Of a DNA stretch of 64,000 nucleotides, positions 1-64,000 are shown one piece after another. The DNA lies in assembly GCA_963776275.1 (NCBI GenBank), contig CAVZMI010000021.1, positions 1 through 64,000 of the forward strand, read 5' to 3'. Both the position numbers and the translations under genes were made by a program. The notes below the pieces were generated by a model. It saw only the letters and a list, made by a program, of their open reading frames with translations. It did no database searches and was not told the DNA's origin. How positions within the stretch are numbered: position 1 is the stretch's first letter; each line of letters opens with the position of its first letter. The stretch comes from Ignavibacteriota bacterium (GTDB taxonomy: Bacteria; Bacteroidota; Ignavibacteria; UBA10030; CAVZMI01).

Positions 1-33
1 AATAAGGCAGGAAAAACTTAGGAGGAGAATTAG

Positions 34-932
34 GTGGTCCGTACAGCAGTAGTCGGCCTCGGCAAAATGGGAATATCACATTTATCAATCCTGAATCAAG
101 ATGAGAACGCTGAGATCGTTGGTGTATGCGATAAATCAGGGTTTGTACTTGATGCTTTGAGGAAACTGACCTCTTTCAAATGCTATAATGACTATAGGGA
201 GTTAGCCGAAAAAGCAAAGCCCGAATGTGTTGTGATATCTACTCCTACCAGCACGCATTATGAGATCACAAAATTCTTCTTGGAAAGGGGCGTCAACGCA
301 TTTGTTGAAAAACCGTTTGGGACAGAGTACCAGAGAGCACAGGAACTAACCGAGATTGCAAGAGAGAGAGACTTGCAGGCTAGGTACGCTCCGCAACCGT
401 TTTGTTGCGCGACTTTCAAATATGTGAAGAAATACTAACGAGGAAGTCCTGGGTAGGGTATTTCATTTCACGGCAGAAGTAAATGGGCCCGCTTTTGTCA
501 AGGAAAACAAGACCTTGTGGCGTTCTAAGACCGCTGAAGGTGGAGGATGCTTGCTAGATTATGGTTCACATCTAATAAATCTCATTAACTACTATTGGGG
601 TGTCCCGACAAAAGCGACGGGGACAATAATGAAGAAGATATTCTCTGCTGAGTCAGAAGGACGCCATTTTCTCGAACCTGATTTCCCCAAACGGACTAAC
701 AGGCAACATCTCTGTAAACTGGAGCGAGAAGACATTCAGAAGAATGTCGATCACGATCACAGCACTTGGGAAGAATGGGAAGATTGTCGTTGATTCTCAA
801 GAGTGCAAGATATTCTTGACCGAGGACAACGAAACCACGAATTTGAAGAAAGGTTGGAATTTCAAGTACATAACTAATCTCACCGAGCCAGTGGACTTTT
901 TTGTTCGTGGCGAGTATATACAGAGCAGTTAG
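34..932 (+). pseudogene. Gfo/Idh/MocA family oxidoreductase, split by frameshifts (real pseudogene or sequence error)
   Basis: N-terminal VVGLGKMG Rossmann motif and VEKP motif in 34..438; GGGCLLDYGSH motif in 515..793; C-terminal part in 744..932. Confidence 0.8.
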
Positions 933-977
933 ACCATTTCATATGTATCGAGACAACCATGAAAATGATCACGTTGA

Positions 978-1015
978 AATTTTTTACTGTCTGAGATTTT
1001 GTTACGGTAAAAATT
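978..1015. terminator. Inverted repeat between convergent genes, possible terminator
   Basis: tttttactgt ... acggtaaaaa arms between the oxidoreductase fragments and aat. Confidence 0.35.
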
Positions 1016-1059
1016 ACTTTATAGACAGCCCCTCATCGAGTCGGGCTGGAGTTTTCAGT

Positions 1060-1659
1060 TTAGAAGGAACATTTTTTCCCGACTGCTTTTCGGAGCCGAT
1101 GTAGATAATCCTCACGTGGAATTTCTGTCGCTCCCATCGAAAGGAGATGAGGTGTGATGAATTGAGTGTCGAGAAGTGTAAAACCATGTGAGCGCAAACG
1201 TTCGATTAGTCCGACAAGAGCTACTTTCGACGCATCACGCTTGATGTGAAACATCGACTCACCAAAGAATCCCCCACCTATTGCAACCCCGTATAATCCT
1301 CCGGCAAGTTCCTGGCCAAACCAGGCCTCAATACTATGGGCAAAACCGATGGAATGAAGCCGTTCATAGGCGGCAATAATTCTTTCTGAAATCCAGGTAT
1401 CTTTGCGTTTTGCACAGGAACGGATAACATTTGAAAATTCTGTGTCGAATTTAAGCTCATACCGGCACTGCCGAAGCGCTTGTCGTAAACTCCGGGAAAT
1501 CTTCAATGCATTAAGTTCGAGGATGGCTCTGGGATCCGGAGAATACCATCGAATTTCTCCGGTTCCGGCTTCCGCCATGGGAAAATACCCGTGACAATAC
1601 GCGGTAAGGAGAAATTCAGGGCTGAGTTCATCATCAATGTACTTTTTGGGGTGCTTCAC
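1060..1659 (-). CDS. aat: Leucyl/phenylalanyl-tRNA--protein transferase
   Basis: AYCHGYFPMA, WYSPDPRAIL, GFAHSIE, GGLYGVAIGGGFFGESMF, DASKVAL and LLDTQF motifs. Confidence 0.95.
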   Translation of the reverse strand: MKHPKKYIDDELSPEFLLTAYCHGYFPMAEAGTGEIRWYSPDPRAILELNALKISRSLRQALRQCRYELKFDTEFSNVIRSCAKRKDTWISERIIAAYERLHSIGFAHSIEAWFGQELAGGLYGVAIGGGFFGESMFHIKRDASKVALVGLIERLRSHGFTLLDTQFITPHLLSMGATEIPREDYLHRLRKAVGKKCSF

Positions 1660-1962
1660 CTATTGCGCATTCGTTTGGGTTTTACTTCTCTCGATTTTAA
1701 ACCGTAAAAGTTCATCTTCGATAAATTTTTTCCGGGCTTCCTTTTCTGCCTCTTGCTGACATCGACTTTCAAGGTCTTCGATTGAAGGACGAGGGGGGAT
1801 TGTCGCAATCTTTAATTTAATTCCGTGAACAACGAGCCGAACACCCATCACTATAAATGACATAAGTCCAATGTAGCTCATCCACGCGGGAAATATTTTC
1901 AGGATCGATAGACCAAGAAGAACAATGCCGATGAAAAATAAAAAAATATCCCTATAGTACAT
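1660..1962 (-). CDS. Small hypothetical membrane protein (2 TM)
   Basis: Two N-terminal hydrophobic segments and a charged tail; abuts aat. Confidence 0.6.
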   Translation of the reverse strand: MYYRDIFLFFIGIVLLGLSILKIFPAWMSYIGLMSFIVMGVRLVVHGIKLKIATIPPRPSIEDLESRCQQEAEKEARKKFIEDELLRFKIERSKTQTNAQ

Positions 1963-2019
1963 GCGAACTTTTTCCTTTTCTGTTTTAATCCAACACTCTT
2001 ATTATTGACAGCATATTAA

Positions 2020-2802
2020 TTATGTCCGACGGTGAACCATTGTCGCTGATGCCTGTGCGACCGGCATGACAATGATTTCGTTTATATTCACATGCGGCGG
2101 TCGAGTTGCACAGTAGATCACCGCATCGGCAATGTCATCCGGGGAAAGAGGCTGCAATCCTTCATACACCTTCTTCGCTCTCTCACCGTCGCCGTGGAAA
2201 CGGACAAGGCTGAATTCGGTTTGAACCAATCCCGGATCAATCGAACTGACTCTGATCTGCGTTCCGAGAAGATCCATCTTTAATCCTTCACTCAACGCCT
2301 TCACTGCATATTTCGAAGCACAATAAACATTGCCGGCCGGGTATACCCAATGACCTGCAATTGATCCGATGTTGATGACATGTCCGCGATTCCGGGAAAT
2401 CATTCCCGGCAAAATAGCACGCGTGATATAGAGTAACCCCTTGACATTCGTATCGATCATTTCTTCCCAGTCGCTGATCTTCCCCTCCTGCAGCTTATCT
2501 AACCCGCGGCTGAGTCCAGCACAATTAACAAGAACGTCAATTGTTTTCCATTCTTCGGGGAGTGATTGGAGTGCCTGTTCGACTTCGGGCTGATTGCGAA
2601 CATCGAGGGCGAATGCGTGAACCTGAATTTGCCGTTCTTTTTTAAGTCGATCGGCGAGCGTATTGAGCCGATCTGTCCGGCGAGCCGTCAGAAGAAGTCT
2701 CGCCCCGAGTTGTGCAAATTGTTGGGCACAGGAAGCACCAATACCACTGGATGCACCTGTAATAAGGACGATAGAGTCCTTCAAAGAATATTGTACCGAC
2801 AT
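2020..2802 (-). CDS. SDR family NADP-dependent oxidoreductase (YdfG-like)
   Basis: TGASSGIG, NIGSIAG, YCASK catalytic motif, IDPGLVQTEFS. Confidence 0.93.
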   Translation of the reverse strand: MSVQYSLKDSIVLITGASSGIGASCAQQFAQLGARLLLTARRTDRLNTLADRLKKERQIQVHAFALDVRNQPEVEQALQSLPEEWKTIDVLVNCAGLSRGLDKLQEGKISDWEEMIDTNVKGLLYITRAILPGMISRNRGHVINIGSIAGHWVYPAGNVYCASKYAVKALSEGLKMDLLGTQIRVSSIDPGLVQTEFSLVRFHGDGERAKKVYEGLQPLSPDDIADAVIYCATRPPHVNINEIIVMPVAQASATMVHRRT

Positions 2803-2900
2803 CTAAGAGTAATCGAAAGTAATTACAGAGAATTGAAATGTATTCAATAATACATGAGGAGTCATTAAAAAGCAAGAGAAAATAAACGACCACTACATAT

Positions 2901-3605
2901 TTAACGTATCAATTCTTTGGTTTTCTGAAATACGGTATCTAACATTACTTCCGTGAGCTTACCTGTAAATGTATTTTGCTGACTCGGGTGATACGAGCCA
3001 AGCAGAAAAAGACGGTCACCCAGTTGATATTCAACTCCATGACAGAATGCGGGTCGCCGTTTGCCGGTTTTCATTTCCCCTGAACGGACTTCGCGCATGG
3101 CGCGATAGGCATTCTCAAAACCAACTCTCCCGAGACCGACTACTACATGAATATTTTTAAGTAATTGAATTTCCCGGAGAAGATATGGGCGGCATTGTGC
3201 AATCTCGGATGGAAGTAATTTGTTCAATGGTGGAGCACAACGACAGACCGCTGTAATATAACAATTTCTAAGCTTTAGTCCGTCATTCCGATCGGTGGAT
3301 GTAGGTTGATTGGCAAATCCCGTCCTAAATAATGCGCGGTACAGCCAGTCGCCGCTCCGATCACCGGTGAACATGCGTCCGGTACGGTTCCCGCCATGCG
3401 CCGCAGGAGCCAGTCCGACTAAAAGTATTTCTGCTTTCGGATCTCCAAAACTCGGATTTGGTTTACCCCAATATGTCCAATCTCTGAATCGTTTCGTTTT
3501 CTCACGGGCAATCTTCTCTCTCCATTCTACCAGACGGGGACATTTTCGACAGTGGATGATTTGGTTTTGCAGAATTGCCAGTTCTTGAGCTGATTTCGAC
3601 TGCAA
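2901..3605 (-). CDS. Uracil-DNA glycosylase family 5 (UdgB-like, Fe-S)
   Basis: CRKCPRL, GLAPAAHGGNRTGRMFTGDRSG, HPSQQNT motifs. Confidence 0.93.
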   Translation of the reverse strand: MQSKSAQELAILQNQIIHCRKCPRLVEWREKIAREKTKRFRDWTYWGKPNPSFGDPKAEILLVGLAPAAHGGNRTGRMFTGDRSGDWLYRALFRTGFANQPTSTDRNDGLKLRNCYITAVCRCAPPLNKLLPSEIAQCRPYLLREIQLLKNIHVVVGLGRVGFENAYRAMREVRSGEMKTGKRRPAFCHGVEYQLGDRLFLLGSYHPSQQNTFTGKLTEVMLDTVFQKTKELIR

Positions 3606-3618
3606 TGTATGATCACTC

Positions 3619-4396
3619 CTATACTATCCGCTGCAAGAACTCAATTAATGCAGAATTAAATACTTCCGGATTTTCAAGATTACTCAGGTGAGCTGCATGC
3701 GGAATCACCCGTAGTTCAGCGTTTGGGATTCGCTGTTTCATCGCCTCGGAAGCCGAGACGGGAGTCAATGTATCGTGCTCACCAACGAGAATGAGCGTCG
3801 GCACTGAAATCGAAGCGAGTGCCGGGGTTGTATCGGTTCATCGAGGCCAGCGCAAGAAGCGTTCCTGCAATGCCAAGCGGAGAATTGTGTTCTATGATCG
3901 ATTGAATAAATTCGACAACTTCCGGTTTTTTCTCGAACGTCTCGGCGGCAAATACCGATTTGACAAAATTTTTCGCAAATGCCGCCGTACCATCTCTTTT
4001 CACTGCAAGAATCGATTCCGATCGTTTTACCCGCGTCTCATTCGTGTCCGGCTCGCTCCGCGTATCACAGAGGACGAGTCCTTTCAACCGTTCCGGATAC
4101 CGCTCTGCCAGACGGAGCGCGATATATCCGCCCATCGAAAGACCGACGAACACTGCCTTCTCGATCTTCCTATAATCCAGCAATTCGATAAGATCGTTTA
4201 CAAAAAATTCTATCGTATATCGTCCGTCGCCTACTTCACTCTTCCCGTGACCGCGGATATCGTAGGCGACTATCCGGTATGAATCTTTTAACGTTTCGAG
4301 CTGAGGTTTCCACATTTCGTGGCTGAAAGGAAAACCGTGGATGAATACTACCGGAACGGTTTCGCAGAGTTCATAGTCAATAAAAGCTCTTTTCAT
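3619..4396 (-). CDS. Alpha/beta fold hydrolase (enol-lactonase-like), frameshift near 3830
   Basis: HGFP, DIRGHG and GLSMGG nucleophile in 3779..4396; PTLILVGEHD and AAHLSNLE catalytic Asp/His in 3619..3804. Confidence 0.85.
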
Positions 4397-4416
4397 CGGA
4401 TTAGTACCATATAATA

Positions 4417-5625
4417 TTATTGAATTTTTTCGTTCGCCGCCATGACACGGAGAATATTTTCGCCCAGAATTTTCCTGATATCGGAATCCGAATAACCCCG
4501 CCTGAGTAATTCATAGGTAATGATCGGAAGTTTACTGACATCTTCGAGTCCGACCGGAGTCGACGGTATTCCGTCGAAATCTGAGCCGAGTCCGACATGA
4601 TCAACACCCATAATCTTAACCATATGATCAATGTGATCGATTAGAACGGCAACTTGCGGCGGTTCAATTATCAATTTCGCGCGAAGCTCATCTAATTTCA
4701 GTTCGAGTGAATCGCGATTATTTCTATATTTTTCTTTCGCTGCTTCCATCTGAGGACGGATCGTGTCGTTGGTTGCAGTGATTTTTTTGTTATAAGCCAT
4801 ATCGAGGTATGAGGGGTAAAAGTTGACCATGACAACACCGCCATTCTTTTTCACGGCGCGCAGAAGCGAATCGGACATATTCCTCGGCACATCGCACAAC
4901 GCTCGAGCGCATGAATGCGACGCAATCACCGGTTTTGCGCTCAGCGCGATCGCCTGAAATGCTGCTTCGTCGGAGACGTGGGAAATATCGATCATGATAC
5001 CAAGTCGGTTCATCTCTTGAATCATTGTGCGGCCGAAGGGACTCAATCCGTGCCAGCGTTCTGTCGTGTCCGTTGACGAATCACTGATCGGGTTGTTATG
5101 CATATGTGTAAGTGTGACATACCTGATACCCAGCGCATAGTATTTTCGCAAACGTTCGAGGCTTCCTTCAACTGGTGAACCATTTTCCATCCCCATCAGG
5201 ATGGCCCGCTTCCCCTCGCGTTTTAATCGGAGGATATCCGAAGTTGAGGTGGCTATTTCCGCAAGCGATGGGTATCGTTTGATAACTGATCGGATTGTAT
5301 CGATACGCTTCAAAGCTTCACGCGAAGGATTTTTCTCGTCGAGAGCGTTGCTGACATACACCGAAAAGAATTCAGCATCGAGTCCGCCTTCTTTCATACG
5401 AACAAGATCCACATGTCCTCTTGAATTACGTTTGCTGATATCGAACTTTTTTTCTTCAAACATACGATCGGGGACGTCGCAATGAGTATCCACAACGACC
5501 GCCTTCTCATGAATAGCTCGTGCCTTATCCCATAATTGTAGATCGAGTTGTTGCTGCGCTGCTGCAAATGAAAAACAGGCAACAAATATAAAGATAAAAA
5601 AGAAATAGAGATGATTGCTCATCAT
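4417..5625 (-). CDS. Membrane dipeptidase (peptidase M19), secreted
   Basis: Signal peptide from MMSNH; DTHCD, GMEN, DISH, SHS, DHIDH and GSDFDG motifs. Confidence 0.93.
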   Translation of the reverse strand: MMSNHLYFFFIFIFVACFSFAAAQQQLDLQLWDKARAIHEKAVVVDTHCDVPDRMFEEKKFDISKRNSRGHVDLVRMKEGGLDAEFFSVYVSNALDEKNPSREALKRIDTIRSVIKRYPSLAEIATSTSDILRLKREGKRAILMGMENGSPVEGSLERLRKYYALGIRYVTLTHMHNNPISDSSTDTTERWHGLSPFGRTMIQEMNRLGIMIDISHVSDEAAFQAIALSAKPVIASHSCARALCDVPRNMSDSLLRAVKKNGGVVMVNFYPSYLDMAYNKKITATNDTIRPQMEAAKEKYRNNRDSLELKLDELRAKLIIEPPQVAVLIDHIDHMVKIMGVDHVGLGSDFDGIPSTPVGLEDVSKLPIITYELLRRGYSDSDIRKILGENILRVMAANEKIQ

Positions 5626-5671
5626 ACATTCTCTCATAATGACAAATGACTGGAAAAGGGATTCTAATTCA

Positions 5672-5699
5672 TTTTTACTTTTTAATTTTTCCTTTTTCC
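5672..5699 (+). repeat. (TTTTTNN)4 heptamer tract
   Basis: tttttac tttttaa tttttcc tttttcc; same type at 7489-7516 and 24559-24586. Confidence 0.75.
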
Positions 5700-5783
5700 T
5701 TAAAATTTGTACATGACTGCACTCTAATGCAACATTCCGGATACATAAAACAAGCGGTTTAGTACAATGAATATAGACCCGGT

Positions 5784-6314
5784 TCATGCACCTTCGCGTT
5801 CACCCGCCTTTCGAAGCGGTCTCCGCGGAAGGTTCAGTACTTCATCCGGAAACATTTCAACAAGAAATTCAACGATACCTCTGATTGAGACGATAGCAAC
5901 CGGCCGATTCTCTCCATCGACAATTGGAACATGCCGGTATCCGCCCACAGCCATCATGTGAAGTGCAAATGCAATCGTATCATCGGGCTGCAGTACCTCT
6001 GGATCCGGTGTCATCACTTCGTCGATCGATATTGTTTTTAAGTCTTTCGCGGTTCCCGTGAGCTTTGTGAGGAGATCGCGTTCGGTAAAGATGCCGGCCA
6101 GATGCCCCATGCGCTGAACAAGAACGCAACCCACACTATTGTCTTGCATGAGTTTAATTGCTTCCGAGACAGGAGAGCCGGTTTCAACAACGATCGGTTT
6201 CGTCATACCCAGTTGGCGAATAGGCTCACGGATTGTACGCGAATCGAAAATCTTTTTCTTCGGTCCTTCATCGTACATCTCATGGAGTTCTTCATCAATA
6301 TCGACTTTATCCAT
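5784..6314 (-). CDS. CBS domain-containing protein
   Basis: Tandem CBS pair: GIFTERDL, EVMTPDP, YRHVPIVD. Confidence 0.9.
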   Translation of the reverse strand: MDKVDIDEELHEMYDEGPKKKIFDSRTIREPIRQLGMTKPIVVETGSPVSEAIKLMQDNSVGCVLVQRMGHLAGIFTERDLLTKLTGTAKDLKTISIDEVMTPDPEVLQPDDTIAFALHMMAVGGYRHVPIVDGENRPVAIVSIRGIVEFLVEMFPDEVLNLPRRPLRKAGEREGA

Positions 6315-6325
6315 CGTACGCCTCC

Positions 6326-6880
6326 TTAGTTTACCAATTGATACTGTACAAACTCATTTTTTCCCCAATGATATAAAATGCTGCCGCGCCGATAATATGT
6401 CAACAGAAATGTATCCGTATCGAACGAGATGGTCCGATTATCCGAGGTAACGTTCAGAACCCGCGCAGGAATTTTTGTCAGATACGCATCCTCTTCCCCC
6501 GATTCAAAAAAGGGGAATTCTTTCACGCTCACAGTCGCAAAGATATTCTTCTTTTGTTGAAACGCAGCAATCATGCGCATCCCTCCACCGCTTCGTCCTA
6601 GAATCACAGCATCGATCAATCCGTTCCCGTCAAAATCGCCCGTGCATAACGAGAGATAGTTTTCATGTCCTTTAAATTTCTTTTCCCGGAGTGTTTTGAT
6701 GTAATCGAGTGTCGAGAGCGGGACAAAGCTCGAATCGAACGCACGAATCGCTTTCTGAATAGAACGCGAAAGGACGATTTTAGTTCCCTGAGGGGTATCG
6801 CGTGTCGTGACAGGCGAAACCTGTGCGGCCGTAGAAAATGGGACCAGGAGAATTGCGAGAACAAGCGCTCTTTTCGACAT
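6326..6880 (-). CDS. Hypothetical secreted protein with GDFDGNG (FG-GAP-like) motif
   Basis: Signal-like MSKRALVLAILLVPFSTAA; the longer ORF-track version reads through the 32-bp repeat array. Confidence 0.65.
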   Translation of the reverse strand: MSKRALVLAILLVPFSTAAQVSPVTTRDTPQGTKIVLSRSIQKAIRAFDSSFVPLSTLDYIKTLREKKFKGHENYLSLCTGDFDGNGLIDAVILGRSGGGMRMIAAFQQKKNIFATVSVKEFPFFESGEEDAYLTKIPARVLNVTSDNRTISFDTDTFLLTYYRRGSILYHWGKNEFVQYQLVN

Positions 6881-6954
6881 ATGGCTTTTCTCTGCTTTGA
6901 TCATATTTATCCGGGAAAGTGTCAGCAATGTATTGAAAAAGGAAGAAAAAAACA

Positions 6955-7220
6955 TGTCCTGAGCGAGCGGAGCGAGTCGAAGGGCTTGTCCTGAGCGAGC
7001 GGAGCGAGTCGAAGGGCTTGTCCTGAGCGAGCGGAGCGAGTCGAAGGGCTTGTCCTGAGCGAGCGGAGCGAGTCGAAGGGCTTGTCCTGAGCGAGCGGAG
7101 CGAGTCGAAGGGCTTGTCCTGAGCGAGCGGAACGAGTCGAAGGGCTTGTCCTGAGCGAGCGGAACGAGTCGAAGGGCTTGTCCTGAGCGAGCGGAGCGAG
7201 TCGAAGGGGAGTCGAAGGAC
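6955..7220 (+). repeat. Tandem array of 8 x 32-bp REP-like units
   Basis: Unit tgtcctgagcgagcggagcgagtcgaagggct; units 6 and 7 carry a g>a variant; last unit ends ...gaaggggagtcgaaggac; no spacers. Confidence 0.95.
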
Positions 7221-7254
7221 GGGGCGGGACTTGGCATGACGGACTAGACTTGCT

Positions 7255-7516
7255 TCCTTTACCTTTTCCTCTACCTCATCCTCTACCCCCTCACTCACTA
7301 CATTCGCTCGCTCCACGAAGTGGTACCCTTCGGTACGCCTGCGGCGTGCTCAGGGTAAACTTTAGTGCGGGATAAACTTTACCTGTCTTTACCAGATTCC
7401 ACCCCTCCGGGGTTCTGATTTTTTTTACTATCCGAGAACCTACCAAGATACCGCCCCTTACAGGTCGTAGACCTCCGGGGCTCATCTGTTTTTCCTTTTT
7501 AATTTTTAATTTTTCC
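7255..7516. repeat. Composite intergenic region of nested palindromic elements, hexamer tract and heptamer tract
   Basis: 6-bp-period cct(c/t)nn tract; cccttcggtacgcctgcggcgtgctcagggtaaac; acccctccggggt-type palindromes; (TTTTTNN)4 at 7489-7516. Confidence 0.7.
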
Positions 7517-7546
7517 TTAGAACCGTATTTTCTATTTACGCATTCC

Positions 7547-9040
7547 TCACCATTTATATCGTACTGTATAGCTGATCACCTTTTCCCCGTTCTTCGGTAT
7601 CGTCACCGGAAATTGTATCGTCGTCTGATCGACCTTTGTCCACTCCGACGAAGCTTTCGTGATCTCCCATTCACTCCATCGCCACGGATGCTCATATACG
7701 TACACCGTTACATCTTCATTCTTGTGATTACGGACTTTGATCTCAAACGATTCGTCGTACAAATGTCCTGAAACAATTACTTTGAAATCCTTTTGTGCCC
7801 GCTCTCCCACGAGATCAAACGCATTTCCCATATAAAGCCTCACCTGCTCGTCTTTCGGCGTATGATCGATCTCGTCCTCACCGACGAATTGTTCCTTCCC
7901 GTCGTCATCGCGTTTGTACACCCGGACTTTCCCCTTCGGCAGAGGAATGCCAAGCTCGTTCTTCTCCGTGTTCTTGAATGTAACATACACGCCTACTTTT
8001 GGATTCGACTGCTGTCCGAAACTCCCCTGGTCGCGGTAGCCATAGTTGTACCGCCAGTATTTCCATTGATCGGCGATTCCATCATAGATGAAAATCTTCT
8101 GTGCATTCACTTTGTTTGCCGAGACAAGCTCGATCTGTTTTGTTTCATCATTCATTACATCGGTCCTTCGCTGCAATGTATACAGATGATATTCGAACAA
8201 TCCCGATTCTTTGAATTGGCGTTCACTTGACAGACCGGCTACCACCTGTGATTTTGCCATAAAACTTATATTTCCTTCGGGCTGAACGATATTGACATCG
8301 CCAGCCACGAGTTTTAATCCTGCATTGAAAAATGATGTCCCAGAATTATTGGTAATCGTTACCCATCCCGTCAATGAGAGATTCTTGTCATCCTTATCAA
8401 GCAACGCCACATAATTCGCGTTCCATGTCAATTGATGTGCGAGATAGCTGATTTCCGCCTGATGCTGTCCGGCTTTTAAATTCTCAATCAGCCATTCTAG
8501 CTGCGGCTTCAATATTAAACCTTCCGGAAGCTGCGGTAGTATGAGGCGCCCGCCGGGATTGACCTCAATCTTTCCATTAATCTCGGCGATCATACCTCCG
8601 GCGGGATATGATTGATTAGGTACATAACCCGACGATAGGAGTTTCCCCTGTACGGTATATTCCTTGTTGGTCCCGGGCTCAACGCGAATCCATTCGACAG
8701 ACTGACCGACATATTTACTCAGCAGTTTCGCCTGACTGACAAGATCGTACTGATAGTTTTGTTCCAGTACTCTGACAGCATCCGGAGCGGTTTTACTCTG
8801 AAAGTGCAGCGAAGTCCCATCAATCGTTGCAGGAACATCGGAAATCACAAGACTGCTCAACCCTTTCTGTAAATTGAGCGTTCTTTCCTCACGTACGAGA
8901 GCAAGATTTGCATTATAGATTGTCAGATCGACGGCCGATCGCTCTCCAGCTTTACTTTCGGCGAAATTCTTCTTTATCGACTGGGCATCAGCGAATGTGA
9001 CAACCGCCAGCGCCAGCAGTATGATGATGAGATGTTTCAT
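7547..9040 (-). CDS. DUF4139-like domain secreted protein
   Basis: Signal peptide; LTIYNANLALVRE, LEQNYQYDL, LFEYHLY, LPKGKVRVY and GEDEIDHTP motifs. Confidence 0.8.
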   Translation of the reverse strand: MKHLIIILLALAVVTFADAQSIKKNFAESKAGERSAVDLTIYNANLALVREERTLNLQKGLSSLVISDVPATIDGTSLHFQSKTAPDAVRVLEQNYQYDLVSQAKLLSKYVGQSVEWIRVEPGTNKEYTVQGKLLSSGYVPNQSYPAGGMIAEINGKIEVNPGGRLILPQLPEGLILKPQLEWLIENLKAGQHQAEISYLAHQLTWNANYVALLDKDDKNLSLTGWVTITNNSGTSFFNAGLKLVAGDVNIVQPEGNISFMAKSQVVAGLSSERQFKESGLFEYHLYTLQRRTDVMNDETKQIELVSANKVNAQKIFIYDGIADQWKYWRYNYGYRDQGSFGQQSNPKVGVYVTFKNTEKNELGIPLPKGKVRVYKRDDDGKEQFVGEDEIDHTPKDEQVRLYMGNAFDLVGERAQKDFKVIVSGHLYDESFEIKVRNHKNEDVTVYVYEHPWRWSEWEITKASSEWTKVDQTTIQFPVTIPKNGEKVISYTVRYKW

Positions 9041-9094
9041 GGTGCCCCCTTTCTCATGAATTACCGAAAACGAAAAGTCTTAAAGATACGAAGA

Positions 9095-9175
9095 GATTGA
9101 TGATTTCTGATTTATGATCTACCTGCCGAAGCTACACTTCAGTGGAGCGTAGGCAGGGGATTTCGGATTTATGAG
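9095..9175. repeat. 7-bp-period gattt(a/c)(t/g) tract interrupted by a palindromic element
   Basis: gatttct gatttat gatct[acctgccgaagctacacttcagtggagcgtaggcagg]g gatttcg gatttat. Confidence 0.6.
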
Positions 9176-9184
9176 TCGTTATTT

Positions 9185-12100
9185 TTAATCTTTAGATTTT
9201 GGCGCTTCGATAAATCGGACTGTTTGTATACGGCAGATCTTTTTATAATCACAATAACTGCATACACGATCGATCTTATCGGGTGTTGTAAGCGGAAATT
9301 TACCCTCAGCGACGCTATCGACAAATTCATTAACGGTGTCGATTGCCCGCGATATCACCTGCCGGAGTTCGGAATCATTGTCGACCAATCGAGTCGACCG
9401 AGAATGTGCATTAAATGCCTTTTCGTTATACTCCTGATTGCCCAATCCCAGTTTTCGTTCGACGGGTGATCGTAGTTGATAATAGATACCGGCTGCAGGC
9501 GTCAGCGGCTGTTTCATTTTTTTCCGTAATATTATTTCCACTGCATGAAGATACATCGGGAGCTGAAGGCTTATTCCTTCATCTATTTCTTTTCTGGTCG
9601 CGATAGTTTTTCCGGTTTTATAATCGACAATTCCAAATTCCGAAGGACCTATTTCTATCCTGTCTATTTTCCCGCGCATCCTGATATTTCCGAACTTAAG
9701 CGGTTCTTCGTGCGATAACAACGGATCGCTTTTTCTTCGTGAGCCTGTTTTCCCGCCAAATCCCACTTCAAAATATGCAGGAACCGTATCCAGCGTGCTC
9801 TCTCTTTCTTTATCAAGAAATTCTTTCAACACTCCCCGGCGCAGGGTACTGAAACCGAGAATGGATTCCTTTTCAACATCCCAGAACACATCGGAAACAA
9901 GAACTTCATTCAATTTGCGCGTGGCGAGTTGCTGTAATTCCTGTACGGCATTGTTATAATCTTCATCGGAACATTGTGCAAGCGGCGGCTTGCCGGCCTG
10001 CCGGCGCGAAAAATAAAATTCAAAAAGAATTTCATGTAATATTGTCCCGCGCTCGATCGGCGTCAGCTCTTCCTCGATCGATTCGATCACACTCAACCGG
10101 AGAATCCGATGTGCAAAGAATTGAAACGGACATTTCCCGTATGTTTCAAGCTGGCTGACCGAATAAACCCGATTTCTCATCCTGTCGAGCGGTTTCTTAT
10201 CATCCGGTCCGAGCACATCGGCGATGATTCCCTCGTATTCGGGTAATGCATGCGTCTCGATACGACTCCGCTCGACAGCAATACCATGATCAATGTGCAA
10301 TAGATTCTCTTGTATAATAGAAGACGCTCCAGCGAATAAGAAGTTCCCTTGCCCTTCATTTCCCTGTGCATGGATTGTCCCGTAGGCTGTATATAGGTCC
10401 GCTTCCGAATAAATCATTGAAGCGAGCCGTGCAACTTCTTCTTTCGACCACTCATGCAGAACCGCAATCTTCCTCAGCGCATCAATGAAAACCGATTGGA
10501 CAAGCTCGGTCTTTTCGTCCTTACGAGGGTAGAACAAATAAAGCTCTTTTGAAAAATTTGTAATCCCCTGATAAAAGAGATTTCTGTATTCCCGTGCATG
10601 ACGTTCTTCTGTCTTTCGCCGGTGTTTACTTAGAAAAATTTCGGGTTGATATAGCGCGGGAAATTCACCGTCAACAAGTCCTGCTATAATCATGACATCG
10701 AACTCAAGGCCGCGTGTTTCTTCGATCGACGTCACATAGACGCCATACCCATGCTTCTGACGTACATTAAACCGCACCTGTCCCACTGCGGTTTTTAATT
10801 GATCGAGATAGAACGAGAGTGTTTCTCTTCGTTTTCCTTTTCCTTGAAATTCCAGTAATTCCAGTACATCGTCGATCAATGATAGGAATTTTTTAAAAGC
10901 ACGGGCTTCGAGCTCCCGCTGATTATGGGGCATCGTATTCTTATCACCATTAAGAATCATCGAGACAACCTGCATTTGATCGAGCAACCGCAGTAAATTG
11001 CATTGAAATTCATAGGGTGTCATCGGGGAACCGAATGGAGAAAGAAGCTGTTCAAGGGTGCGTATATCTTCCTCGGCTCGAGTAAGCTGCTCAAGCCCAC
11101 GGCGATATTCTTCCTGTTCAGATTCGTCTGTAGTTTCCTCGAGCTCCGAACGTAGAAGCGATACACGCGACGAGATATGCTTGTGCCACGTCGCGCGTCC
11201 GGTTGTAATCTTTAACTGCCGTGCAACAGAATACAAATTCGCGGTATCGATGGATCGCTGACCAGAGATTTCCCGGGCGAGAGAGCAGTACGAACTGGCA
11301 AGCGCTCTGAGGACGTTTTTCTGTCGAAAATTATTCCGGGCAACATCGAGCATGGCAAGAATAGAGACGATTACCGGCGATGATGAAAGTCGGTACCGGT
11401 CGGTGATATTCACCGGAATACCGTATGTACGAAAAATCTCATGGAAGAGTCCCGTATAGTTCGTCGTTTCATACGTCGCGACACATATCTTGCTCGGACT
11501 TATATCTGGATGATCGATGAGATATCTTTTCACAATACGGGCGACCAAATCCACTTCATTACGGCGGTCCGGAGCCTCGATGAGGTGAATTTCCTTCTTC
11601 ATATCCATCTTTGATGTAAGTGACCGCCTTGAAAATAAATGCCGTGCGATATGATTTCGGAATTTACCGTTTCCTCCTTCTCTGTCCTTATCTTTACGCA
11701 TCGAACGAAATCCACGATTCCGGAACACTTCTACATTCTCACTCAAATTTCCAAAAACCGCGGGATTCTCATCGTCGTAATCAAAGCTGATGATGATGCC
11801 GAGTGAACGGACGCATGTTAGTGACTCGAGCATCCGTTGTTCCGGGAGTGCAAACTCACTGAAACCCTCCATAAAGAACGTATCCACACCGGGAAAAATT
11901 TTTCTAAAAATCTGGTCGGCTGTTTCCACAGTGAAGTGTTCATTGAGTTCTTTATAAATTCCACCTGCATCGATATATCCATATTCATGAAGCCGCCGTT
12001 CATATTCTGTATAGATCAGCGAGATATCATGTAACTTGTTCTGCTCGTCATTCTCTGCCAGAGCTAATTCCTGCTCAAACTGCTCGTGGTACAATCCTTT

Positions 12101-12502
12101 TTCCTTCATATTATTGAGAACCTCAATAATTTTCTGGAACGTACCGCGCGGCAGCCGGTCGTTTCCTTGCGGAAAGAAATACTTCAAATTTCTCGCGAGA
12201 TGGTTGATGGCTTCATTGACAATGACTGCCTGAACCGGACCCTGCACCGTACGTTTCGGCGAACAGGCGGTATAGTACAATTGTCTCGCCAGCAGCGATA
12301 GTGTATAGAGATTGAACGTCGGAGATACACCACCTGGTGCGTGATGAAGAAGTTTTCGTTGGAGTTCCCGGACACGGCGTTTGGTCGGGACGACGGCGAT
12401 GAATGAAATTTCTTTCCTCTCGCGAACGCGGGATGATAGTTCTTCTTCCATCGAAGGTACAAACGACAGCGCTTTATTCAAAAGAATCAGCGGCATAGAC
12501 AA
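9185..12502 (-). CDS. AddB/RexB-like ATP-dependent helicase-nuclease subunit (PD-(D/E)XK nuclease with Fe-S staple)
   Basis: Inactive SF1-like N-terminus (VVPTKRRVREL, RGLEFD); SVSQLETYGKCPF, GTILHEIL, RGKIDRIE, IVDYKTG, LQLPMY, CSYCDYKKIC. Confidence 0.85.
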   Translation of the reverse strand: MSMPLILLNKALSFVPSMEEELSSRVRERKEISFIAVVPTKRRVRELQRKLLHHAPGGVSPTFNLYTLSLLARQLYYTACSPKRTVQGPVQAVIVNEAINHLARNLKYFFPQGNDRLPRGTFQKIIEVLNNMKEKGLYHEQFEQELALAENDEQNKLHDISLIYTEYERRLHEYGYIDAGGIYKELNEHFTVETADQIFRKIFPGVDTFFMEGFSEFALPEQRMLESLTCVRSLGIIISFDYDDENPAVFGNLSENVEVFRNRGFRSMRKDKDREGGNGKFRNHIARHLFSRRSLTSKMDMKKEIHLIEAPDRRNEVDLVARIVKRYLIDHPDISPSKICVATYETTNYTGLFHEIFRTYGIPVNITDRYRLSSSPVIVSILAMLDVARNNFRQKNVLRALASSYCSLAREISGQRSIDTANLYSVARQLKITTGRATWHKHISSRVSLLRSELEETTDESEQEEYRRGLEQLTRAEEDIRTLEQLLSPFGSPMTPYEFQCNLLRLLDQMQVVSMILNGDKNTMPHNQRELEARAFKKFLSLIDDVLELLEFQGKGKRRETLSFYLDQLKTAVGQVRFNVRQKHGYGVYVTSIEETRGLEFDVMIIAGLVDGEFPALYQPEIFLSKHRRKTEERHAREYRNLFYQGITNFSKELYLFYPRKDEKTELVQSVFIDALRKIAVLHEWSKEEVARLASMIYSEADLYTAYGTIHAQGNEGQGNFLFAGASSIIQENLLHIDHGIAVERSRIETHALPEYEGIIADVLGPDDKKPLDRMRNRVYSVSQLETYGKCPFQFFAHRILRLSVIESIEEELTPIERGTILHEILFEFYFSRRQAGKPPLAQCSDEDYNNAVQELQQLATRKLNEVLVSDVFWDVEKESILGFSTLRRGVLKEFLDKERESTLDTVPAYFEVGFGGKTGSRRKSDPLLSHEEPLKFGNIRMRGKIDRIEIGPSEFGIVDYKTGKTIATRKEIDEGISLQLPMYLHAVEIILRKKMKQPLTPAAGIYYQLRSPVERKLGLGNQEYNEKAFNAHSRSTRLVDNDSELRQVISRAIDTVNEFVDSVAEGKFPLTTPDKIDRVCSYCDYKKICRIQTVRFIEAPKSKD

Positions 12503-12877
12503 TTACTGCGCGCTCGAAATGGCATTTTGGATTGCGAGGACGATATCGGCAATCCTCATTGGTTTTTGTATGAAGGAATGAATTCCGGCAGTATTAATCT
12601 CAGCAGGTAACTCGAGCGGGGAGTGGCCGCTGATAATGATTACCGGGACACCAAGTTCGTGCTCCCGGATATATCGGGCAAATTCAATTCCATTCATGAT
12701 CGGCATGTCAAGATCAACGATTGCTACATCCGGTTTTTTCTTCATGATTTCACTAAGTCCCGTCTCTCCATCCGGCGCTGTAATACAGGTGATATTCTCT
12801 TGCGCAAGAAGTATTGAAATGCTTTCCAGAAACGATGTATCGTCATCCACCACAAGAACCGTAACAGCGTTCGGCAT
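12503..12877 (-). CDS. Single-domain response regulator
   Basis: VLVVDDD, DLDMP, ISG, QKP receiver motifs. Confidence 0.92.
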   Translation of the reverse strand: MPNAVTVLVVDDDTSFLESISILLAQENITCITAPDGETGLSEIMKKKPDVAIVDLDMPIMNGIEFARYIREHELGVPVIIISGHSPLELPAEINTAGIHSFIQKPMRIADIVLAIQNAISSAQ

Positions 12878-12899
12878 GCAAATTCTCCTGTATCCTTTA

Positions 12900-13430
12900 T
12901 TACAATGATTCGACCGAAGAGATTTTTTTCAGAGTGACAGTCTGCGTCTTTGCATCGTACACAGCCTGGATCATCCACCGGAACGATGCCTGTGGTGTCT
13001 GATCAATCCCATGAAAAACAAGACAGCATATTGATCCGGGTGAAAAAGAGATTTTTTTATTCATACCGATCAGGGTCGATGCCGTGATCCCGATTGTCGG
13101 TTCATGTCCAACCAGAGCCAGAGAATCCAGGTGTTGATATTGCGGGAGAAATCGTAATATCTGTTCGGGCGATCCTCCCGCACCGAGTGCCAGAATAATT
13201 TCGACTTTATTCGGAGAGTTGATTATCGCCGATAGAATTTCGGCAGTCTGGACTGCTCGAAGCAACGGGCTTGAAAAAATCCGCTCTATCAGTATTTGTT
13301 GATCGGCACACCAACGGCCGACCTTCTTCACGACTTCTCTTCCATCCGAAGAGAGAACGCGGTAATCGTCGGGAACATCCCCGGAATTGCGATCAACTGC
13401 TTCTGCGTGTCGGATAAGATATAGTATCAT
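12900..13430 (-). CDS. sixA: Phosphohistidine phosphatase SixA-like
   Basis: LYLIRHAEA, SSPLLRAVQTA, LVGHEP. Confidence 0.85.
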   Translation of the reverse strand: MILYLIRHAEAVDRNSGDVPDDYRVLSSDGREVVKKVGRWCADQQILIERIFSSPLLRAVQTAEILSAIINSPNKVEIILALGAGGSPEQILRFLPQYQHLDSLALVGHEPTIGITASTLIGMNKKISFSPGSICCLVFHGIDQTPQASFRWMIQAVYDAKTQTVTLKKISSVESL

Positions 13431-14428
13431 CGAACAAATGATATTATTTCTCCTCCTCCTTTCATCACTGCATCGAGAATAAGCTGATTTTTTAAACCCT
13501 CTTCCCCTGGTATTGACGGAGTCGTATCGTCCATGATACATCGGGAGAAATCATCAATCTCATCAGTGTACAGATTGCCGACAGGAACGATAAACTCTTC
13601 CGTAACAGGCTCATCCGGATCCTCGGCAGTTGTAAGCGTGATCAGGGGAGAATACATGATCCATGAAAAACCGAAGCATGTAATCATCCCCTTTGAACCT
13701 ATAATCTCAAGCGTGGTTCGCCGAATTCCGGATACGAACGATACCGTGACATTCGCCAGTGTTGATCCGCGGAATTTCATGGCGATCACAGAGGATGATT
13801 CTGTGAGGAGCTCCGTCGGTTCGGGCTGTATGACCGAGCGAATTGTCTCCACTTCATCATCGAGGACATATCGGAGCGTGTCGATACAGTGAACCCCGAT
13901 ATCGAAGACCGGGCCGCCGCCTGCAAGTGTGCGGTCGAAAAACCACGAGCGCTGTGAGTCTCTTGCCGGAAACACGAACTCACACCGGACGGTTGCAACT
14001 TTTCCAATGCGACCACTCCGGATCATGTCCTTGATTTTCCGGACAGCAGGCGAGAAACGCACCATATGTGCCACCATCAGCTTAACGCGGTTGGTACGGC
14101 ATGCATCTATCATTTTTCGGCATTCTCCGGCATTCATTGCCATCGGTTTTTCTACCAGCACATGTTTACCGGCTTCGGCTGCAAGGATTGTCTCTGCACA
14201 GCGTGTCGAATTCACTCCCGTACTGAAGACTACCTGTATCTCCGGATCTCTCACGAGTTCTGCCGGGTCGGTGTATGCCCGACATGACCATTGGTCGGCG
14301 ATTTTTTGGGCTGCCTCGCGATTCCGCTTTTGTAAGGCGACAAGCTTCGAAAATTTTGCCCTAAGAAATGCAGGAGCGAGGGTCTTCTCTGCAAAACTCC
14401 CAAAACCTACGATGCCATAGTTTATCAT
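13427..14428 (-). CDS. Gfo/Idh/MocA family oxidoreductase
   Basis: GIVGFG, VLVEKP, GGGPVFDIGVH. Confidence 0.93.
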   Translation of the reverse strand: MINYGIVGFGSFAEKTLAPAFLRAKFSKLVALQKRNREAAQKIADQWSCRAYTDPAELVRDPEIQVVFSTGVNSTRCAETILAAEAGKHVLVEKPMAMNAGECRKMIDACRTNRVKLMVAHMVRFSPAVRKIKDMIRSGRIGKVATVRCEFVFPARDSQRSWFFDRTLAGGGPVFDIGVHCIDTLRYVLDDEVETIRSVIQPEPTELLTESSSVIAMKFRGSTLANVTVSFVSGIRRTTLEIIGSKGMITCFGFSWIMYSPLITLTTAEDPDEPVTEEFIVPVGNLYTDEIDDFSRCIMDDTTPSIPGEEGLKNQLILDAVMKGGGEIISFVR

Positions 14429-14643
14429 GTCTTCCTGAAAAATTTGTTCGGATCAAATTTTGGTTTTCGGATAACATACTTTTTGTGCATGTCTTCCAAT
14501 TTCTGCAGTGTCATTACATCAAGTTCTTCATCATCTTTGTGACGCTTCATTGCCATCTCGAACACATATTCTTCGTCACGCGATAATTTGTTGCAGAAGT
14601 CATTTAGATCCGCAAGGAGTTCTTTCTGACGAGAAAAACTCAT
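14425..14643 (-). CDS. Small hypothetical protein
   Basis: Probable start MSFSRQK; stop overlaps the start of the downstream oxidoreductase. Confidence 0.6.
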   Translation of the reverse strand: MSFSRQKELLADLNDFCNKLSRDEEYVFEMAMKRHKDDEELDVMTLQKLEDMHKKYVIRKPKFDPNKFFRKT

Positions 14644-14857
14644 TCGGCGTCCCTTCACAATGATAGAAAGAAAATACAAAATTTCCAGAAAGAAGTCGAG
14701 CAAATCGTTTGAAAAGATAATCCATTGACAGTAAATAACGATGCCCTGGGCCATATTTCCGATAAAAAGCTTGATTCTTCTATTGGAAAATTTTATGTTT
14801 CCACAGTTGTTCTCGAGATGAAGCACATCCCAGAAAACTAATATTCGGGATATCCGT

Positions 14858-15673
14858 ATGCGCCGTTTTCTCATGATTCTATCGCTCATGTTGCTTTCTG
14901 CTTCGCAAAATCACGCCCAGAGATCCCTACAACTCCCCGATTCCTTGATAAAGGCAATCCGGGAATCCGAAAAGATCGGGAAGGCGATCTACGAGAACGA
15001 TTACTTTTCGGCTGCAGCAACAGATATTCTATTCGAAAAGGAAATATTACCGCATGAAAAAAATATCCGCGGATGGCTCACACTAGAAACACCGACACAA
15101 TGGGTCATAAAGTTTTATGGGATGGATGGAAATGATTATGTCTCACTTCATGAAGTTACTTACTCAAAAAAGAATCCAAAATATCCGCAGTTATGGTCGC
15201 ATGCCAGACCCCCCGCCCTTTCGTCTTCGGAACAGGCAATGTGCAAGGCACGAACACTGGCAATCCGGCAAAAATTCATGCAATGTGAAGACCATTACAA
15301 TTCAATCGTTTTCCCCGGATCGTTATTCGGCTTATCCGGATGGGTCATATATTTACTCGCGGCAACGCAACGACAGGGCGAAGTAGTAATCGGCGGACAC
15401 CATCGCATGGACATCTCATCGGATGGAACTACACTCATAGCAAAACATCAATTATCCGAAGCCTGCCTGACCATTCCATCGATTAAAAAATCGCACCTCG
15501 ACAAAGACGCCAATGTTGAAGGCCTTGTTGTTACGCAACTCCTTACTGATTATCCGACGGAAATTCATGTTTTTTTGAGTCTGCTCCACCATTATCCATT
15601 GTATGTTGCAACAAAAAATTATCGCTGGAATGTCCACGACGGGAAAATCGATCTGATATCGATCGAAAAATAA
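14858..15673 (+). CDS. Hypothetical secreted protein
   Basis: 271 aa with signal peptide; IGGHHR and PTEIHVFLSL segments. Confidence 0.7.
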   Translation: MRRFLMILSLMLLSASQNHAQRSLQLPDSLIKAIRESEKIGKAIYENDYFSAAATDILFEKEILPHEKNIRGWLTLETPTQWVIKFYGMDGNDYVSLHEVTYSKKNPKYPQLWSHARPPALSSSEQAMCKARTLAIRQKFMQCEDHYNSIVFPGSLFGLSGWVIYLLAATQRQGEVVIGGHHRMDISSDGTTLIAKHQLSEACLTIPSIKKSHLDKDANVEGLVVTQLLTDYPTEIHVFLSLLHHYPLYVATKNYRWNVHDGKIDLISIEK

Positions 15674-15937
15674 TAGCTATCATCGGTAGATGATAGACAC
15701 ACCGATAAAAGACGACAATATATGGCAAAGAATTTTTAAAACAGACCGGAATCGGCATCAGGCGAGGGAACTGCTGATTATAGTAGAGTGTTATTTTTCG
15801 TACATATTACACCCACATAAACAAAGGAATAACAAAGAGTAAAGAAAGGTATAAAAAGGGCTATATTATAAGGGGTTAATCGAGGGTAGATCGAGTTTTT
15901 GTTCTACTCTTTTTTTTATATCTTACGCATTTTCTTG

Positions 15938-15966
15938 TTGAATATTTGTTGCCGATGTGTTATATT
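15938..15966 (+). promoter_or_regulatory. Sigma70-type promoter of the first operon of the element
   Basis: TTGAAT-N17-TATATT with TG extension, upstream of ORF 16014. Confidence 0.55.
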
Positions 15967-16013
15967 GATAGTGCAGGCAATTTCACCTATCATTCTATCA
16001 ATGGAGGATCGTC

Positions 16014-16394
16014 ATGAAACACATTTTAAGCACCGAACAGGCCGCACATATTATTCATGCAATGGAAACGTTGCAGGATATTCCCTCGACAGAACTGGAA
16101 ATTATTGATTCGAGGTTGCATTTTGTCACTGCCGTATATAGTGCCGAGGATCAAGACTTGTTTAACGATGAAATAAACGAAGCGGTGAAAATACCCCGGT
16201 GGGATGCACGATATGCCTTTAATCTTCTCGAAGAAGCAGGTCGAAATATTCGTGACCTTCGGAAAAAAATTGAAACGTTGGTCGATGAATTACAGGATTC
16301 TTGTGAGAGAGTTTCTAAAGAAGTTTCTTGCACAAGTAAACTTTTAACTAAAGAACAACAAAAAATCATATCGAGTATTATACTGGCTGAATGA
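16014..16394 (+). CDS. Hypothetical protein (helical/coiled-coil)
   Basis: 126 aa ORF with GGAGG RBS. Confidence 0.7.
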   Translation: MKHILSTEQAAHIIHAMETLQDIPSTELEIIDSRLHFVTAVYSAEDQDLFNDEINEAVKIPRWDARYAFNLLEEAGRNIRDLRKKIETLVDELQDSCERVSKEVSCTSKLLTKEQQKIISSIILAE

Positions 16395-16442
16395 ATTTTT
16401 ACTCTAATATTCTCACTCACTGCATTTTCATGGAGATCTATC

Positions 16443-16799
16443 ATGAAACCTAAATTAAGCAGACTAAGAATTGATTCAATCGGTTTTATGACGATGGCAC
16501 GTAAAGAGAGAAAGTATATAACTTTCTTTTATTATCCATCTGTTTTTACGTCATACTTCAAAGAGAAAAATCCACGCGAGGGAGAACCGATTTATATTCT
16601 ACGTAATCAATGCAGAACTAATAAAGAGGTGGGAAGGTTATACGAGGCTATTGGATGCTGTGGGTTTATGTTTGCCACCGAATTCGAGGAAAGAAAAGAA
16701 AGGGCGCTATCAAAGCATTACATTCTGGAAATTGTGCCTTCAATGTACAACGTTCTAACGGTACCCAACCTCAGATTAGAACAACATAAATTCAATTAA
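16443..16799 (+). CDS. Hypothetical protein
   Basis: 118 aa ORF with GGAG RBS. Confidence 0.65.
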   Translation: MKPKLSRLRIDSIGFMTMARKERKYITFFYYPSVFTSYFKEKNPREGEPIYILRNQCRTNKEVGRLYEAIGCCGFMFATEFEERKERALSKHYILEIVPSMYNVLTVPNLRLEQHKFN

Positions 16800-16825
16800 C
16801 TCACTATTATTTTTTGAGGTTCATT

Positions 16826-17902
16826 ATGAGTGTTTCGATTCGTAAACGCATATTAAAAAGCGGGAAGACGCGGGTCTATTTTGATATTTACGGATATGAT
16901 GATATACCCGGTCATAAAAAACGCGAGACGAAGAAGTATGAATTTCTTCCCGGTGATCGAGAGAACAACAAAAGAATGCTAATGCAGGCGGAGTTAATAA
17001 AGGCGAAAATAATTGAGGATCTAAACAATGAACGCTGGGGTCTGCGGAGTTCGGACAAACGGGAAAGGGGGTTTGTGAAATTCGCACAGGATTTCATAGA
17101 AACTCGGACAGCACCGAACACTAAAATATCTTATAAAAGGGCCTTGCAGCACTTGATTAATTTCGGGGGGGCCGGGCTTACCTTTGCCAGTCTAACTACC
17201 GGCAAACTTGAACAATTCCGGGCCTATCTACTTGAAAAGGTCTCTGCAAATTCAGCTCAAATGTACTTCGTAAGAATTAAGACGGTGCTGCGTAAAGCCG
17301 TGAACGAGGGCAATCTTGCCTTTAATCCGGCGGCGGGAATCATTATCAAAAAGCAAGAGAAACTCCCTTCATACCTTACGATTAAGGAAATCAGGGCACT
17401 GGCAAAAACACCTTGCCAGAACGCACAGGTGAAGGCTGCCTTTTTATTTTCGTGTTTCTCAGGTCTCCGATATGGAGACGTTGATTCCTTGACCTGGGAT
17501 CGGGTAAAAGAGGGATATTTAGTCTTCACTCAAAGGAAGACAGGGATTCCTGAACGTCTTCCATTATCTCAGCAAGCCTTGAAGATTCTACGAGCACAAA
17601 AGAGAGTCAAACCTAACCCTCGACTCCGTAGATCGAGACCGGCGAACTGTGTCTTTCTCTTGCCGTCTCAGCAGCAAGTCGATAGGCAATTAAAGGGATG
17701 GGCAGCGGATGCGGGGATCGGGAAATCAATATCATTCCACAAGGCCCGGCATACCTTTGCGACTCTTGCTCTATCGAGTGGCGTTTCCCTTTATGTGGTT
17801 TCCAAATTGCTCGGACATAAAAACGTACAGACAACAGAAATTTATACGCAAGTGATTGATTCTCGAAAACGACGTGCAATAGGTAAATTGCCCCGGCTCT
17901 AA
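16826..17902 (+). CDS. Tyrosine recombinase/integrase (Bacteroidota type)
   Basis: Intact catalytic set: GLRYGD (R), QRKT (K), FHKARHTFAT (HxxR), LLGH, TTEIY (Y). Confidence 0.95.
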   Translation: MSVSIRKRILKSGKTRVYFDIYGYDDIPGHKKRETKKYEFLPGDRENNKRMLMQAELIKAKIIEDLNNERWGLRSSDKRERGFVKFAQDFIETRTAPNTKISYKRALQHLINFGGAGLTFASLTTGKLEQFRAYLLEKVSANSAQMYFVRIKTVLRKAVNEGNLAFNPAAGIIIKKQEKLPSYLTIKEIRALAKTPCQNAQVKAAFLFSCFSGLRYGDVDSLTWDRVKEGYLVFTQRKTGIPERLPLSQQALKILRAQKRVKPNPRLRRSRPANCVFLLPSQQQVDRQLKGWAADAGIGKSISFHKARHTFATLALSSGVSLYVVSKLLGHKNVQTTEIYTQVIDSRKRRAIGKLPRL

Positions 17903-17944
17903 ATTATAAAATACAAAATGTCAAAATGAACACGAAAAAAATAT

Positions 17945-18018
17945 AAGCGCTTCTTCTCCGTCACTCTCAAAAGGGGTGGGCCTATCGTGTAGGCTTTGAC
18001 GCGGGGAATGAAGCGCTT
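17945..18018 (+). ncRNA. Candidate three-stem (C4/CI-like) structured RNA
   Basis: Outer stem aagcgcttc/gaagcgctt plus ttctccg/cggggaa; inner hairpins with loops caaaa and tcgtg. Confidence 0.5.
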
Positions 18019-18037
18019 TTGTTTTGTGAGGTGAGAA

Positions 18038-18604
18038 ATGAAGAAAGAAACTAAATACAAAATTGCTGGTGAGTTTTTAAAGATTGAAGAAACACCAACA
18101 GGTTTTAGAATATACTATATGAACGAATTCGGAAAAATCTGGTGGTTTTCAAAAAGTAAGACAAGCCTAATTGATACAATAACAAACTGGGAAGTAGATA
18201 TTCCGAGATTGCAAAAAGAACTATCGAAAACCAGCGATCCAGTGAAGGCAGGAAAAATAAAAAGCAACATCGAATGGCGTATACATAATACTTTATGGCC
18301 GGAAATGTACAAAGCCTATTGCCGGGGTGAAAACCTTGATAGATTTTTCAGCAAACGAATCAAGCAACAAGAAGTATACACGGGAAAGCGTACACCTTAT
18401 CGGGGAAAATCGGAAGGTGCAGCACACAAAATTTTTAAGATGGCCGAAAAAAGGAAAGATAAAGATATAAGGGCAGCAGCACATATTTTTTTCAATACCC
18501 ACACATTTCTGGAACGTCCCGGACTTACGTTTGAACAATTTTATAACAGCATTATAAAAGTGCCTCACTCTAAAAAATTGATAGTGAAAAGTAGTGAAAA
18601 GTAG
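18038..18604 (+). CDS. Basic hypothetical protein between integrase and Xis-like gene
   Basis: 188 aa, Lys-rich, GAGG RBS. Confidence 0.75.
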   Translation: MKKETKYKIAGEFLKIEETPTGFRIYYMNEFGKIWWFSKSKTSLIDTITNWEVDIPRLQKELSKTSDPVKAGKIKSNIEWRIHNTLWPEMYKAYCRGENLDRFFSKRIKQQEVYTGKRTPYRGKSEGAAHKIFKMAEKRKDKDIRAAAHIFFNTHTFLERPGLTFEQFYNSIIKVPHSKKLIVKSSEK

Positions 18605-18620
18605 TGAACGGTACTGAACG
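18581..18620 (+). repeat. Four 10-bp direct repeats (putative protein-binding sites)
   Basis: atagtgaaaa gtagtgaaaa gtagtgaacg gtactgaacg. Confidence 0.75.
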
Positions 18621-18660
18621 AAAATTAGTGCTTTTGATATAGCTTCTTTTATTTTTCATA

Positions 18661-18770
18661 CCGTAGACTGATGTTGAAGCCTACGGAGAAGTCCGCAAGA
18701 GTTTTAAAGCCTTGTTGGACAGGCTCTCCTACTCAAAAAGGTAGGCGGGCTTCTCCAATGAGGCTTTTTT
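18661..18770 (+). promoter_or_regulatory. Structured leader with alternative terminator/antiterminator folds
   Basis: aaagccttgttgga...tccaatgaggcttt followed by T-tract, competing with ggagaagtccgc/gcgggcttctcc pairing. Confidence 0.55.
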
Positions 18771-18798
18771 ATTTATAACAATAAGGGGAGAAAGGGAA

Positions 18799-19074
18799 GT
18801 GGAGAATAAAATAATTCTCGAAAAATTGAACGAGATCGGGGAGACACTGAGAGAACTAAAAGGGCAAAGTACACCGCCGCCGATGCCATTCAAAGCAGCG
18901 TGTTCTTTTTTAGGTGTCAAGGCGGGAACGCTCTACCGATGGAATTCAGAGGGTGTCCTTCCATTTTTCCGGCCAAATGGAAAAGCGATCTTCTATCTCC
19001 GTTCCGACTTGGAAAAATTTCTCATGCAGCACCGTGTTCCGTCGAGAGATGAATTGCGAGAAGGGGGAATTTGA
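18799..19074 (+). CDS. Excisionase/AlpA-like helix-turn-helix protein
   Basis: FKAACSFLGVKAGTLYRW...LPFFRPNGKAIFYLRSDLEKFL, HTH_17-like pattern. Confidence 0.88.
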   Translation: MENKIILEKLNEIGETLRELKGQSTPPPMPFKAACSFLGVKAGTLYRWNSEGVLPFFRPNGKAIFYLRSDLEKFLMQHRVPSRDELREGGI

Positions 19075-19075
19075 A

Positions 19076-19984
19076 TTGCCACGAAGTCGCTTAATCAAGC
19101 CGGAATTCTGGTCAGATAGAATTGTGAATCAACTTTCTTTTGAATCTCAACTACTTTATATCGGACTTGGAAATTTTTGTGACGATTATGGTTGCTGTTT
19201 AGATTCAACTCGAAAAATCTCAGGTGAAATCTTCCCGCTTAATGATAATGTCACCGAAAGAAAAGTGAATAAATGGAGAAAGGAATTAATTGACTCTCTC
19301 TTAGTGGTTTCGGTTCAATATGATGGCGTAAGTTATTTAATTATGAGAAATTGGAAACAAGATCAAAAGGTTGAGCACCCTTCGGGCCGGAGATGGCTAA
19401 CCGATGAAATTCAAGAAAAACTCATGAATGAATATATACAGATTCACGAGGGACTCATGAGGGACTCACGCCCTAATATGAATATGAATAAAGAAGATGA
19501 AATAGAAAAGGAAGACCTGAAAGAGAAATTTAGTGAGTTTGTTTTCCTAACAAAAAAAGAACATCAAAAGCTGGTAGAGAAGTACGGTGAAGAGGATACC
19601 GCCGGAGCTATCGTTGACTTTGATCTCTACCTTCAACAGAATGAAGCAAATCGGAAACGATATACCTCTCATTACGCGGTATTTTTACGATGGGAGATGG
19701 AAGCATACTTGAAGAAAAAAAACGGTCGAGGAAAACAATCTATTCAACAGCAATCAGCCCCAGGGCCAACAGAGTCTACTTCACCAATGCCGAAAGGAAT
19801 CGGCTCAGATAGATTCTATGAATTTGCAAAAAAAAGATTGAAGGGAATAACTCAAAAAGAAGATAATGGTATGGTAACATTTTTCGGTACTGGAATTTAT
19901 GTTACACAAATTGAATGGATGGATCAAGAAAGACGTGAAGAAGAGGAAGCATTAAATAATCTGGTAGGAACCGGGTCCGGGTGA
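19076..19984 (+). CDS. Phage-type replication initiator (replisome organizer/O-like)
   Basis: TTG start after AAGGGGG; PRSRLIKPEFWSD...LLYIGLGNFCDDYG N-terminus; FLTKKEHQKLVEKYG...YTSHYAVFLRW C-terminal domain; internal repeats. Confidence 0.8.
   Translation: MPRSRLIKPEFWSDRIVNQLSFESQLLYIGLGNFCDDYGCCLDSTRKISGEIFPLNDNVTERKVNKWRKELIDSLLVVSVQYDGVSYLIMRNWKQDQKVEHPSGRRWLTDEIQEKLMNEYIQIHEGLMRDSRPNMNMNKEDEIEKEDLKEKFSEFVFLTKKEHQKLVEKYGEEDTAGAIVDFDLYLQQNEANRKRYTSHYAVFLRWEMEAYLKKKNGRGKQSIQQQSAPGPTESTSPMPKGIGSDRFYEFAKKRLKGITQKEDNGMVTFFGTGIYVTQIEWMDQERREEEEALNNLVGTGSG
19409..19515 (+). repeat. Iteron-like 11-bp repeats followed by A-rich hexamer tract (putative ori)
   Basis: attcaagaaaa, actcatgaatg, (one degenerate unit), attcacgaggg, actcatgaggg, actcacgccct in register, then aatatg aatatg aataaa gaagat gaaata. 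Confidence 0.65.
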
Positions 19985-20247
19985 TAAAACGAATAGATAC
20001 AATTCAGCCTTTGATGGTTGAAACATTACGGAAACTTGGAGTATCTGTCCAGCCTATTCATGTAATCGGTAAGGGTTGCCCCGATATTCTCTGTGGATGG
20101 AAAAATAGAAACTACCTATTTGAGATCAAGTCCGATAACGGAAAATTAACACCGGAAGAAATTCGATGGCATGAAACATGGAAAGGCCAAGTTCATACAA
20201 TACATTCAGTGGAAGAGATTTTGAATGTCCTTTTTGAAAAAAGGTAA
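19981..20247 (+). CDS. VRR-NUC-like PD-(D/E)XK nuclease
   Basis: GCPDIL...LFEIKS..GKLTPEE..W pattern; overlaps the rep stop codon. Confidence 0.8.
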   Translation: MIKRIDTIQPLMVETLRKLGVSVQPIHVIGKGCPDILCGWKNRNYLFEIKSDNGKLTPEEIRWHETWKGQVHTIHSVEEILNVLFEKR

Positions 20248-20300
20248 CAAGAGATTTGCAAAGTGTCAAAGTCAATTTATAACAAAGGAAAGGAAACACG

Positions 20301-20501
20301 ATGGAGACTATAATTAAAAATCTGTCCAACCTCGAATTAATCAAGGACGATCAAGGGCAACACTGGCTCAAATTCAAAACTGATTCTGGAAAGATCTGTT
20401 CAATTAGTGTGGAGAACTTCTTTCCGGGCCTTGTACCGAAAGACATGACAGTCAGAGAATGGGCAAAGGAACAAATTGAAATCCATTCCCGTGAGAGATA
20501 A
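20301..20501 (+). CDS. Small hypothetical protein
   Basis: 66 aa with AAGGA RBS. Confidence 0.6.
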   Translation: METIIKNLSNLELIKDDQGQHWLKFKTDSGKICSISVENFFPGLVPKDMTVREWAKEQIEIHSRER

Positions 20502-20504
20502 GAC

Positions 20505-21992
20505 ATGATATACCATGAATTCACAGGTATTGTTGATTTGTGCGGGACTTGGACTATCGGGCTTTCGATAGACGATTCATTCACCGGAATCACTTATCCT
20601 TCGATAGATTGTTTTAAAGAGATCGGTGAAAAAGGACAGGTACAAGATCGGAAGGTGGGTAAAATAAACTTAGATACTTTAAAATTATTCATTCAAGACG
20701 TACACACGACTGAATATCCCGAAGGATTCTGGTATAAAATCTGTCACGGAATTGATATAGAACTCCCGACATTCTTAATTAAACTTAATGAAGGCGATGA
20801 AGATACACTTTATTTTTACGGTCGGCTTAATCTGAATGATAGTTCGTGGGATGAACCCTACCGTAGAAATAACGTGGATTGTATTCGAGAACATGAAATT
20901 TCACTTTTGCCCATCATAACGGCTTTTGACGATGTGAAAATTGATGATTGGATTTATGAAATGATGTATCCCATCTATTTGCATGAAACAGAAAAAGCAG
21001 GTCCAAATGGAATTCGTTGGGTTGTGTCATTCAAGAATGTTATTTTGGCACTTTTATGTAAAACTTTCGGTCAATATTATGATGAGGATGATGTTACATT
21101 CCCCACGGTCGCCGGGGGTGCTGAAATACTATATCGACGCAGTAGCACCGATTATGATTTGACAAGTGCGTATTTCCCTGTTAAACAATGGAGTGGTGAT
21201 ATTCCACCAACTGAATTATTACTATGTAATTATTGGGATGGAACAATAGGCGACGATCCCCAACATCTAAACAATCTTTATGGGAATGCGGGCGATTTGT
21301 TTTTTGCAATCTGTAAAGAGCGGGGTCTTATACCGGTTGTGGGATATAATCTTGTTAATAACCATGTACAAATTAATTTCATTCAGTGGGATGAAAATTA
21401 TGCCAATGCTTTAGTATTCGATGAAGAGCCAATTGAAGTCTCAGGAAAAACTACACCTGAGTATTTTGTCAATGCCATACGGACATATTTAAAAATAGAT
21501 TCTACTTTGATGGAATGGTATATGATCGGCCCATTGGGATCGATGTGGTATTCAACATTGCCTGAAAACGTGACTTGGGATATAGACATTGAAGCATTAT
21601 GGACAGCGAAAATCGGTTTAATTGATGATAACTTACCCAGTGATGGGAGTGATCTATCGCATTTCCTCGTTAACGCCGCAGGCGATCCTTATACTGACGC
21701 CGTTTGGTCTGGTTATCCCAATAATTCATTATTAATTTTACTAATGTACATCATGCACCACGTAGCATACAGCGACTTGAATGGATCGCTTAAAATGAAT
21801 CCCAATGTATATAACATGACCTACGTTGGAATCAAAGGGAATGACGGGGTGACAAATACGCACGCGAATATGCAGATAACGAGAGAAACATCTATTGACG
21901 GAAATCTTTACAGGGCGAACCGGATTACACAAAAACCGAAAGAGTTTGTAACTGAAATTGAATGGATCCAAAAATATACTCTACCACCTTAA
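20505..21992 (+). CDS. Acidic 495-aa protein, possibly phage tail hub/baseplate-like
   Basis: Long ORF is certain; function inferred only from the acidic/aromatic beta-rich pattern (IKLNEGDEDTLYFYGRL; SIDGNLYRANRITQKPKEFVTEIEW). Confidence 0.5.
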   Translation: MIYHEFTGIVDLCGTWTIGLSIDDSFTGITYPSIDCFKEIGEKGQVQDRKVGKINLDTLKLFIQDVHTTEYPEGFWYKICHGIDIELPTFLIKLNEGDEDTLYFYGRLNLNDSSWDEPYRRNNVDCIREHEISLLPIITAFDDVKIDDWIYEMMYPIYLHETEKAGPNGIRWVVSFKNVILALLCKTFGQYYDEDDVTFPTVAGGAEILYRRSSTDYDLTSAYFPVKQWSGDIPPTELLLCNYWDGTIGDDPQHLNNLYGNAGDLFFAICKERGLIPVVGYNLVNNHVQINFIQWDENYANALVFDEEPIEVSGKTTPEYFVNAIRTYLKIDSTLMEWYMIGPLGSMWYSTLPENVTWDIDIEALWTAKIGLIDDNLPSDGSDLSHFLVNAAGDPYTDAVWSGYPNNSLLILLMYIMHHVAYSDLNGSLKMNPNVYNMTYVGIKGNDGVTNTHANMQITRETSIDGNLYRANRITQKPKEFVTEIEWIQKYTLPP

Positions 21993-22007
21993 AGGACGGT
22001 ATTAGAA

Positions 22008-22199
22008 ATGACAGACGGCGTAAAGAATATCGAATTCAAATTAATTCAACTTGATGCCGAATTGACCGAAAAAGGTTATGAGATGTCGAGTGAAGATGAT
22101 ATTTCAGCGAATGAACTCAAAAACTTTTATGAAGCTGTTCAAACCTTCAGCGACTCGGCTCAAAAAGTTATTGAGGTGCTGGAGAAAATAGAAAAATGA
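22008..22199 (+). CDS. Small acidic helical protein
   Basis: 63 aa with AAGGA RBS, co-directional with neighbours. Confidence 0.6.
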   Translation: MTDGVKNIEFKLIQLDAELTEKGYEMSSEDDISANELKNFYEAVQTFSDSAQKVIEVLEKIEK

Positions 22200-22260
22200 T
22201 TAACAGTACCTTAATGCAGATATATGCACAAATTCACGTCACTAAATTGCGATAGATACT

Positions 22261-22524
22261 ATGGAGAATGAAACTAAGCTGTTGACAGGTACGGAGAACT
22301 TGCCGGGGACTATCCCATCGAAAAGAGCGATCCGATTAAAGAGCATTTTCGATATTAACCGGCTACTGGCTCGGACTGTTAATCAGCTCATACGGGGACA
22401 GATCGAGGAAACGAAGGCCGGGAAAATCGGATATCTCTGCAACGTAATGTTGAAGAGTTTTGAATTAACAGAACTTGAACGAAGAATCGGAGAGCTGGAA
22501 AAAAGAAATAATGGAGAACGATAA
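22261..22524 (+). CDS. Small protein with C-terminal coiled coil (possibly small-terminase-like)
   Basis: RLKSIFDINRLLARTVNQLIRGQI...KIGYLCNVMLK..ELTELERRIGELE. Confidence 0.6.
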   Translation: MENETKLLTGTENLPGTIPSKRAIRLKSIFDINRLLARTVNQLIRGQIEETKAGKIGYLCNVMLKSFELTELERRIGELEKRNNGER

Positions 22525-22739
22525 TGGAAAAACTTAAAGTACGTATTGAATCACTGGAAAATTTGCAGCAACCAGAAAAGCCCGCAACAATAATTGTGTA
22601 TCACAAGAACGAAATGACCAAAGCAGGGGCGATCACGAAATATGAAAAAGAACACGATATAAAATTCACAGATGATGATGAATTGATTATTTTGGAAATC
22701 GTTGATGTTGTCACCAACAAAGAGAAAGAAGATGAATAA
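22524..22739 (+). CDS. Small hypothetical protein, N-terminal RIESLE motif
   Basis: TAATG translational coupling to the upstream ORF. Confidence 0.65.
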   Translation: MEKLKVRIESLENLQQPEKPATIIVYHKNEMTKAGAITKYEKEHDIKFTDDDELIILEIVDVVTNKEKEDE

Positions 22740-22989
22740 AAAGGAAATGACAACAGCCGATGCTTTACGAGCGGTCGGGTTGCCTACTTTTATTTTAAAG
22801 GGCTTTCCAGATCCGGACGAAATGGAATCGGAAATAATAGGCGAAAAAAAACCCCTTGTGATTCAGCAAGCCGAAGCATACGTAAAAGATCACCCGGCGG
22901 AATTCCCCGACTGCACTTCGGAACTTGCACCGAAACGAGCGCTTTATCTTCATGCAATGCGTATAATTAAATTCACAGGCGAAAAATAA
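22732..22989 (+). CDS. Small hypothetical protein
   Basis: Probable start MNKKEM overlapping the upstream stop. Confidence 0.6.
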   Translation: MNKKEMTTADALRAVGLPTFILKGFPDPDEMESEIIGEKKPLVIQQAEAYVKDHPAEFPDCTSELAPKRALYLHAMRIIKFTGEK

Positions 22990-23017
22990 TTCAACTAAAC
23001 GAAAGGATTAATACACA

Positions 23018-23392
23018 ATGGCACGCAGTGATGAAATACAAAAACAGCTTATCGAAGGTATTGAAGCAGAAGAAATACGCTTGAAAAATTATGCTACAGA
23101 GTGTAAAGAAAGACTCGACAGCACAATTGCAGAATTTGAAGCGGCAAAAAAGGAACTTCCCGAATTAGAGAAAGAACTACTGACAAAAGACAGATTGCTG
23201 AATAAGCTTACTAAAGAGATTGAAGAACTTAAAGATAAAATAGCAATTATGGGGAATATCATTCGCTTGGAAAGCGGGTCATCATACTTCTCAGGAATCA
23301 AACGCGCAGAGGTGAGTTTTCAACAAGCCGATTATGCGGCAAAGAGTTATGTTGAAACGAAAATTAAAAGATTGGCGAATCCTAAAGTTTAA
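23018..23392 (+). CDS. Coiled-coil hypothetical protein
   Basis: 124 aa, heptad-rich E/K/L composition, AAGGA RBS. Confidence 0.7.
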   Translation: MARSDEIQKQLIEGIEAEEIRLKNYATECKERLDSTIAEFEAAKKELPELEKELLTKDRLLNKLTKEIEELKDKIAIMGNIIRLESGSSYFSGIKRAEVSFQQADYAAKSYVETKIKRLANPKV

Positions 23393-23396
23393 CAAT

Positions 23397-23484
23397 TGAG
23401 TGAGTTCTTTCCCGGTGTTGGCATTCGCCGGTTCTTCTCACTCGATAGGGCGGCGGCTATCTTGTTCCCCGCCGCCTTACTTTT
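23397..23484 (+). terminator. Tandem hairpins, the second terminator-like
   Basis: tgagtgag...ctcactcg hairpin, then agggcggcgg/ccgccgcctt stem followed by actttt. Confidence 0.55.
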
Positions 23485-23506
23485 AAATTAAACAGAGAGA
23501 CAGTTT

Positions 23507-23707
23507 ATGAATCAAGATGCACGTTTAAAAAAGCTTGAAACTCTTCCAGAGAATAACGAGATGGAATATACCGTTGAGATCGGCGGGACACTCGAAGAGG
23601 CAAAGAATAATTTTGAGAATTCAGATCGACAAAAGGAAACACTCTACATAATTTCAGTCGGCCCCGATGGAATGATTTCAGGGAAAAAGCATACTCTGAG
23701 AAAATGA
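23507..23707 (+). CDS. Small hypothetical protein, N-terminal RLKKLE motif
   Basis: 66 aa ORF flanked by hairpins. Confidence 0.6.
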   Translation: MNQDARLKKLETLPENNEMEYTVEIGGTLEEAKNNFENSDRQKETLYIISVGPDGMISGKKHTLRK

Positions 23708-23714
23708 TTTTTAT

Positions 23715-23771
23715 GAGGCGGCAATGCAGCAAGATAGCGAAAGTCCCCTTGATTGCCGCCTTGTTACTTTT
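23715..23771 (+). terminator. Hairpin/terminator near the right end of the element
   Basis: gaggcggcaat/attgccgcctt stem followed by gttactttt. Confidence 0.5.
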
Positions 23772-23878
23772 AGGGGGGTATAACTATGTATGGCTATCCC
23801 GGAATAATTCAACCTTGAGCGATCCTTGCGCGAAAAACGGGTATCTTTTAGCCTCTAAACTGAAAAATTGCCAGTTCC

Positions 23879-23907
23879 TTGCTTCCCGACTCGATCCTTC
23901 GTATATT
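23879..23907 (+). promoter_or_regulatory. Sigma70-type promoter
   Basis: TTGCTT-N17-TATATT. Confidence 0.55.
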
Positions 23908-23910
23908 CGC

Positions 23911-24032
23911 TTCGGTCTAATTGACCTAAAAGTGAGGTTTTCGGGTGTTCTTACCGCACATTTGTTGCCGGGAACGCCCCCAATTCATAGAAATCCTTAA
24001 ATATAGGCGCATTTTGAAAGAAATGCACTGAA
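23911..24032 (+). ncRNA. Candidate structured RNA / 5' leader
   Basis: Closing stem ttcggt/actgaa, long arm with gggtgttctt/gggaacgccc, and gcatttt-GAAA-gaaatgc hairpin. Confidence 0.4.
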
Positions 24033-24088
24033 AAGAGTAATTTTTCGTACGAATGTAGTATCTTGAGGTATCACACCTGGGAGTATTT

Positions 24089-24478
24089 ATGAAAAAAGAA
24101 TCGGCAATTATTCTGTGCATATGCAGCGGCGATTGTCCGGGGATGAAGAGAACCGATTTCGTAGAGCTCACGGAACGATTACGACTTGAAGTGCAGACAG
24201 ATCTTCTGGCAATTCACCCCCATATCTGCGATGAATCGGGTATCAACCTTCTGCGGGATATCATCAAACCGAACCGGTTTCATCTCATCGCCGCGTGTGG
24301 TGTCGACCGTCAGGGTGAGTCGCTCAAGGATGGTTTCAAGCGCGCCGGCGTTTCGATGGATAACATCCACTGGAAACCGGTTGATATGATCGGGAAGTCA
24401 ACACAAGAAGTCATAGAATCGATCCGTACGGCTCTTCAATCAGAGGGATTCATTCAACCGACATTGCATAACGCCTGA
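24089..24478 (+). CDS. Stand-alone heterodisulfide reductase subunit A-like (N-terminal Cys-rich domain) protein
   Basis: LCICSGDCP, HPHIC and IAACG motifs. Confidence 0.7.
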   Translation: MKKESAIILCICSGDCPGMKRTDFVELTERLRLEVQTDLLAIHPHICDESGINLLRDIIKPNRFHLIAACGVDRQGESLKDGFKRAGVSMDNIHWKPVDMIGKSTQEVIESIRTALQSEGFIQPTLHNA

Positions 24479-24558
24479 CTTTGAACATCATAATATCTTT
24501 TTTTACTTTTGTGCCTTCGGCGATGCTCGCTCCACAAATTAGTGCGACCAAATCGTAC

Positions 24559-24586
24559 TTTTTCCTTTTTAATTTTTACTTTTTAA
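24559..24586 (+). repeat. (TTTTTNN)4 heptamer tract
   Basis: tttttcc tttttaa tttttac tttttaa. Confidence 0.75.
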
Positions 24587-24593
24587 TTTTAAA

Positions 24594-25181
24594 ATGCTAT
24601 TCCCATCCCCAGATCATATTGCCCGGATTCTCTCGGCTCTGTCCCGCCGTGATCTGTCCACGCCTAAGTATGAGAAAGCCGCAGTGCTTATACCTCTCAT
24701 CGCACGTAAAGAACCTGGCGATTACGACCTTCTGCTCACACTGCGTACTGAATCGGTTGAACATCATAAAGGGCAGGTTTCATTCCCCGGCGGTACAACA
24801 AACAACAATGATCGGGATGAAATTGCGACTGCACTACGCGAAGCGGAAGAAGAAGTGGGGATTGCATCATCCGAGATTCAAATACTCGGGACGTTAAACA
24901 ATGTCTGGACACCTTCAGGTTTTATCATCACGCCCATTGTAGGATATCTGACACATTTTCCACACCTTGTACTCCAGCATGGCGAAGTCGCTGAAGCGTT
25001 TTGCGTACCGCTCTCGTTCTTTTCAGACCCTGCCAATATGACAACGGAAACTCGTTACTATGAAGGACAACCACGGGAAGTATATTTTTACCACTACGGC
25101 AACTTTACAATCTGGGGAATAACGGCGATTATCATCCGTGAGCTTGTTCAGGTTCTTGTGTCTGGAATACGCACACTCTGA
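24594..25181 (+). CDS. Nudix CoA pyrophosphatase (NudL-like)
   Basis: AAVLIPL, LLTLR..HKGQVSFPGG, TALREAEEEVG, IWGITA. Confidence 0.92.
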   Translation: MLFPSPDHIARILSALSRRDLSTPKYEKAAVLIPLIARKEPGDYDLLLTLRTESVEHHKGQVSFPGGTTNNNDRDEIATALREAEEEVGIASSEIQILGTLNNVWTPSGFIITPIVGYLTHFPHLVLQHGEVAEAFCVPLSFFSDPANMTTETRYYEGQPREVYFYHYGNFTIWGITAIIIRELVQVLVSGIRTL

Positions 25182-25204
25182 TTGGATGGGATCAAAGAAT
25201 GGAA

Positions 25205-26257
25205 TTATTTCTTCATTTCAAGCATTTTGCGACGGACCTGACTCTCAATCTGAAAATGCTCTTCTGCGGTAATTCCGAAGCGGTCTCGCAGCGATGAAAG
25301 ACGTTCTGACTCTTCAAGGCTTACTGTTCCATCGCTCCATGCAACTTCAACTGCATCACTGTAAAAACGTTCCTGCGTTTTTTTCTTCATCTGGATGGTT
25401 TGTTCCGGGGAAATTTTTAAACCGTGGGCAATTCCGGTGATAACACGTGTATATTCATCATCCACTAATCCTTGAATCAGGAGTTGTTCAATCGCCATCG
25501 TAAACAGTTCTTTCACGCACTCCGCAAACCGAAGTTCGCGTTCGTCTTCAAGGTGGAGCAACTGCTCTTCAAGTGCTTTTCCAGCCGTTGTCGACATTTC
25601 TTTGATCTCGTTCTCGAGTTTTATCTGTGCTTCGGTCTCAAGACGCTTCTGGAATGTTGAAACCGCAACCTGAATTTGTTCGGTCGATCGTTTCTGGTTT
25701 TCGGCTTCGTATTCATGAATTTCTTTATCGATTTTCTCTTTGTACTCTGTCTGCGCCTTCGTCTGTGCTCCTTCCACTGTCTCCCGTGCAATCCGATCGG
25801 CATTCGCACGAATCAACTCGAGAATCTCATCGGCACTCGTCCCCCTGACCACAAATTCTTCATAGATAGGACGCTTTGCCGGTTGTGATTTTTCCGTTTG
25901 AGCCTTTTTCCCATTATCGGATTCCTGTGCCGTTTTTTTTGCCAGGGGAGATGGAGGGGGCTCGATTTTTGTCTGAGACTGTTTTTTTTCGGATAGTGGT
26001 TCTGTTACAGCATTTTTTATCGCCGGTGGTTGGGCTGCTTCTCTTTTTAATCGTTCCTCTTCTGCTTTCTTTTGAGCCTCTTCACGCGCGTATTGAATCC
26101 GTTCTTCGTACGCAAGAATATAGAGATTCCGCGGATCGGCAATACGAGCTTTCGCGATTTCCTCATTTGCTCGATCAAATTCCCCCGCCTTAATAAGCTT
26201 GTCTGCGGTCTTTAGATGGTCGGACGCTATGCGCTTGTTTTCGTCAACAAGTTTCAT
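25205..26257 (-). CDS. Hypothetical protein: TPR-like N-terminus, coiled coil, TerB-like C-terminus
   Basis: ADKLIKAGEFDRA...DPRNLY; VAWSDGTVSLEESERL..LRDRFGI. Confidence 0.7.
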   Translation of the reverse strand: MKLVDENKRIASDHLKTADKLIKAGEFDRANEEIAKARIADPRNLYILAYEERIQYAREEAQKKAEEERLKREAAQPPAIKNAVTEPLSEKKQSQTKIEPPPSPLAKKTAQESDNGKKAQTEKSQPAKRPIYEEFVVRGTSADEILELIRANADRIARETVEGAQTKAQTEYKEKIDKEIHEYEAENQKRSTEQIQVAVSTFQKRLETEAQIKLENEIKEMSTTAGKALEEQLLHLEDERELRFAECVKELFTMAIEQLLIQGLVDDEYTRVITGIAHGLKISPEQTIQMKKKTQERFYSDAVEVAWSDGTVSLEESERLSSLRDRFGITAEEHFQIESQVRRKMLEMKK

Positions 26258-26334
26258 GAATAGTAAGAGGATGGAACGACATGAGGCTGTAATTTATTTC
26301 CTCAGAGTAAATGTACAGGATTCTCATGCAATTG

Positions 26335-27582
26335 TCAAACATGAATGTCACGCGGGTCTCTGACCCGGAGAAAAAGCCATCCCATTGCCCCGATCGCAAA
26401 CAGGGCTGAGAGTATGAAAATTCCTTCGTACCCTGTAGATTTTATCAATACTCCGGCTGCAAGACTGAGAAGGTAGAAAGGGGCAACAATAGTATTTAAA
26501 AGCGCCACATACACAGGCCGTCGGTCGTCCGGCGCTATTTCGATTGTCATATTAAATCGAGACATCATATCCATTCCAAGATTCATTCCCAGGAAAAGAA
26601 AGACAACCCCGTAAAACATCGGGACCTGGGAAAAAAGCGCCGTCACGACAGTCAGTATGATGCACAGCGACGCAAAAAATAACGCCCGTCGATATCCATA
26701 CCGATCACCAATAAACCCCATAATCAGTGAACCGATAATCTGTCCGGCCATCATCACCATAGTCCATTGACCGATGAATTCCTTCGATAAATGATATTTA
26801 GAAAAACCGTAACCGATAAAAAATGCATTACTCATCGTTGCCGATGTGAGAAGAATACAAACAACAATTAAATTCCGGAAATTGTTGTCAGACTGCAATA
26901 CTGAACGAAGCATAGCAAGCGATATTTCAGAGTGTTCAGTAACAGCCCGACCAGGTGTCGGAGCTTCACGGATTTGTCTTACAACCAACAGAGAACACAT
27001 CTGCAGGAAAAAAGCTCCAAAGAAAATGAAAGCGTAATTCAGGGGATACCGGACATGCGCAAGAATTACTGTCAGGAGCAGGCCGGTCCCGAGTGCGATA
27101 AGTGTACCGACTGCAGTGCGGAACCCGAGTAATCGTCCGCGCCGATACTGTGGTGTAACTTTCGACATCATATCATACCACGCCGGCGTGCTCAATCCAG
27201 TCAGAAGTTGATTCACAATGTACAGAACAAGGAATATGTTCAGTGCAATCAGAGGGCGTTCGGACGCAAAAATAAGAATAGCAACAGCAATAAGTAGAAG
27301 CGAGAACCGCTGAGGAACACCCACCCAAAAAACAAAATCTTTTCGTACCGGATACCTGTGAAGTATCCGCACCGTTAGGAGTTGCGGGAGAAACCAGCCG
27401 GCAAATCCAATAAGCGGGATCAACCCTATTGTTGTCGTATCACCGCCAAGAACCTGGGCAACAGCCGGTAGCGTTGTCTGTGTCGAGAGAAATCCCGCTG
27501 TTCCCGCATAGAACACTCCTTCGATTGCGTTCAGAATAAAATTGCGCCGTTCTTCTTTCTCGGACGACTCAATCATAATCAT
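26335..27582 (-). CDS. MFS transporter
   Basis: About 12 hydrophobic segments; GFIGDRYGYRR motif A. Confidence 0.9.
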   Translation of the reverse strand: MIMIESSEKEERRNFILNAIEGVFYAGTAGFLSTQTTLPAVAQVLGGDTTTIGLIPLIGFAGWFLPQLLTVRILHRYPVRKDFVFWVGVPQRFSLLLIAVAILIFASERPLIALNIFLVLYIVNQLLTGLSTPAWYDMMSKVTPQYRRGRLLGFRTAVGTLIALGTGLLLTVILAHVRYPLNYAFIFFGAFFLQMCSLLVVRQIREAPTPGRAVTEHSEISLAMLRSVLQSDNNFRNLIVVCILLTSATMSNAFFIGYGFSKYHLSKEFIGQWTMVMMAGQIIGSLIMGFIGDRYGYRRALFFASLCIILTVVTALFSQVPMFYGVVFLFLGMNLGMDMMSRFNMTIEIAPDDRRPVYVALLNTIVAPFYLLSLAAGVLIKSTGYEGIFILSALFAIGAMGWLFLRVRDPRDIHV

Positions 27583-27634
27583 TCAAGTTTCGATCACCGT
27601 GGCCGAAAATGGAATCAATTTGGTGTGTATGTAA

Positions 27635-28759
27635 TTAGTCGAGTTTTTTCTTAAATCTCAAGACACTGGCAAAGAGAATCGTCAATCCCATGAAAAGAAG
27701 CATTCCTGCCTGAATCCAGAGATTGGTAAATCCGATTCCCTTCATAATAATTGATCTGACAATGATCAGATAATAACTCATCGGAATACCATGAGATACA
27801 AGCTGGAGTATCTTCGGCATATTTTCGACGGGAAAAGCAAAACCGGAAAGATACATCATCGGCATCATGAGGATAAATATTGCCGTCATCATTGCCTGTT
27901 GTTGAGTACGGGAAATTGTCGATACAAAAAGTCCTAATCCAAGCGACGTGAGAAGGAAGAACCCGGTCAGCCCGAACAGGAGCGGTACACTTCCTTTAAT
28001 CGGGATGCCGAAGAAAAAGACCATCACAAGGAGAACAACACAGACGTTGATCAGTCCGATTAAGGTATATGGAATGAGTTTTCCCAGGATAAGCTCCGAC
28101 GATTTAATAGGCGTGACCATGATTTGTTCGAGAGTCCCGATTTCCTTTTCGCGCACGATTGCCATCGCGGTAAGGTTTGTCGTCGTGATAAGAAGGATCA
28201 GCACCAGTACACCGGGGACCATATAATTTCGGCTTCTGAGCGATGGGTTGAACCAGGAGCGTACTTCGGCATTCACGCCGCCTATTGTTCCCCCTGTTCC
28301 GATCATTTCTGTGATAATCTGTGTCGAGTATTTCATGACTATTTGATTCACATATCCCATGGTGATCGCTGTCGTATTTCCCTCACTTCCATCAATCAAC
28401 ACCTGAATCTTCGCCTGTTCTCTCTTGAGGATATGATCGCCGAATTTCGGAGGGAGAACCAGAGCCATTGTTACCTGATGGTCATCGAGGTAATGACCGA
28501 CCGAAGCATAATCCTCGGTCGAATATACAATGTTGAAATATCCCGAATTTGTGAATTGCTGGATGAATTCCCGGCTCTCCTGTGTTTTATCGAGATCGCA
28601 CAGTACCATTGCGATGTTCTTCACATCGAGCGAGGCGGCATAGCCAAGAAAGATCAATTGCAGTACCGGCGCTACGAAGACAATCGGCAGTAATTTTTTA
28701 TCCTTCACGAACTGACCGATTTCTTTTCTTAATAATGCATTGATCCGCTGGATATTCAT
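27635..28759 (-). CDS. ABC-2 transporter permease (YbhR/S-like)
   Basis: IVREKEIGTLEQIMVTP, SGFAFPVENMP. Confidence 0.92.
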   Translation of the reverse strand: MNIQRINALLRKEIGQFVKDKKLLPIVFVAPVLQLIFLGYAASLDVKNIAMVLCDLDKTQESREFIQQFTNSGYFNIVYSTEDYASVGHYLDDHQVTMALVLPPKFGDHILKREQAKIQVLIDGSEGNTTAITMGYVNQIVMKYSTQIITEMIGTGGTIGGVNAEVRSWFNPSLRSRNYMVPGVLVLILLITTTNLTAMAIVREKEIGTLEQIMVTPIKSSELILGKLIPYTLIGLINVCVVLLVMVFFFGIPIKGSVPLLFGLTGFFLLTSLGLGLFVSTISRTQQQAMMTAIFILMMPMMYLSGFAFPVENMPKILQLVSHGIPMSYYLIIVRSIIMKGIGFTNLWIQAGMLLFMGLTILFASVLRFKKKLD

Positions 28760-28762
28760 GAC

Positions 28763-29890
28763 TCACCCTATCGTTTTCTTGAACCGCTTGATACTGATCA
28801 ACAGGAGGATTGATATAAAAATGAGCAGGTAGCAAATTTGATCCCAAAATGCCGAGATCCCGACTCCTTTCAAGACAATACTCCGGAGAATCACAAGATA
28901 AAATTTTGCCGGGGTAATATTCGACAAAACTTGAAGCCACCACGGCATGCTGTGAATCGGAAATACAAAGCCCGAAAGAATAATTGTCGGGACCATCGAA
29001 CTGATAGAAGCGAGCTGGAACGCCACCTGCTGGCTGTCCGCAATTGTCGATATAAACAATCCGATGCTCAACGCCGCACAAATAAATAACAGTGTTGCCC
29101 CGAAGAGATAAACGAAACTCCCCTTTACAACGACATCGAACATTACATATGCCGCAGTGATGACCAGTGCCGCGGCAACGAGCGAGATGAGTGCATAGGG
29201 AATCATTTTCCCGAGGATCAGTTCAACCGGACGTACCGGCGAAACATCGATTTGCTCTATTGTGTTCCGCTCTTTTTCCCGGACGATTGATAATGATGTT
29301 GCGATAACGGCAGTAATAGCCAGGATGAAACCGATCAATCCGGGAACCAGAAATTTTGCGCTTTTTAATTCCGGATTGTACCATACGCGGGTTTCGTATT
29401 GGATGGGGATGTAACTTCCCTTTCCCATCATAGCAAGATTTTTCAGGACGATCTTTTGGGAATATTGAAGCGTGATCGCTTGAACATATGCAATGATCGT
29501 TGAGGCGGTATTTGAATCCATTCCATCGACAATGATCTGCACGTCTGCAACGTCATTCGATAGTATTTTTTCAGAGAAGTCGGAGGGAACCACAATTGCG
29601 ACGCGGATTTTTGCATTATCAATCATCTTGGACGCTTCTTCGGCAGTGGCGAGATATTCAACGTACTCGAAATATCCCGATGTAACAAAGGCATTTATGA
29701 ATTCCCTGCTTCTGCGACTTTTCTCCTGATCGATAACAGCCATTTTTACATGAGAAACATCAAAATTCATCGCGTATCCGTTGATAAGCAGCATGATGGC
29801 AGGAACAAGCGTCAGAATCGCCAGCACCCGTTTATCCCGCCGAATCTGCTTAAACTCTTTCTTTATTATCGGAATCAATCGATTTATCAT
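28763..29890 (-). CDS. ABC-2 transporter permease (YbhR/S-like)
   Basis: WYNPEL, IVREKERNTIEQ, SGFVFPIHSMP. Confidence 0.92.
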   Translation of the reverse strand: MINRLIPIIKKEFKQIRRDKRVLAILTLVPAIMLLINGYAMNFDVSHVKMAVIDQEKSRRSREFINAFVTSGYFEYVEYLATAEEASKMIDNAKIRVAIVVPSDFSEKILSNDVADVQIIVDGMDSNTASTIIAYVQAITLQYSQKIVLKNLAMMGKGSYIPIQYETRVWYNPELKSAKFLVPGLIGFILAITAVIATSLSIVREKERNTIEQIDVSPVRPVELILGKMIPYALISLVAAALVITAAYVMFDVVVKGSFVYLFGATLLFICAALSIGLFISTIADSQQVAFQLASISSMVPTIILSGFVFPIHSMPWWLQVLSNITPAKFYLVILRSIVLKGVGISAFWDQICYLLIFISILLLISIKRFKKTIG

Positions 29891-29900
29891 AGATTTTTCT

Positions 29901-30842
29901 TCAAGCAGCCTTTTTTTCTTCCTGATTAAGCAAATAAATAAAAACATCCTCGAGCGACGGAATAATTTTTTCGATCGCAGTGATACCGATTCCCTGAGAA
30001 CTGAGAATAGACCGGATCTGCTCTTTTGCCTGCCGCTCGTTATCCACACTGACATGTAAATGCGTGGCAAATACCGAGGTCTCCAACGCCCACGGTTGTT
30101 TTTCGATTAACGCCATGGCTTCAATAACATTGGTGCATCGAACCCCGAGTATCGGATTCTTTATATAGTTGTGTTTTAATTCATGCGGACTTCCTCCGGC
30201 GATGATTTTCCCTGCATTGATTAAAACAATATCATTGCAGTATTCCGCCTCCTCCAAGAAATGGGTCGTGACTATGACAGTCATACCCTCCGCCGAAAAA
30301 TCGTTAATCAATTCCCAGAACCGCCGGCGCATTAACGGATCGACACCGCTCGTCGGTTCATCGAGGAATACAATTCTCGGACGATGAAGAACAGCGCAGC
30401 CTAGCGCGAGCCGTTGTTTCCATCCAATCGGAAGTGTCCCCGTAATCACACGATCCTTCCCCCGTAAATGTGCCATTTCGAGCACCCATTCTTTTCGCTG
30501 CTGGAGCTCATGGTTGCTCAAACCGTAGACTCTTCCGAAGAAATTAATATTTTCTTCAACTCTCAGATCTTCATAGAGAGAAAACTTCTGCGACATATAG
30601 CCGATGCTCTCCTTAACTTTTTCCGGATGAGTGTTGATATCATACCCGCCGACGCGGGCCGTTCCCGAAGTGGAGCTGAGAAGAGCGCAGAGCATCCGGA
30701 TTGTGGTCGATTTCCCGGCGCCGTTAGCTCCGAGAAAACCGAAGATTTCACCCTGCCTGACGTCAAAGCTGATTTGATCCACCGCGGTGAAATCACCAAA
30801 ACGCTTTGTGAGTTGTTCCACCTCAATTGCATTTTGAATCAT
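29901..30842 (-). CDS. ABC transporter ATP-binding protein
   Basis: GANGAGKST Walker A, FLDEPT Walker B. Confidence 0.95.
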   Translation of the reverse strand: MIQNAIEVEQLTKRFGDFTAVDQISFDVRQGEIFGFLGANGAGKSTTIRMLCALLSSTSGTARVGGYDINTHPEKVKESIGYMSQKFSLYEDLRVEENINFFGRVYGLSNHELQQRKEWVLEMAHLRGKDRVITGTLPIGWKQRLALGCAVLHRPRIVFLDEPTSGVDPLMRRRFWELINDFSAEGMTVIVTTHFLEEAEYCNDIVLINAGKIIAGGSPHELKHNYIKNPILGVRCTNVIEAMALIEKQPWALETSVFATHLHVSVDNERQAKEQIRSILSSQGIGITAIEKIIPSLEDVFIYLLNQEEKKAA

Positions 30843-30861
30843 TTGTCCCTCATTTCTATCC

Positions 30862-32181
30862 TCACGGCCGCCATTCACCAATTACTTTTTGAAGCCGTGC
30901 CACCGCTAATTCATAATCCACAAGGGTTGTTGTGAATTGAATCTTGGCCTGAAGTCTCGCGGTCTCGGCATCAAGTAGTTCGGAGTTTGTGGTAAGTCCC
31001 GATTTGAATTTTTCATACGTAATCCGAAAGTTTTCTTCTGCCTGTTCAACCGTGAGTCGCGACAGCGCAATTTTTTCTTTTACCTGCTGGAGTGTAAGAT
31101 ATGCTTGTGTCACTTCGAGCGTCATCCCGTCTTTGCTAACGTCGTACGATGCCATTGTTTGCTCGAGAAGCGCCTGGGCCTGAGATGTTTGTTGAACCGT
31201 CGTCAGACCGTTCCAGATATCAAATTGGAATGACACGCCGACATCCCATGTATCTCTGAATTCGTCGAGCGCGGGAAAAATGCGTTGATTTGGACGTGCG
31301 TAATAATAGGAACCGGTAAAAAATATCTGCGGCCACCACCCTCCGCGAGCCGCAGTAACGCCCGCCTCGGCTGCCTGGAGGCGGAATTGCATACCCTGAA
31401 GATCGGGACGTGTACGAAGTGCTGAATTTAGTAACTGCTCGAGTTCCGGCACTTGCCAGTCACTCTGCGTTAAAGCCGATGTCAATGTGATTTTAGTTGA
31501 GAGTGGAAGGCCGAGTATTGAATTCAGCGAGAGTATCGCGATGCGAACGGCGTTATGTGCATCGATCTGCAATATCTTCGCATTTGAAAGCTGCACCTGT
31601 ACTTTCAGTACATCGTTCCGCGTCGCCATTCCCTGCTGTTCCAAATTATTGACATCATTAAGATGAAGTTGAACCTGGTTTACATTTTCGTCTCCCAGTC
31701 GCTCCAGCTCTTGGGCCCGATACAGATTCCAGTAGGCGCACCGGACTGTGTAGATTAATTCCAGCCGGTCTTTAGCAAGATCGCTGACAGTCGCCTGCGC
31801 CGAATATTCTGCATTATCGGCTATACCCTGCAGTTTCCATCCTGTGAAGAGCGGCTGTTGAAACGTTGCCTTTAAATTATAGTTATTCAGAACTACCGGA
31901 AAGGAAATGAGCATTCCCGGTATGGGAATTTGAAACGCCGGTACATCACTCAAATGCAGATATCCTCCCTGCACTTTCAATGAAGGGTACAACGCGGCGG
32001 CTGCTTCACTTGCTTTTGCTTCGGAAAACTCAACTTTTTTCATCGATGCATAAAGCGATCGACTGTTCTCCAGGGCTATTTTTATACTTTCTTCGACCGT
32101 CAGTGATTGTTTCTGTGCAATCATCGAACTGACAACCATCATCAATACTAGACCAAGGAAGATTTTTCCAGCTTTTTTCAT
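30862..32181 (-). CDS. TolC family outer membrane efflux protein
   Basis: Signal peptide, two OEP-like repeats, GLTTNSELLDA. Confidence 0.9.
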   Translation of the reverse strand: MKKAGKIFLGLVLMMVVSSMIAQKQSLTVEESIKIALENSRSLYASMKKVEFSEAKASEAAAALYPSLKVQGGYLHLSDVPAFQIPIPGMLISFPVVLNNYNLKATFQQPLFTGWKLQGIADNAEYSAQATVSDLAKDRLELIYTVRCAYWNLYRAQELERLGDENVNQVQLHLNDVNNLEQQGMATRNDVLKVQVQLSNAKILQIDAHNAVRIAILSLNSILGLPLSTKITLTSALTQSDWQVPELEQLLNSALRTRPDLQGMQFRLQAAEAGVTAARGGWWPQIFFTGSYYYARPNQRIFPALDEFRDTWDVGVSFQFDIWNGLTTVQQTSQAQALLEQTMASYDVSKDGMTLEVTQAYLTLQQVKEKIALSRLTVEQAEENFRITYEKFKSGLTTNSELLDAETARLQAKIQFTTTLVDYELAVARLQKVIGEWRP

Positions 32182-33125
32182 TGCGATACTCCACCTCGAC
32201 TTTCTTGAACGGATGAATAATCCGAGAGTAACGATATAAATACATTTTCGAGTGATGGGGGAATTACACGCCAACCGGTGATTTCGATATTCTTTTCGTG
32301 AAGATAGCCCAGAATCGATTTCATATCCGTCGAAGCTTTGTGAACAACGATATTGACGCGATCACCAAATGCCTGCACTTCCATAATATCGGGATGTGTT
32401 TTGAAGGCAGTGAATGCCGTCCTTATGTCCGGCGTGATAACTTCAACGACATCACCTTTCATCACTCCGGTCAGGTTCCGCGGTGCATCGGCCATCAATA
32501 CTTTTCCTTCATTCATCAAAGCGACCCGGGTACATCGTTCAGCTTCATCTAAGTAAGGTGTGGTCATGATAACGGTGATCCCTTTCTTAAGCAAGTTTGA
32601 AAGGACTTTCCAGAAATCTCGCCGTGAGACCGGATCGACACCCGTTGTCGGCTCGTCGAGAAGAAGAACGTCGGGAGTATGAACCAACGTGCATGCGAGA
32701 GCGAGTTTTTGCCTCATGCCGCCGGAAAGCTTTTCCGCAAGACGATTCCGGAATTTGGTCAGCCGTGTAAATTCAAGCAATTCATTACGCTGAATCTTAT
32801 AATTACGGACGCCATGAATCTCGGCAAAAAATTCTATATTCTCATCGACGGTCAGATCACCGTAAAGACTGAACCGCTGCGATAAATACCCGATGTGCTT
32901 TTTCACTTCCTCCGGTTTTTTCCGGATATCGAAACCAAGTACACTTATCTCGCCGGACGTCGGGGGTGTGATTCCGCATATCATTCGGATGGTTGTGGTC
33001 TTTCCAGCACCGTCAGGACCTACCAGTGCATACATTTCACCTCGTTCAACATCCAGTGAAAGTGAATCTACTGCAACAATATCACCGAACTTTTTTATAA
33101 CCGACCGGATTTCAACTGCTTTCAT
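32178..33125 (-). CDS. ABC transporter ATP-binding protein
   Basis: GPDGAGKTT, LSGGM, LLDEPT. Confidence 0.95.
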   Translation of the reverse strand: MKAVEIRSVIKKFGDIVAVDSLSLDVERGEMYALVGPDGAGKTTTIRMICGITPPTSGEISVLGFDIRKKPEEVKKHIGYLSQRFSLYGDLTVDENIEFFAEIHGVRNYKIQRNELLEFTRLTKFRNRLAEKLSGGMRQKLALACTLVHTPDVLLLDEPTTGVDPVSRRDFWKVLSNLLKKGITVIMTTPYLDEAERCTRVALMNEGKVLMADAPRNLTGVMKGDVVEVITPDIRTAFTAFKTHPDIMEVQAFGDRVNIVVHKASTDMKSILGYLHEKNIEITGWRVIPPSLENVFISLLSDYSSVQESRGGVSQ

Positions 33126-33138
33126 ACGATCTTATCCC

Positions 33139-34097
33139 CTACTTGAGATATGCATCTGCCGGCATACCCCCTTTGAGCACTCCATCATGATTTTCAACTT
33201 CGAGTTTGACGCCAAAGACAAGCTTTGTCCGATCTTCTTTTGTCTGGACATTTTTTGGCGTGAATTCGGCAATCGGTGAGATATAGACAACACGACCCGG
33301 AAAATTTTTTTCGGGATAGGTGTCGATGACAATATCGGCTGCACCACCCAGTTTTACTTTCCCGAGATCGTTTTCGTTAACGTAGATCATTAAATTCAGT
33401 TGTTCAACTCTTGAAATTTTGGCAACAATACCACCCGTCGATATTAACTCCCCCTCTTCAAACGGTTTGCTTGTGACAATCCCGGAAACAGGGGCAAGAA
33501 CGGCTGCGTCGGTCAGCTGCTTCTTAATGAGATCTGCCGAGGCCTTGGCCTGATCGAGACGAGCTTTTGCAGCCATAAGGTCTCAGGACGTGCAAACCGT
33601 TGTAATCGCTGTAAATTCTGTTTTGCCGAATTGAGCTGTGCATGTGTAATTGTCAGCCGCGATTCTGCATCGTCGTACTGTTTTTTAGTAACTGTCTTTA
33701 ATTCGAAGAGCTCTCTCATCCGATCAAAATCACCTTTTGCATTATTATACGAAGATTCGGCCTGCCGGACAGACTCTTCGGCCTGTTGAACATCCTCGAT
33801 TCGTGCGCCATTGAGAAGCAATCGATACTGTGCCTCCGCGAGATCAACGCCGCCTTTTGCCTGTCTCCATTGCAGCTCTAGAGTCACACGATCAAGCAAG
33901 GCCAGAGTATCGCCTTTCTTGACACGGCTCCCTTCTTGAATAAAAAGATGTTCGACCTGTCCCGGCACTTTTGCACTGACACTGACTTCGACAGCCTCAA
34001 GTGTTCCGCTCGCTTCAATGGCACCCTGGTGATTATTTCCGCAACCGCTCATAATAAACAGAGCGCCTACTGCCATAATACTTATGAACTGTTTCAT
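33139..34097 (-). CDS. HlyD/YbhG-like periplasmic adaptor lipoprotein, frameshift near 33580
   Basis: Lipobox MSGC; N-half in 33513..34097; C-half with AEFTPKNVQT in 33139..33576. Confidence 0.88.
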
Positions 34098-34114
34098 ATT
34101 AACCTTCTTGTCGA

Positions 34115-34744
34115 TTAATGAGATATTGAAATTGACGAATCAAACACATGAAAATTTTTTCGCCCCTCATCGGTAAGAGCACCTTCAAAAATTGTTTTCA
34201 TTATCGTCTTGAATGCTTCCTCTGCAGAAAACGGCGCTTGCGAGAGAATGTCCGGTGTAAGTATTCCCTGAACCGAATTGATGACCATGAGCATGAGAAC
34301 TTGTTCATTCAATTCTTCCCGAATCGCTTTTTCACGACGTCCTTGCTCGAACAATCGATTCATCTTATTCAAAATTTGTTCGCGCCGGAATGTCTCGATT
34401 TCTTTCCAGACATCAGGAGCTACTTTCTGCAGGTTTATAGCGCTTAGACGACTAATCTTACCGATTTGCCGACCAATCAACATCATAATATCTGCAAGTT
34501 TTTCTGTAACCGTTTTATCCGACGATATGATTTCTTCAATCCGGCGTGCGATCCCCTGCAGCATGAAACGAACACCGGCGCGAAGAAGCTCTTCTTTGCT
34601 CGGGAAAAATTTGTAGAGTGTTTTTTTACTCATCCCGAGACCGGTGGCAATTTCATCGATCGTTACTTTGCCAAAACCAAACCTCATAAATAGGTCGGAG
34701 GCAAAAAGAATAATACGTTCGCGTAACGTTTTTTCATTTGACAT
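34115..34744 (-). CDS. TetR/AcrR family regulator
   Basis: TIDEIATGLGMSKKTLYKFFPSKEEL HTH. Confidence 0.95.
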   Translation of the reverse strand: MSNEKTLRERIILFASDLFMRFGFGKVTIDEIATGLGMSKKTLYKFFPSKEELLRAGVRFMLQGIARRIEEIISSDKTVTEKLADIMMLIGRQIGKISRLSAINLQKVAPDVWKEIETFRREQILNKMNRLFEQGRREKAIREELNEQVLMLMVINSVQGILTPDILSQAPFSAEEAFKTIMKTIFEGALTDEGRKNFHVFDSSISISH

Positions 34745-34758
34745 GGTAGAACTCCAAA

Positions 34759-34898
34759 GAAACTAATAAAGTTTTTAAAGTTTCCAGGATTTAATAAAAA
34801 AACCCAAACCCGAAGGTATTGAGGATTTTTAAGGGGGCCATGGAAACCCTAATAGTATTTCTGGTTTCCAATATACATATCATTTTTTCGTTTGTCAA
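34759..34898 (-). promoter_or_regulatory. Promoter with two palindromic operators for the TetR efflux operon
   Basis: TTGACA(34898-34893)-N17-TATATT; GAAAC-N16-GTTTC at 34759-34784 and 34843-34868. Confidence 0.75.
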
Positions 34899-35165
34899 GT
34901 TCCTTTTAAAAAAAATCAAGGGCCAGGTCGCTCTGTCATCGACTCTGGCCCTAGTGGATGGTGTTTGGAGAGGAGGATGGAAAAGTAAGGGTATACAATG
35001 TCTTCCATATATATACCGCAATTAAAAACCAATTCGTGACAGAAACTGACTGATTGATTTTGGATAGCGAAATTCTGATATTGATATGTCACAAAAACAA
35101 TATTCATTACGGTAAGCATATAGAGGGTATTATTGAGGCGTTGGCGTTTAGTGAGGGAATCATTC

Positions 35166-36158
35166 ATGAAAAAGCAAAAAAAAACCAAACGAGCGAAATC
35201 AGGCCGGAAAAACGCACTGAATCGTACAGTACGGCCTGCGCCCTCTTTTTCATCCGCTTTATTCAACGCGGTAATGAGTGATGCTGTTCGAAGTGAAAAA
35301 CCGACCGGCAACGATTTCGATCAACTAATGCGATATGTAATTTATAAAGAATCACCTAATCATCCGGCATACAAAGAAAATCCATTAAGCTTCGAAGAAG
35401 TACGCTTAATACGGAAGAATTGTGAAGAAAATCCGGAATGGGCTAAAGTACTTGCAGATCTCCGGCATGAATATAATCGACTTCTGGAAACACTCGAACA
35501 GAGCTCCTTTTCCCACATATCAGAGCCTGTCCCCGCACGACCGCCGGCTTTCAAGCGTCGTTTTCAGCTATTCCCCCCTCTTTTATTTACACAATACAGA
35601 ATCCCACGGCTGGCAGTAATCTTTGCCGTTACTCTAGCCGTCGGTTTCGGACTACTTGCCGGAATTAGCTCTCTGGTCACACCCCGGTATTTTAATGCTA
35701 CAACGATCACACCTGTAACATTTACGACACGTGGAGAATATACGGTGCTTGAACCGGGGATCGATGCGCTGTATAAGCAGGATTATCATACGGCACTTGC
35801 GTTTTTCCGACATGTTATAAACAAAAATCCTCAATCAGACAAGGCGCTTTTTGCCCTCTATTTCTCGGGTTCGATAGATTTAATAAATGCCAGAAGAACG
35901 TTTTTCGGCCTTTTTCCTTCATTCGCAGATGTGCAGGTGGATTCCGGCATAGCTGCTTTCACGTACGTTCTGAGTAGTATCCCGACTACCGGACAATTCA
36001 CCCCCCTCGAGGAACAATGCCGTTTTATGCTGGGACAGGCCTGGCTCATGAAGAAAAACATCCCAAATGCCCGTCAAGAATTTGAGCGCGTTATCCAGCT
36101 CCATGGCATTAAAAAACAGGAAAGCGAAAAAATCCTTTCAATTCTACCCCTCCAATAA
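35166..36158 (+). CDS. Single-pass membrane protein with C-terminal TPR domain (anti-sigma-like architecture)
   Basis: Cytoplasmic N-domain, TM LAVIFAVTLAVGFGLL, TPR helices. Confidence 0.7.
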   Translation: MKKQKKTKRAKSGRKNALNRTVRPAPSFSSALFNAVMSDAVRSEKPTGNDFDQLMRYVIYKESPNHPAYKENPLSFEEVRLIRKNCEENPEWAKVLADLRHEYNRLLETLEQSSFSHISEPVPARPPAFKRRFQLFPPLLFTQYRIPRLAVIFAVTLAVGFGLLAGISSLVTPRYFNATTITPVTFTTRGEYTVLEPGIDALYKQDYHTALAFFRHVINKNPQSDKALFALYFSGSIDLINARRTFFGLFPSFADVQVDSGIAAFTYVLSSIPTTGQFTPLEEQCRFMLGQAWLMKKNIPNARQEFERVIQLHGIKKQESEKILSILPLQ

Positions 36159-36758
36159 AAGCACCCGAAGGCTTTACTTTGCGAATTTTCCATTAATACT
36201 GAATTATCTGGACTAAAACGGCCAAAATTTCTTATATTGGTTCTTTTATAAGGTATGGAAAAGCTCACTGAAACTATTAGTCTAGTAATATGTGCATTTG
36301 CCCTTTTCCCTGAATATTCATATTTTCCATCGAGGAGCAATATTAAGGAACAGGTGGCAACGATAAGTATATCCATGTAAATTTTTCACTGCGAGTATCG
36401 CTCCAACCATTATTTAAAAATAATTCTATGTGATTATATGTGTTGGAGCGTGTACTATGCCACTTTTATAATACGGTGAAACACAGTGGAACAGTGCCGC
36501 TATGCGGCAGTACCGCTCCTCGGTAGTAGAATAATTGGAGTGGCACTAGTATGATTAATACTAAATGATCCTTATATTAAGTTCTATTTAGTATACTGTT
36601 CATTGCAACTATCGTCCATTTTATCGTTCTGCCTGTTTCTTTGAAGGTTGAGAACCCTTATGAAAAAAAAGGGAAATAGAAGTGAGGTAGAATTAACGTA
36701 AATTTCGTTCGTTTTTTGTAGAAACATCTGATCTCAGCAATATCAGAGGAGACCTTTT

Positions 36759-39698
36759 ATGCGTCGGTCATCATTATTCTGGAGAGTCCTTGCCAATTTC
36801 GGCATTCTCCTGTTAGTTCTTTCGGCAATGACATTGTTGACGCTATACTACCTTAGTGAGATCGAAAGGAATTTTGGCGGTGCCGCGGCGGACACCAAAA
36901 CGATGATGAAGGTCGAATCGATTACAAAGCTTCTGACCGATGTTCTCTTTGATATCGATTTGTACGTCACTACCGGAACGGCTTCTTCTAGAAATGCCTA
37001 TGTTAAAGATGGAAGCAGGCTGGAGAATGAACTTCGTGAAATGGCACAGAACCCCTCCGACACAACAATAGCGCAACTCTTTAAAGATGCCTCTTGGTCG
37101 TTTTCAAAATGGCGCGAGTTTTATGCCGATAAAAAAATCATCCTTGCAGATCAAAAACATACAGGAATTTCCATAGATCGAGATCTTTTTACTCTCGAAG
37201 CTCAGGAATCACAGAATCTTTACCTGACACGACTCCGTTCTTCTCTCGGTGATGCTTCTCGCCGGTTATCACTTTCACAACTTCACAGTTTTGAGGGTGC
37301 AAGTTCACTTGGAGATAAGCTCGGAAAATTTATCGGCCTTGTGAATATTTTACTGGCAATCTTTGCTCTATTATTGGGATTTTTCCTGACAGCCTCAATT
37401 ACAACACCGGTTAAAATTCTCAAACAGGGTACTCAGAATATTATGAAGGGGGAATTTACGCCGATTGCCCTGAAACGATCTGACGAACTTGGCCAACTCG
37501 CTGTCGACTTCAACAAGATGTCGCAAATGCTCGGCAACAACTATACACGATTACAGGCGTACTCCGAACTTGTCACAGCACTCAACACACATGCCGAGAT
37601 GGCCGCAGTTGAATCGCGAAGTCTGACTCTCCTTTGCAGTCACATCCACGCATCGGTCGGAGCACTCTATTTACTGAACGACCCGGCAACGACCCTGAAT
37701 CTTGTAGCGGGTTACGCCCTGAAGAATCGAGAACATCAAGTAAAATCTTTCACTGTTGGCGAAGGTATCCCAGGCCAATGTGCTGCCGAGCAGCGTAGCA
37801 TTGAAGTAAAAAATCTTCCGACGAATACGGCATTCAGTATTGACACGGGACTGGTCGAAGTCCCTCCTCGCTTTATGCTTGCAGTCCCGATCATGTTTCA
37901 GGACCGTCTTCTTGGAGTGATTGTTGTTGGTTCAATGGAAGAATTTGGCGCTCTCCAGAAGGAAATCATCGATAACTCGGTTCCTCAAATTGGTGTTGCC
38001 ATTGCCAACGCACGTAACTATGAGGCTACACAGAAACTATCGATTGAAATTGCAAAGAAAAACGACGAACTAAATCAGAAACATGCCGAACTTGAAAAAG
38101 CATACCGGGTGAAATCCGATTTCCTCGCCAGCATGTCGCATGAACTTCGGACGCCGTTAAATTCCATTATCGGTTTTAGTTCTGTTCTCCTTGAGCCAAA
38201 TAACGAGCCCCTTACATCCGACCAGGGAAAAGCAATCGAGAAAATCCTGAAAAACGGTAAACATCTTCTGCAGTTAATCAACGATATACTTGATCTCTCG
38301 AAGATAGAAGCCGGGAGGATGACGGTAGGCGTCGATACAGAAACGGTTGATAATATCGTCGCGAGTTCTATGCTTACTGTCGAATCTCTGATCAGAGCAA
38401 AAAACCTTTCATTGAAGCAACATATTCAAACCGGCATTCCTGCATTGAATACCGATAGCCTGAAGGTTAAACAGATTCTGGTCAATCTTTTAAGCAATGC
38501 GACGAAGTTTACCGAAACAGGCGAAATTTCCTTGTCCGTAAAATATGCCGATGATGCCCTTTCATTCGCCGTCAAAGATACAGGGATTGGAATTGATCGT
38601 AAGAACCTTGAACGAATCTTTGAAGAATTTCAGCAAATCGACAGTAGCACGACGCGCAAATATTCGGGTACGGGACTCGGACTACCAATTGCCCGCCGTC
38701 TTGCCCGAATGCTTGGGGGAGATCTAACTGTCGAGAGTGAATTCGGGAGAGGATCGATATTCACTCTTTCCATTCCACCCGTATATAGAGGAGAAGAAGA
38801 GATTAAAAAAGAGCCGGTGCTAGCAGAACAGCCACTACAGGAAAAGCAGGCAGAACAGGTACAGCAGGAAAAGCAGCCACAGCAGGCAAAGCAGCCGCAG
38901 CTACCACCCCAGCCACCGCCACCTGCTAAAAAAGAAGAGGCGGTTCCATCTGCTCAACCCCAGGCTCAGGGAATACCGGTACTCTGTATTGATGATGACC
39001 CGGATGTTATCGATATTCTTCGGGGATATCTTGCACCTGAAGGATACTCGGTACTCAAGGCACTCTCCGGTGATGAGGGGATTGCTATTGCCGCAAAGGC
39101 GAGACCTGGATTAATTACACTCGACATTATGATGCCCAACAAGGATGGTTGGCAGGTACTTAGAGAATTGAAGCAAAATCCCCTTACACGCGATATCCCG
39201 GTTCTGATCCATTCGATTATCGACAATAAGCCTCTTGCCCTTTCGCTTGGTGCTGCCGATGTTATTCCAAAACCCACTGATCAAAAACGCTTAATCTCAC
39301 TCGTAAAGACCCATTACAGATCGTTAAAACCGTTCGTTTTGATTATCGATACAAATCCCGGATTTATTGCAACAGCACAGGGTGTTATGGAGTCTGCAGG
39401 ATTTCTCCAAAAAAATGTCGCCAGCAGTAAGGAAGCTCTCGCCATTATTGAGAAATCGACACCGGCGGTTATCTTTTTCGATCCTCTTATTCTGGAAGCA
39501 GATGGATTTCAACTTGCTCAGCGATTCAAATTAAACGAGCGTTGGCGTATGATTCCTATCGTCATTCTCTCCGTAAAACCGACTACTAAAAAAGTATGGG
39601 AACAATGGAACTTAAACATAAAAGGTTACATGTCGAAAGAAGCGGCATCGCCCGAGACCATCGTAACAATCATCAAGCGTTCACTCCGTCCGTCATAG
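36759..39698 (+). CDS. Hybrid sensor histidine kinase (TM sensor-HAMP-GAF-HisKA-HATPase-2xREC)
   Basis: MSHELRTPLN, NLLSNATKF, DTGIGI, GTGLGL, receiver DIMMP and a degenerate second receiver. Confidence 0.95.
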   Translation: MRRSSLFWRVLANFGILLLVLSAMTLLTLYYLSEIERNFGGAAADTKTMMKVESITKLLTDVLFDIDLYVTTGTASSRNAYVKDGSRLENELREMAQNPSDTTIAQLFKDASWSFSKWREFYADKKIILADQKHTGISIDRDLFTLEAQESQNLYLTRLRSSLGDASRRLSLSQLHSFEGASSLGDKLGKFIGLVNILLAIFALLLGFFLTASITTPVKILKQGTQNIMKGEFTPIALKRSDELGQLAVDFNKMSQMLGNNYTRLQAYSELVTALNTHAEMAAVESRSLTLLCSHIHASVGALYLLNDPATTLNLVAGYALKNREHQVKSFTVGEGIPGQCAAEQRSIEVKNLPTNTAFSIDTGLVEVPPRFMLAVPIMFQDRLLGVIVVGSMEEFGALQKEIIDNSVPQIGVAIANARNYEATQKLSIEIAKKNDELNQKHAELEKAYRVKSDFLASMSHELRTPLNSIIGFSSVLLEPNNEPLTSDQGKAIEKILKNGKHLLQLINDILDLSKIEAGRMTVGVDTETVDNIVASSMLTVESLIRAKNLSLKQHIQTGIPALNTDSLKVKQILVNLLSNATKFTETGEISLSVKYADDALSFAVKDTGIGIDRKNLERIFEEFQQIDSSTTRKYSGTGLGLPIARRLARMLGGDLTVESEFGRGSIFTLSIPPVYRGEEEIKKEPVLAEQPLQEKQAEQVQQEKQPQQAKQPQLPPQPPPPAKKEEAVPSAQPQAQGIPVLCIDDDPDVIDILRGYLAPEGYSVLKALSGDEGIAIAAKARPGLITLDIMMPNKDGWQVLRELKQNPLTRDIPVLIHSIIDNKPLALSLGAADVIPKPTDQKRLISLVKTHYRSLKPFVLIIDTNPGFIATAQGVMESAGFLQKNVASSKEALAIIEKSTPAVIFFDPLILEADGFQLAQRFKLNERWRMIPIVILSVKPTTKKVWEQWNLNIKGYMSKEAASPETIVTIIKRSLRPS

Positions 39699-39725
39699 CG
39701 TCCGGAGTAGCTACATGAGGAATAC

Positions 39726-40844
39726 ATGAACGAATATATAGCGACCATACTCGTCGTCGACGATACTGAGGATAATCTCGATCTGCTCGAATTCGCGATG
39801 AAACACAAACCGGTGAAAATGTTTCGCGCAACAAGCGGGATGGAGTGCCTTGCAATAGCTGAGAGTGTTCGGCCGGATGTTATTCTTCTAGATATTCAAA
39901 TGCCTGAGATGGATGGATTTGAAACGTTTCGGCGGCTTCGGGCAAAACCATCGACCGCAAAGATTCCTGTTATCTTTTTAACAGCCCAACGGAAAGATCC
40001 CGGGAGTATAGCGACAGGACTCGAGATCGGGGCGGATGAGTATCTCACGAAACCGATCGACACAGAAGAACTTCTTGTCCGCACCCGCATGCTTATACGT
40101 TTAAAACGGGCCGAAGCGGCAATTGAACGGACAAGGGCCGACTTTATGGCGATGCTTGTTCATGATCTCAGGAGTCCGCTTTCCGGAATAAAGAGTGTCA
40201 TTGATTTCTTTACCGATCTCAAAGGTCAGGAAGTGACGCTCACGCCTGAATATTTTCAGCTTTTAGAATCGGGACGAGACGCCGCTGGGAGAATGCTTGA
40301 ACTGATTAATAACTTGCTGGGCCTGTCAAAATTCGAAGCGGGAAACATGGCTCTTGACAAAAAATCCGTCATTGTCAGCCAGCTCATTGATGCTGTTGTC
40401 CATGAAGTCCTTCCGCAGTATCAACAAAGAAGGATATCCCTCACGCAACAAACACAACCGGACTTGCCAATTATCGAAATTGATTTACTAAAAATAAGTC
40501 AGGTACTGATGAATCTCCTGAGTAACGCATTAAAATTCACACGATCAGGAGGAAGCGTCGAAGTCAGCGCTCGACAAATCCAGATGCCTCCCGGTGAAAA
40601 ACCTGCTATTTGTTTCAGCATAACAGACAACGGTATTGGAATCGGAAAAGAAGAACTCCCTTATGTCTTTGACCGATACAAACAGGCATCATCGGCACAG
40701 GTGACTAAGACTAAAGGAACCGGATTGGGACTCGCAATCTGTAAACTTGTTGTGGAAGCCCACGGAGGGATGGTATATGCAGAAAGTGAACCCGGAGTTC
40801 GAACAACCTTTTCGTTTACTTTGCCGATAACATCAACTATCTGA
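39726..40844 (+). CDS. Receiver-histidine kinase hybrid
   Basis: N-terminal REC (DIQMP); VHDLRSPL, NALKF, GTGLGL. Confidence 0.95.
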   Translation: MNEYIATILVVDDTEDNLDLLEFAMKHKPVKMFRATSGMECLAIAESVRPDVILLDIQMPEMDGFETFRRLRAKPSTAKIPVIFLTAQRKDPGSIATGLEIGADEYLTKPIDTEELLVRTRMLIRLKRAEAAIERTRADFMAMLVHDLRSPLSGIKSVIDFFTDLKGQEVTLTPEYFQLLESGRDAAGRMLELINNLLGLSKFEAGNMALDKKSVIVSQLIDAVVHEVLPQYQQRRISLTQQTQPDLPIIEIDLLKISQVLMNLLSNALKFTRSGGSVEVSARQIQMPPGEKPAICFSITDNGIGIGKEELPYVFDRYKQASSAQVTKTKGTGLGLAICKLVVEAHGGMVYAESEPGVRTTFSFTLPITSTI

Positions 40845-40969
40845 AAGGGACTCTAATTCCTGTGAGACCGGAGGATATACCAATAAAGAATCCATCACAT
40901 AGGAAATACATCATAACAACGATACTGATGATCATAAAGCTTTCGAACAACGAATGAATTGTCTCCGAC

Positions 40970-41734
40970 ATGGAAAGCCGAGCGACAGACATGACAAATG
41001 ACACACAGCGTAAAACTCTTCGAATTGCATATCAATTTAGATTTGCTGATGATTCCGTAAAGAAATTCGAGATCCGTCTCGATGCATTGACACTCGAGCT
41101 TATCTCTGATTCACAAGTAACACCGCCTTATTGGACAAAACTCTCATTCCATCCGTGTGAGAACTGCCCACTCCCCCCGACAACAGAATATTGTCCTATA
41201 GCTGTGAATCTCGCGCGACTGATTGATGAATTCCGTGATTCGATCTCTTACGAACGGACAACGGTGACCGTCGAAGTACCCGAAAGAATCTACATGAAAG
41301 AGACAATGATCCAGAAAGCTCTCAGTTCTATCATTGGTATCTATATGCCGACGAGTAATTGTCCAATCATGGATAAGCTTCGACCGATGGTCCGATTTCA
41401 TTTACCCTTCCAGAGCTCGGCAGAATCACTTTATCGCACTGTATCGGCATATCTCACGGCCCAGTTTTTTCTTATGCGTGACGGAAAAGAACCCGATTGG
41501 AAATTACATCAATTGGTAGAAATTTATAGGGAAATTTCTTTTGTCAATAAGGGGATGTGGCAACGAGTTTCTGCAGCTTCTGAAAAAGATGCAAACACAA
41601 ATGCAGTCGTCATCCTCCACTCCATCGGAGATTCCGTCCCGTATTTCATTGAACACGGACTTGACGAAATTGAATATTTGTTTTCCGTTTTCACCGAAAA
41701 GAAGTACACGAAAACGGACGAGGAGCTTCAGTAA
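40970..41734 (+). CDS. Cys-rich conserved hypothetical protein (DUF6901-like)
   Basis: WTKLSFHPCENCPL...CP, SNCP..LRPMVRFHLPF; family name recalled, not searched. Confidence 0.65.
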   Translation: MESRATDMTNDTQRKTLRIAYQFRFADDSVKKFEIRLDALTLELISDSQVTPPYWTKLSFHPCENCPLPPTTEYCPIAVNLARLIDEFRDSISYERTTVTVEVPERIYMKETMIQKALSSIIGIYMPTSNCPIMDKLRPMVRFHLPFQSSAESLYRTVSAYLTAQFFLMRDGKEPDWKLHQLVEIYREISFVNKGMWQRVSAASEKDANTNAVVILHSIGDSVPYFIEHGLDEIEYLFSVFTEKKYTKTDEELQ

Positions 41735-41995
41735 AAATTCCCTTACATCAATTCATTACCACCCTGACATATTTTCGATAAGCATAGTATTACCATGTTG
41801 GCACGATTATTATGCCTATTGAAGCAGAGAGAAATGGCATTGTATAGAGGAAATTTTAGACATATGGATATACAACAATGGTGTTTTTTTTGTTATTGGA
41901 ACAATCGTCGTTTCAATACTGATTGAATACTATTTGCATTCAAAGTTGTTTTTCTTTAGTTTCCTATCTGATCCACACTATCTCGAGGTATTTCG

Positions 41996-42823
41996 ATGAC
42001 GAAGCCCGATATAAAAGTCATGGTCGCAGTACCGACATTCCTGTCGGTGTTCCACACCGCTTTGTGTGAACATCTCAAGAAATTACTTAAGACGGAGGAA
42101 ATAGTACTCCGATCAGTGACCGATGACCCTGATGAGCAGAAGGAGCGTTTGAATCGGTTCCTGGTACAGGCAAATCCCACCGCTTTGATCGCAATTAGTG
42201 TACGGCCTGATTCCGAAACGATCGCTGCCTACACCGCAGCAGGAGTTCCCATCGTGCTGATAGACGAAGAGACAGCAGGCGTATCGACAATTACAACCGA
42301 CAATGTCACGGGGGGACGACTCGCCGGAGAGTACCTGATCGGGAAAGGCAGGAAGAGGATTGCAATTGTTTCTGGAAGAACGAAAGTGAAGGGCGGCTAC
42401 AACGCGGAGCAAAGGCTCAAGGGATTTCAACAGGCTCTGAGCGTCAATGGGCTTTCTATACCGCCCGGGTGCGCCATCGAAGTTCCTAACTACTCTCGCG
42501 AGGACGGCGTCGAGGTAATGCCGAAGCTATTGGAAAAAGAGATCGATGCCGTCTTTTGCGCAGCAGGTGACAACTGCGCGCTCGGTTTACTCTCGGTCGC
42601 TAGAGAGCGGGGCGTGCTGATACCCGATGACGTCGCAATCATCGGCTTCGACGACCTGCTCATAGCCCAGGTTTCGACTCCCCCACTCACTACCATCAAG
42701 CAGCCTTTATCGGATATGGCCTATGCCGCAAACAAGATGGCCGTGACCGACAGAACCGAAATTCTCCGCAAGCCTCAGCATGTAGTATTCAATCCCGAAA
42801 TCGTGGTTCGCCAATCGGCATGA
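41996..42823 (+). CDS. LacI-type ligand-binding domain protein lacking the HTH
   Basis: TDNVTGG, GRKRIA, IPDDVAIIGFDD, PPLTTIKQP; no N-terminal HTH. Confidence 0.85.
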   Translation: MTKPDIKVMVAVPTFLSVFHTALCEHLKKLLKTEEIVLRSVTDDPDEQKERLNRFLVQANPTALIAISVRPDSETIAAYTAAGVPIVLIDEETAGVSTITTDNVTGGRLAGEYLIGKGRKRIAIVSGRTKVKGGYNAEQRLKGFQQALSVNGLSIPPGCAIEVPNYSREDGVEVMPKLLEKEIDAVFCAAGDNCALGLLSVARERGVLIPDDVAIIGFDDLLIAQVSTPPLTTIKQPLSDMAYAANKMAVTDRTEILRKPQHVVFNPEIVVRQSA

Positions 42824-42841
42824 AACGATTACGCATGCGTC

Positions 42842-42879
42842 ATGCGGGGGAGGCGTTGCATGCAACGCCTCCCCCGCAT
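42842..42879. repeat. Perfect 38-bp palindrome (REP-like)
   Basis: atgcgggggaggcgttgca|tgcaacgcctcccccgcat; partial copy ttgcatgcaacgcct at 42972-42986. Confidence 0.85.
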
Positions 42880-43253
42880 AAGAATTCTTGCATTTACATT
42901 GCTGCAGATGCCTTCCAATCACCACCAATCTATTTATATATGTCATAATTGGGTTACTGTGGAAGTAACTATTGCATGCAACGCCTACCCGATGCTTTTC
43001 AAAAGATCCCTTAGACTCTTCAGTGAATGATTTCTTCTGAAGGTGCTCTTTTTGATCCTTGATATCGCTATACATCGTTGAAACTCAAATTGCTCAGGAC
43101 TTAAATTTAATCGAAGTTGGGTTATAATTATCACTCTTAGCTATGAACTTCTACCGTACTCGTCGTGTGATCGAATTCCCTCGGAGTGGGATGAGCGAGT
43201 CAAAGGGGTGCTCTACGAATCGGTTCTTTCAGACAGGGTGACATTAATTATTC

Positions 43254-44309
43254 TTACTTCACAAACCAATGTTTCGTCCGGTTACAGAACGAACACACAG
43301 AGAGCATCACCGGAACCTCAACCAACACACCTACGACAGTCACAAGCGCTGCACCCGAACCTGGACCGAATAGTGCAATCGCTGTAGCCACCGCAAGCTC
43401 GAAGAAATTGCTGGCGCCAATTAACGCTCCCGGTGCTGCAATATTATGCGGGACTTTAAAAAATTTCATCAGACCATACGCGAGCGCCGAATTGAAATAG
43501 ACCTGTATTAAAAGCGGAATGGCGATCAACAGAACATGAAGTGATCGACCTGTGATGTTTTCCGCCTGAAAGGCGAAGATAAAAACAAGTGTCGTTAGAA
43601 GAGCAATAATCGTAATCGGATGGAACAATCTCACATAGGTTCCTTCGTACCACTCAAGACCTTTAAATTTTATCAGTACAATACGACTGAGTGAACCGAG
43701 AGCAAGTGGTATGACAATAAAAATCAAAACGCTATAAAGAAGAACGTGGAAAGGAACCGTCAGTGAACTCGCACCGCTGACTAATAAGCTCACAATCGGA
43801 GCAAATAAAACAAGCATTATCAAGTCGTTGACAGAAACCTGTACGAGCGTATATGCCGGATCGCCATCGGTAAGGTACGACCAGACAAACACCATTGCGG
43901 TACATGGAGCCGCCGCAAGAATAATCGCACCGGCAATATATTGATCGGCAAGTTCGGCACCGATCAGCGGAAAGAATAAATGTTTGAAGAAAATCCAGGC
44001 GATCAACGCCATTGAAAACGGCTTCACCATCCAGTTGACTAACAGTGTAACGAGAAGTCCTTTCGGTTTTTTCCGAACATTGAAGATACTCGTAAAATCA
44101 ATCTTCAGCATCATCGGATAGATCATCAGCCAGATCAGCACGGCGATCGGGGCGTTGATCTGGCTTCCCTCGCCAAATTCCCAGCTACGTAAAAGATCGG
44201 TGAGTCCGGGAAAAAATGATCCAAGGAGAATTCCACCGATCATACAGAGAGCGACCCAGATCGTCAGGTATCGCTCGAAAAAAGAGAGTCGTTTTTTAGT
44301 GGTTTCCAT
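43254..44309 (-). CDS. acr3: Acr3 family arsenite efflux transporter
   Basis: LIWLMIYPMM, AAAPCTAMVFVW, GASNFFELAVA, LVEVPVML. Confidence 0.95.
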   Translation of the reverse strand: METTKKRLSFFERYLTIWVALCMIGGILLGSFFPGLTDLLRSWEFGEGSQINAPIAVLIWLMIYPMMLKIDFTSIFNVRKKPKGLLVTLLVNWMVKPFSMALIAWIFFKHLFFPLIGAELADQYIAGAIILAAAPCTAMVFVWSYLTDGDPAYTLVQVSVNDLIMLVLFAPIVSLLVSGASSLTVPFHVLLYSVLIFIVIPLALGSLSRIVLIKFKGLEWYEGTYVRLFHPITIIALLTTLVFIFAFQAENITGRSLHVLLIAIPLLIQVYFNSALAYGLMKFFKVPHNIAAPGALIGASNFFELAVATAIALFGPGSGAALVTVVGVLVEVPVMLSVCSFCNRTKHWFVK

Positions 44310-44312
44310 CGA

Positions 44313-44738
44313 CTATTCCCGAGTGAGTTCTCTCTTATAGAATTCGAGCATCCTTTTACGGATTTGATCACGAACACGGCGAAATACTTTGAGAATTTCC
44401 TCTTCATTTCCCTTTGCGTTTGCCGGATCCTCGAAGCCGATATGAAGCCTTTTCCCGACTCTGCCTGTAAACATCGGACATGTCTCTCGAGCATTATCAC
44501 AAACAGTGATCACATAATCGAATGAATCTGCAAGATATTGATCGACGTTTTTAGTACTGTTGGAGTTGATATCAATCCCGACTTCATTCATGACTTTAAT
44601 AGCAGCATGATGCACGCGATCGGCAGGTCTAGTGCCTGCGGAATGGACTTCCAACCTTGGATCGAATGATTTCAGAAATGCCTCGGCCATTTGGCTCCGG
44701 CTGGAATTACCGGTACAGAGAATAAGGACTTTTGTCAT
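44313..44738 (-). CDS. arsC: Thioredoxin-coupled arsenate reductase (LMW-PTP fold)
   Basis: CTGNSSRS P-loop, VITVCDNARETCP, FEDP. Confidence 0.92.
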   Translation of the reverse strand: MTKVLILCTGNSSRSQMAEAFLKSFDPRLEVHSAGTRPADRVHHAAIKVMNEVGIDINSNSTKNVDQYLADSFDYVITVCDNARETCPMFTGRVGKRLHIGFEDPANAKGNEEEILKVFRRVRDQIRKRMLEFYKRELTRE

Positions 44739-45166
44739 AGCATAAGCTCCATACATGTTGCCGATTTTGGGCATGCGCCGGTGAATTCTGCAGATGAAGT
44801 TACCGGTCCTTGAACCATGTCTTTGTCAATTACGAGAAATCCTTTTTGCGCGAAATAATCCGCCGCAGTGGTTGTAAGTAGAATAAGCCTCTTTATATCA
44901 ATACTCTTAGCAAATGTAACAAGCGTTTGATATAATTGTTTCCCGATACCCTGACGTTGAAGTTCTTTTTGCACCACTGCTGAACGGAGAAGTCCGATAT
45001 CTCCATAGATTTCCATACCAATCGCACCGATAACATTCCCTCCATACTCGGCAACAAAGAAGTTTTCGAAATGCTGTTCGACGCAGGCTTTCGGCAGTGA
45101 AGATTCATCGAGTAATTGCATCACTACCGGGAGATCTTCTTTTCGAGCTTTTCTGATGGTAGTCAT
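44735..45166 (-). CDS. GNAT acetyltransferase, ArsN2-like
   Basis: GLLRSAVV, QRQGIG, LLTTTAADYF, EFTGACPKSATCM; located in the ars operon. Confidence 0.85.
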   Translation of the reverse strand: MTTIRKARKEDLPVVMQLLDESSLPKACVEQHFENFFVAEYGGNVIGAIGMEIYGDIGLLRSAVVQKELQRQGIGKQLYQTLVTFAKSIDIKRLILLTTTAADYFAQKGFLVIDKDMVQGPVTSSAEFTGACPKSATCMELML

Positions 45167-45340
45167 ATTGATAAAAAGAAAATACCACGGCAACTATTTT
45201 GCTCTCTGGTGGTACTGTGCTCCCTTATCAAAATCAAAATTAATTATAGGAGCACTGCCACAGAGGCCACGGAGATCGTCCGAACAACCAACATGAGAGT
45301 ACGCAGTGTTTGAATGGCCTTTAAATTTTTTCAGTGAACA

Positions 45341-46090
45341 TTATTTACTTGCTTTGACCGTGATACTGAATGGTACGAACGGCGTTCCTTCGGGAACCGG
45401 GAAGGACCGGCTCATCTACGACCGAGATGTTTAAAAATCCAGCATCACCGATAATCTCCAGATACTCTGATCTCTCCAAAGCGCCTGATACGCAGGATGC
45501 CCAGAGCTCGAGATCCTGCCGGTCTTCTCGTTCATTTCGCCGGTATAGACGATATCGGAAACGGTGAATGAACCGCCTTTCCTGAGCACACGAAATATTT
45601 CCGAGAACGCTTTCCGTTTATCGGGAACGAGGTTGATCACACAATTGCTGATCACATGATCGATAGATTCGGAATCGACCGGCATTTGTTCGATCTCGCC
45701 TTTGCGAAATTCGGTGTTTACGATGCCGAGTTTTTGTTGGTTTTTATTTGCCAGAACAAGCATTTCATCAGTCATATCCAGTCCGATCGCTTTTCCGGTC
45801 GGCCCCACTTCACGGGCGGCAAGGAATACATCGATTCCGGCGCCGGAGCCGAGATCGAGGACTGTCATTCCCGGCTTCAAATCGCTGAATTCCGCCGGTG
45901 TCCCGCAGCCGAGTCCCAGATTAGCTTCACGGACAATGTCTGTATCAGCATTTTGATACAAATCCTTTATTGCTCCCGATGAATTCTGATCATCCTCACA
46001 TCCACAACTGCAGCCGCATTTCTTACCAGCAGTTTGCGCAATTTTACCGTAGAGTTCGCGCACAGCCTGTTTTCGATTGTCGTATGTCAT
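45341..46090 (-). CDS. arsM: Arsenite S-adenosylmethionine methyltransferase, frameshifted in the C-terminal part
   Basis: LGLGCGTP, LDLGSGAGID, ISNCVINL; LWASCVSGA and SITVKASK-stop continue in other frames. Confidence 0.9.
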
Positions 46091-46464
46091 TTGTTCCCCC
46101 TTTTATCAGATATATTTTGTAAAGAACAACATTTTTTCCGTCGTAACCAGTCTTCGCCTCTTTTCAAATCTCCCCGCATTGTAACATTATGCTCAAGAAT
46201 TTTTGAAATACAATTCAGCAGCATCTGTGCTTCCTTTTGTTTCGGCATCAGGACGGAGTAATGCTTCCAGAGGCCTTCGCGGCGGGTTTTCACAAGGCCG
46301 ACACGTCTCAGGTACGACAGATGGCGCGATGTCTTGGTCTGTGTAAACTCCGTTGCCGCCTCGATATCGCACACGCAGAGCTCCCCCCGTCGAAGAAGCA
46401 GCGCGAGAATCCGCAGGCGCGATTCATCGGACAACGCTTTTAAGATATGTGCAAGGTGATGCAT
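46087..46464 (-). CDS. arsR: ArsR/SmtB family repressor
   Basis: KALSDESRLRIL, ELCVCDI, SRHL, C-terminal CC. Confidence 0.92.
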   Translation of the reverse strand: MHHLAHILKALSDESRLRILALLLRRGELCVCDIEAATEFTQTKTSRHLSYLRRVGLVKTRREGLWKHYSVLMPKQKEAQMLLNCISKILEHNVTMRGDLKRGEDWLRRKKCCSLQNISDKRGNK

Positions 46465-46487
46465 CGTGTTTTCCTTTCATATTCTAC

Positions 46488-46509
46488 TATATTTGCATAA
46501 ACGAATATA
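46488..46509. promoter_or_regulatory. Putative ArsR operator 1
   Basis: tatatttgcataaacgaatata, imperfect palindrome upstream of arsR; 20/22 identical to 49561-49582. Confidence 0.7.
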
Positions 46510-46637
46510 ATAAAGAAATGTTACATCCACAAGAAATGATAGCTTCCATTAATAATTTTCCCAATTTAAAATAAGGGGTCTGAAGCCGTGCTGCCGAGTG
46601 ATTCAACCACCACTTATGAAACCTACTGATTTTATTG

Positions 46638-46901
46638 TCATGTTTGTTTTGGCATTTGTTTCTTACAGAATTGTCTATACTCAAGGAAGAGAGCATCTTT
46701 GTATATTTCCTCCATGTTTTGTGTGATGTAGTTTCCAAATCCCTTCGCGAGCATGAGGAGCTTCAATTTCACGTCTTCCTCGTTTGAAAATTTGGAGGCA
46801 TAAACACTCTTGAAAATCTCTTCCAAACCGACAATTCCGGATTCGGAGTTGCCGACTTTGATGATTCTCGCAATTGGTTTTGCACAACATGACCGTGCCA
46901 T
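46638..46901 (-). CDS. Small hypothetical protein with N-terminal vicinal Cys pair
   Basis: MARSCC...GIVGLEEIF...NYI...YKDALFLEY. Confidence 0.7.
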   Translation of the reverse strand: MARSCCAKPIARIIKVGNSESGIVGLEEIFKSVYASKFSNEEDVKLKLLMLAKGFGNYITQNMEEIYKDALFLEYRQFCKKQMPKQT

Positions 46902-46904
46902 ATG

Positions 46905-47606
46905 TCAGAAAGCGTTGTAGATGTAATACACACCTGCCAGGATAACGAGAACCCCTGCACCTCGCTTAAGGTACGTCGCACCCCTCGACTGTTCTGTCCA
47001 GTTGAGATACTTCTGTACGGTTCCTGCAGCACCTCCGGCTCCCACAATCACCGCACAATGGCCTACTCCAAAGGCGGCGATAAGAGAGAGCGCCTGAAAC
47101 AGGTTTTTGGTTGCCACGCTGAACACCACTCCGAGCACCGGTGCCAAATAGGCGAACGTGCACGGACCAAGTCCAATGCCGAATATGAGTCCCAACAGCA
47201 ACGCCCCTTTCCACCCGCGAGTAAATGATGTACGCGGGACAAACCCACCCCATGAGAGTTTGATGACGTCCATAAGGTAGAGACCGACGACGAAAAACAC
47301 TCCGGCTACAATGATGTTGCCCCATATGCCAACGTCCCCCATCATCCTGCCGGCATAGGCGGTGATCGCTCCAATCAATCCGATCGTAATGAGAATTCCG
47401 ATACCGAATACGAAAGAGAGCGAGTACGAGCGCTTCACGCCTTCCTGTCCCTGACTGCTGATGTAACCGATAACGAGCGGAATACTTGATAGATGACATG
47501 GACTGAGAATGATGCTGATGACCCCCCATCCAAAAGCGGCAAAGAGAGCGATTTCAAATTGTTCGTTCATGGCCGTAGTGAGCCAGGTGAAAAGATTATC
47601 GAGCAT
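46905..47606 (-). CDS. CcdA/DsbD-type thiol-disulfide transporter
   Basis: ILSPCHLSSIP and LGPCT motifs; about 6 TM. Confidence 0.9.
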   Translation of the reverse strand: MLDNLFTWLTTAMNEQFEIALFAAFGWGVISIILSPCHLSSIPLVIGYISSQGQEGVKRSYSLSFVFGIGILITIGLIGAITAYAGRMMGDVGIWGNIIVAGVFFVVGLYLMDVIKLSWGGFVPRTSFTRGWKGALLLGLIFGIGLGPCTFAYLAPVLGVVFSVATKNLFQALSLIAAFGVGHCAVIVGAGGAAGTVQKYLNWTEQSRGATYLKRGAGVLVILAGVYYIYNAF

Positions 47607-47609
47607 GTG

Positions 47610-48032
47610 CTATCCTCTGCTGCGGATTTTCAAGCCGTGCTTCTGGAGAAGCTTGTCGATCTCTGCTTCGGGAAAGAATCCCTCGTGCCGGAAAAATTCC
47701 TTGCTGTCTTTGTCCAGAAATACCTGTGTCGGGATAACGCGTATTCCAAACTTCTCAGCATATACACGCTGTTCCGATTTCCAGACATCATAGAACACTA
47801 CCTTGATCTGGTCACCGTACTTTTTTTCGACGGCAGCCATAACAGGCTTCATCTGGCGGCACGGGATGCATTTTACTGAACCGAGTTCAACGAAGGTTAC
47901 CAGTGTTTTTTGTGTTTTCGCGGCATCTTTTTGTTCTGTCTTATTTACTTTCGACCGGGAGAGTGCGATTCCGGCTATTCCCAACAGGAAACACATTATA
48001 AGGATCGATCTGAACAGTCTTTTCTGATTCAT
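47610..48032 (-). CDS. Exported thioredoxin family protein
   Basis: Signal/anchor; KCIPC; IPTQVF cis-Pro loop. Confidence 0.9.
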   Translation of the reverse strand: MNQKRLFRSILIMCFLLGIAGIALSRSKVNKTEQKDAAKTQKTLVTFVELGSVKCIPCRQMKPVMAAVEKKYGDQIKVVFYDVWKSEQRVYAEKFGIRVIPTQVFLDKDSKEFFRHEGFFPEAEIDKLLQKHGLKIRSRG

Positions 48033-48036
48033 TATT

Positions 48037-48270
48037 CTATACCTTAAGCCATTGTAAGAGTTGAGTATCTTTGGGCACTGTCCCGACACTCTTCAATTCG
48101 TCATTGATGACGAGCCCGGGTGTCATCATGATTCCGTATTTTACCATTTCTTGAAGGTCGGTTACTTTTTCAACTTCTACCGGTAATTTATGTTTTATGA
48201 TTAACTGCCGTACACGTTCCTCAAGCGTTTTACATTTTGCGCAACCGACACCAAGAATCTGAACTTTCAT
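48037..48270 (-). CDS. Small thioredoxin-like protein (MTH895-type)
   Basis: GVGCAKC, MTPGLVIN. Confidence 0.9.
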   Translation of the reverse strand: MKVQILGVGCAKCKTLEERVRQLIIKHKLPVEVEKVTDLQEMVKYGIMMTPGLVINDELKSVGTVPKDTQLLQWLKV

Positions 48271-48279
48271 AGTCCACCA

Positions 48280-49290
48280 TCAATAGATGAAATAAAAAAC
48301 GTATCCCACAATAATTATTCCTATCGCGACAACACCGACAAAGATGAGAATGAGCGGGAGCTTGAGCACTTTTCGCAGAATTATAGTTTCCGGAAGCGAC
48401 AAACCGATGACCGACATCATAAAAGCCAATGCGGTTCCAAGCGATGCCCCTTTTTCCAAAAGTGCATGTACGATAGGAATTATACCGGCCGCATTGGAAT
48501 ATAGGGGAACGCCAATCAACACCGATACCGGTACAGCCCACCATGCCGACTTCCCCATGATGCTTGCCATAAAATTCTCAGGCACATATCCGTGAACTCC
48601 CGCACCGACTGCAATGCCGAAAAGAATATAGACCCACACCTTGCTCACGATGTCTCGCACGGCAATAAATCCGGCTTCTACTCGATCATCGAATGACGGC
48701 TTGTATTCCAAGACGGTATCCTGACCTTTTATGGCATACACCCATTCTTCGACGTAATGTTCGACGCGAAGTTTTCCGATCACGTAACCGGCCGATATCG
48801 CGATGAAAAGTCCCGTGCTTACATACAATAATGCCGTTTCCCATCCGAAAAGACCGAACAGTAAGACGACCGCCACCTCGTTAATCATTGGAGCTGCAAT
48901 AAGGAATGAAAATGTTACACCGAGCGGAATACCAGTCTCGACGAATCCAATGAAAAGGGGTACTGCCGAGCAGGAACAGAACGGCGTAACGATGCCGAGC
49001 ATACTTGCGAGAACGTTACCGACAAATAGTGACCGCTTTTCAAGGAGTTGCCGGGTTCTTTCGGGTGAAAAATAGCTCCTGATAATGCCAACCCCGAAGA
49101 CAACGATGGTCAGTAGAAGGAGCACTTTCGGGGCTTCGTACAGAAAAAACCGAATAGCTTCAGTCATCCGGGTCCCGGAATTCAGCGGCAGTGCTGAAAT
49201 TAGAGCACCGACAGCCGGTCCAAGAATTATATAGAGAATCACCCACACAACGATAAAAAGAAATGCAATATGTGACTTTTTCAGATTCAT
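48280..49290 (-). CDS. ArsP/DUF318 family permease
   Basis: TPFCSCSAVP, GVPLYSNAAG, LSLPE. Confidence 0.9.
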   Translation of the reverse strand: MNLKKSHIAFLFIVVWVILYIILGPAVGALISALPLNSGTRMTEAIRFFLYEAPKVLLLLTIVVFGVGIIRSYFSPERTRQLLEKRSLFVGNVLASMLGIVTPFCSCSAVPLFIGFVETGIPLGVTFSFLIAAPMINEVAVVLLFGLFGWETALLYVSTGLFIAISAGYVIGKLRVEHYVEEWVYAIKGQDTVLEYKPSFDDRVEAGFIAVRDIVSKVWVYILFGIAVGAGVHGYVPENFMASIMGKSAWWAVPVSVLIGVPLYSNAAGIIPIVHALLEKGASLGTALAFMMSVIGLSLPETIILRKVLKLPLILIFVGVVAIGIIIVGYVFYFIY

Positions 49291-49293
49291 TGA

Positions 49294-49542
49294 CTATAGC
49301 TTTGCTGTATGCTCGAGAATAAGATTCTTTATCTCTTCGATCTTCGGTACGCAACCATAAGACACAACTTTTTCGTCGATCACCAATCCCGGCGTCCGCA
49401 TGATGCCGTAGGTGGCAATTTTCTGAAAATCCTCAACCTTTTCGATTGCGGCTTTCATGTTCAATTCCTGGAGGGCTTCTTCTGTTCGTTTATAAAGCGT
49501 TTTACAGTTCATGCAGCCGGGGCCAAGTACTTTAATATTCAT
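49294..49542 (-). CDS. Small thioredoxin-like protein (MTH895-type)
   Basis: GPGCMNC, RTPGLVID. Confidence 0.9.
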   Translation of the reverse strand: MNIKVLGPGCMNCKTLYKRTEEALQELNMKAAIEKVEDFQKIATYGIMRTPGLVIDEKVVSYGCVPKIEEIKNLILEHTAKL

Positions 49543-49560
49543 ATGAATTCCTTTCTTGTA

Positions 49561-49582
49561 TATATTTGCTTATACGAATATA
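49561..49582. promoter_or_regulatory. Putative ArsR operator 2
   Basis: tatatttgcttatacgaatata upstream of the Trx-ArsP operon. Confidence 0.7.
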
Positions 49583-49724
49583 GTTAAGAATGGTTTCACA
49601 TGCAAGGAATATTTCATCATTATTTTGGCAATCCTCGAGAGATCTTTTAAGCTACTGTGACGGAATGAGAGTTATATTGTTCGGAAGGATGAGACTTCGT
49701 TGGGGATTCTCTGGTATGATCGGG

Positions 49725-50516
49725 TCAGAGCCTGTCGACCTCTGATTGGACTTCTCCCATCCGGCGTTCCAGAATATCCGCCGCCTGACTGATTTCAGTC
49801 CAATCGATCGATTCTTTTTTTAACATCGACTCTAATGATGCCGCTTTCTCCGTTACATCGGAATAACCGACGGTCCCGGCGCTTCCCTTGATATCGTGCA
49901 CGAGCCGGTGAAGGTCTTTCAATTCTCTTGATGAGACGAGATCCATCATTTTCTTCACTCGCGGAATATATAAAAGGATGAATTGCTTCTTCAGGAAGGT
50001 CAGCATATTGTCGTCTTCTTCACTCTCTGTCGCATTACCGTTCGACGGCGCTATTTCTAATTCCCTTTTTGTTCCTGAGACAAATTCATCAAATTCGGAA
50101 CCGAATATTTCGCGTAATACCGAAAGAATAACGTTTTCTTTCAGCGGTTTATGGAGAACACATGTGGCACCGAGTACCAATGCATTCTGAATTTTTTCCT
50201 GATCGTCATGACCTGTAATGACTATCACGGGGATCGATTTAGTTTTATCCTGCGATTTCAACACCTGCAGCACCTGAAGTCCATCGAGCTGTGGCATCCA
50301 GATATCAAGAAAAATGATATCCGGTATGAGCTGGATTGCAAGCTGGGCACCGCGATAGCCGTCGGAAGCCGTCGCAATATCAAAGTTCAAGCGCAGCAGA
50401 AGATAACTAGTGTTCCTACGGATCAATTCACCGTCATCCACAATCAGAGCGATTCGCTTTTTCATTGAGGGAACATCCTGCGGCGATTGTGCCGTGATTT
50501 CATTTGGCGGTGTCAT
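49725..50516 (-). CDS. Response regulator with C-terminal Hpt domain
   Basis: REC (DIWMP) plus [11 protein letters not shown] Hpt motif. Confidence 0.88.
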
Positions 50517-50760
50517 GAGGTATTCTCTTATGTCGAGGCTGGAGAGCATGCGTAAGATCTGCCACATATTCCTTATCCACATGTGCGGCATCAGCACTTT
50601 CCTGCTTAATCCGCTCAAAAATTTCGGCCCGATGTACTTTTACCTGTTTCGGAGCATCGATGCCAATTTTTACCTGGCTTCCTTCGATACCGACGACGGT
50701 GATTTTAATTTCATCACCGATTGTGATGACTTCCCCCAACTTCCGCGTTAATACAAGCAT
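50500..50760 (-). CDS. csrA: Carbon storage regulator CsrA
   Basis: [18 protein letters not shown]...[13 protein letters not shown]. Confidence 0.95.
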
Positions 50761-50872
50761 GAGATCCCGTCCCGTATTTTGATTATAGTGCAATTATAGG
50801 ATGCGCCACTTATTTTTTAAATCTATTTTTACCATTGATATATTGGCTGTCACACTCATCCGACAAACGTGA

Positions 50873-52150
50873 TCATCGGGTCTTCCGAACTGGAAGCACG
50901 ACCGTAAAGGTCGAGCCGATACCTTTTTCACTTTTTACCGTAATATCACCGCAATGTTTTTTAACAATCCCATAACTGACAGGTAGGCCAAGTCCGGTTC
51001 CTTTGCCCAATCCCTTTGTTGTAAAGTAGGGTTCGAATATATGATTCATGTTCTCAGTAGGTATACCGCACCCTGTGTCGGTGATGCGAACATAGACTTT
51101 CTCGCCATCGGAAAATGTTTCAACCGTCATTTTTCCGTTTCTTTCTATTGCATCGCGGGCATTTAGAAAAAGGTTAAGAAACACTTGCTGTAAATAAATC
51201 ATGTTTCCGTTAATCGCGGGTATTGCCGGGTCGAGCTTTAACTCAATTTCGATCTCATTGGTCCGGAACTGATAACCAAGCAGCGGTAAAATCTGCTCAA
51301 CGGCGGAATTTATGCTGATAGGTTCTATGATAAAATTTTCAGGGACATTCCGGGAAAATTCGACAAGCCGTTTGATAATCTGAACGATGCGGCCTACTTG
51401 TTCTCTTATGACTTCGGTATGTCTAGTTAAATCTTCCCCAAATTGAAGAAGTTGAACATGTCCGAGTAAAATCTGTAGTGGATTGTTAATCTCGTGAACA
51501 ATTCCACCGACAAGCTCTCCGATTGCCGCCAATTTTGTAGTCAATATCATCTGTTCCTGTGAGATTTTAACGTCGTCGTTCACTTTCTGTAAATCACAAC
51601 GATACTTGTAATTTTCGATTGCAACAGCCGCGGTGTTTGCAAGGATTGAAAGAAGTTGAAGATCCCGATGTTGTATTTCTTCCTGCCGTTTCCTGGTATG
51701 AATTAGATACACTCCTATAATCTCATTACGGAGCATCAGCGGAATGATAACAAAGTTTCTCTCGTCATTGCGGTTTAGTTCATCATCAAAATCGGGGACA
51801 ATGATGGTCTTTTTTTCTTTTATAACCCAATCTATGATTCCTTCATCGTGGTGTCGTTGTGCTGTTTTCTGAAGACTTTCCGATACGGGGGTAGAAAATG
51901 ATATTGCCATATTACCGAAGAGACCAGTATAAAATATTCCACTTTCAATAACCGGAAGAACCAGTCGCGTCAGTTCTGTCAGTGTTGATAGAATTTCTTT
52001 TTGTTCTAGCGCTGTGCTGATGGTGTGTGAAAGTCGCTGCATAATGTGACTCTCACGACTTTCGGCTAATTTCTCGCCATCCGGTAAGGCATTTTCAAGA
52101 AGCGCCAGTTCGTTATGTGAAGGTGATACGATATGATTCTTTATTTCCAT
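50873..52150 (-). CDS. Cytoplasmic GAF-histidine kinase (NtrB-like)
   Basis: VHEINNPL, NARDA, DTGCGI, FTTKG..GTGLGL. Confidence 0.92.
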   Translation of the reverse strand: MEIKNHIVSPSHNELALLENALPDGEKLAESRESHIMQRLSHTISTALEQKEILSTLTELTRLVLPVIESGIFYTGLFGNMAISFSTPVSESLQKTAQRHHDEGIIDWVIKEKKTIIVPDFDDELNRNDERNFVIIPLMLRNEIIGVYLIHTRKRQEEIQHRDLQLLSILANTAAVAIENYKYRCDLQKVNDDVKISQEQMILTTKLAAIGELVGGIVHEINNPLQILLGHVQLLQFGEDLTRHTEVIREQVGRIVQIIKRLVEFSRNVPENFIIEPISINSAVEQILPLLGYQFRTNEIEIELKLDPAIPAINGNMIYLQQVFLNLFLNARDAIERNGKMTVETFSDGEKVYVRITDTGCGIPTENMNHIFEPYFTTKGLGKGTGLGLPVSYGIVKKHCGDITVKSEKGIGSTFTVVLPVRKTR

Positions 52151-52158
52151 GGAATTAT

Positions 52159-53031
52159 TTACACCGGATTGGAAAGCGGCGTTGCAGGTTCGAATGCTTC
52201 CCGAAATTTCAGCGTGTAGCTTGTCATAAATTCTTCGAGCGGTAATTTTTCTTTCCTGTGCAATATCCGTAACACATCGGGTGATATGGTAATCAATGAA
52301 TCGAATTCTAAACGCCCGTCGTGACATCGGGTACTCAAAACGTCAACAAAATGAATCAACGCAACGAGTTCGGGATTCATCTTGGCTTTTTCCGGGAAAT
52401 GGTGATAGCGTATTGCTTCTACGAGTTGTTCTGGAAAATTCCATCGTTCGGCCAACCAGCTCCCTATATCAGCATGCGTAACGCCGAATATTTCCTTTTC
52501 AGCATCCATATGGGATACATCATGTGTCCGCATCAATTGTATCACCTCACGAAATTCACGGGGGAAAAACTGTTCCTCAATAATAATTCCAATGTCATGA
52601 AGGAGTCCCGCAACATATGCCTCACCGCTGAGGCGGTAGTTAAACTCAAGCGAAAATTTTCTCGCTGCCGCACCCGTTGCAGCAGCATGATCCCAGAATG
52701 CTTGTGGATCAAATGAGTGTGTGTTGCGTTTGTGGAGCGAATCGAGTAGCGACGCACTTATTATAATTTCTTTGAATGTTTTAAAGCCTACGACAATAAT
52801 AGCGAAATCGATCGTGGAAATTCGACGTGAAAATCCATACAGTGGTGAATTCGCAACCTTCAGGAGTCTAGCCGTCAATACCTGATCTTTTGACACCAGG
52901 TGTGCCAGTGACGCCGCACTTGTCCGCGGATTACTGACCAGTTTTACCACTTCTGTTGATATAGCCGGCAACGCTGGGAGGCGAACAATATTTTGTACTT
53001 TTTCTTTTAGATTTTGAATTCGTTGTATCAC
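52159..53031 (-). CDS. HDOD domain protein
   Basis: LPALP, LLKVANSPLYG, GLLHDIG, THADIG..LAERW, IRYHH. Confidence 0.92.
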   Translation of the reverse strand: MIQRIQNLKEKVQNIVRLPALPAISTEVVKLVSNPRTSAASLAHLVSKDQVLTARLLKVANSPLYGFSRRISTIDFAIIVVGFKTFKEIIISASLLDSLHKRNTHSFDPQAFWDHAAATGAAARKFSLEFNYRLSGEAYVAGLLHDIGIIIEEQFFPREFREVIQLMRTHDVSHMDAEKEIFGVTHADIGSWLAERWNFPEQLVEAIRYHHFPEKAKMNPELVALIHFVDVLSTRCHDGRLEFDSLITISPDVLRILHRKEKLPLEEFMTSYTLKFREAFEPATPLSNPV

Positions 53032-53043
53032 GAGACTGCCGGA

Positions 53044-53796
53044 TTATAAAAGAACATTTTTCATTGTATTTTGCAACGTATGGATCGCTTCGGTATGAAT
53101 TTGTGAAACCCGGGATTCGGAAATATCAAGAACCTTCCCGATTTCTTTAAACGTCAACTCTTCATAATAATATAGGCTTAAGACAAGCCGGGGTTTCTCT
53201 CCCAGATCTTTCAACGCATCAATAATTAATTCACGGATTTCATTGTTGGCGATTGCATCGATTATATTTTCTCCATCGTCGGCGCTTATGATTTCATGCA
53301 ATGTCGTCTGGTCGGCACCGGCGTATGTCCGATCAAGCGACAACATCGGCATATAGGCGGTTTTTGTAGCCAACGAGTGATACTCCTCAACGCTGACCGA
53401 CAGCTCGTCGGCAATATCCTTTGAATTGACTTCATCGCCATGAGTATGTTCAAGACGACGAATAGTCTCGTTCAACTGGCGTGATTTCTTTCTAATAGAC
53501 CGGGGCAGCCAGTCGAGCTTACGCAGTTCATCAATGATAATCCCTTTAATCCTGGGAATAGCATATGTTTCAAATTTAATTCCGCGTTCCGGTTGGAAAC
53601 GATCAATGGCATCGCTCAGACCAAGCATGCCATAATTGACCAGATCGGCTTCTTCTAAAACATTCGGCAATGAAAGACTCGAATGGTGGATGACATATTT
53701 CACAAGACCGGTATATCGAACCATTAATTTTCTCTTGACGTTCTGATTATGCCGAGTCGTATACGATTTCCACATCTCATCATGATTGGGTGCCAT
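53044..53796 (-). CDS. fliA: RNA polymerase sigma factor FliA/WhiG (sigma28)
   Basis: KFETYAIPRIKG.IIDELRKLDWLPRS; LYYYEELTFKEIG..LDISESRVSQIH. Confidence 0.93.
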   Translation of the reverse strand: MAPNHDEMWKSYTTRHNQNVKRKLMVRYTGLVKYVIHHSSLSLPNVLEEADLVNYGMLGLSDAIDRFQPERGIKFETYAIPRIKGIIIDELRKLDWLPRSIRKKSRQLNETIRRLEHTHGDEVNSKDIADELSVSVEEYHSLATKTAYMPMLSLDRTYAGADQTTLHEIISADDGENIIDAIANNEIRELIIDALKDLGEKPRLVLSLYYYEELTFKEIGKVLDISESRVSQIHTEAIHTLQNTMKNVLL

Positions 53797-53882
53797 GGGT
53801 CTACCCTCTGGTAATAATTATTCTGAGTCGCTCTTTTTCTGTTTACTTTTCAAAATAGATTCAACACGTTTGATATCAAAAT

Positions 53883-53898
53883 TACAAAGACCGTACCA
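53883..53898 (-). promoter_or_regulatory. Sigma54-like -24/-12 promoter upstream of fliA
   Basis: TGGTACGGTCTTTGTA versus consensus TGGCAC-N5-TTGC; GT instead of GC at -12. Confidence 0.4.
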
Positions 53899-54065
53899 AA
53901 GGGTAGGAAATTTGATCATTGTAAGGTATTGATAAATAATAAGTTGCAAGGCCAGATAACCGGCTTCTTAAAGTGCACCCAATTATCCATTGAAAAGAAG
54001 GCTAATATTGGCCAGGTGGCGGTCTTTCTGAATTATGGATAGTGTACGGTAAGTGACGTATTGAG

Positions 54066-55157
54066 TTAATGCAGGACAATCGATGTGAGTATTTCTGGTA
54101 TCTGTTCAAGGGGAGCGATTACATCACTGAGACCGGCTTCGACGGCAGCTCGCGGCATGCCATACACAACGCAAGTTTCTTCATTCTGGGCGATGACATA
54201 CCCACTTCTCTGTTTAATCAGCTTAAGTCCTTCGAGGCCGTCTTTCCCCATCCCGGTCATAATAATCCCAAGTACGCCGGGCCCAAAGACTTCCGCTGCG
54301 GATATCATCATTACATCGACTGAAGGACGATGAAGAGTCTTTGTAGGTTCTTCAGAGAGATGAACTGCGACACTTCTTATATCATTTCTTCTGAAAGTCA
54401 GATGAAGACCTCCGGGAGCAACCAGAGCAACGCCTTCTTGCACAATGTCTCCTTCCTCAGCTTCTTTAACGGTAAGCTCGCTGAGATTATTTAAACGATC
54501 GGCAAGTGACTTTGTAAACTTTGGTGGCATATGTTGAACAATGACGATTCCCTTAGGAAACGTTTTTGGTATTTTCGGTAAGAGAGCATGAAGTGCAAAT
54601 GGACCTCCTGTAGATACTCCGATAGCGACCACCGGGAATTCGATACCGGGAGAAGTACCATTCCACCCCGCGGCAGTAACAATACTTGGCGTTTCAGGTT
54701 CTTCGACGGACGGGCGTGGAGCGCGTAAACGTGAAAATCGTTTCCGAAGGCAACGACTTTGAAAAATTTCGTGGACTTTTTCAAGAAGGTCATTCTTAAT
54801 TTTTACGATGTCAAGCGATACATACGAAAGCTGTTTAGGAATAAAATCGACTGCACCCAGCTCCATTCCTCTGATTGTCGCTTCCGCCCCCTCAGTTGTC
54901 ATTGAACTCACCATCAGAACGGGAAGGGGGCATTCTTTCATGATGATCTGCAGGGCTGTCAGGCCATCCATACGCGGCATTTCGATATCCAGGGTAACAA
55001 TATCGGGTTTCAGCTGCTGTATTTTATCGATGCCATCTTGTCCATCACGTGCAGTACCGATGACTTTTATGCCCGGATCCGATTCAAGAAGCAATGAAAG
55101 CGATTTCCTCATGAATGCTGAATCATCAATCACAAGAACACGAATTTGTTCGCTCAT
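54066..55157 (-). CDS. cheB: Chemotaxis methylesterase CheB
   Basis: REC plus GVSTGGP, QHMP, RPSVD, MTGMGKDG. Confidence 0.96.
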   Translation of the reverse strand: MSEQIRVLVIDDSAFMRKSLSLLLESDPGIKVIGTARDGQDGIDKIQQLKPDIVTLDIEMPRMDGLTALQIIMKECPLPVLMVSSMTTEGAEATIRGMELGAVDFIPKQLSYVSLDIVKIKNDLLEKVHEIFQSRCLRKRFSRLRAPRPSVEEPETPSIVTAAGWNGTSPGIEFPVVAIGVSTGGPFALHALLPKIPKTFPKGIVIVQHMPPKFTKSLADRLNNLSELTVKEAEEGDIVQEGVALVAPGGLHLTFRRNDIRSVAVHLSEEPTKTLHRPSVDVMMISAAEVFGPGVLGIIMTGMGKDGLEGLKLIKQRSGYVIAQNEETCVVYGMPRAAVEAGLSDVIAPLEQIPEILTSIVLH

Positions 55158-56917
55158 TGATTGTCTTTCTTCGAAGACCCTACAAGTTTAATCAATTCGC
55201 CAATATCGATAATCATTTTCACGGTTCCATCACCAAGGATGGTGGAGCCCGCAATCCCCTCAATATTCCCGAGATAGCCTCCCAGAGATTTAATAACAAC
55301 CTCTTTTTGGCCCAACAAGGAATCTACAGCGATGCCGACCCGGGTTTCTGCTAAACCGATTACGACGACGTGCAGGCGGTTACTCTTTCTAGCTTCACCC
55401 GGAACATGGAATATATTGTCGATGCGAACTAATGGAAGAACAGCATTCCTAATGCGAATAACCTCTTTTCCATTAATCGTATCGATTTCATCCGTTGTAA
55501 TCCGGACAACTTCGATTACGGAACTCAATGGAATGACAAAAATCTCCTGTTTCACCTGGACAAGGAGACTCTGAATGATTGCTAATGTGAGAGGTAATTT
55601 GATGACAATCTTGGTACCAATTCCAACATCAGACTCAACATCAATGAGACCATTCAGACGCGTTATATTCGTCCGCACAACGTCCATTCCTACACCTCGT
55701 CCGGATATATTGGTCACTTTCGTTGCAGTACTGAATCCCGGCAGGAATATCAGGTTAAACGCATCGCGCCCCGTCATAACGGCGCCTTCGGCTTCGGTTA
55801 GGAGTCCTTTTTCAATTGCCTTTGCTTTCAGTACTTCCGGATCCATACCGCGGCCATCATCCTCTATGTTGATGACGATATGGTTCCCCTCGTGTTCGGC
55901 TTTAAGCCATATCGTACCGCGTCGCGATTTTCCAAGTGATTGGCGTTCTGCCGGAGATTCAATCGCATGGGTCACCGAATTCCTTAAAATATGGATCAAC
56001 GGATCGTTGATTTCTTCGATGATAGACTTGTCGAGTTCGGTTTCTTCACCTGTAATAACCAGATCGATCTCTTTATTCGCATCATGTGCCAGGTCGCGGA
56101 TAAGCCTGGGAAATTTATTAAAGACTCGTCCAATCGGCACCATTCGGGTTTTCATAATAGCCGATTGAAGCTCTGTTGTAATAAAATCGATTTGTGATGA
56201 AGTTTCCACTAGTTCTTTAGCCAGTTCTTCATTCTCGTGCTCACTACCAATCAAGAAGCTAATTTGTGCCAGTCTGTTTCGCCCGAGGACTAGTTCGCCG
56301 ACAAGATTCATAAGATTATCAAGTCGTTGAACATCGACACGTATTGTTGTGTCCGATGTTCTATCGGTCTTCGTTGCTGTCGGTTGAAGTGTTTCTTCCT
56401 CCTGATTATCGCTTTTGAGATTCGCTGTGATATCAGTTAGGGCTTTGGATACGGTATATTCTTCCTGCGAATCGGCGACGGGTTGGGCGGATTTTGCAGT
56501 CTGATGTTCACTGAGTGCGTCGAGTTTTGTCAGGACATCGTTCAGATTAATCGGTGTCATATCACTAGATTGGATCTTTTGGAGCAGTACCTTCATCGTA
56601 TCGAACGCGCAGAAGCTTCCATCGATCAATTCGGGGGTAATTTGCAGCTCATTTTTCCGCAGTTTATTTAGAACCTCTTCAAATTTATGGGTAAGTTCAG
56701 ACATCTGATCGAATCCCAGAAAACCGGAGGTTCCTTTCACTGTATGTGCGGCTCTGAATATTCTATTGAGCAAATCAGAATTTGTCGAGCCGCGTTCTAG
56801 CTCCAGGAGATCCTGATCAAGTCCTTCAATAATCTCGCGTGTTTCGACAATAAAGCTCTCGATGATTTCTTTCATCTCATCGTCGAGGAGGCCCGATGAA
56901 TTTTTTGTGTCAGCCAT
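55154..56917 (-). CDS. cheA: Chemotaxis histidine kinase CheA
   Basis: FRAAHTVKG Hpt, LMNLVGELV, DDGRG, SGRGVGMDVV, C-terminal CheW domain. Confidence 0.96.
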   Translation of the reverse strand: MADTKNSSGLLDDEMKEIIESFIVETREIIEGLDQDLLELERGSTNSDLLNRIFRAAHTVKGTSGFLGFDQMSELTHKFEEVLNKLRKNELQITPELIDGSFCAFDTMKVLLQKIQSSDMTPINLNDVLTKLDALSEHQTAKSAQPVADSQEEYTVSKALTDITANLKSDNQEEETLQPTATKTDRTSDTTIRVDVQRLDNLMNLVGELVLGRNRLAQISFLIGSEHENEELAKELVETSSQIDFITTELQSAIMKTRMVPIGRVFNKFPRLIRDLAHDANKEIDLVITGEETELDKSIIEEINDPLIHILRNSVTHAIESPAERQSLGKSRRGTIWLKAEHEGNHIVINIEDDGRGMDPEVLKAKAIEKGLLTEAEGAVMTGRDAFNLIFLPGFSTATKVTNISGRGVGMDVVRTNITRLNGLIDVESDVGIGTKIVIKLPLTLAIIQSLLVQVKQEIFVIPLSSVIEVVRITTDEIDTINGKEVIRIRNAVLPLVRIDNIFHVPGEARKSNRLHVVVIGLAETRVGIAVDSLLGQKEVVIKSLGGYLGNIEGIAGSTILGDGTVKMIIDIGELIKLVGSSKKDNQ

Positions 56918-56934
56918 GACGTGGGACCTTCGAA

Positions 56935-57654
56935 TTATTTCTCTTTGAACATCCGGTCGATTTCGTTTTGTGACTCAATTTCGCTCTCTGGAAGAACGTC
57001 ATGTGAAAGAGTCTTGCTCGATTGTCGGGCAATATAGTCGGACAATTTCTTCCGTGAGGAATCGGGTATGACACTCTGGAATTCAGCCCCATAGAATTTT
57101 TGGAGGATGATTGTTAATCGATTATGAACCGAATCGATTAGATGGTTAATGGCCTCGATGTGCTGCGCCATGATATCTTGCACCTGCAGCGACATTACGA
57201 TATTTGTCGAATCGCCCTGAATGCTCTCGACCCTCTTAAGCATTGACTGTACGGCCTCATCAATTGGTGGTAGAGATTCATACTCCTGCCAGAGGTTCTG
57301 TAATCGAGGTAATAAAGTAGCCGCATCGTCCTCAGTGAATCCCGTGAGGATAGTGCGTATTTCATCTTGAAGTTCTTTTCGCCTTGGTGTAGAATCGGAT
57401 ATCATTAATAATTCCCCCAAGAACAAGCTGATATTTTCATTCAGGCGATCGACGACACTCAGTATTTCCGCTGTCACGCGTTCATTTCGTTCGGTAACCT
57501 TGTTTAGATTTGTTGAAACATGAGGAATCTTTTTCAAACTTTCGTGAACCATCAGAATAATATCCTCAATGACAGGGAGCAGATTATGATAACCGAACGG
57601 CGGTTTCTGTTCATCAACACGCCCTGATACATCCGTGTGATCATGTTCGTTCAT
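56935..57654 (-). CDS. CheZ-like phosphatase
   Basis: SLQVQDIMAQ (DxxxQ) and C-terminal SQNEIDRMF. Confidence 0.7.
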   Translation of the reverse strand: MNEHDHTDVSGRVDEQKPPFGYHNLLPVIEDIILMVHESLKKIPHVSTNLNKVTERNERVTAEILSVVDRLNENISLFLGELLMISDSTPRRKELQDEIRTILTGFTEDDAATLLPRLQNLWQEYESLPPIDEAVQSMLKRVESIQGDSTNIVMSLQVQDIMAQHIEAINHLIDSVHNRLTIILQKFYGAEFQSVIPDSSRKKLSDYIARQSSKTLSHDVLPESEIESQNEIDRMFKEK

Positions 57655-57669
57655 GGTACCTCCCTCAAT

Positions 57670-58044
57670 CTAAGCGTTCCGTAATATTTGTTCGATTTTA
57701 TCCTTCAAGAGCTCTGGTGTGAAGGGTTTGATGATATAGTTATTCACGCGCGCCTGAAGTGCTTCCACGATATCTTGTTTTACTCCACGTGTGGTTATCA
57801 TAAGAATCGGGATATGTTGAATATCTGTTTCCGAGCGGACGGCTCTGGTGAATTCGAGCCCGCTCATATTCGGCATATTCCAGTCTGTGATGATAAAATC
57901 GATTTTATCAGTCATAAGCTTTTCGAGAGCATCTTTCCCATCGGAGGCTTCAATGACATCGTTATATCCGCCCTCTTTTAGAGCGTTAAGCACAATGCGA
58001 CGCATTGTTGCCGAATCGTCAACGACAAGTATCTTCAACCCCAT
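57670..58044 (-). CDS. cheY: Chemotaxis response regulator CheY
   Basis: VDDSATMRRI, TDWNMPNM, YIIKPFT. Confidence 0.92.
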   Translation of the reverse strand: MGLKILVVDDSATMRRIVLNALKEGGYNDVIEASDGKDALEKLMTDKIDFIITDWNMPNMSGLEFTRAVRSETDIQHIPILMITTRGVKQDIVEALQARVNNYIIKPFTPELLKDKIEQILRNA

Positions 58045-58062
58045 ACCATTCCTCCTTGGAAA

Positions 58063-58440
58063 TTAATTCAGGTATTTCGACACTTCATACTGAATTCGTT
58101 TTGGATTGAATGGTTTCACAAGATACGAATTCGCCCCGAGCATCAATCCCCTTTGAATATCGTCTTCATTTGCCAGAGATGAGAGAATAATCACGGGTAT
58201 CCAACGGTATTCTTCCGTTTCACGCAACGTGCGGATGAATTCAAATCCATCCACATTCGGCATATTGAGATCTGTGATAATCAGATCGATGTGTTCTGAC
58301 GGAAGACGCTCGAGGGCTTCCATGCCATCCGATACAGTCAGTACCCGGTAACCAAGTTCTCTCAATGCAAATGTTACAAATTTCCGGATTGAGGTGGAAT
58401 CATCTGCCACGAGAATAACTTTTTCCATAATGTATTTCAC
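58063..58440 (-). CDS. CheY-like single-domain response regulator
   Basis: ADDS, TDLNMP, YLVKPF. Confidence 0.9.
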   Translation of the reverse strand: MKYIMEKVILVADDSTSIRKFVTFALRELGYRVLTVSDGMEALERLPSEHIDLIITDLNMPNVDGFEFIRTLRETEEYRWIPVIILSSLANEDDIQRGLMLGANSYLVKPFNPKRIQYEVSKYLN

Positions 58441-59328
58441 TCCTTCTTATAGGCGAGTGTTTTTGGATAATGGACAAGTTTAAATGCCTTTGTGATACCG
58501 TGCAACGACTCAGAGTATCCTATAAAGAGATATCCACCACGGTCCAGACTGTTATAGAGATCGGCAATTACTTGCTTTTTTGAATTCAAATCAAAGTAAA
58601 TCAGAACGTTACAGCAGAAGATAACATCGAAGTCGGACATTCTTCTCATCTGCTGTTGATCATAGAGATTCAGCGTATCAAACCGAACCAGATCTTTCAC
58701 ATCGTTATGAAGATAATATTTCCCATCCATGACGGAAAAATACTTATCGAGATAGAGTTTCGGAGCATTTCGGATTGAATAATCCCGATACACTCCGTCC
58801 TGTGCAGTTTCAAGCATTTGCGAATTTATATCGGTTCCAATGATTTCCAGCTCAATACCCGGATAGCGCGGTTTAATTTTTTCCAGATAAATCATTGCCA
58901 TTGTATATGCTTCTTCGCCGCTCGAACATGCGGCACTCCAGAAGCGAAGAAGTCGTTTTCCGGCTGATTTTTTTGCAAGAATGATCTCATTTACGATCTG
59001 CGTCTCCAGGGCATTGAATTGCGGTTCATTCCGGAAAAAACTAGTCTCATTGATCGTGATCGACTCGTAGAGGATTTTTAATTCCTCTTGCCGTTCCACT
59101 CCGGATTGTATCAACCTCAGATATTCGTCATAATCCTTTATTTCTAGGACATCAAGACGCTTTGCCAGAACGTCCTTCAAGAAGGTACTTTTTATTGTCT
59201 GTGAAAAATATTCCGCATTGTGAATAGATAAAATCCCGGATAGCACGAAATTTATCGTCGGGCATTTTTGGTCCCGGCGGTGAAAAAGTCGGCATTGTTG
59301 CTACCGCGGGAAACGGTTGAAAAGTCAT
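58437..59328 (-). CDS. cheR: Chemotaxis methyltransferase CheR, frameshift near 59175
   Basis: TINETSFFR, WSAACSSGEEAY, NVLIYF; N-terminus (FRAIRDFIYSQCGIFF) lies in another frame. Confidence 0.9.
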
Positions 59329-59349
59329 TCGTCACCTCGATGTACCATA

Positions 59350-60744
59350 CTATTGCGGAATTGTAAGTCGTTCCAACGATCGTTGAGCAAATTCTCGAAC
59401 GATCTCCGATTCATCATTCACTGCTGTCGCCAAATATTCGCGGAGTTGCATATCGCCTACATGTTCCAATAATTCTAAGGCATGAATCCGAACCCAGGGT
59501 TCATAGTCTTTGAGCGAATCCCGGATTATCGGAAGCGCTCTTTCAGTATCAAGCATCATAAGAAGATCGAGTGACCCAAAACGCATCTCGCCTGTCAGCT
59601 CACCCCATATCCGCATAAGAGCTTCAAACGCGCGATCAATCAGCTGGAGAAGATCGCCGTCCTCGGTATCTGAATCTCGCGATTCAACAATATCTTTCAA
59701 TATGAGCGCGAGAAGTTGGATCAGTGTAACATGGGATGGTTCGAACTCCTTTTCCAGTGTCTCGACCAACGCACTGAATGCTTGGTACGGTCTCTGGTGA
59801 AAGATGTTTGAAATAATGTTATTAAATTCCTCATCATTTCCCACCGCCCGGATCATGGCGTTAAAAGCACGCCGTGTTGTAAATTGAGATAATCCCCGAA
59901 GGGCAGAGAGACGAATATCGCGTTCCTCATCTTCAAGTGCTTCAATGAAATATGTTTCAAAAGTTTCAGGAAACTGGAGATCGATCCCCTGCTGTTGGAC
60001 AATTCCGACGACTGCCCGAAGAATCACCCGTCGCATTTCACCCGTATGTTCCGAGATTTTCTCCATCAGGGGATAGAGTGCCTGCTGTGTTCCGAGGTTT
60101 CCCAGCGCTTCTATAATTGCAAATTGTACCAGTGAATCTTCGGTTGCGATGCTTCGGAGTAAAAAATCACCTGCTTTCTCGCCACCAATTTTCCCGAGCG
60201 CCTCGGCGATCGAGGCGCGAAGTCCTTCTTCCGCACCGTAGAGAACAATGAGTGAGTGTACTGCCCGTTCGTCCCGAATATTTCCAAGGGCTTCAACGAC
60301 TCCATATCGGACATTCTCATTGTGATCATTGATAAGATTGATCAGCGGATCAACGGCTCGCGGTTGTTGGATCAGACCTAGAATGTCGACCGTAAATTTC
60401 CGAGTGTCAGGATCTTCATGCGAAAGATATGGGAGGAGGGCATCGATGGCAATACCACCCATTTCAATGAGCAATTCTCCTGCAAGGTTCCTAACGGCCA
60501 CATTATCGTCATGGATATAATGAGTGATAGCCCGCGCAGCATCGTCTGATTTAAATGTATAAAGGCTATGGGCAACCGCATCACGAACCCCTTTATTGTC
60601 ATCGCATAGTTTTAATGCAAGCGCAGAGATCACAGTAGACGATAGTTCGCCATCACCGAGCATCTCCGCTGCAATACGACGCTCTTCAGGGTCGGCACTC
60701 TGCAATTGATCAATAAGATCGTGATTCGTCGGTTCCACGGTCAC
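59350..60744 (-). CDS. HEAT repeat protein
   Basis: Repeated D..VR..A..ALG motifs. Confidence 0.9.
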   Translation of the reverse strand: MTVEPTNHDLIDQLQSADPEERRIAAEMLGDGELSSTVISALALKLCDDNKGVRDAVAHSLYTFKSDDAARAITHYIHDDNVAVRNLAGELLIEMGGIAIDALLPYLSHEDPDTRKFTVDILGLIQQPRAVDPLINLINDHNENVRYGVVEALGNIRDERAVHSLIVLYGAEEGLRASIAEALGKIGGEKAGDFLLRSIATEDSLVQFAIIEALGNLGTQQALYPLMEKISEHTGEMRRVILRAVVGIVQQQGIDLQFPETFETYFIEALEDEERDIRLSALRGLSQFTTRRAFNAMIRAVGNDEEFNNIISNIFHQRPYQAFSALVETLEKEFEPSHVTLIQLLALILKDIVESRDSDTEDGDLLQLIDRAFEALMRIWGELTGEMRFGSLDLLMMLDTERALPIIRDSLKDYEPWVRIHALELLEHVGDMQLREYLATAVNDESEIVREFAQRSLERLTIPQ

Positions 60745-60797
60745 TCCTTTTTTTCACTCTGCAGTTGCACGCATTTCAATAAATCGTAATTTCTTCA

Positions 60798-61289
60798 TCA
60801 GACGACCTCTTTCAGCGAGATATGTTCTTCAATCGAGAAGACCTTCTCGAGATCAAGTAAAATTAATAGCCGGTCTTCGAGTTTTCCGACTGCAGTAATA
60901 TAATCAGCATGAATTCCTGCAACGATAGTCGGAGGCGGCTCGATGACGCTACGCTGTATCCGTAGTACTTCACTCACTGCGTCGACAACAAAGCCTACAA
61001 CGCTACTCTTGAGTTCAACGACGATGATTCTTGTATTTTTGTCATGCTCTTTTCGTTGCATCCCGAACCGGGTCCGAAGATCAATAATCGGAATCACCTT
61101 TCCGCGAAGGTTGATGACACCGTCGACAAAGGGTGGTGAATTCGGAACTGCAGTCACTGTCACCATCCGGTTTATTTCCTGAACCTTAAGGATCTCGACT
61201 CCAAATTCCTCGCCGCCAATAGTGAAGCTCACAAGCTGTAACATCTCTTCAGAGCTTCCTTCAACATTTTTTCCTATTGTACTGGTCAT
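60798..61289 (-). CDS. cheW: Chemotaxis adaptor CheW
   Basis: GVINLRGKVIPIIDLR, GFVVDAVSEV. Confidence 0.95.
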   Translation of the reverse strand: MTSTIGKNVEGSSEEMLQLVSFTIGGEEFGVEILKVQEINRMVTVTAVPNSPPFVDGVINLRGKVIPIIDLRTRFGMQRKEHDKNTRIIVVELKSSVVGFVVDAVSEVLRIQRSVIEPPPTIVAGIHADYITAVGKLEDRLLILLDLEKVFSIEEHISLKEVV

Positions 61290-61315
61290 AGATGCTCCTT
61301 CATCAGCATGTCAAA

Positions 61316-61504
61316 TTATCCATTCTCTTCATTATCCTCTTCGTGATAGAAACCATAATCAGTTTCGATAACGGTCCCTTTCCCCTGACAACGGAAACAG
61401 ACCGTTAGAAAAAGTCCTTCCTCGGTCTCAACAACACCGACAATCCGTGCTCCACGGCATCGTTCACAGACAACTTCACGTTCCCTCCGATGGAAATGTT
61501 CCAT
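61316..61504 (-). CDS. Small zinc-finger-like protein
   Basis: CERCRG...CFRCQGKG; purine-rich RBS. Confidence 0.6.
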   Translation of the reverse strand: MEHFHRREREVVCERCRGARIVGVVETEEGLFLTVCFRCQGKGTVIETDYGFYHEEDNEENG

Positions 61505-61528
61505 ACTTTCTTCCCCCCTTCATTCATA

Positions 61529-61556
61529 TTATCGGTTCCTGCGAACGGAAGCTTTA
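61529..61556 (-). promoter_or_regulatory. Sigma28-like promoter
   Basis: TAAA-N16-ACCGATAA upstream of the Zn-finger/cheW operon. Confidence 0.6.
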
Positions 61557-61580
61557 GCAACTGTATCCATTTACCGTGTC

Positions 61581-63494
61581 TCATTCCCCTGTACTTTTTT
61601 GTGACCGCGGGACAATTTTCCCATTGGGACGAACGGCATATTTACCCCGCGCACCATCCTGAGTCTGCAATTGTGGAGATTCCAATTTGAACCTCGTTAC
61701 CAGCTTCTGCAGATGCTGTGTTAGTTTATTGAGATCTTCTGCAGCCCTGGCGATCTGCTGTGTCCCCTGTGCAGTCTCCTGTGTAATTGCACTCATGGCC
61801 TGTACGTTTTGTGAAATATCACCGCTTGTGGATGACTGTTGAGAACTGGCTGCAGCAATCTGCCGGACGATCTCACCGGCCCTCTCGGCTGTCTCGGTCA
61901 TTTCTTTAAGTGAAACTCCCACGCGTTCAGCAATGACCGCACCATTATCAACTTCCCGCGTTCCCTCATTGATTGCGTTAACTGCATTCTTTGTTTCGAC
62001 CTGTATTTTTTTTATCATTTGGGCAATTTCTTTCGTCGCTTTCGTCGTGCGTTCTGCAAGTTTTCGAACTTCGTCAGCAACAACAGCAAATCCACGCCCC
62101 TGTTCTCCTGCACGAGCAGCCTCAATCGCAGCATTTAATGCAAGCAGATTTGTTTGATCGGCAATATCTTCAATCACCTGAATAATCTCGCCGATTTGAT
62201 CACTGCTTTTCCCAAGACCAACAATCGTTTGCGCAGATTGATTCACCACGTAGGCAATCCGATGAATCCCGACTATCATCTCTTTCGCAACGGCAGCTCC
62301 ATCTTGTGCTCTGAGTGAATTCTGACGTGTACTTTCAGATGCAAGTTCAGTATTTTTTGAATTCTCGGTAATTGTTTCTGTCATTTCTTCGATGGCACTC
62401 GCAATTTCCATTGCCTGCGATGTCTGCGTCTGGGCACCTGCCGCCATTTCTTCTGTACTGGAACTTATCTGTGCACTGGCACTCGCGACGGCTGTCGTCG
62501 TCTCACCGACCTGAAGAAGCATACCGCGAAGATCGGCAATCATCCTGTTGATTATTGCCGTCAAACGTCCGATTTCGTCATTCTTCCGAGGCTGAAGTTC
62601 TTGTGTAAGATCTCCGTTGGTCACCTGTTCAACTACAACCGAGAGTCTGTCTACTTCGGTTTCAAGATAGTGCTGTTGTTCAACGGCGTTTCGTTTCGCC
62701 TGTTCCGCTTCGTATTTTGCGTGCTCCGCCCCTTCCTTTTGTCTTTGTATTTCTACAAGGGATTGACGGATATTTTCAACCATGGTATTGAACGCACTCC
62801 CCATTTCTCCAATCTCATCCTTTTGCTCGATCGTCACGCTGACATCAGTGTGGCCTGCTGCCACTTTCTTCGTCGCATCTTTGAGTACCAGTATCGATGT
62901 CACGATCATCCGCCGGAATAATAACGCAAGCACAAGACCTGCTGCAATAAATACTAGGGTAATCACAACGACCATAATCGTTGCCTGTGCTTTGGCTTTT
63001 TCAAGATGCGAAAGTGAAAATGCAAGTCGGGCATATCCGATCGGTTTGCTTTCAGAGTCTGCCCCTCTCTGGAATATTTTCTTCTGAACATCGAGAACTT
63101 TTTCACCGTTCATCAAGGCTAATTCAACAACTTTTTCACCCGGTGTATTAACGGACAGGAGATCGATATTCCGACCCCCGATATTATATTTTGCAAGATT
63201 TTTTTCAACGAGAATTTTCCCGTCAGCGTCGTATACAACCTGTACTCTCAGATCCGAATCCTGGGCAAGTCCTTCCATGACTTCTTTAATCTGGGGTCCA
63301 TCCTGCATCGATACGCCGGACTGAGAATTGAAGGCGAGGGTTTGCATATGCGATGTTGCCCGTCGTTCTAACTCGTTCATCATTGTGTCAGAGAACGATA
63401 TCTGAAAGTAAACACTTACCGACAGTGCAAGCAGCAAAATCAGCGCCTCAACGAGCAAGAGTACTTTCGTTTGCAGTTTCATGTTCAACCTCAT
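61581..63494 (-). CDS. Methyl-accepting chemotaxis protein
   Basis: 2 TM, 2 [44 protein letters not shown]. Confidence 0.96.
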
Positions 63495-63552
63495 GGAATA
63501 CTGGATGTATACGACATAGATGTACGATTAATTTTAGTAACCTGCTAATTTT

Positions 63553-63975
63553 TCAACTTTCTCGTGATTCTCGATGACGATAGACTGCTGCAGCAATCGT
63601 GTCTTCAAGTAAACCGAGGTTTAGCGGCTTCGAGAATATACTCTCAACTCCCTCACGACGGGCTTCCTCTATTATGGCTTCATCGCTGAATCCTGAAATC
63701 ATCACAGCAGCAAAGGAACTTCCTCGTTTTTTCAATTCACGGTAGAGTCTCAATCCGTCCATCCCGTCCATTCGGTAGTCCGTCACCAGAACATCGAACG
63801 GATGCCCCGATGCATACTGCAGCGCTTCTTCTCCAGAACACGCCACAGCAACTTCATATCCTGTATAAATAAAAATTGCCTGCAGGGAGTGCCGCAGAAG
63901 ATCATCATCATCGACCAATAATATTTTTCCCCGGGGGATCAACATTTGCTCCAAAGGGCTTTTAGGTTCATCCAT
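63553..63975 (-). CDS. Single-domain response regulator
   Basis: LLVDDD, TDYRM, ISG, SKP. Confidence 0.88.
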   Translation of the reverse strand: MDEPKSPLEQMLIPRGKILLVDDDDLLRHSLQAIFIYTGYEVAVACSGEEALQYASGHPFDVLVTDYRMDGMDGLRLYRELKKRGSSFAAVMISGFSDEAIIEEARREGVESIFSKPLNLGLLEDTIAAAVYRHRESRES

Positions 63976-63986
63976 ATTCACCAATA

Positions 63987-63994
63987 TTATCGGC
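63987..63994 (-). promoter_or_regulatory. Sigma28 -10 element
   Basis: Perfect GCCGATAA just upstream of the receiver/MCP genes; the -35 would lie outside the window. Confidence 0.55.
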
Positions 63995-64000
63995 CATTTA

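Follow-up and report, generated by a model that had tools for sequence, protein, structure and literature searches.

What is a gene for a phage tail-tip protein doing in a mobile element that carries no other recognisable virion gene? The question is raised by one open reading frame in the 64,000-nucleotide stretch of DNA analysed here (referred to below as the window). Judging from the sequence alone, the initial annotation had described the product, P0001, as an acidic, Trp- and Tyr-rich, apparently beta-rich protein of 495 residues with two hub-like motifs, and had proposed that the element may supply its own tail-tip component. The description of the protein proved to be accurate: its pI is 4.46, Asp and Glu number 71 against 34 Lys and Arg, there are 14 Trp (2.8%) and 31 Tyr (6.3%), the structural model is beta-rich according to DSSP, and the two peptides map to residues 92-108 and 463-487, both within the conserved N- and C-terminal blocks of the protein family described below. 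The frame begins with ATG and consists of 495 open codons, and numerous stop codons interrupt the opposite strand. It represents a real, intact gene and not a chance reading frame, because a full HMMER scan of 1.84 billion cluster representatives returned 105 proteins that match P0001 at E ≤ 1e-3, and because the invariant residues of the family are kept. In the alignment of 61 of these family members (A1), all three invariant columns are present in P0001 (G74, G106 and R128), and at the seven near-invariant columns it has the consensus residue in six cases and Ile for Leu in the seventh. P0001 spans positions 3-479 of the 480-position family profile, and a profile search of its own genome found it as the single copy of the family.

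Sequence databases offered little to name the protein by. P0001 matched no Pfam family, its best PHROG match had an E value of 0.32, sequence and profile searches of the PDB with P0001 or its family returned nothing below E 1, tblastn against 50,697 phage records gave no match, and a word-index homologue search returned only P0001 itself. An AlphaFold2 model was built on alignment A1 (mean pLDDT 88.7, pTM 0.89, no segment below 50) and compared with the PDB by Foldseek, which gave 60 matches at E ≤ 0.001. The 48 entries among the matches listed (ranks 1-50 of the 60) are all baseplate hubs or their homologues, and include eCIS hubs, diffocin, Mu gp44, MuSo2, VgrG, T4 gp27, p2 Tal, T5 pb3, 80alpha, Bxb1 and Douge. 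The initial annotation, which had read a tail-hub or baseplate-like fold by eye, had suggested comparing the protein with T4 gp27, Mu gp44 and Tal; all three are among the matches listed. Structural matches in BFVD were caudoviral tail proteins, and the neighbours found with a protein language model were viral clusters, the nearest Pfam-named ones being tail families. When the hub fold was tested for, the multi-domain fold covered the whole of P0001. By its predicted structure, P0001 is thus a genuine phage tail-tip hub with a fold of the gp27/Mu gp44/Tal-N type. Proteins with this fold form trimers, cap the tail tube and receive the end of the tape-measure protein. The fold is the same as in Mu gp44 (1wru), the MuSo2 43-kDa tail protein (3cdd), T4 gp27 (1k28), lactococcal phage p2 Tal (2wzp), 80alpha (6v8i) and T5 pb3 (7zhj), although sequence identity to the known hub structures is only 7-11% with ~300 residues aligned, and P0001 is ~110-170 residues longer than Mu gp44 and gp27. 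The protein ends after the hub core, without a gp5-like OB-fold, a beta-helical spike, a lysin, or a fibre or receptor-binding extension. Unlike the genes of known hubs, that of P0001 has no surrounding tail operon.

The relatives of P0001 are mostly 440-530 residues long and distant in sequence: with P0001 itself included, 34 proteins match at E ≤ 1e-10 and three at E ≤ 1e-30, and the closest are P0002 (36% identity, the best) and P0003 (30%). Among the 61 members one had a stray Pfam match and one a PHROG tail-fibre match at 0.004. They constitute a hub-fold family of ~100 divergent members that has no curated Pfam or PHROG model, and annotation pipelines will overlook it. The A1 profile matched in 4 of 400 other genomes sampled across the phylum, all four in the order to which the window belongs, and in 13 of 276 other genomes of that order. 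Genomic context was read at 10 of these loci, three more matches (on a 2.6-kb contig or at contig ends) being left out, and the PHROG scan of the neighbours covered 19 ORFs and a further 57 of 92 called ORFs, with short and opposite-strand calls omitted. The initial annotation had asked whether the homologues sit behind tape-measure genes or never occur in tail operons. At seven of the ten loci (L006, L007, L031, L032, L033, L034 and L037) the gene directly upstream of the hub homologue has a PHROG tape-measure match (E 3e-5 to 5e-11); at L008 and L009 the homologue directly follows a protein of 938 or 969 residues without assignment, and at L030 one of 384 residues, likewise without assignment. 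The hub homologue is often translationally coupled to the tape-measure gene, and the operons also hold genes for the major head protein, head protease, head-tail adaptor, Neck1 and endolysin, with no PHROG sheath match in the scanned ORFs. The tape-measure neighbour and the head genes identify the family members, on gene content, as hubs of siphovirus-like prophages in the same bacterial order. A direct tape-measure neighbour, by which this superfamily of hubs is recognised, is thus present for most of the homologues and absent for the P0001 gene; its absence is the anomaly of this locus and not evidence against the hub fold. In a maximum-likelihood tree (quick search, 44 rows: 35 members of 440-530 aa among P0001-P0047 and nine locus hubs), P0001, which is unusual in composition and has a long branch, clusters with P0002 and P0003 (SH-aLRT 98), and no hub of known context falls within this group.

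The element in which the gene lies could be delimited by means of a same-genus genome, G401, which matches window positions 12500-15803 and 24034-27500 at 95-96% identity in one contiguous stretch and therefore represents the empty site. With both junctions aligned to it, the insertion is 8,247 bp long (15804-24050). The att repeat is exact over 11 bp and has an imperfect 17-19-bp extension (Table 1); the att site does not lie in a tRNA gene, because ARAGORN finds none in the window. The sequence ATTTGTTGCC has three exact copies in the 64-kb window, two of which are located just inside both ends of the island and may be arm-type integrase sites. The island contains 16 ORFs, all on one strand, is 88.8% coding, and has a GC content of 0.395 versus 0.453 in the rest of the window. 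All ORFs but those of the integrase, the replication initiator and the hub encode at most 188 residues. The longest ORF of the replication initiator begins at 18914; among the 276 other genomes of the order this protein had a single weak match, a 51%-identical relative is encoded on a 1-kb contig, and viral contigs gave no match.

Table 1. Features of the island and their positions in the window.
Feature	Position	Strand	Evidence or remark
attL AGAGTGTTATTTTTCGTAC, exact 11-bp core ATTTTTCGTAC at 15793-15803	15785..15803	.	G401 uninterrupted site
ATTTGTTGCC, candidate integrase arm-type site	15944..15953	+	second exact copy at 23960-23969, same strand
Two small ORFs, 126 aa and 118 aa, upstream of integrase	16014..16799	+	no significant Pfam, PHROG or PADLOC match
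Tyrosine integrase, 362 aa	16814..17902	+	Pfam Phage_integrase 1.1e-23, Phage_int_SAM_5 1.9e-14; phrog_1 8.3e-57
188-aa ORF	18038..18604	+	no match in Pfam, PHROGs or PADLOC; no usable ESM Atlas match
Excisionase-like HTH_17 DNA-binding protein, 91 aa	18799..19074	+	Pfam HTH_17 1.1e-9; phrog_25262 4.9e-13; phrog_66 (excisionase/regulator) 2.7e-7
Replication initiator / replisome-organizer-like, 311 aa from internal ATG	19049..19984	+	phrog_2149 5.1e-22, phrog_1408 2.6e-21, phrog_13246 1.3e-10; no Pfam match
Small VRR-NUC-like endonuclease, 88 aa	19981..20247	+	phrog_93 6.7e-11; weak Pfam VRR_NUC 0.015
66-aa ORF, stop 3 nt before hub ATG	20301..20501	+	no family match
Tail/baseplate hub protein P0001, predicted gp27/gp44/Tal-N fold, 495 aa	20505..21992	+	
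Five small co-directional ORFs, 63, 87, 71, 95 and 124 aa (last coiled-coil)	22008..23392	+	weak coiled-coil-type matches only
Two small ORFs, 66 aa and 98 aa	23507..24000	+	no matches
attR AGAGTAATTTTTCGTAC, exact core ATTTTTCGTAC at 24040-24050	24034..24050	.	junction alignment

The earlier statement that the element holds no other virion genes stood up to Pfam and PHROG scans of the other 15 ORFs, which gave no virion-protein match except weak coiled-coil ones to tape-measure profiles (124-aa ORF, E 0.0036; 63-aa ORF, E 0.031), both ORFs being too short for a tape measure. At E ≤ 1, none of the 16 ORFs matched a capsid, terminase, portal or full tail in Pfam or PHROGs. In the same two collections terS, capsid and portal were not recognised, nine small ORFs being left without assignment, no tail assembly chaperone was matched, and no packaging, lysis or conjugation gene was recognised; PADLOC detected no defence system in the island, and the 50,697 phage records contained no blastn match to the island. 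The properties of a satellite that are seen here are a discrete element, an intact integrase and att sites of its own, its own replication module, and the lack of the gene set of an autonomous virion.

Whether the island arose small or was reduced to its present size can be judged from its relatives. Of the 276 other genomes of the order, 16 encode related integrases (E ≤ 1e-40, 34-52% identity), and 10 sister loci, each with a related integrase, were fetched for comparison. In eight of them tblastn revealed an HTH_17-like gene beside the integrase, and a replication gene was found in the same eight (rolling-circle Rep in seven, primase in one, L060; 33 selected ORFs were scanned); neither was seen in L057 or in L062, the latter being a 3-kb stub at a contig end. 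The A1 HMM found no hub in any of the ten sister loci, even at E ≤ 10. The closest sister, L060, has perfect 17-bp direct repeats 7,117 bp apart, and no hub. Its integrase is 52% and its small nuclease 37.5% identical to those of the window island, DNA similarity between the two is found at the 3' end of the integrase gene and near the right end (window 23928-23976 is 75% identical to the right end of L060), and a repeat related to ATTTGTTGCC is present at both ends of L060, while the region after the nuclease gene is variable. Comparison of these loci shows that the backbone is common to a family of integrative-replicative islands, 7-8 kb in size, in which the replication modules are exchangeable and the right arm varies; the window island is a member of this family whose right arm holds a hub. 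Because the sister loci share the backbone without the hub and L060 is equally small, the small size of the island looks ancestral, and the hub looks like acquired cargo and not like the remnant of a deleted prophage.

From these results, we suggest as the most likely reading a satellite-like island that provides a hub of its own and so makes a chimeric helper tail. In such a scheme the island would act as a phage satellite (a 'hitcher') and respond when a helper with a compatible tail infects or is induced; it would excise and replicate, and would be packaged into particles made by the helper. The island hub would replace that of the helper at the start of tail assembly, giving rise to chimeric tails, which would either favour transfer of the island or escape or impose interference with tail assembly, as shown for PLE11. 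Of the original proposal that the element may supply its own tail-tip component, the fold and the solitary virion-type gene have thus been borne out, and the supply to a helper tail, like helper dependence and packaging, is what we infer; we regard it as a plausible reading that falls somewhat short of being probable. Against it, the island is a single instance; the hub, found in 0 of 10 sister loci, is not conserved and could be recent, possibly functionless cargo; and, unlike in PLEs, neither a tape-measure gene nor a tail assembly chaperone was found in the island.

Satellites with tail parts of their own are already established. The PLEs of Vibrio cholerae are called the first satellite family known to put its own parts into helper tails (PMC12987554; 2026). 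According to the accessible part of that report, PLE11 has genes for a tape measure, for a tail assembly chaperone and for BhuB, a baseplate hub; the chimeric tails of PLE virions were demonstrated by electron microscopy, western blot and mass spectrometry; deletions of tmp lower PLE transduction by 96-99%; and PLE11 also blocks helper tail assembly with Rta (PMC12987554). Compared by this published description, PLE11 and the window island are alike in being integrative, in having no full set of virion genes and in encoding their own baseplate hub. PLEs are, however, ~18 kb long, reside in a gammaproteobacterial host and have a lytic myovirus as helper, whereas the island of 8,247 bp belongs to another phylum and has another backbone. 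In the accessible text tmp and tac are encoded by all PLEs and the hub is not, whereas neither tmp nor tac was found in the island, and BhuB resembles the hub of its helper (41% identity; PMC12987554), whereas P0001 is unrelated in sequence to the hub of the resident prophage described below. The island works like a PLE at most in part, and is not a PLE. Its backbone looks like that of an element of the VEIME kind, VEIMEs being small elements with integrase and replication genes that are found in marine virions and have no capsid genes (PMC9618062). As far as the available text of that report describes them, they resemble the island in being small and integrative, in encoding an integrase and replication functions of their own, and in lacking a gene for the major capsid protein; they are thought to ride in helper particles, their hosts include Flavobacteria, and a tail hub is not mentioned for them (PMC9618062). 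The cf-PICIs are similar to the island in that the satellite encodes part of the virion and takes the rest from a helper, but the parts are reversed: cf-PICIs make capsids and steal tails, while the island encodes a tail part, and genes for capsid or packaging were not recognised in it. Apart from the PLE paper, literature searches turned up no satellite described as having a tail hub, and in the accessible part of that paper the strategy of own tail parts is one shown by experiment so far only in cholera bacteria (PMC12987554). Set against that account, what sets the present case apart is a hub-only island in a distant phylum.

The same gene could serve the opposite end. The island hub may be a dominant-negative decoy: taken up into tail-initiation complexes when a phage with a related tail infects, it would be incompatible with the steps that follow and so block tail assembly, in which case the host population would be protected or the island favoured, and the hub would never be part of an infectious particle. 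An intact hub that is the sole recognised virion-type gene is consistent with this, as is its position in the same co-directional run as the replication genes and not in a late structural operon. Blocking of tail assembly is moreover a documented defence, Rta of PLE11 being called the fourth known example, but no known tail-assembly inhibitor is itself a hub homologue, as far as the accessible text of the report goes (PMC12987554), and the island has no PADLOC match. We consider interference as the sole role of the hub to be unlikely, although on sequence alone it is inseparable from the chimeric-tail reading, and both can coexist.

A second view is that the hub does nothing at all: it may have been captured by illegitimate or homologous recombination between an int/HTH/Rep island and a co-resident prophage, and be a functionless passenger that has not yet decayed. 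Its absence from all ten sister loci, the variable stretch that follows the nuclease gene when the window island is compared with L060, the absence of partner tail genes, and the unusual composition and long branch of P0001 would all suit such an origin. The condition of the gene suits it poorly, since the ORF is full length relative to the family profile (3-479 of 480), has a confidently predicted fold and keeps the invariant residues. It starts 3 nt after the preceding stop in an island that is 88.8% coding and has no recognisable gene fragments. Further, P0001 is not a recent copy of any sampled prophage gene, because it differs by at least 64% from every known relative. A mere passenger is, in our judgement, a rather improbable explanation.

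Still less can be said for a deletion remnant, that is, a prophage from which one internal deletion removed all that lay between the replication module and the hub, leaving both att sites in place. In related prophages the hub is at or near the right end (it ends the operon at L006 and L030, while at L008 and L031 it is followed by two to three genes before host genes begin), therefore one deletion could give the layout of the island. However, none of the sister loci, whose integrases are homologous to that of the island, contains a hub, and they have the backbone in common with it (an HTH_17-like gene in eight of the ten, and Rep or primase likewise in eight); L060, with a homologous nuclease and end sequences, is equally small, with 7.1 kb between its own att repeats. 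When all called ORFs from 12 related loci were compared with the island by tblastn, only the hub matched, and no fragment of a tape-measure or other structural gene was found. These observations make a deletion origin quite improbable. Finally, it is very improbable that P0001 is not a phage part but belongs, as a VgrG-like or eCIS-type hub, to a secretion or injection system, since the VgrG alignments reach only approximately residues 5-352 of the VgrG chains, i.e. their gp27-like part, with no gp5-like or beta-helical spike part, the homologues follow tape-measure genes beside head and lysis genes, and Pfam searches found no secretion-system genes near the hub gene.

If the island is a hub-supplying satellite, it would need a helper, and the host genome was searched for one. 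This genome encodes 115 T9SS C-terminal sorting domains, T9SS being a mark of the phylum Bacteroidota in the broad sense. Five Pfam models (Terminase_6N, TerL_ATPase, TerL_nuclease, Terminase_6C and Phage_capsid) had no match in it, and a sub-threshold Phage_portal match led to a large prophage on contig C29. The major capsid protein of this prophage matches Gp6.1 of PDB entry 9vel (1.8e-26) and a phi812-type capsid (2.4e-12), and a 1,061-aa tape-measure candidate, recognised by position and length only, is directly followed by the 596-aa protein P0114, the hub of this prophage. The family HMM had no match on C29 (best E 0.19), three large C29 proteins showed no match to the family by hhalign, and P0001 and P0114 compared directly gave a BLASTP E value of 3 and an hhalign probability of 0.7% between family profiles. 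The C29 prophage is not an obvious helper, because its hub is unrelated in sequence to P0001; a siphophage with a hub of the A1 family appears a likelier partner, and no such phage is resident.

For a long time satellites were believed to steal their tails whole. A small island with int, Xis and Rep genes would need only one structural gene, a hub that nucleates tail assembly, to take over or select helper tails, and because the hub seeds the tail, the same gene could sabotage the helper and at once label particles for the island. Hub-only satellites may then be a distinct, minimalist kind of phage parasitism that has arisen independently in unrelated phyla, in the Bacteroidota-type island and in PLE11 of Vibrio; we put this forward as a possible but doubtful generalisation. 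If true, a one-gene, hub-only version in a distant phylum would show manipulation of the very start of tail assembly to be a route open to mobile elements in general, and would offer a very small, tractable system for how a foreign hub is accepted or rejected by the tape measure, the distal tail protein and the tube. Two further results of the analysis are the unannotated hub-fold family and the family of 7-8 kb int/HTH/Rep islands in this bacterial order.

As to the nearest relatives of P0001, no locus was found for P0001-P0004 in viral contigs or for P0002 and P0003 in genome contigs. A cluster look-up places P0002-P0011 on contigs of 1.8-33 kb, the contig of P0002 being 3,973 bp and that of P0003 6,774 bp long. 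Metagenome contigs queried with P0002 yielded one locus, L038, with a 25%-identical member of the family; this protein of 558 residues (HMM E 4.6e-118) follows a 530-aa ORF in an operon of 18 co-directional genes.

Tail tips appear to be very simple in the prophages of the same bacterial order that carry distant relatives of the island's tail hub protein (the hub family). The hub gene is the final gene of the tail operon in two such loci, L006 and L030. In L008, a third hub-family prophage locus (genome G145; 14229-15866 and the neighbouring host genes), the prophage stops three genes past the hub, and groES/groEL-like host genes adjoin its end.

In the hub-family prophages, a protein of 400-680 aa is encoded upstream of the tape measure, a few genes away. 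The C-terminal domain of this protein matches PHROGs whose annotation is either baseplate wedge or virion structural protein (best E 4e-39), and the protein might represent a decorated version of the major tail protein.

Coordinates of the sister island L060 and of the genes encoding the 400-680-aa protein in hub-family prophages
Feature	Location	Remark
Sister island L060, 7.1 kb	G524:C330, 315-7448	flanked by perfect 17-bp repeat GAATATATGCGATAAAT
400-680-aa protein upstream of tape measure	L007 4418-6469	PHROG match
400-680-aa protein upstream of tape measure	L031 5249-6448	PHROG match
400-680-aa protein upstream of tape measure	L033 5886-7088	PHROG match
400-680-aa protein upstream of tape measure	L037 4634-5854	PHROG match
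400-680-aa protein upstream of tape measure	L006 11-604	PHROG match

The primase of L060, the closest sister island, is divided between overlapping ORFs, one of 279 aa and the other of 206 aa, a split that may reflect either a frameshift or two separate genes. Directly upstream of its small nuclease gene, a 29-bp repeat occurs in three copies (L060 1231-1374), which may be iterons or an origin.

Beside the hub-carrying island itself, a dispersed repeat of about 35 bp (window 24556-24591) lies between the right end of the island and the NUDIX gene. It is found at seven other sites in its own genome and is also matched in at least four other genomes of the order, with 87-100% identity.
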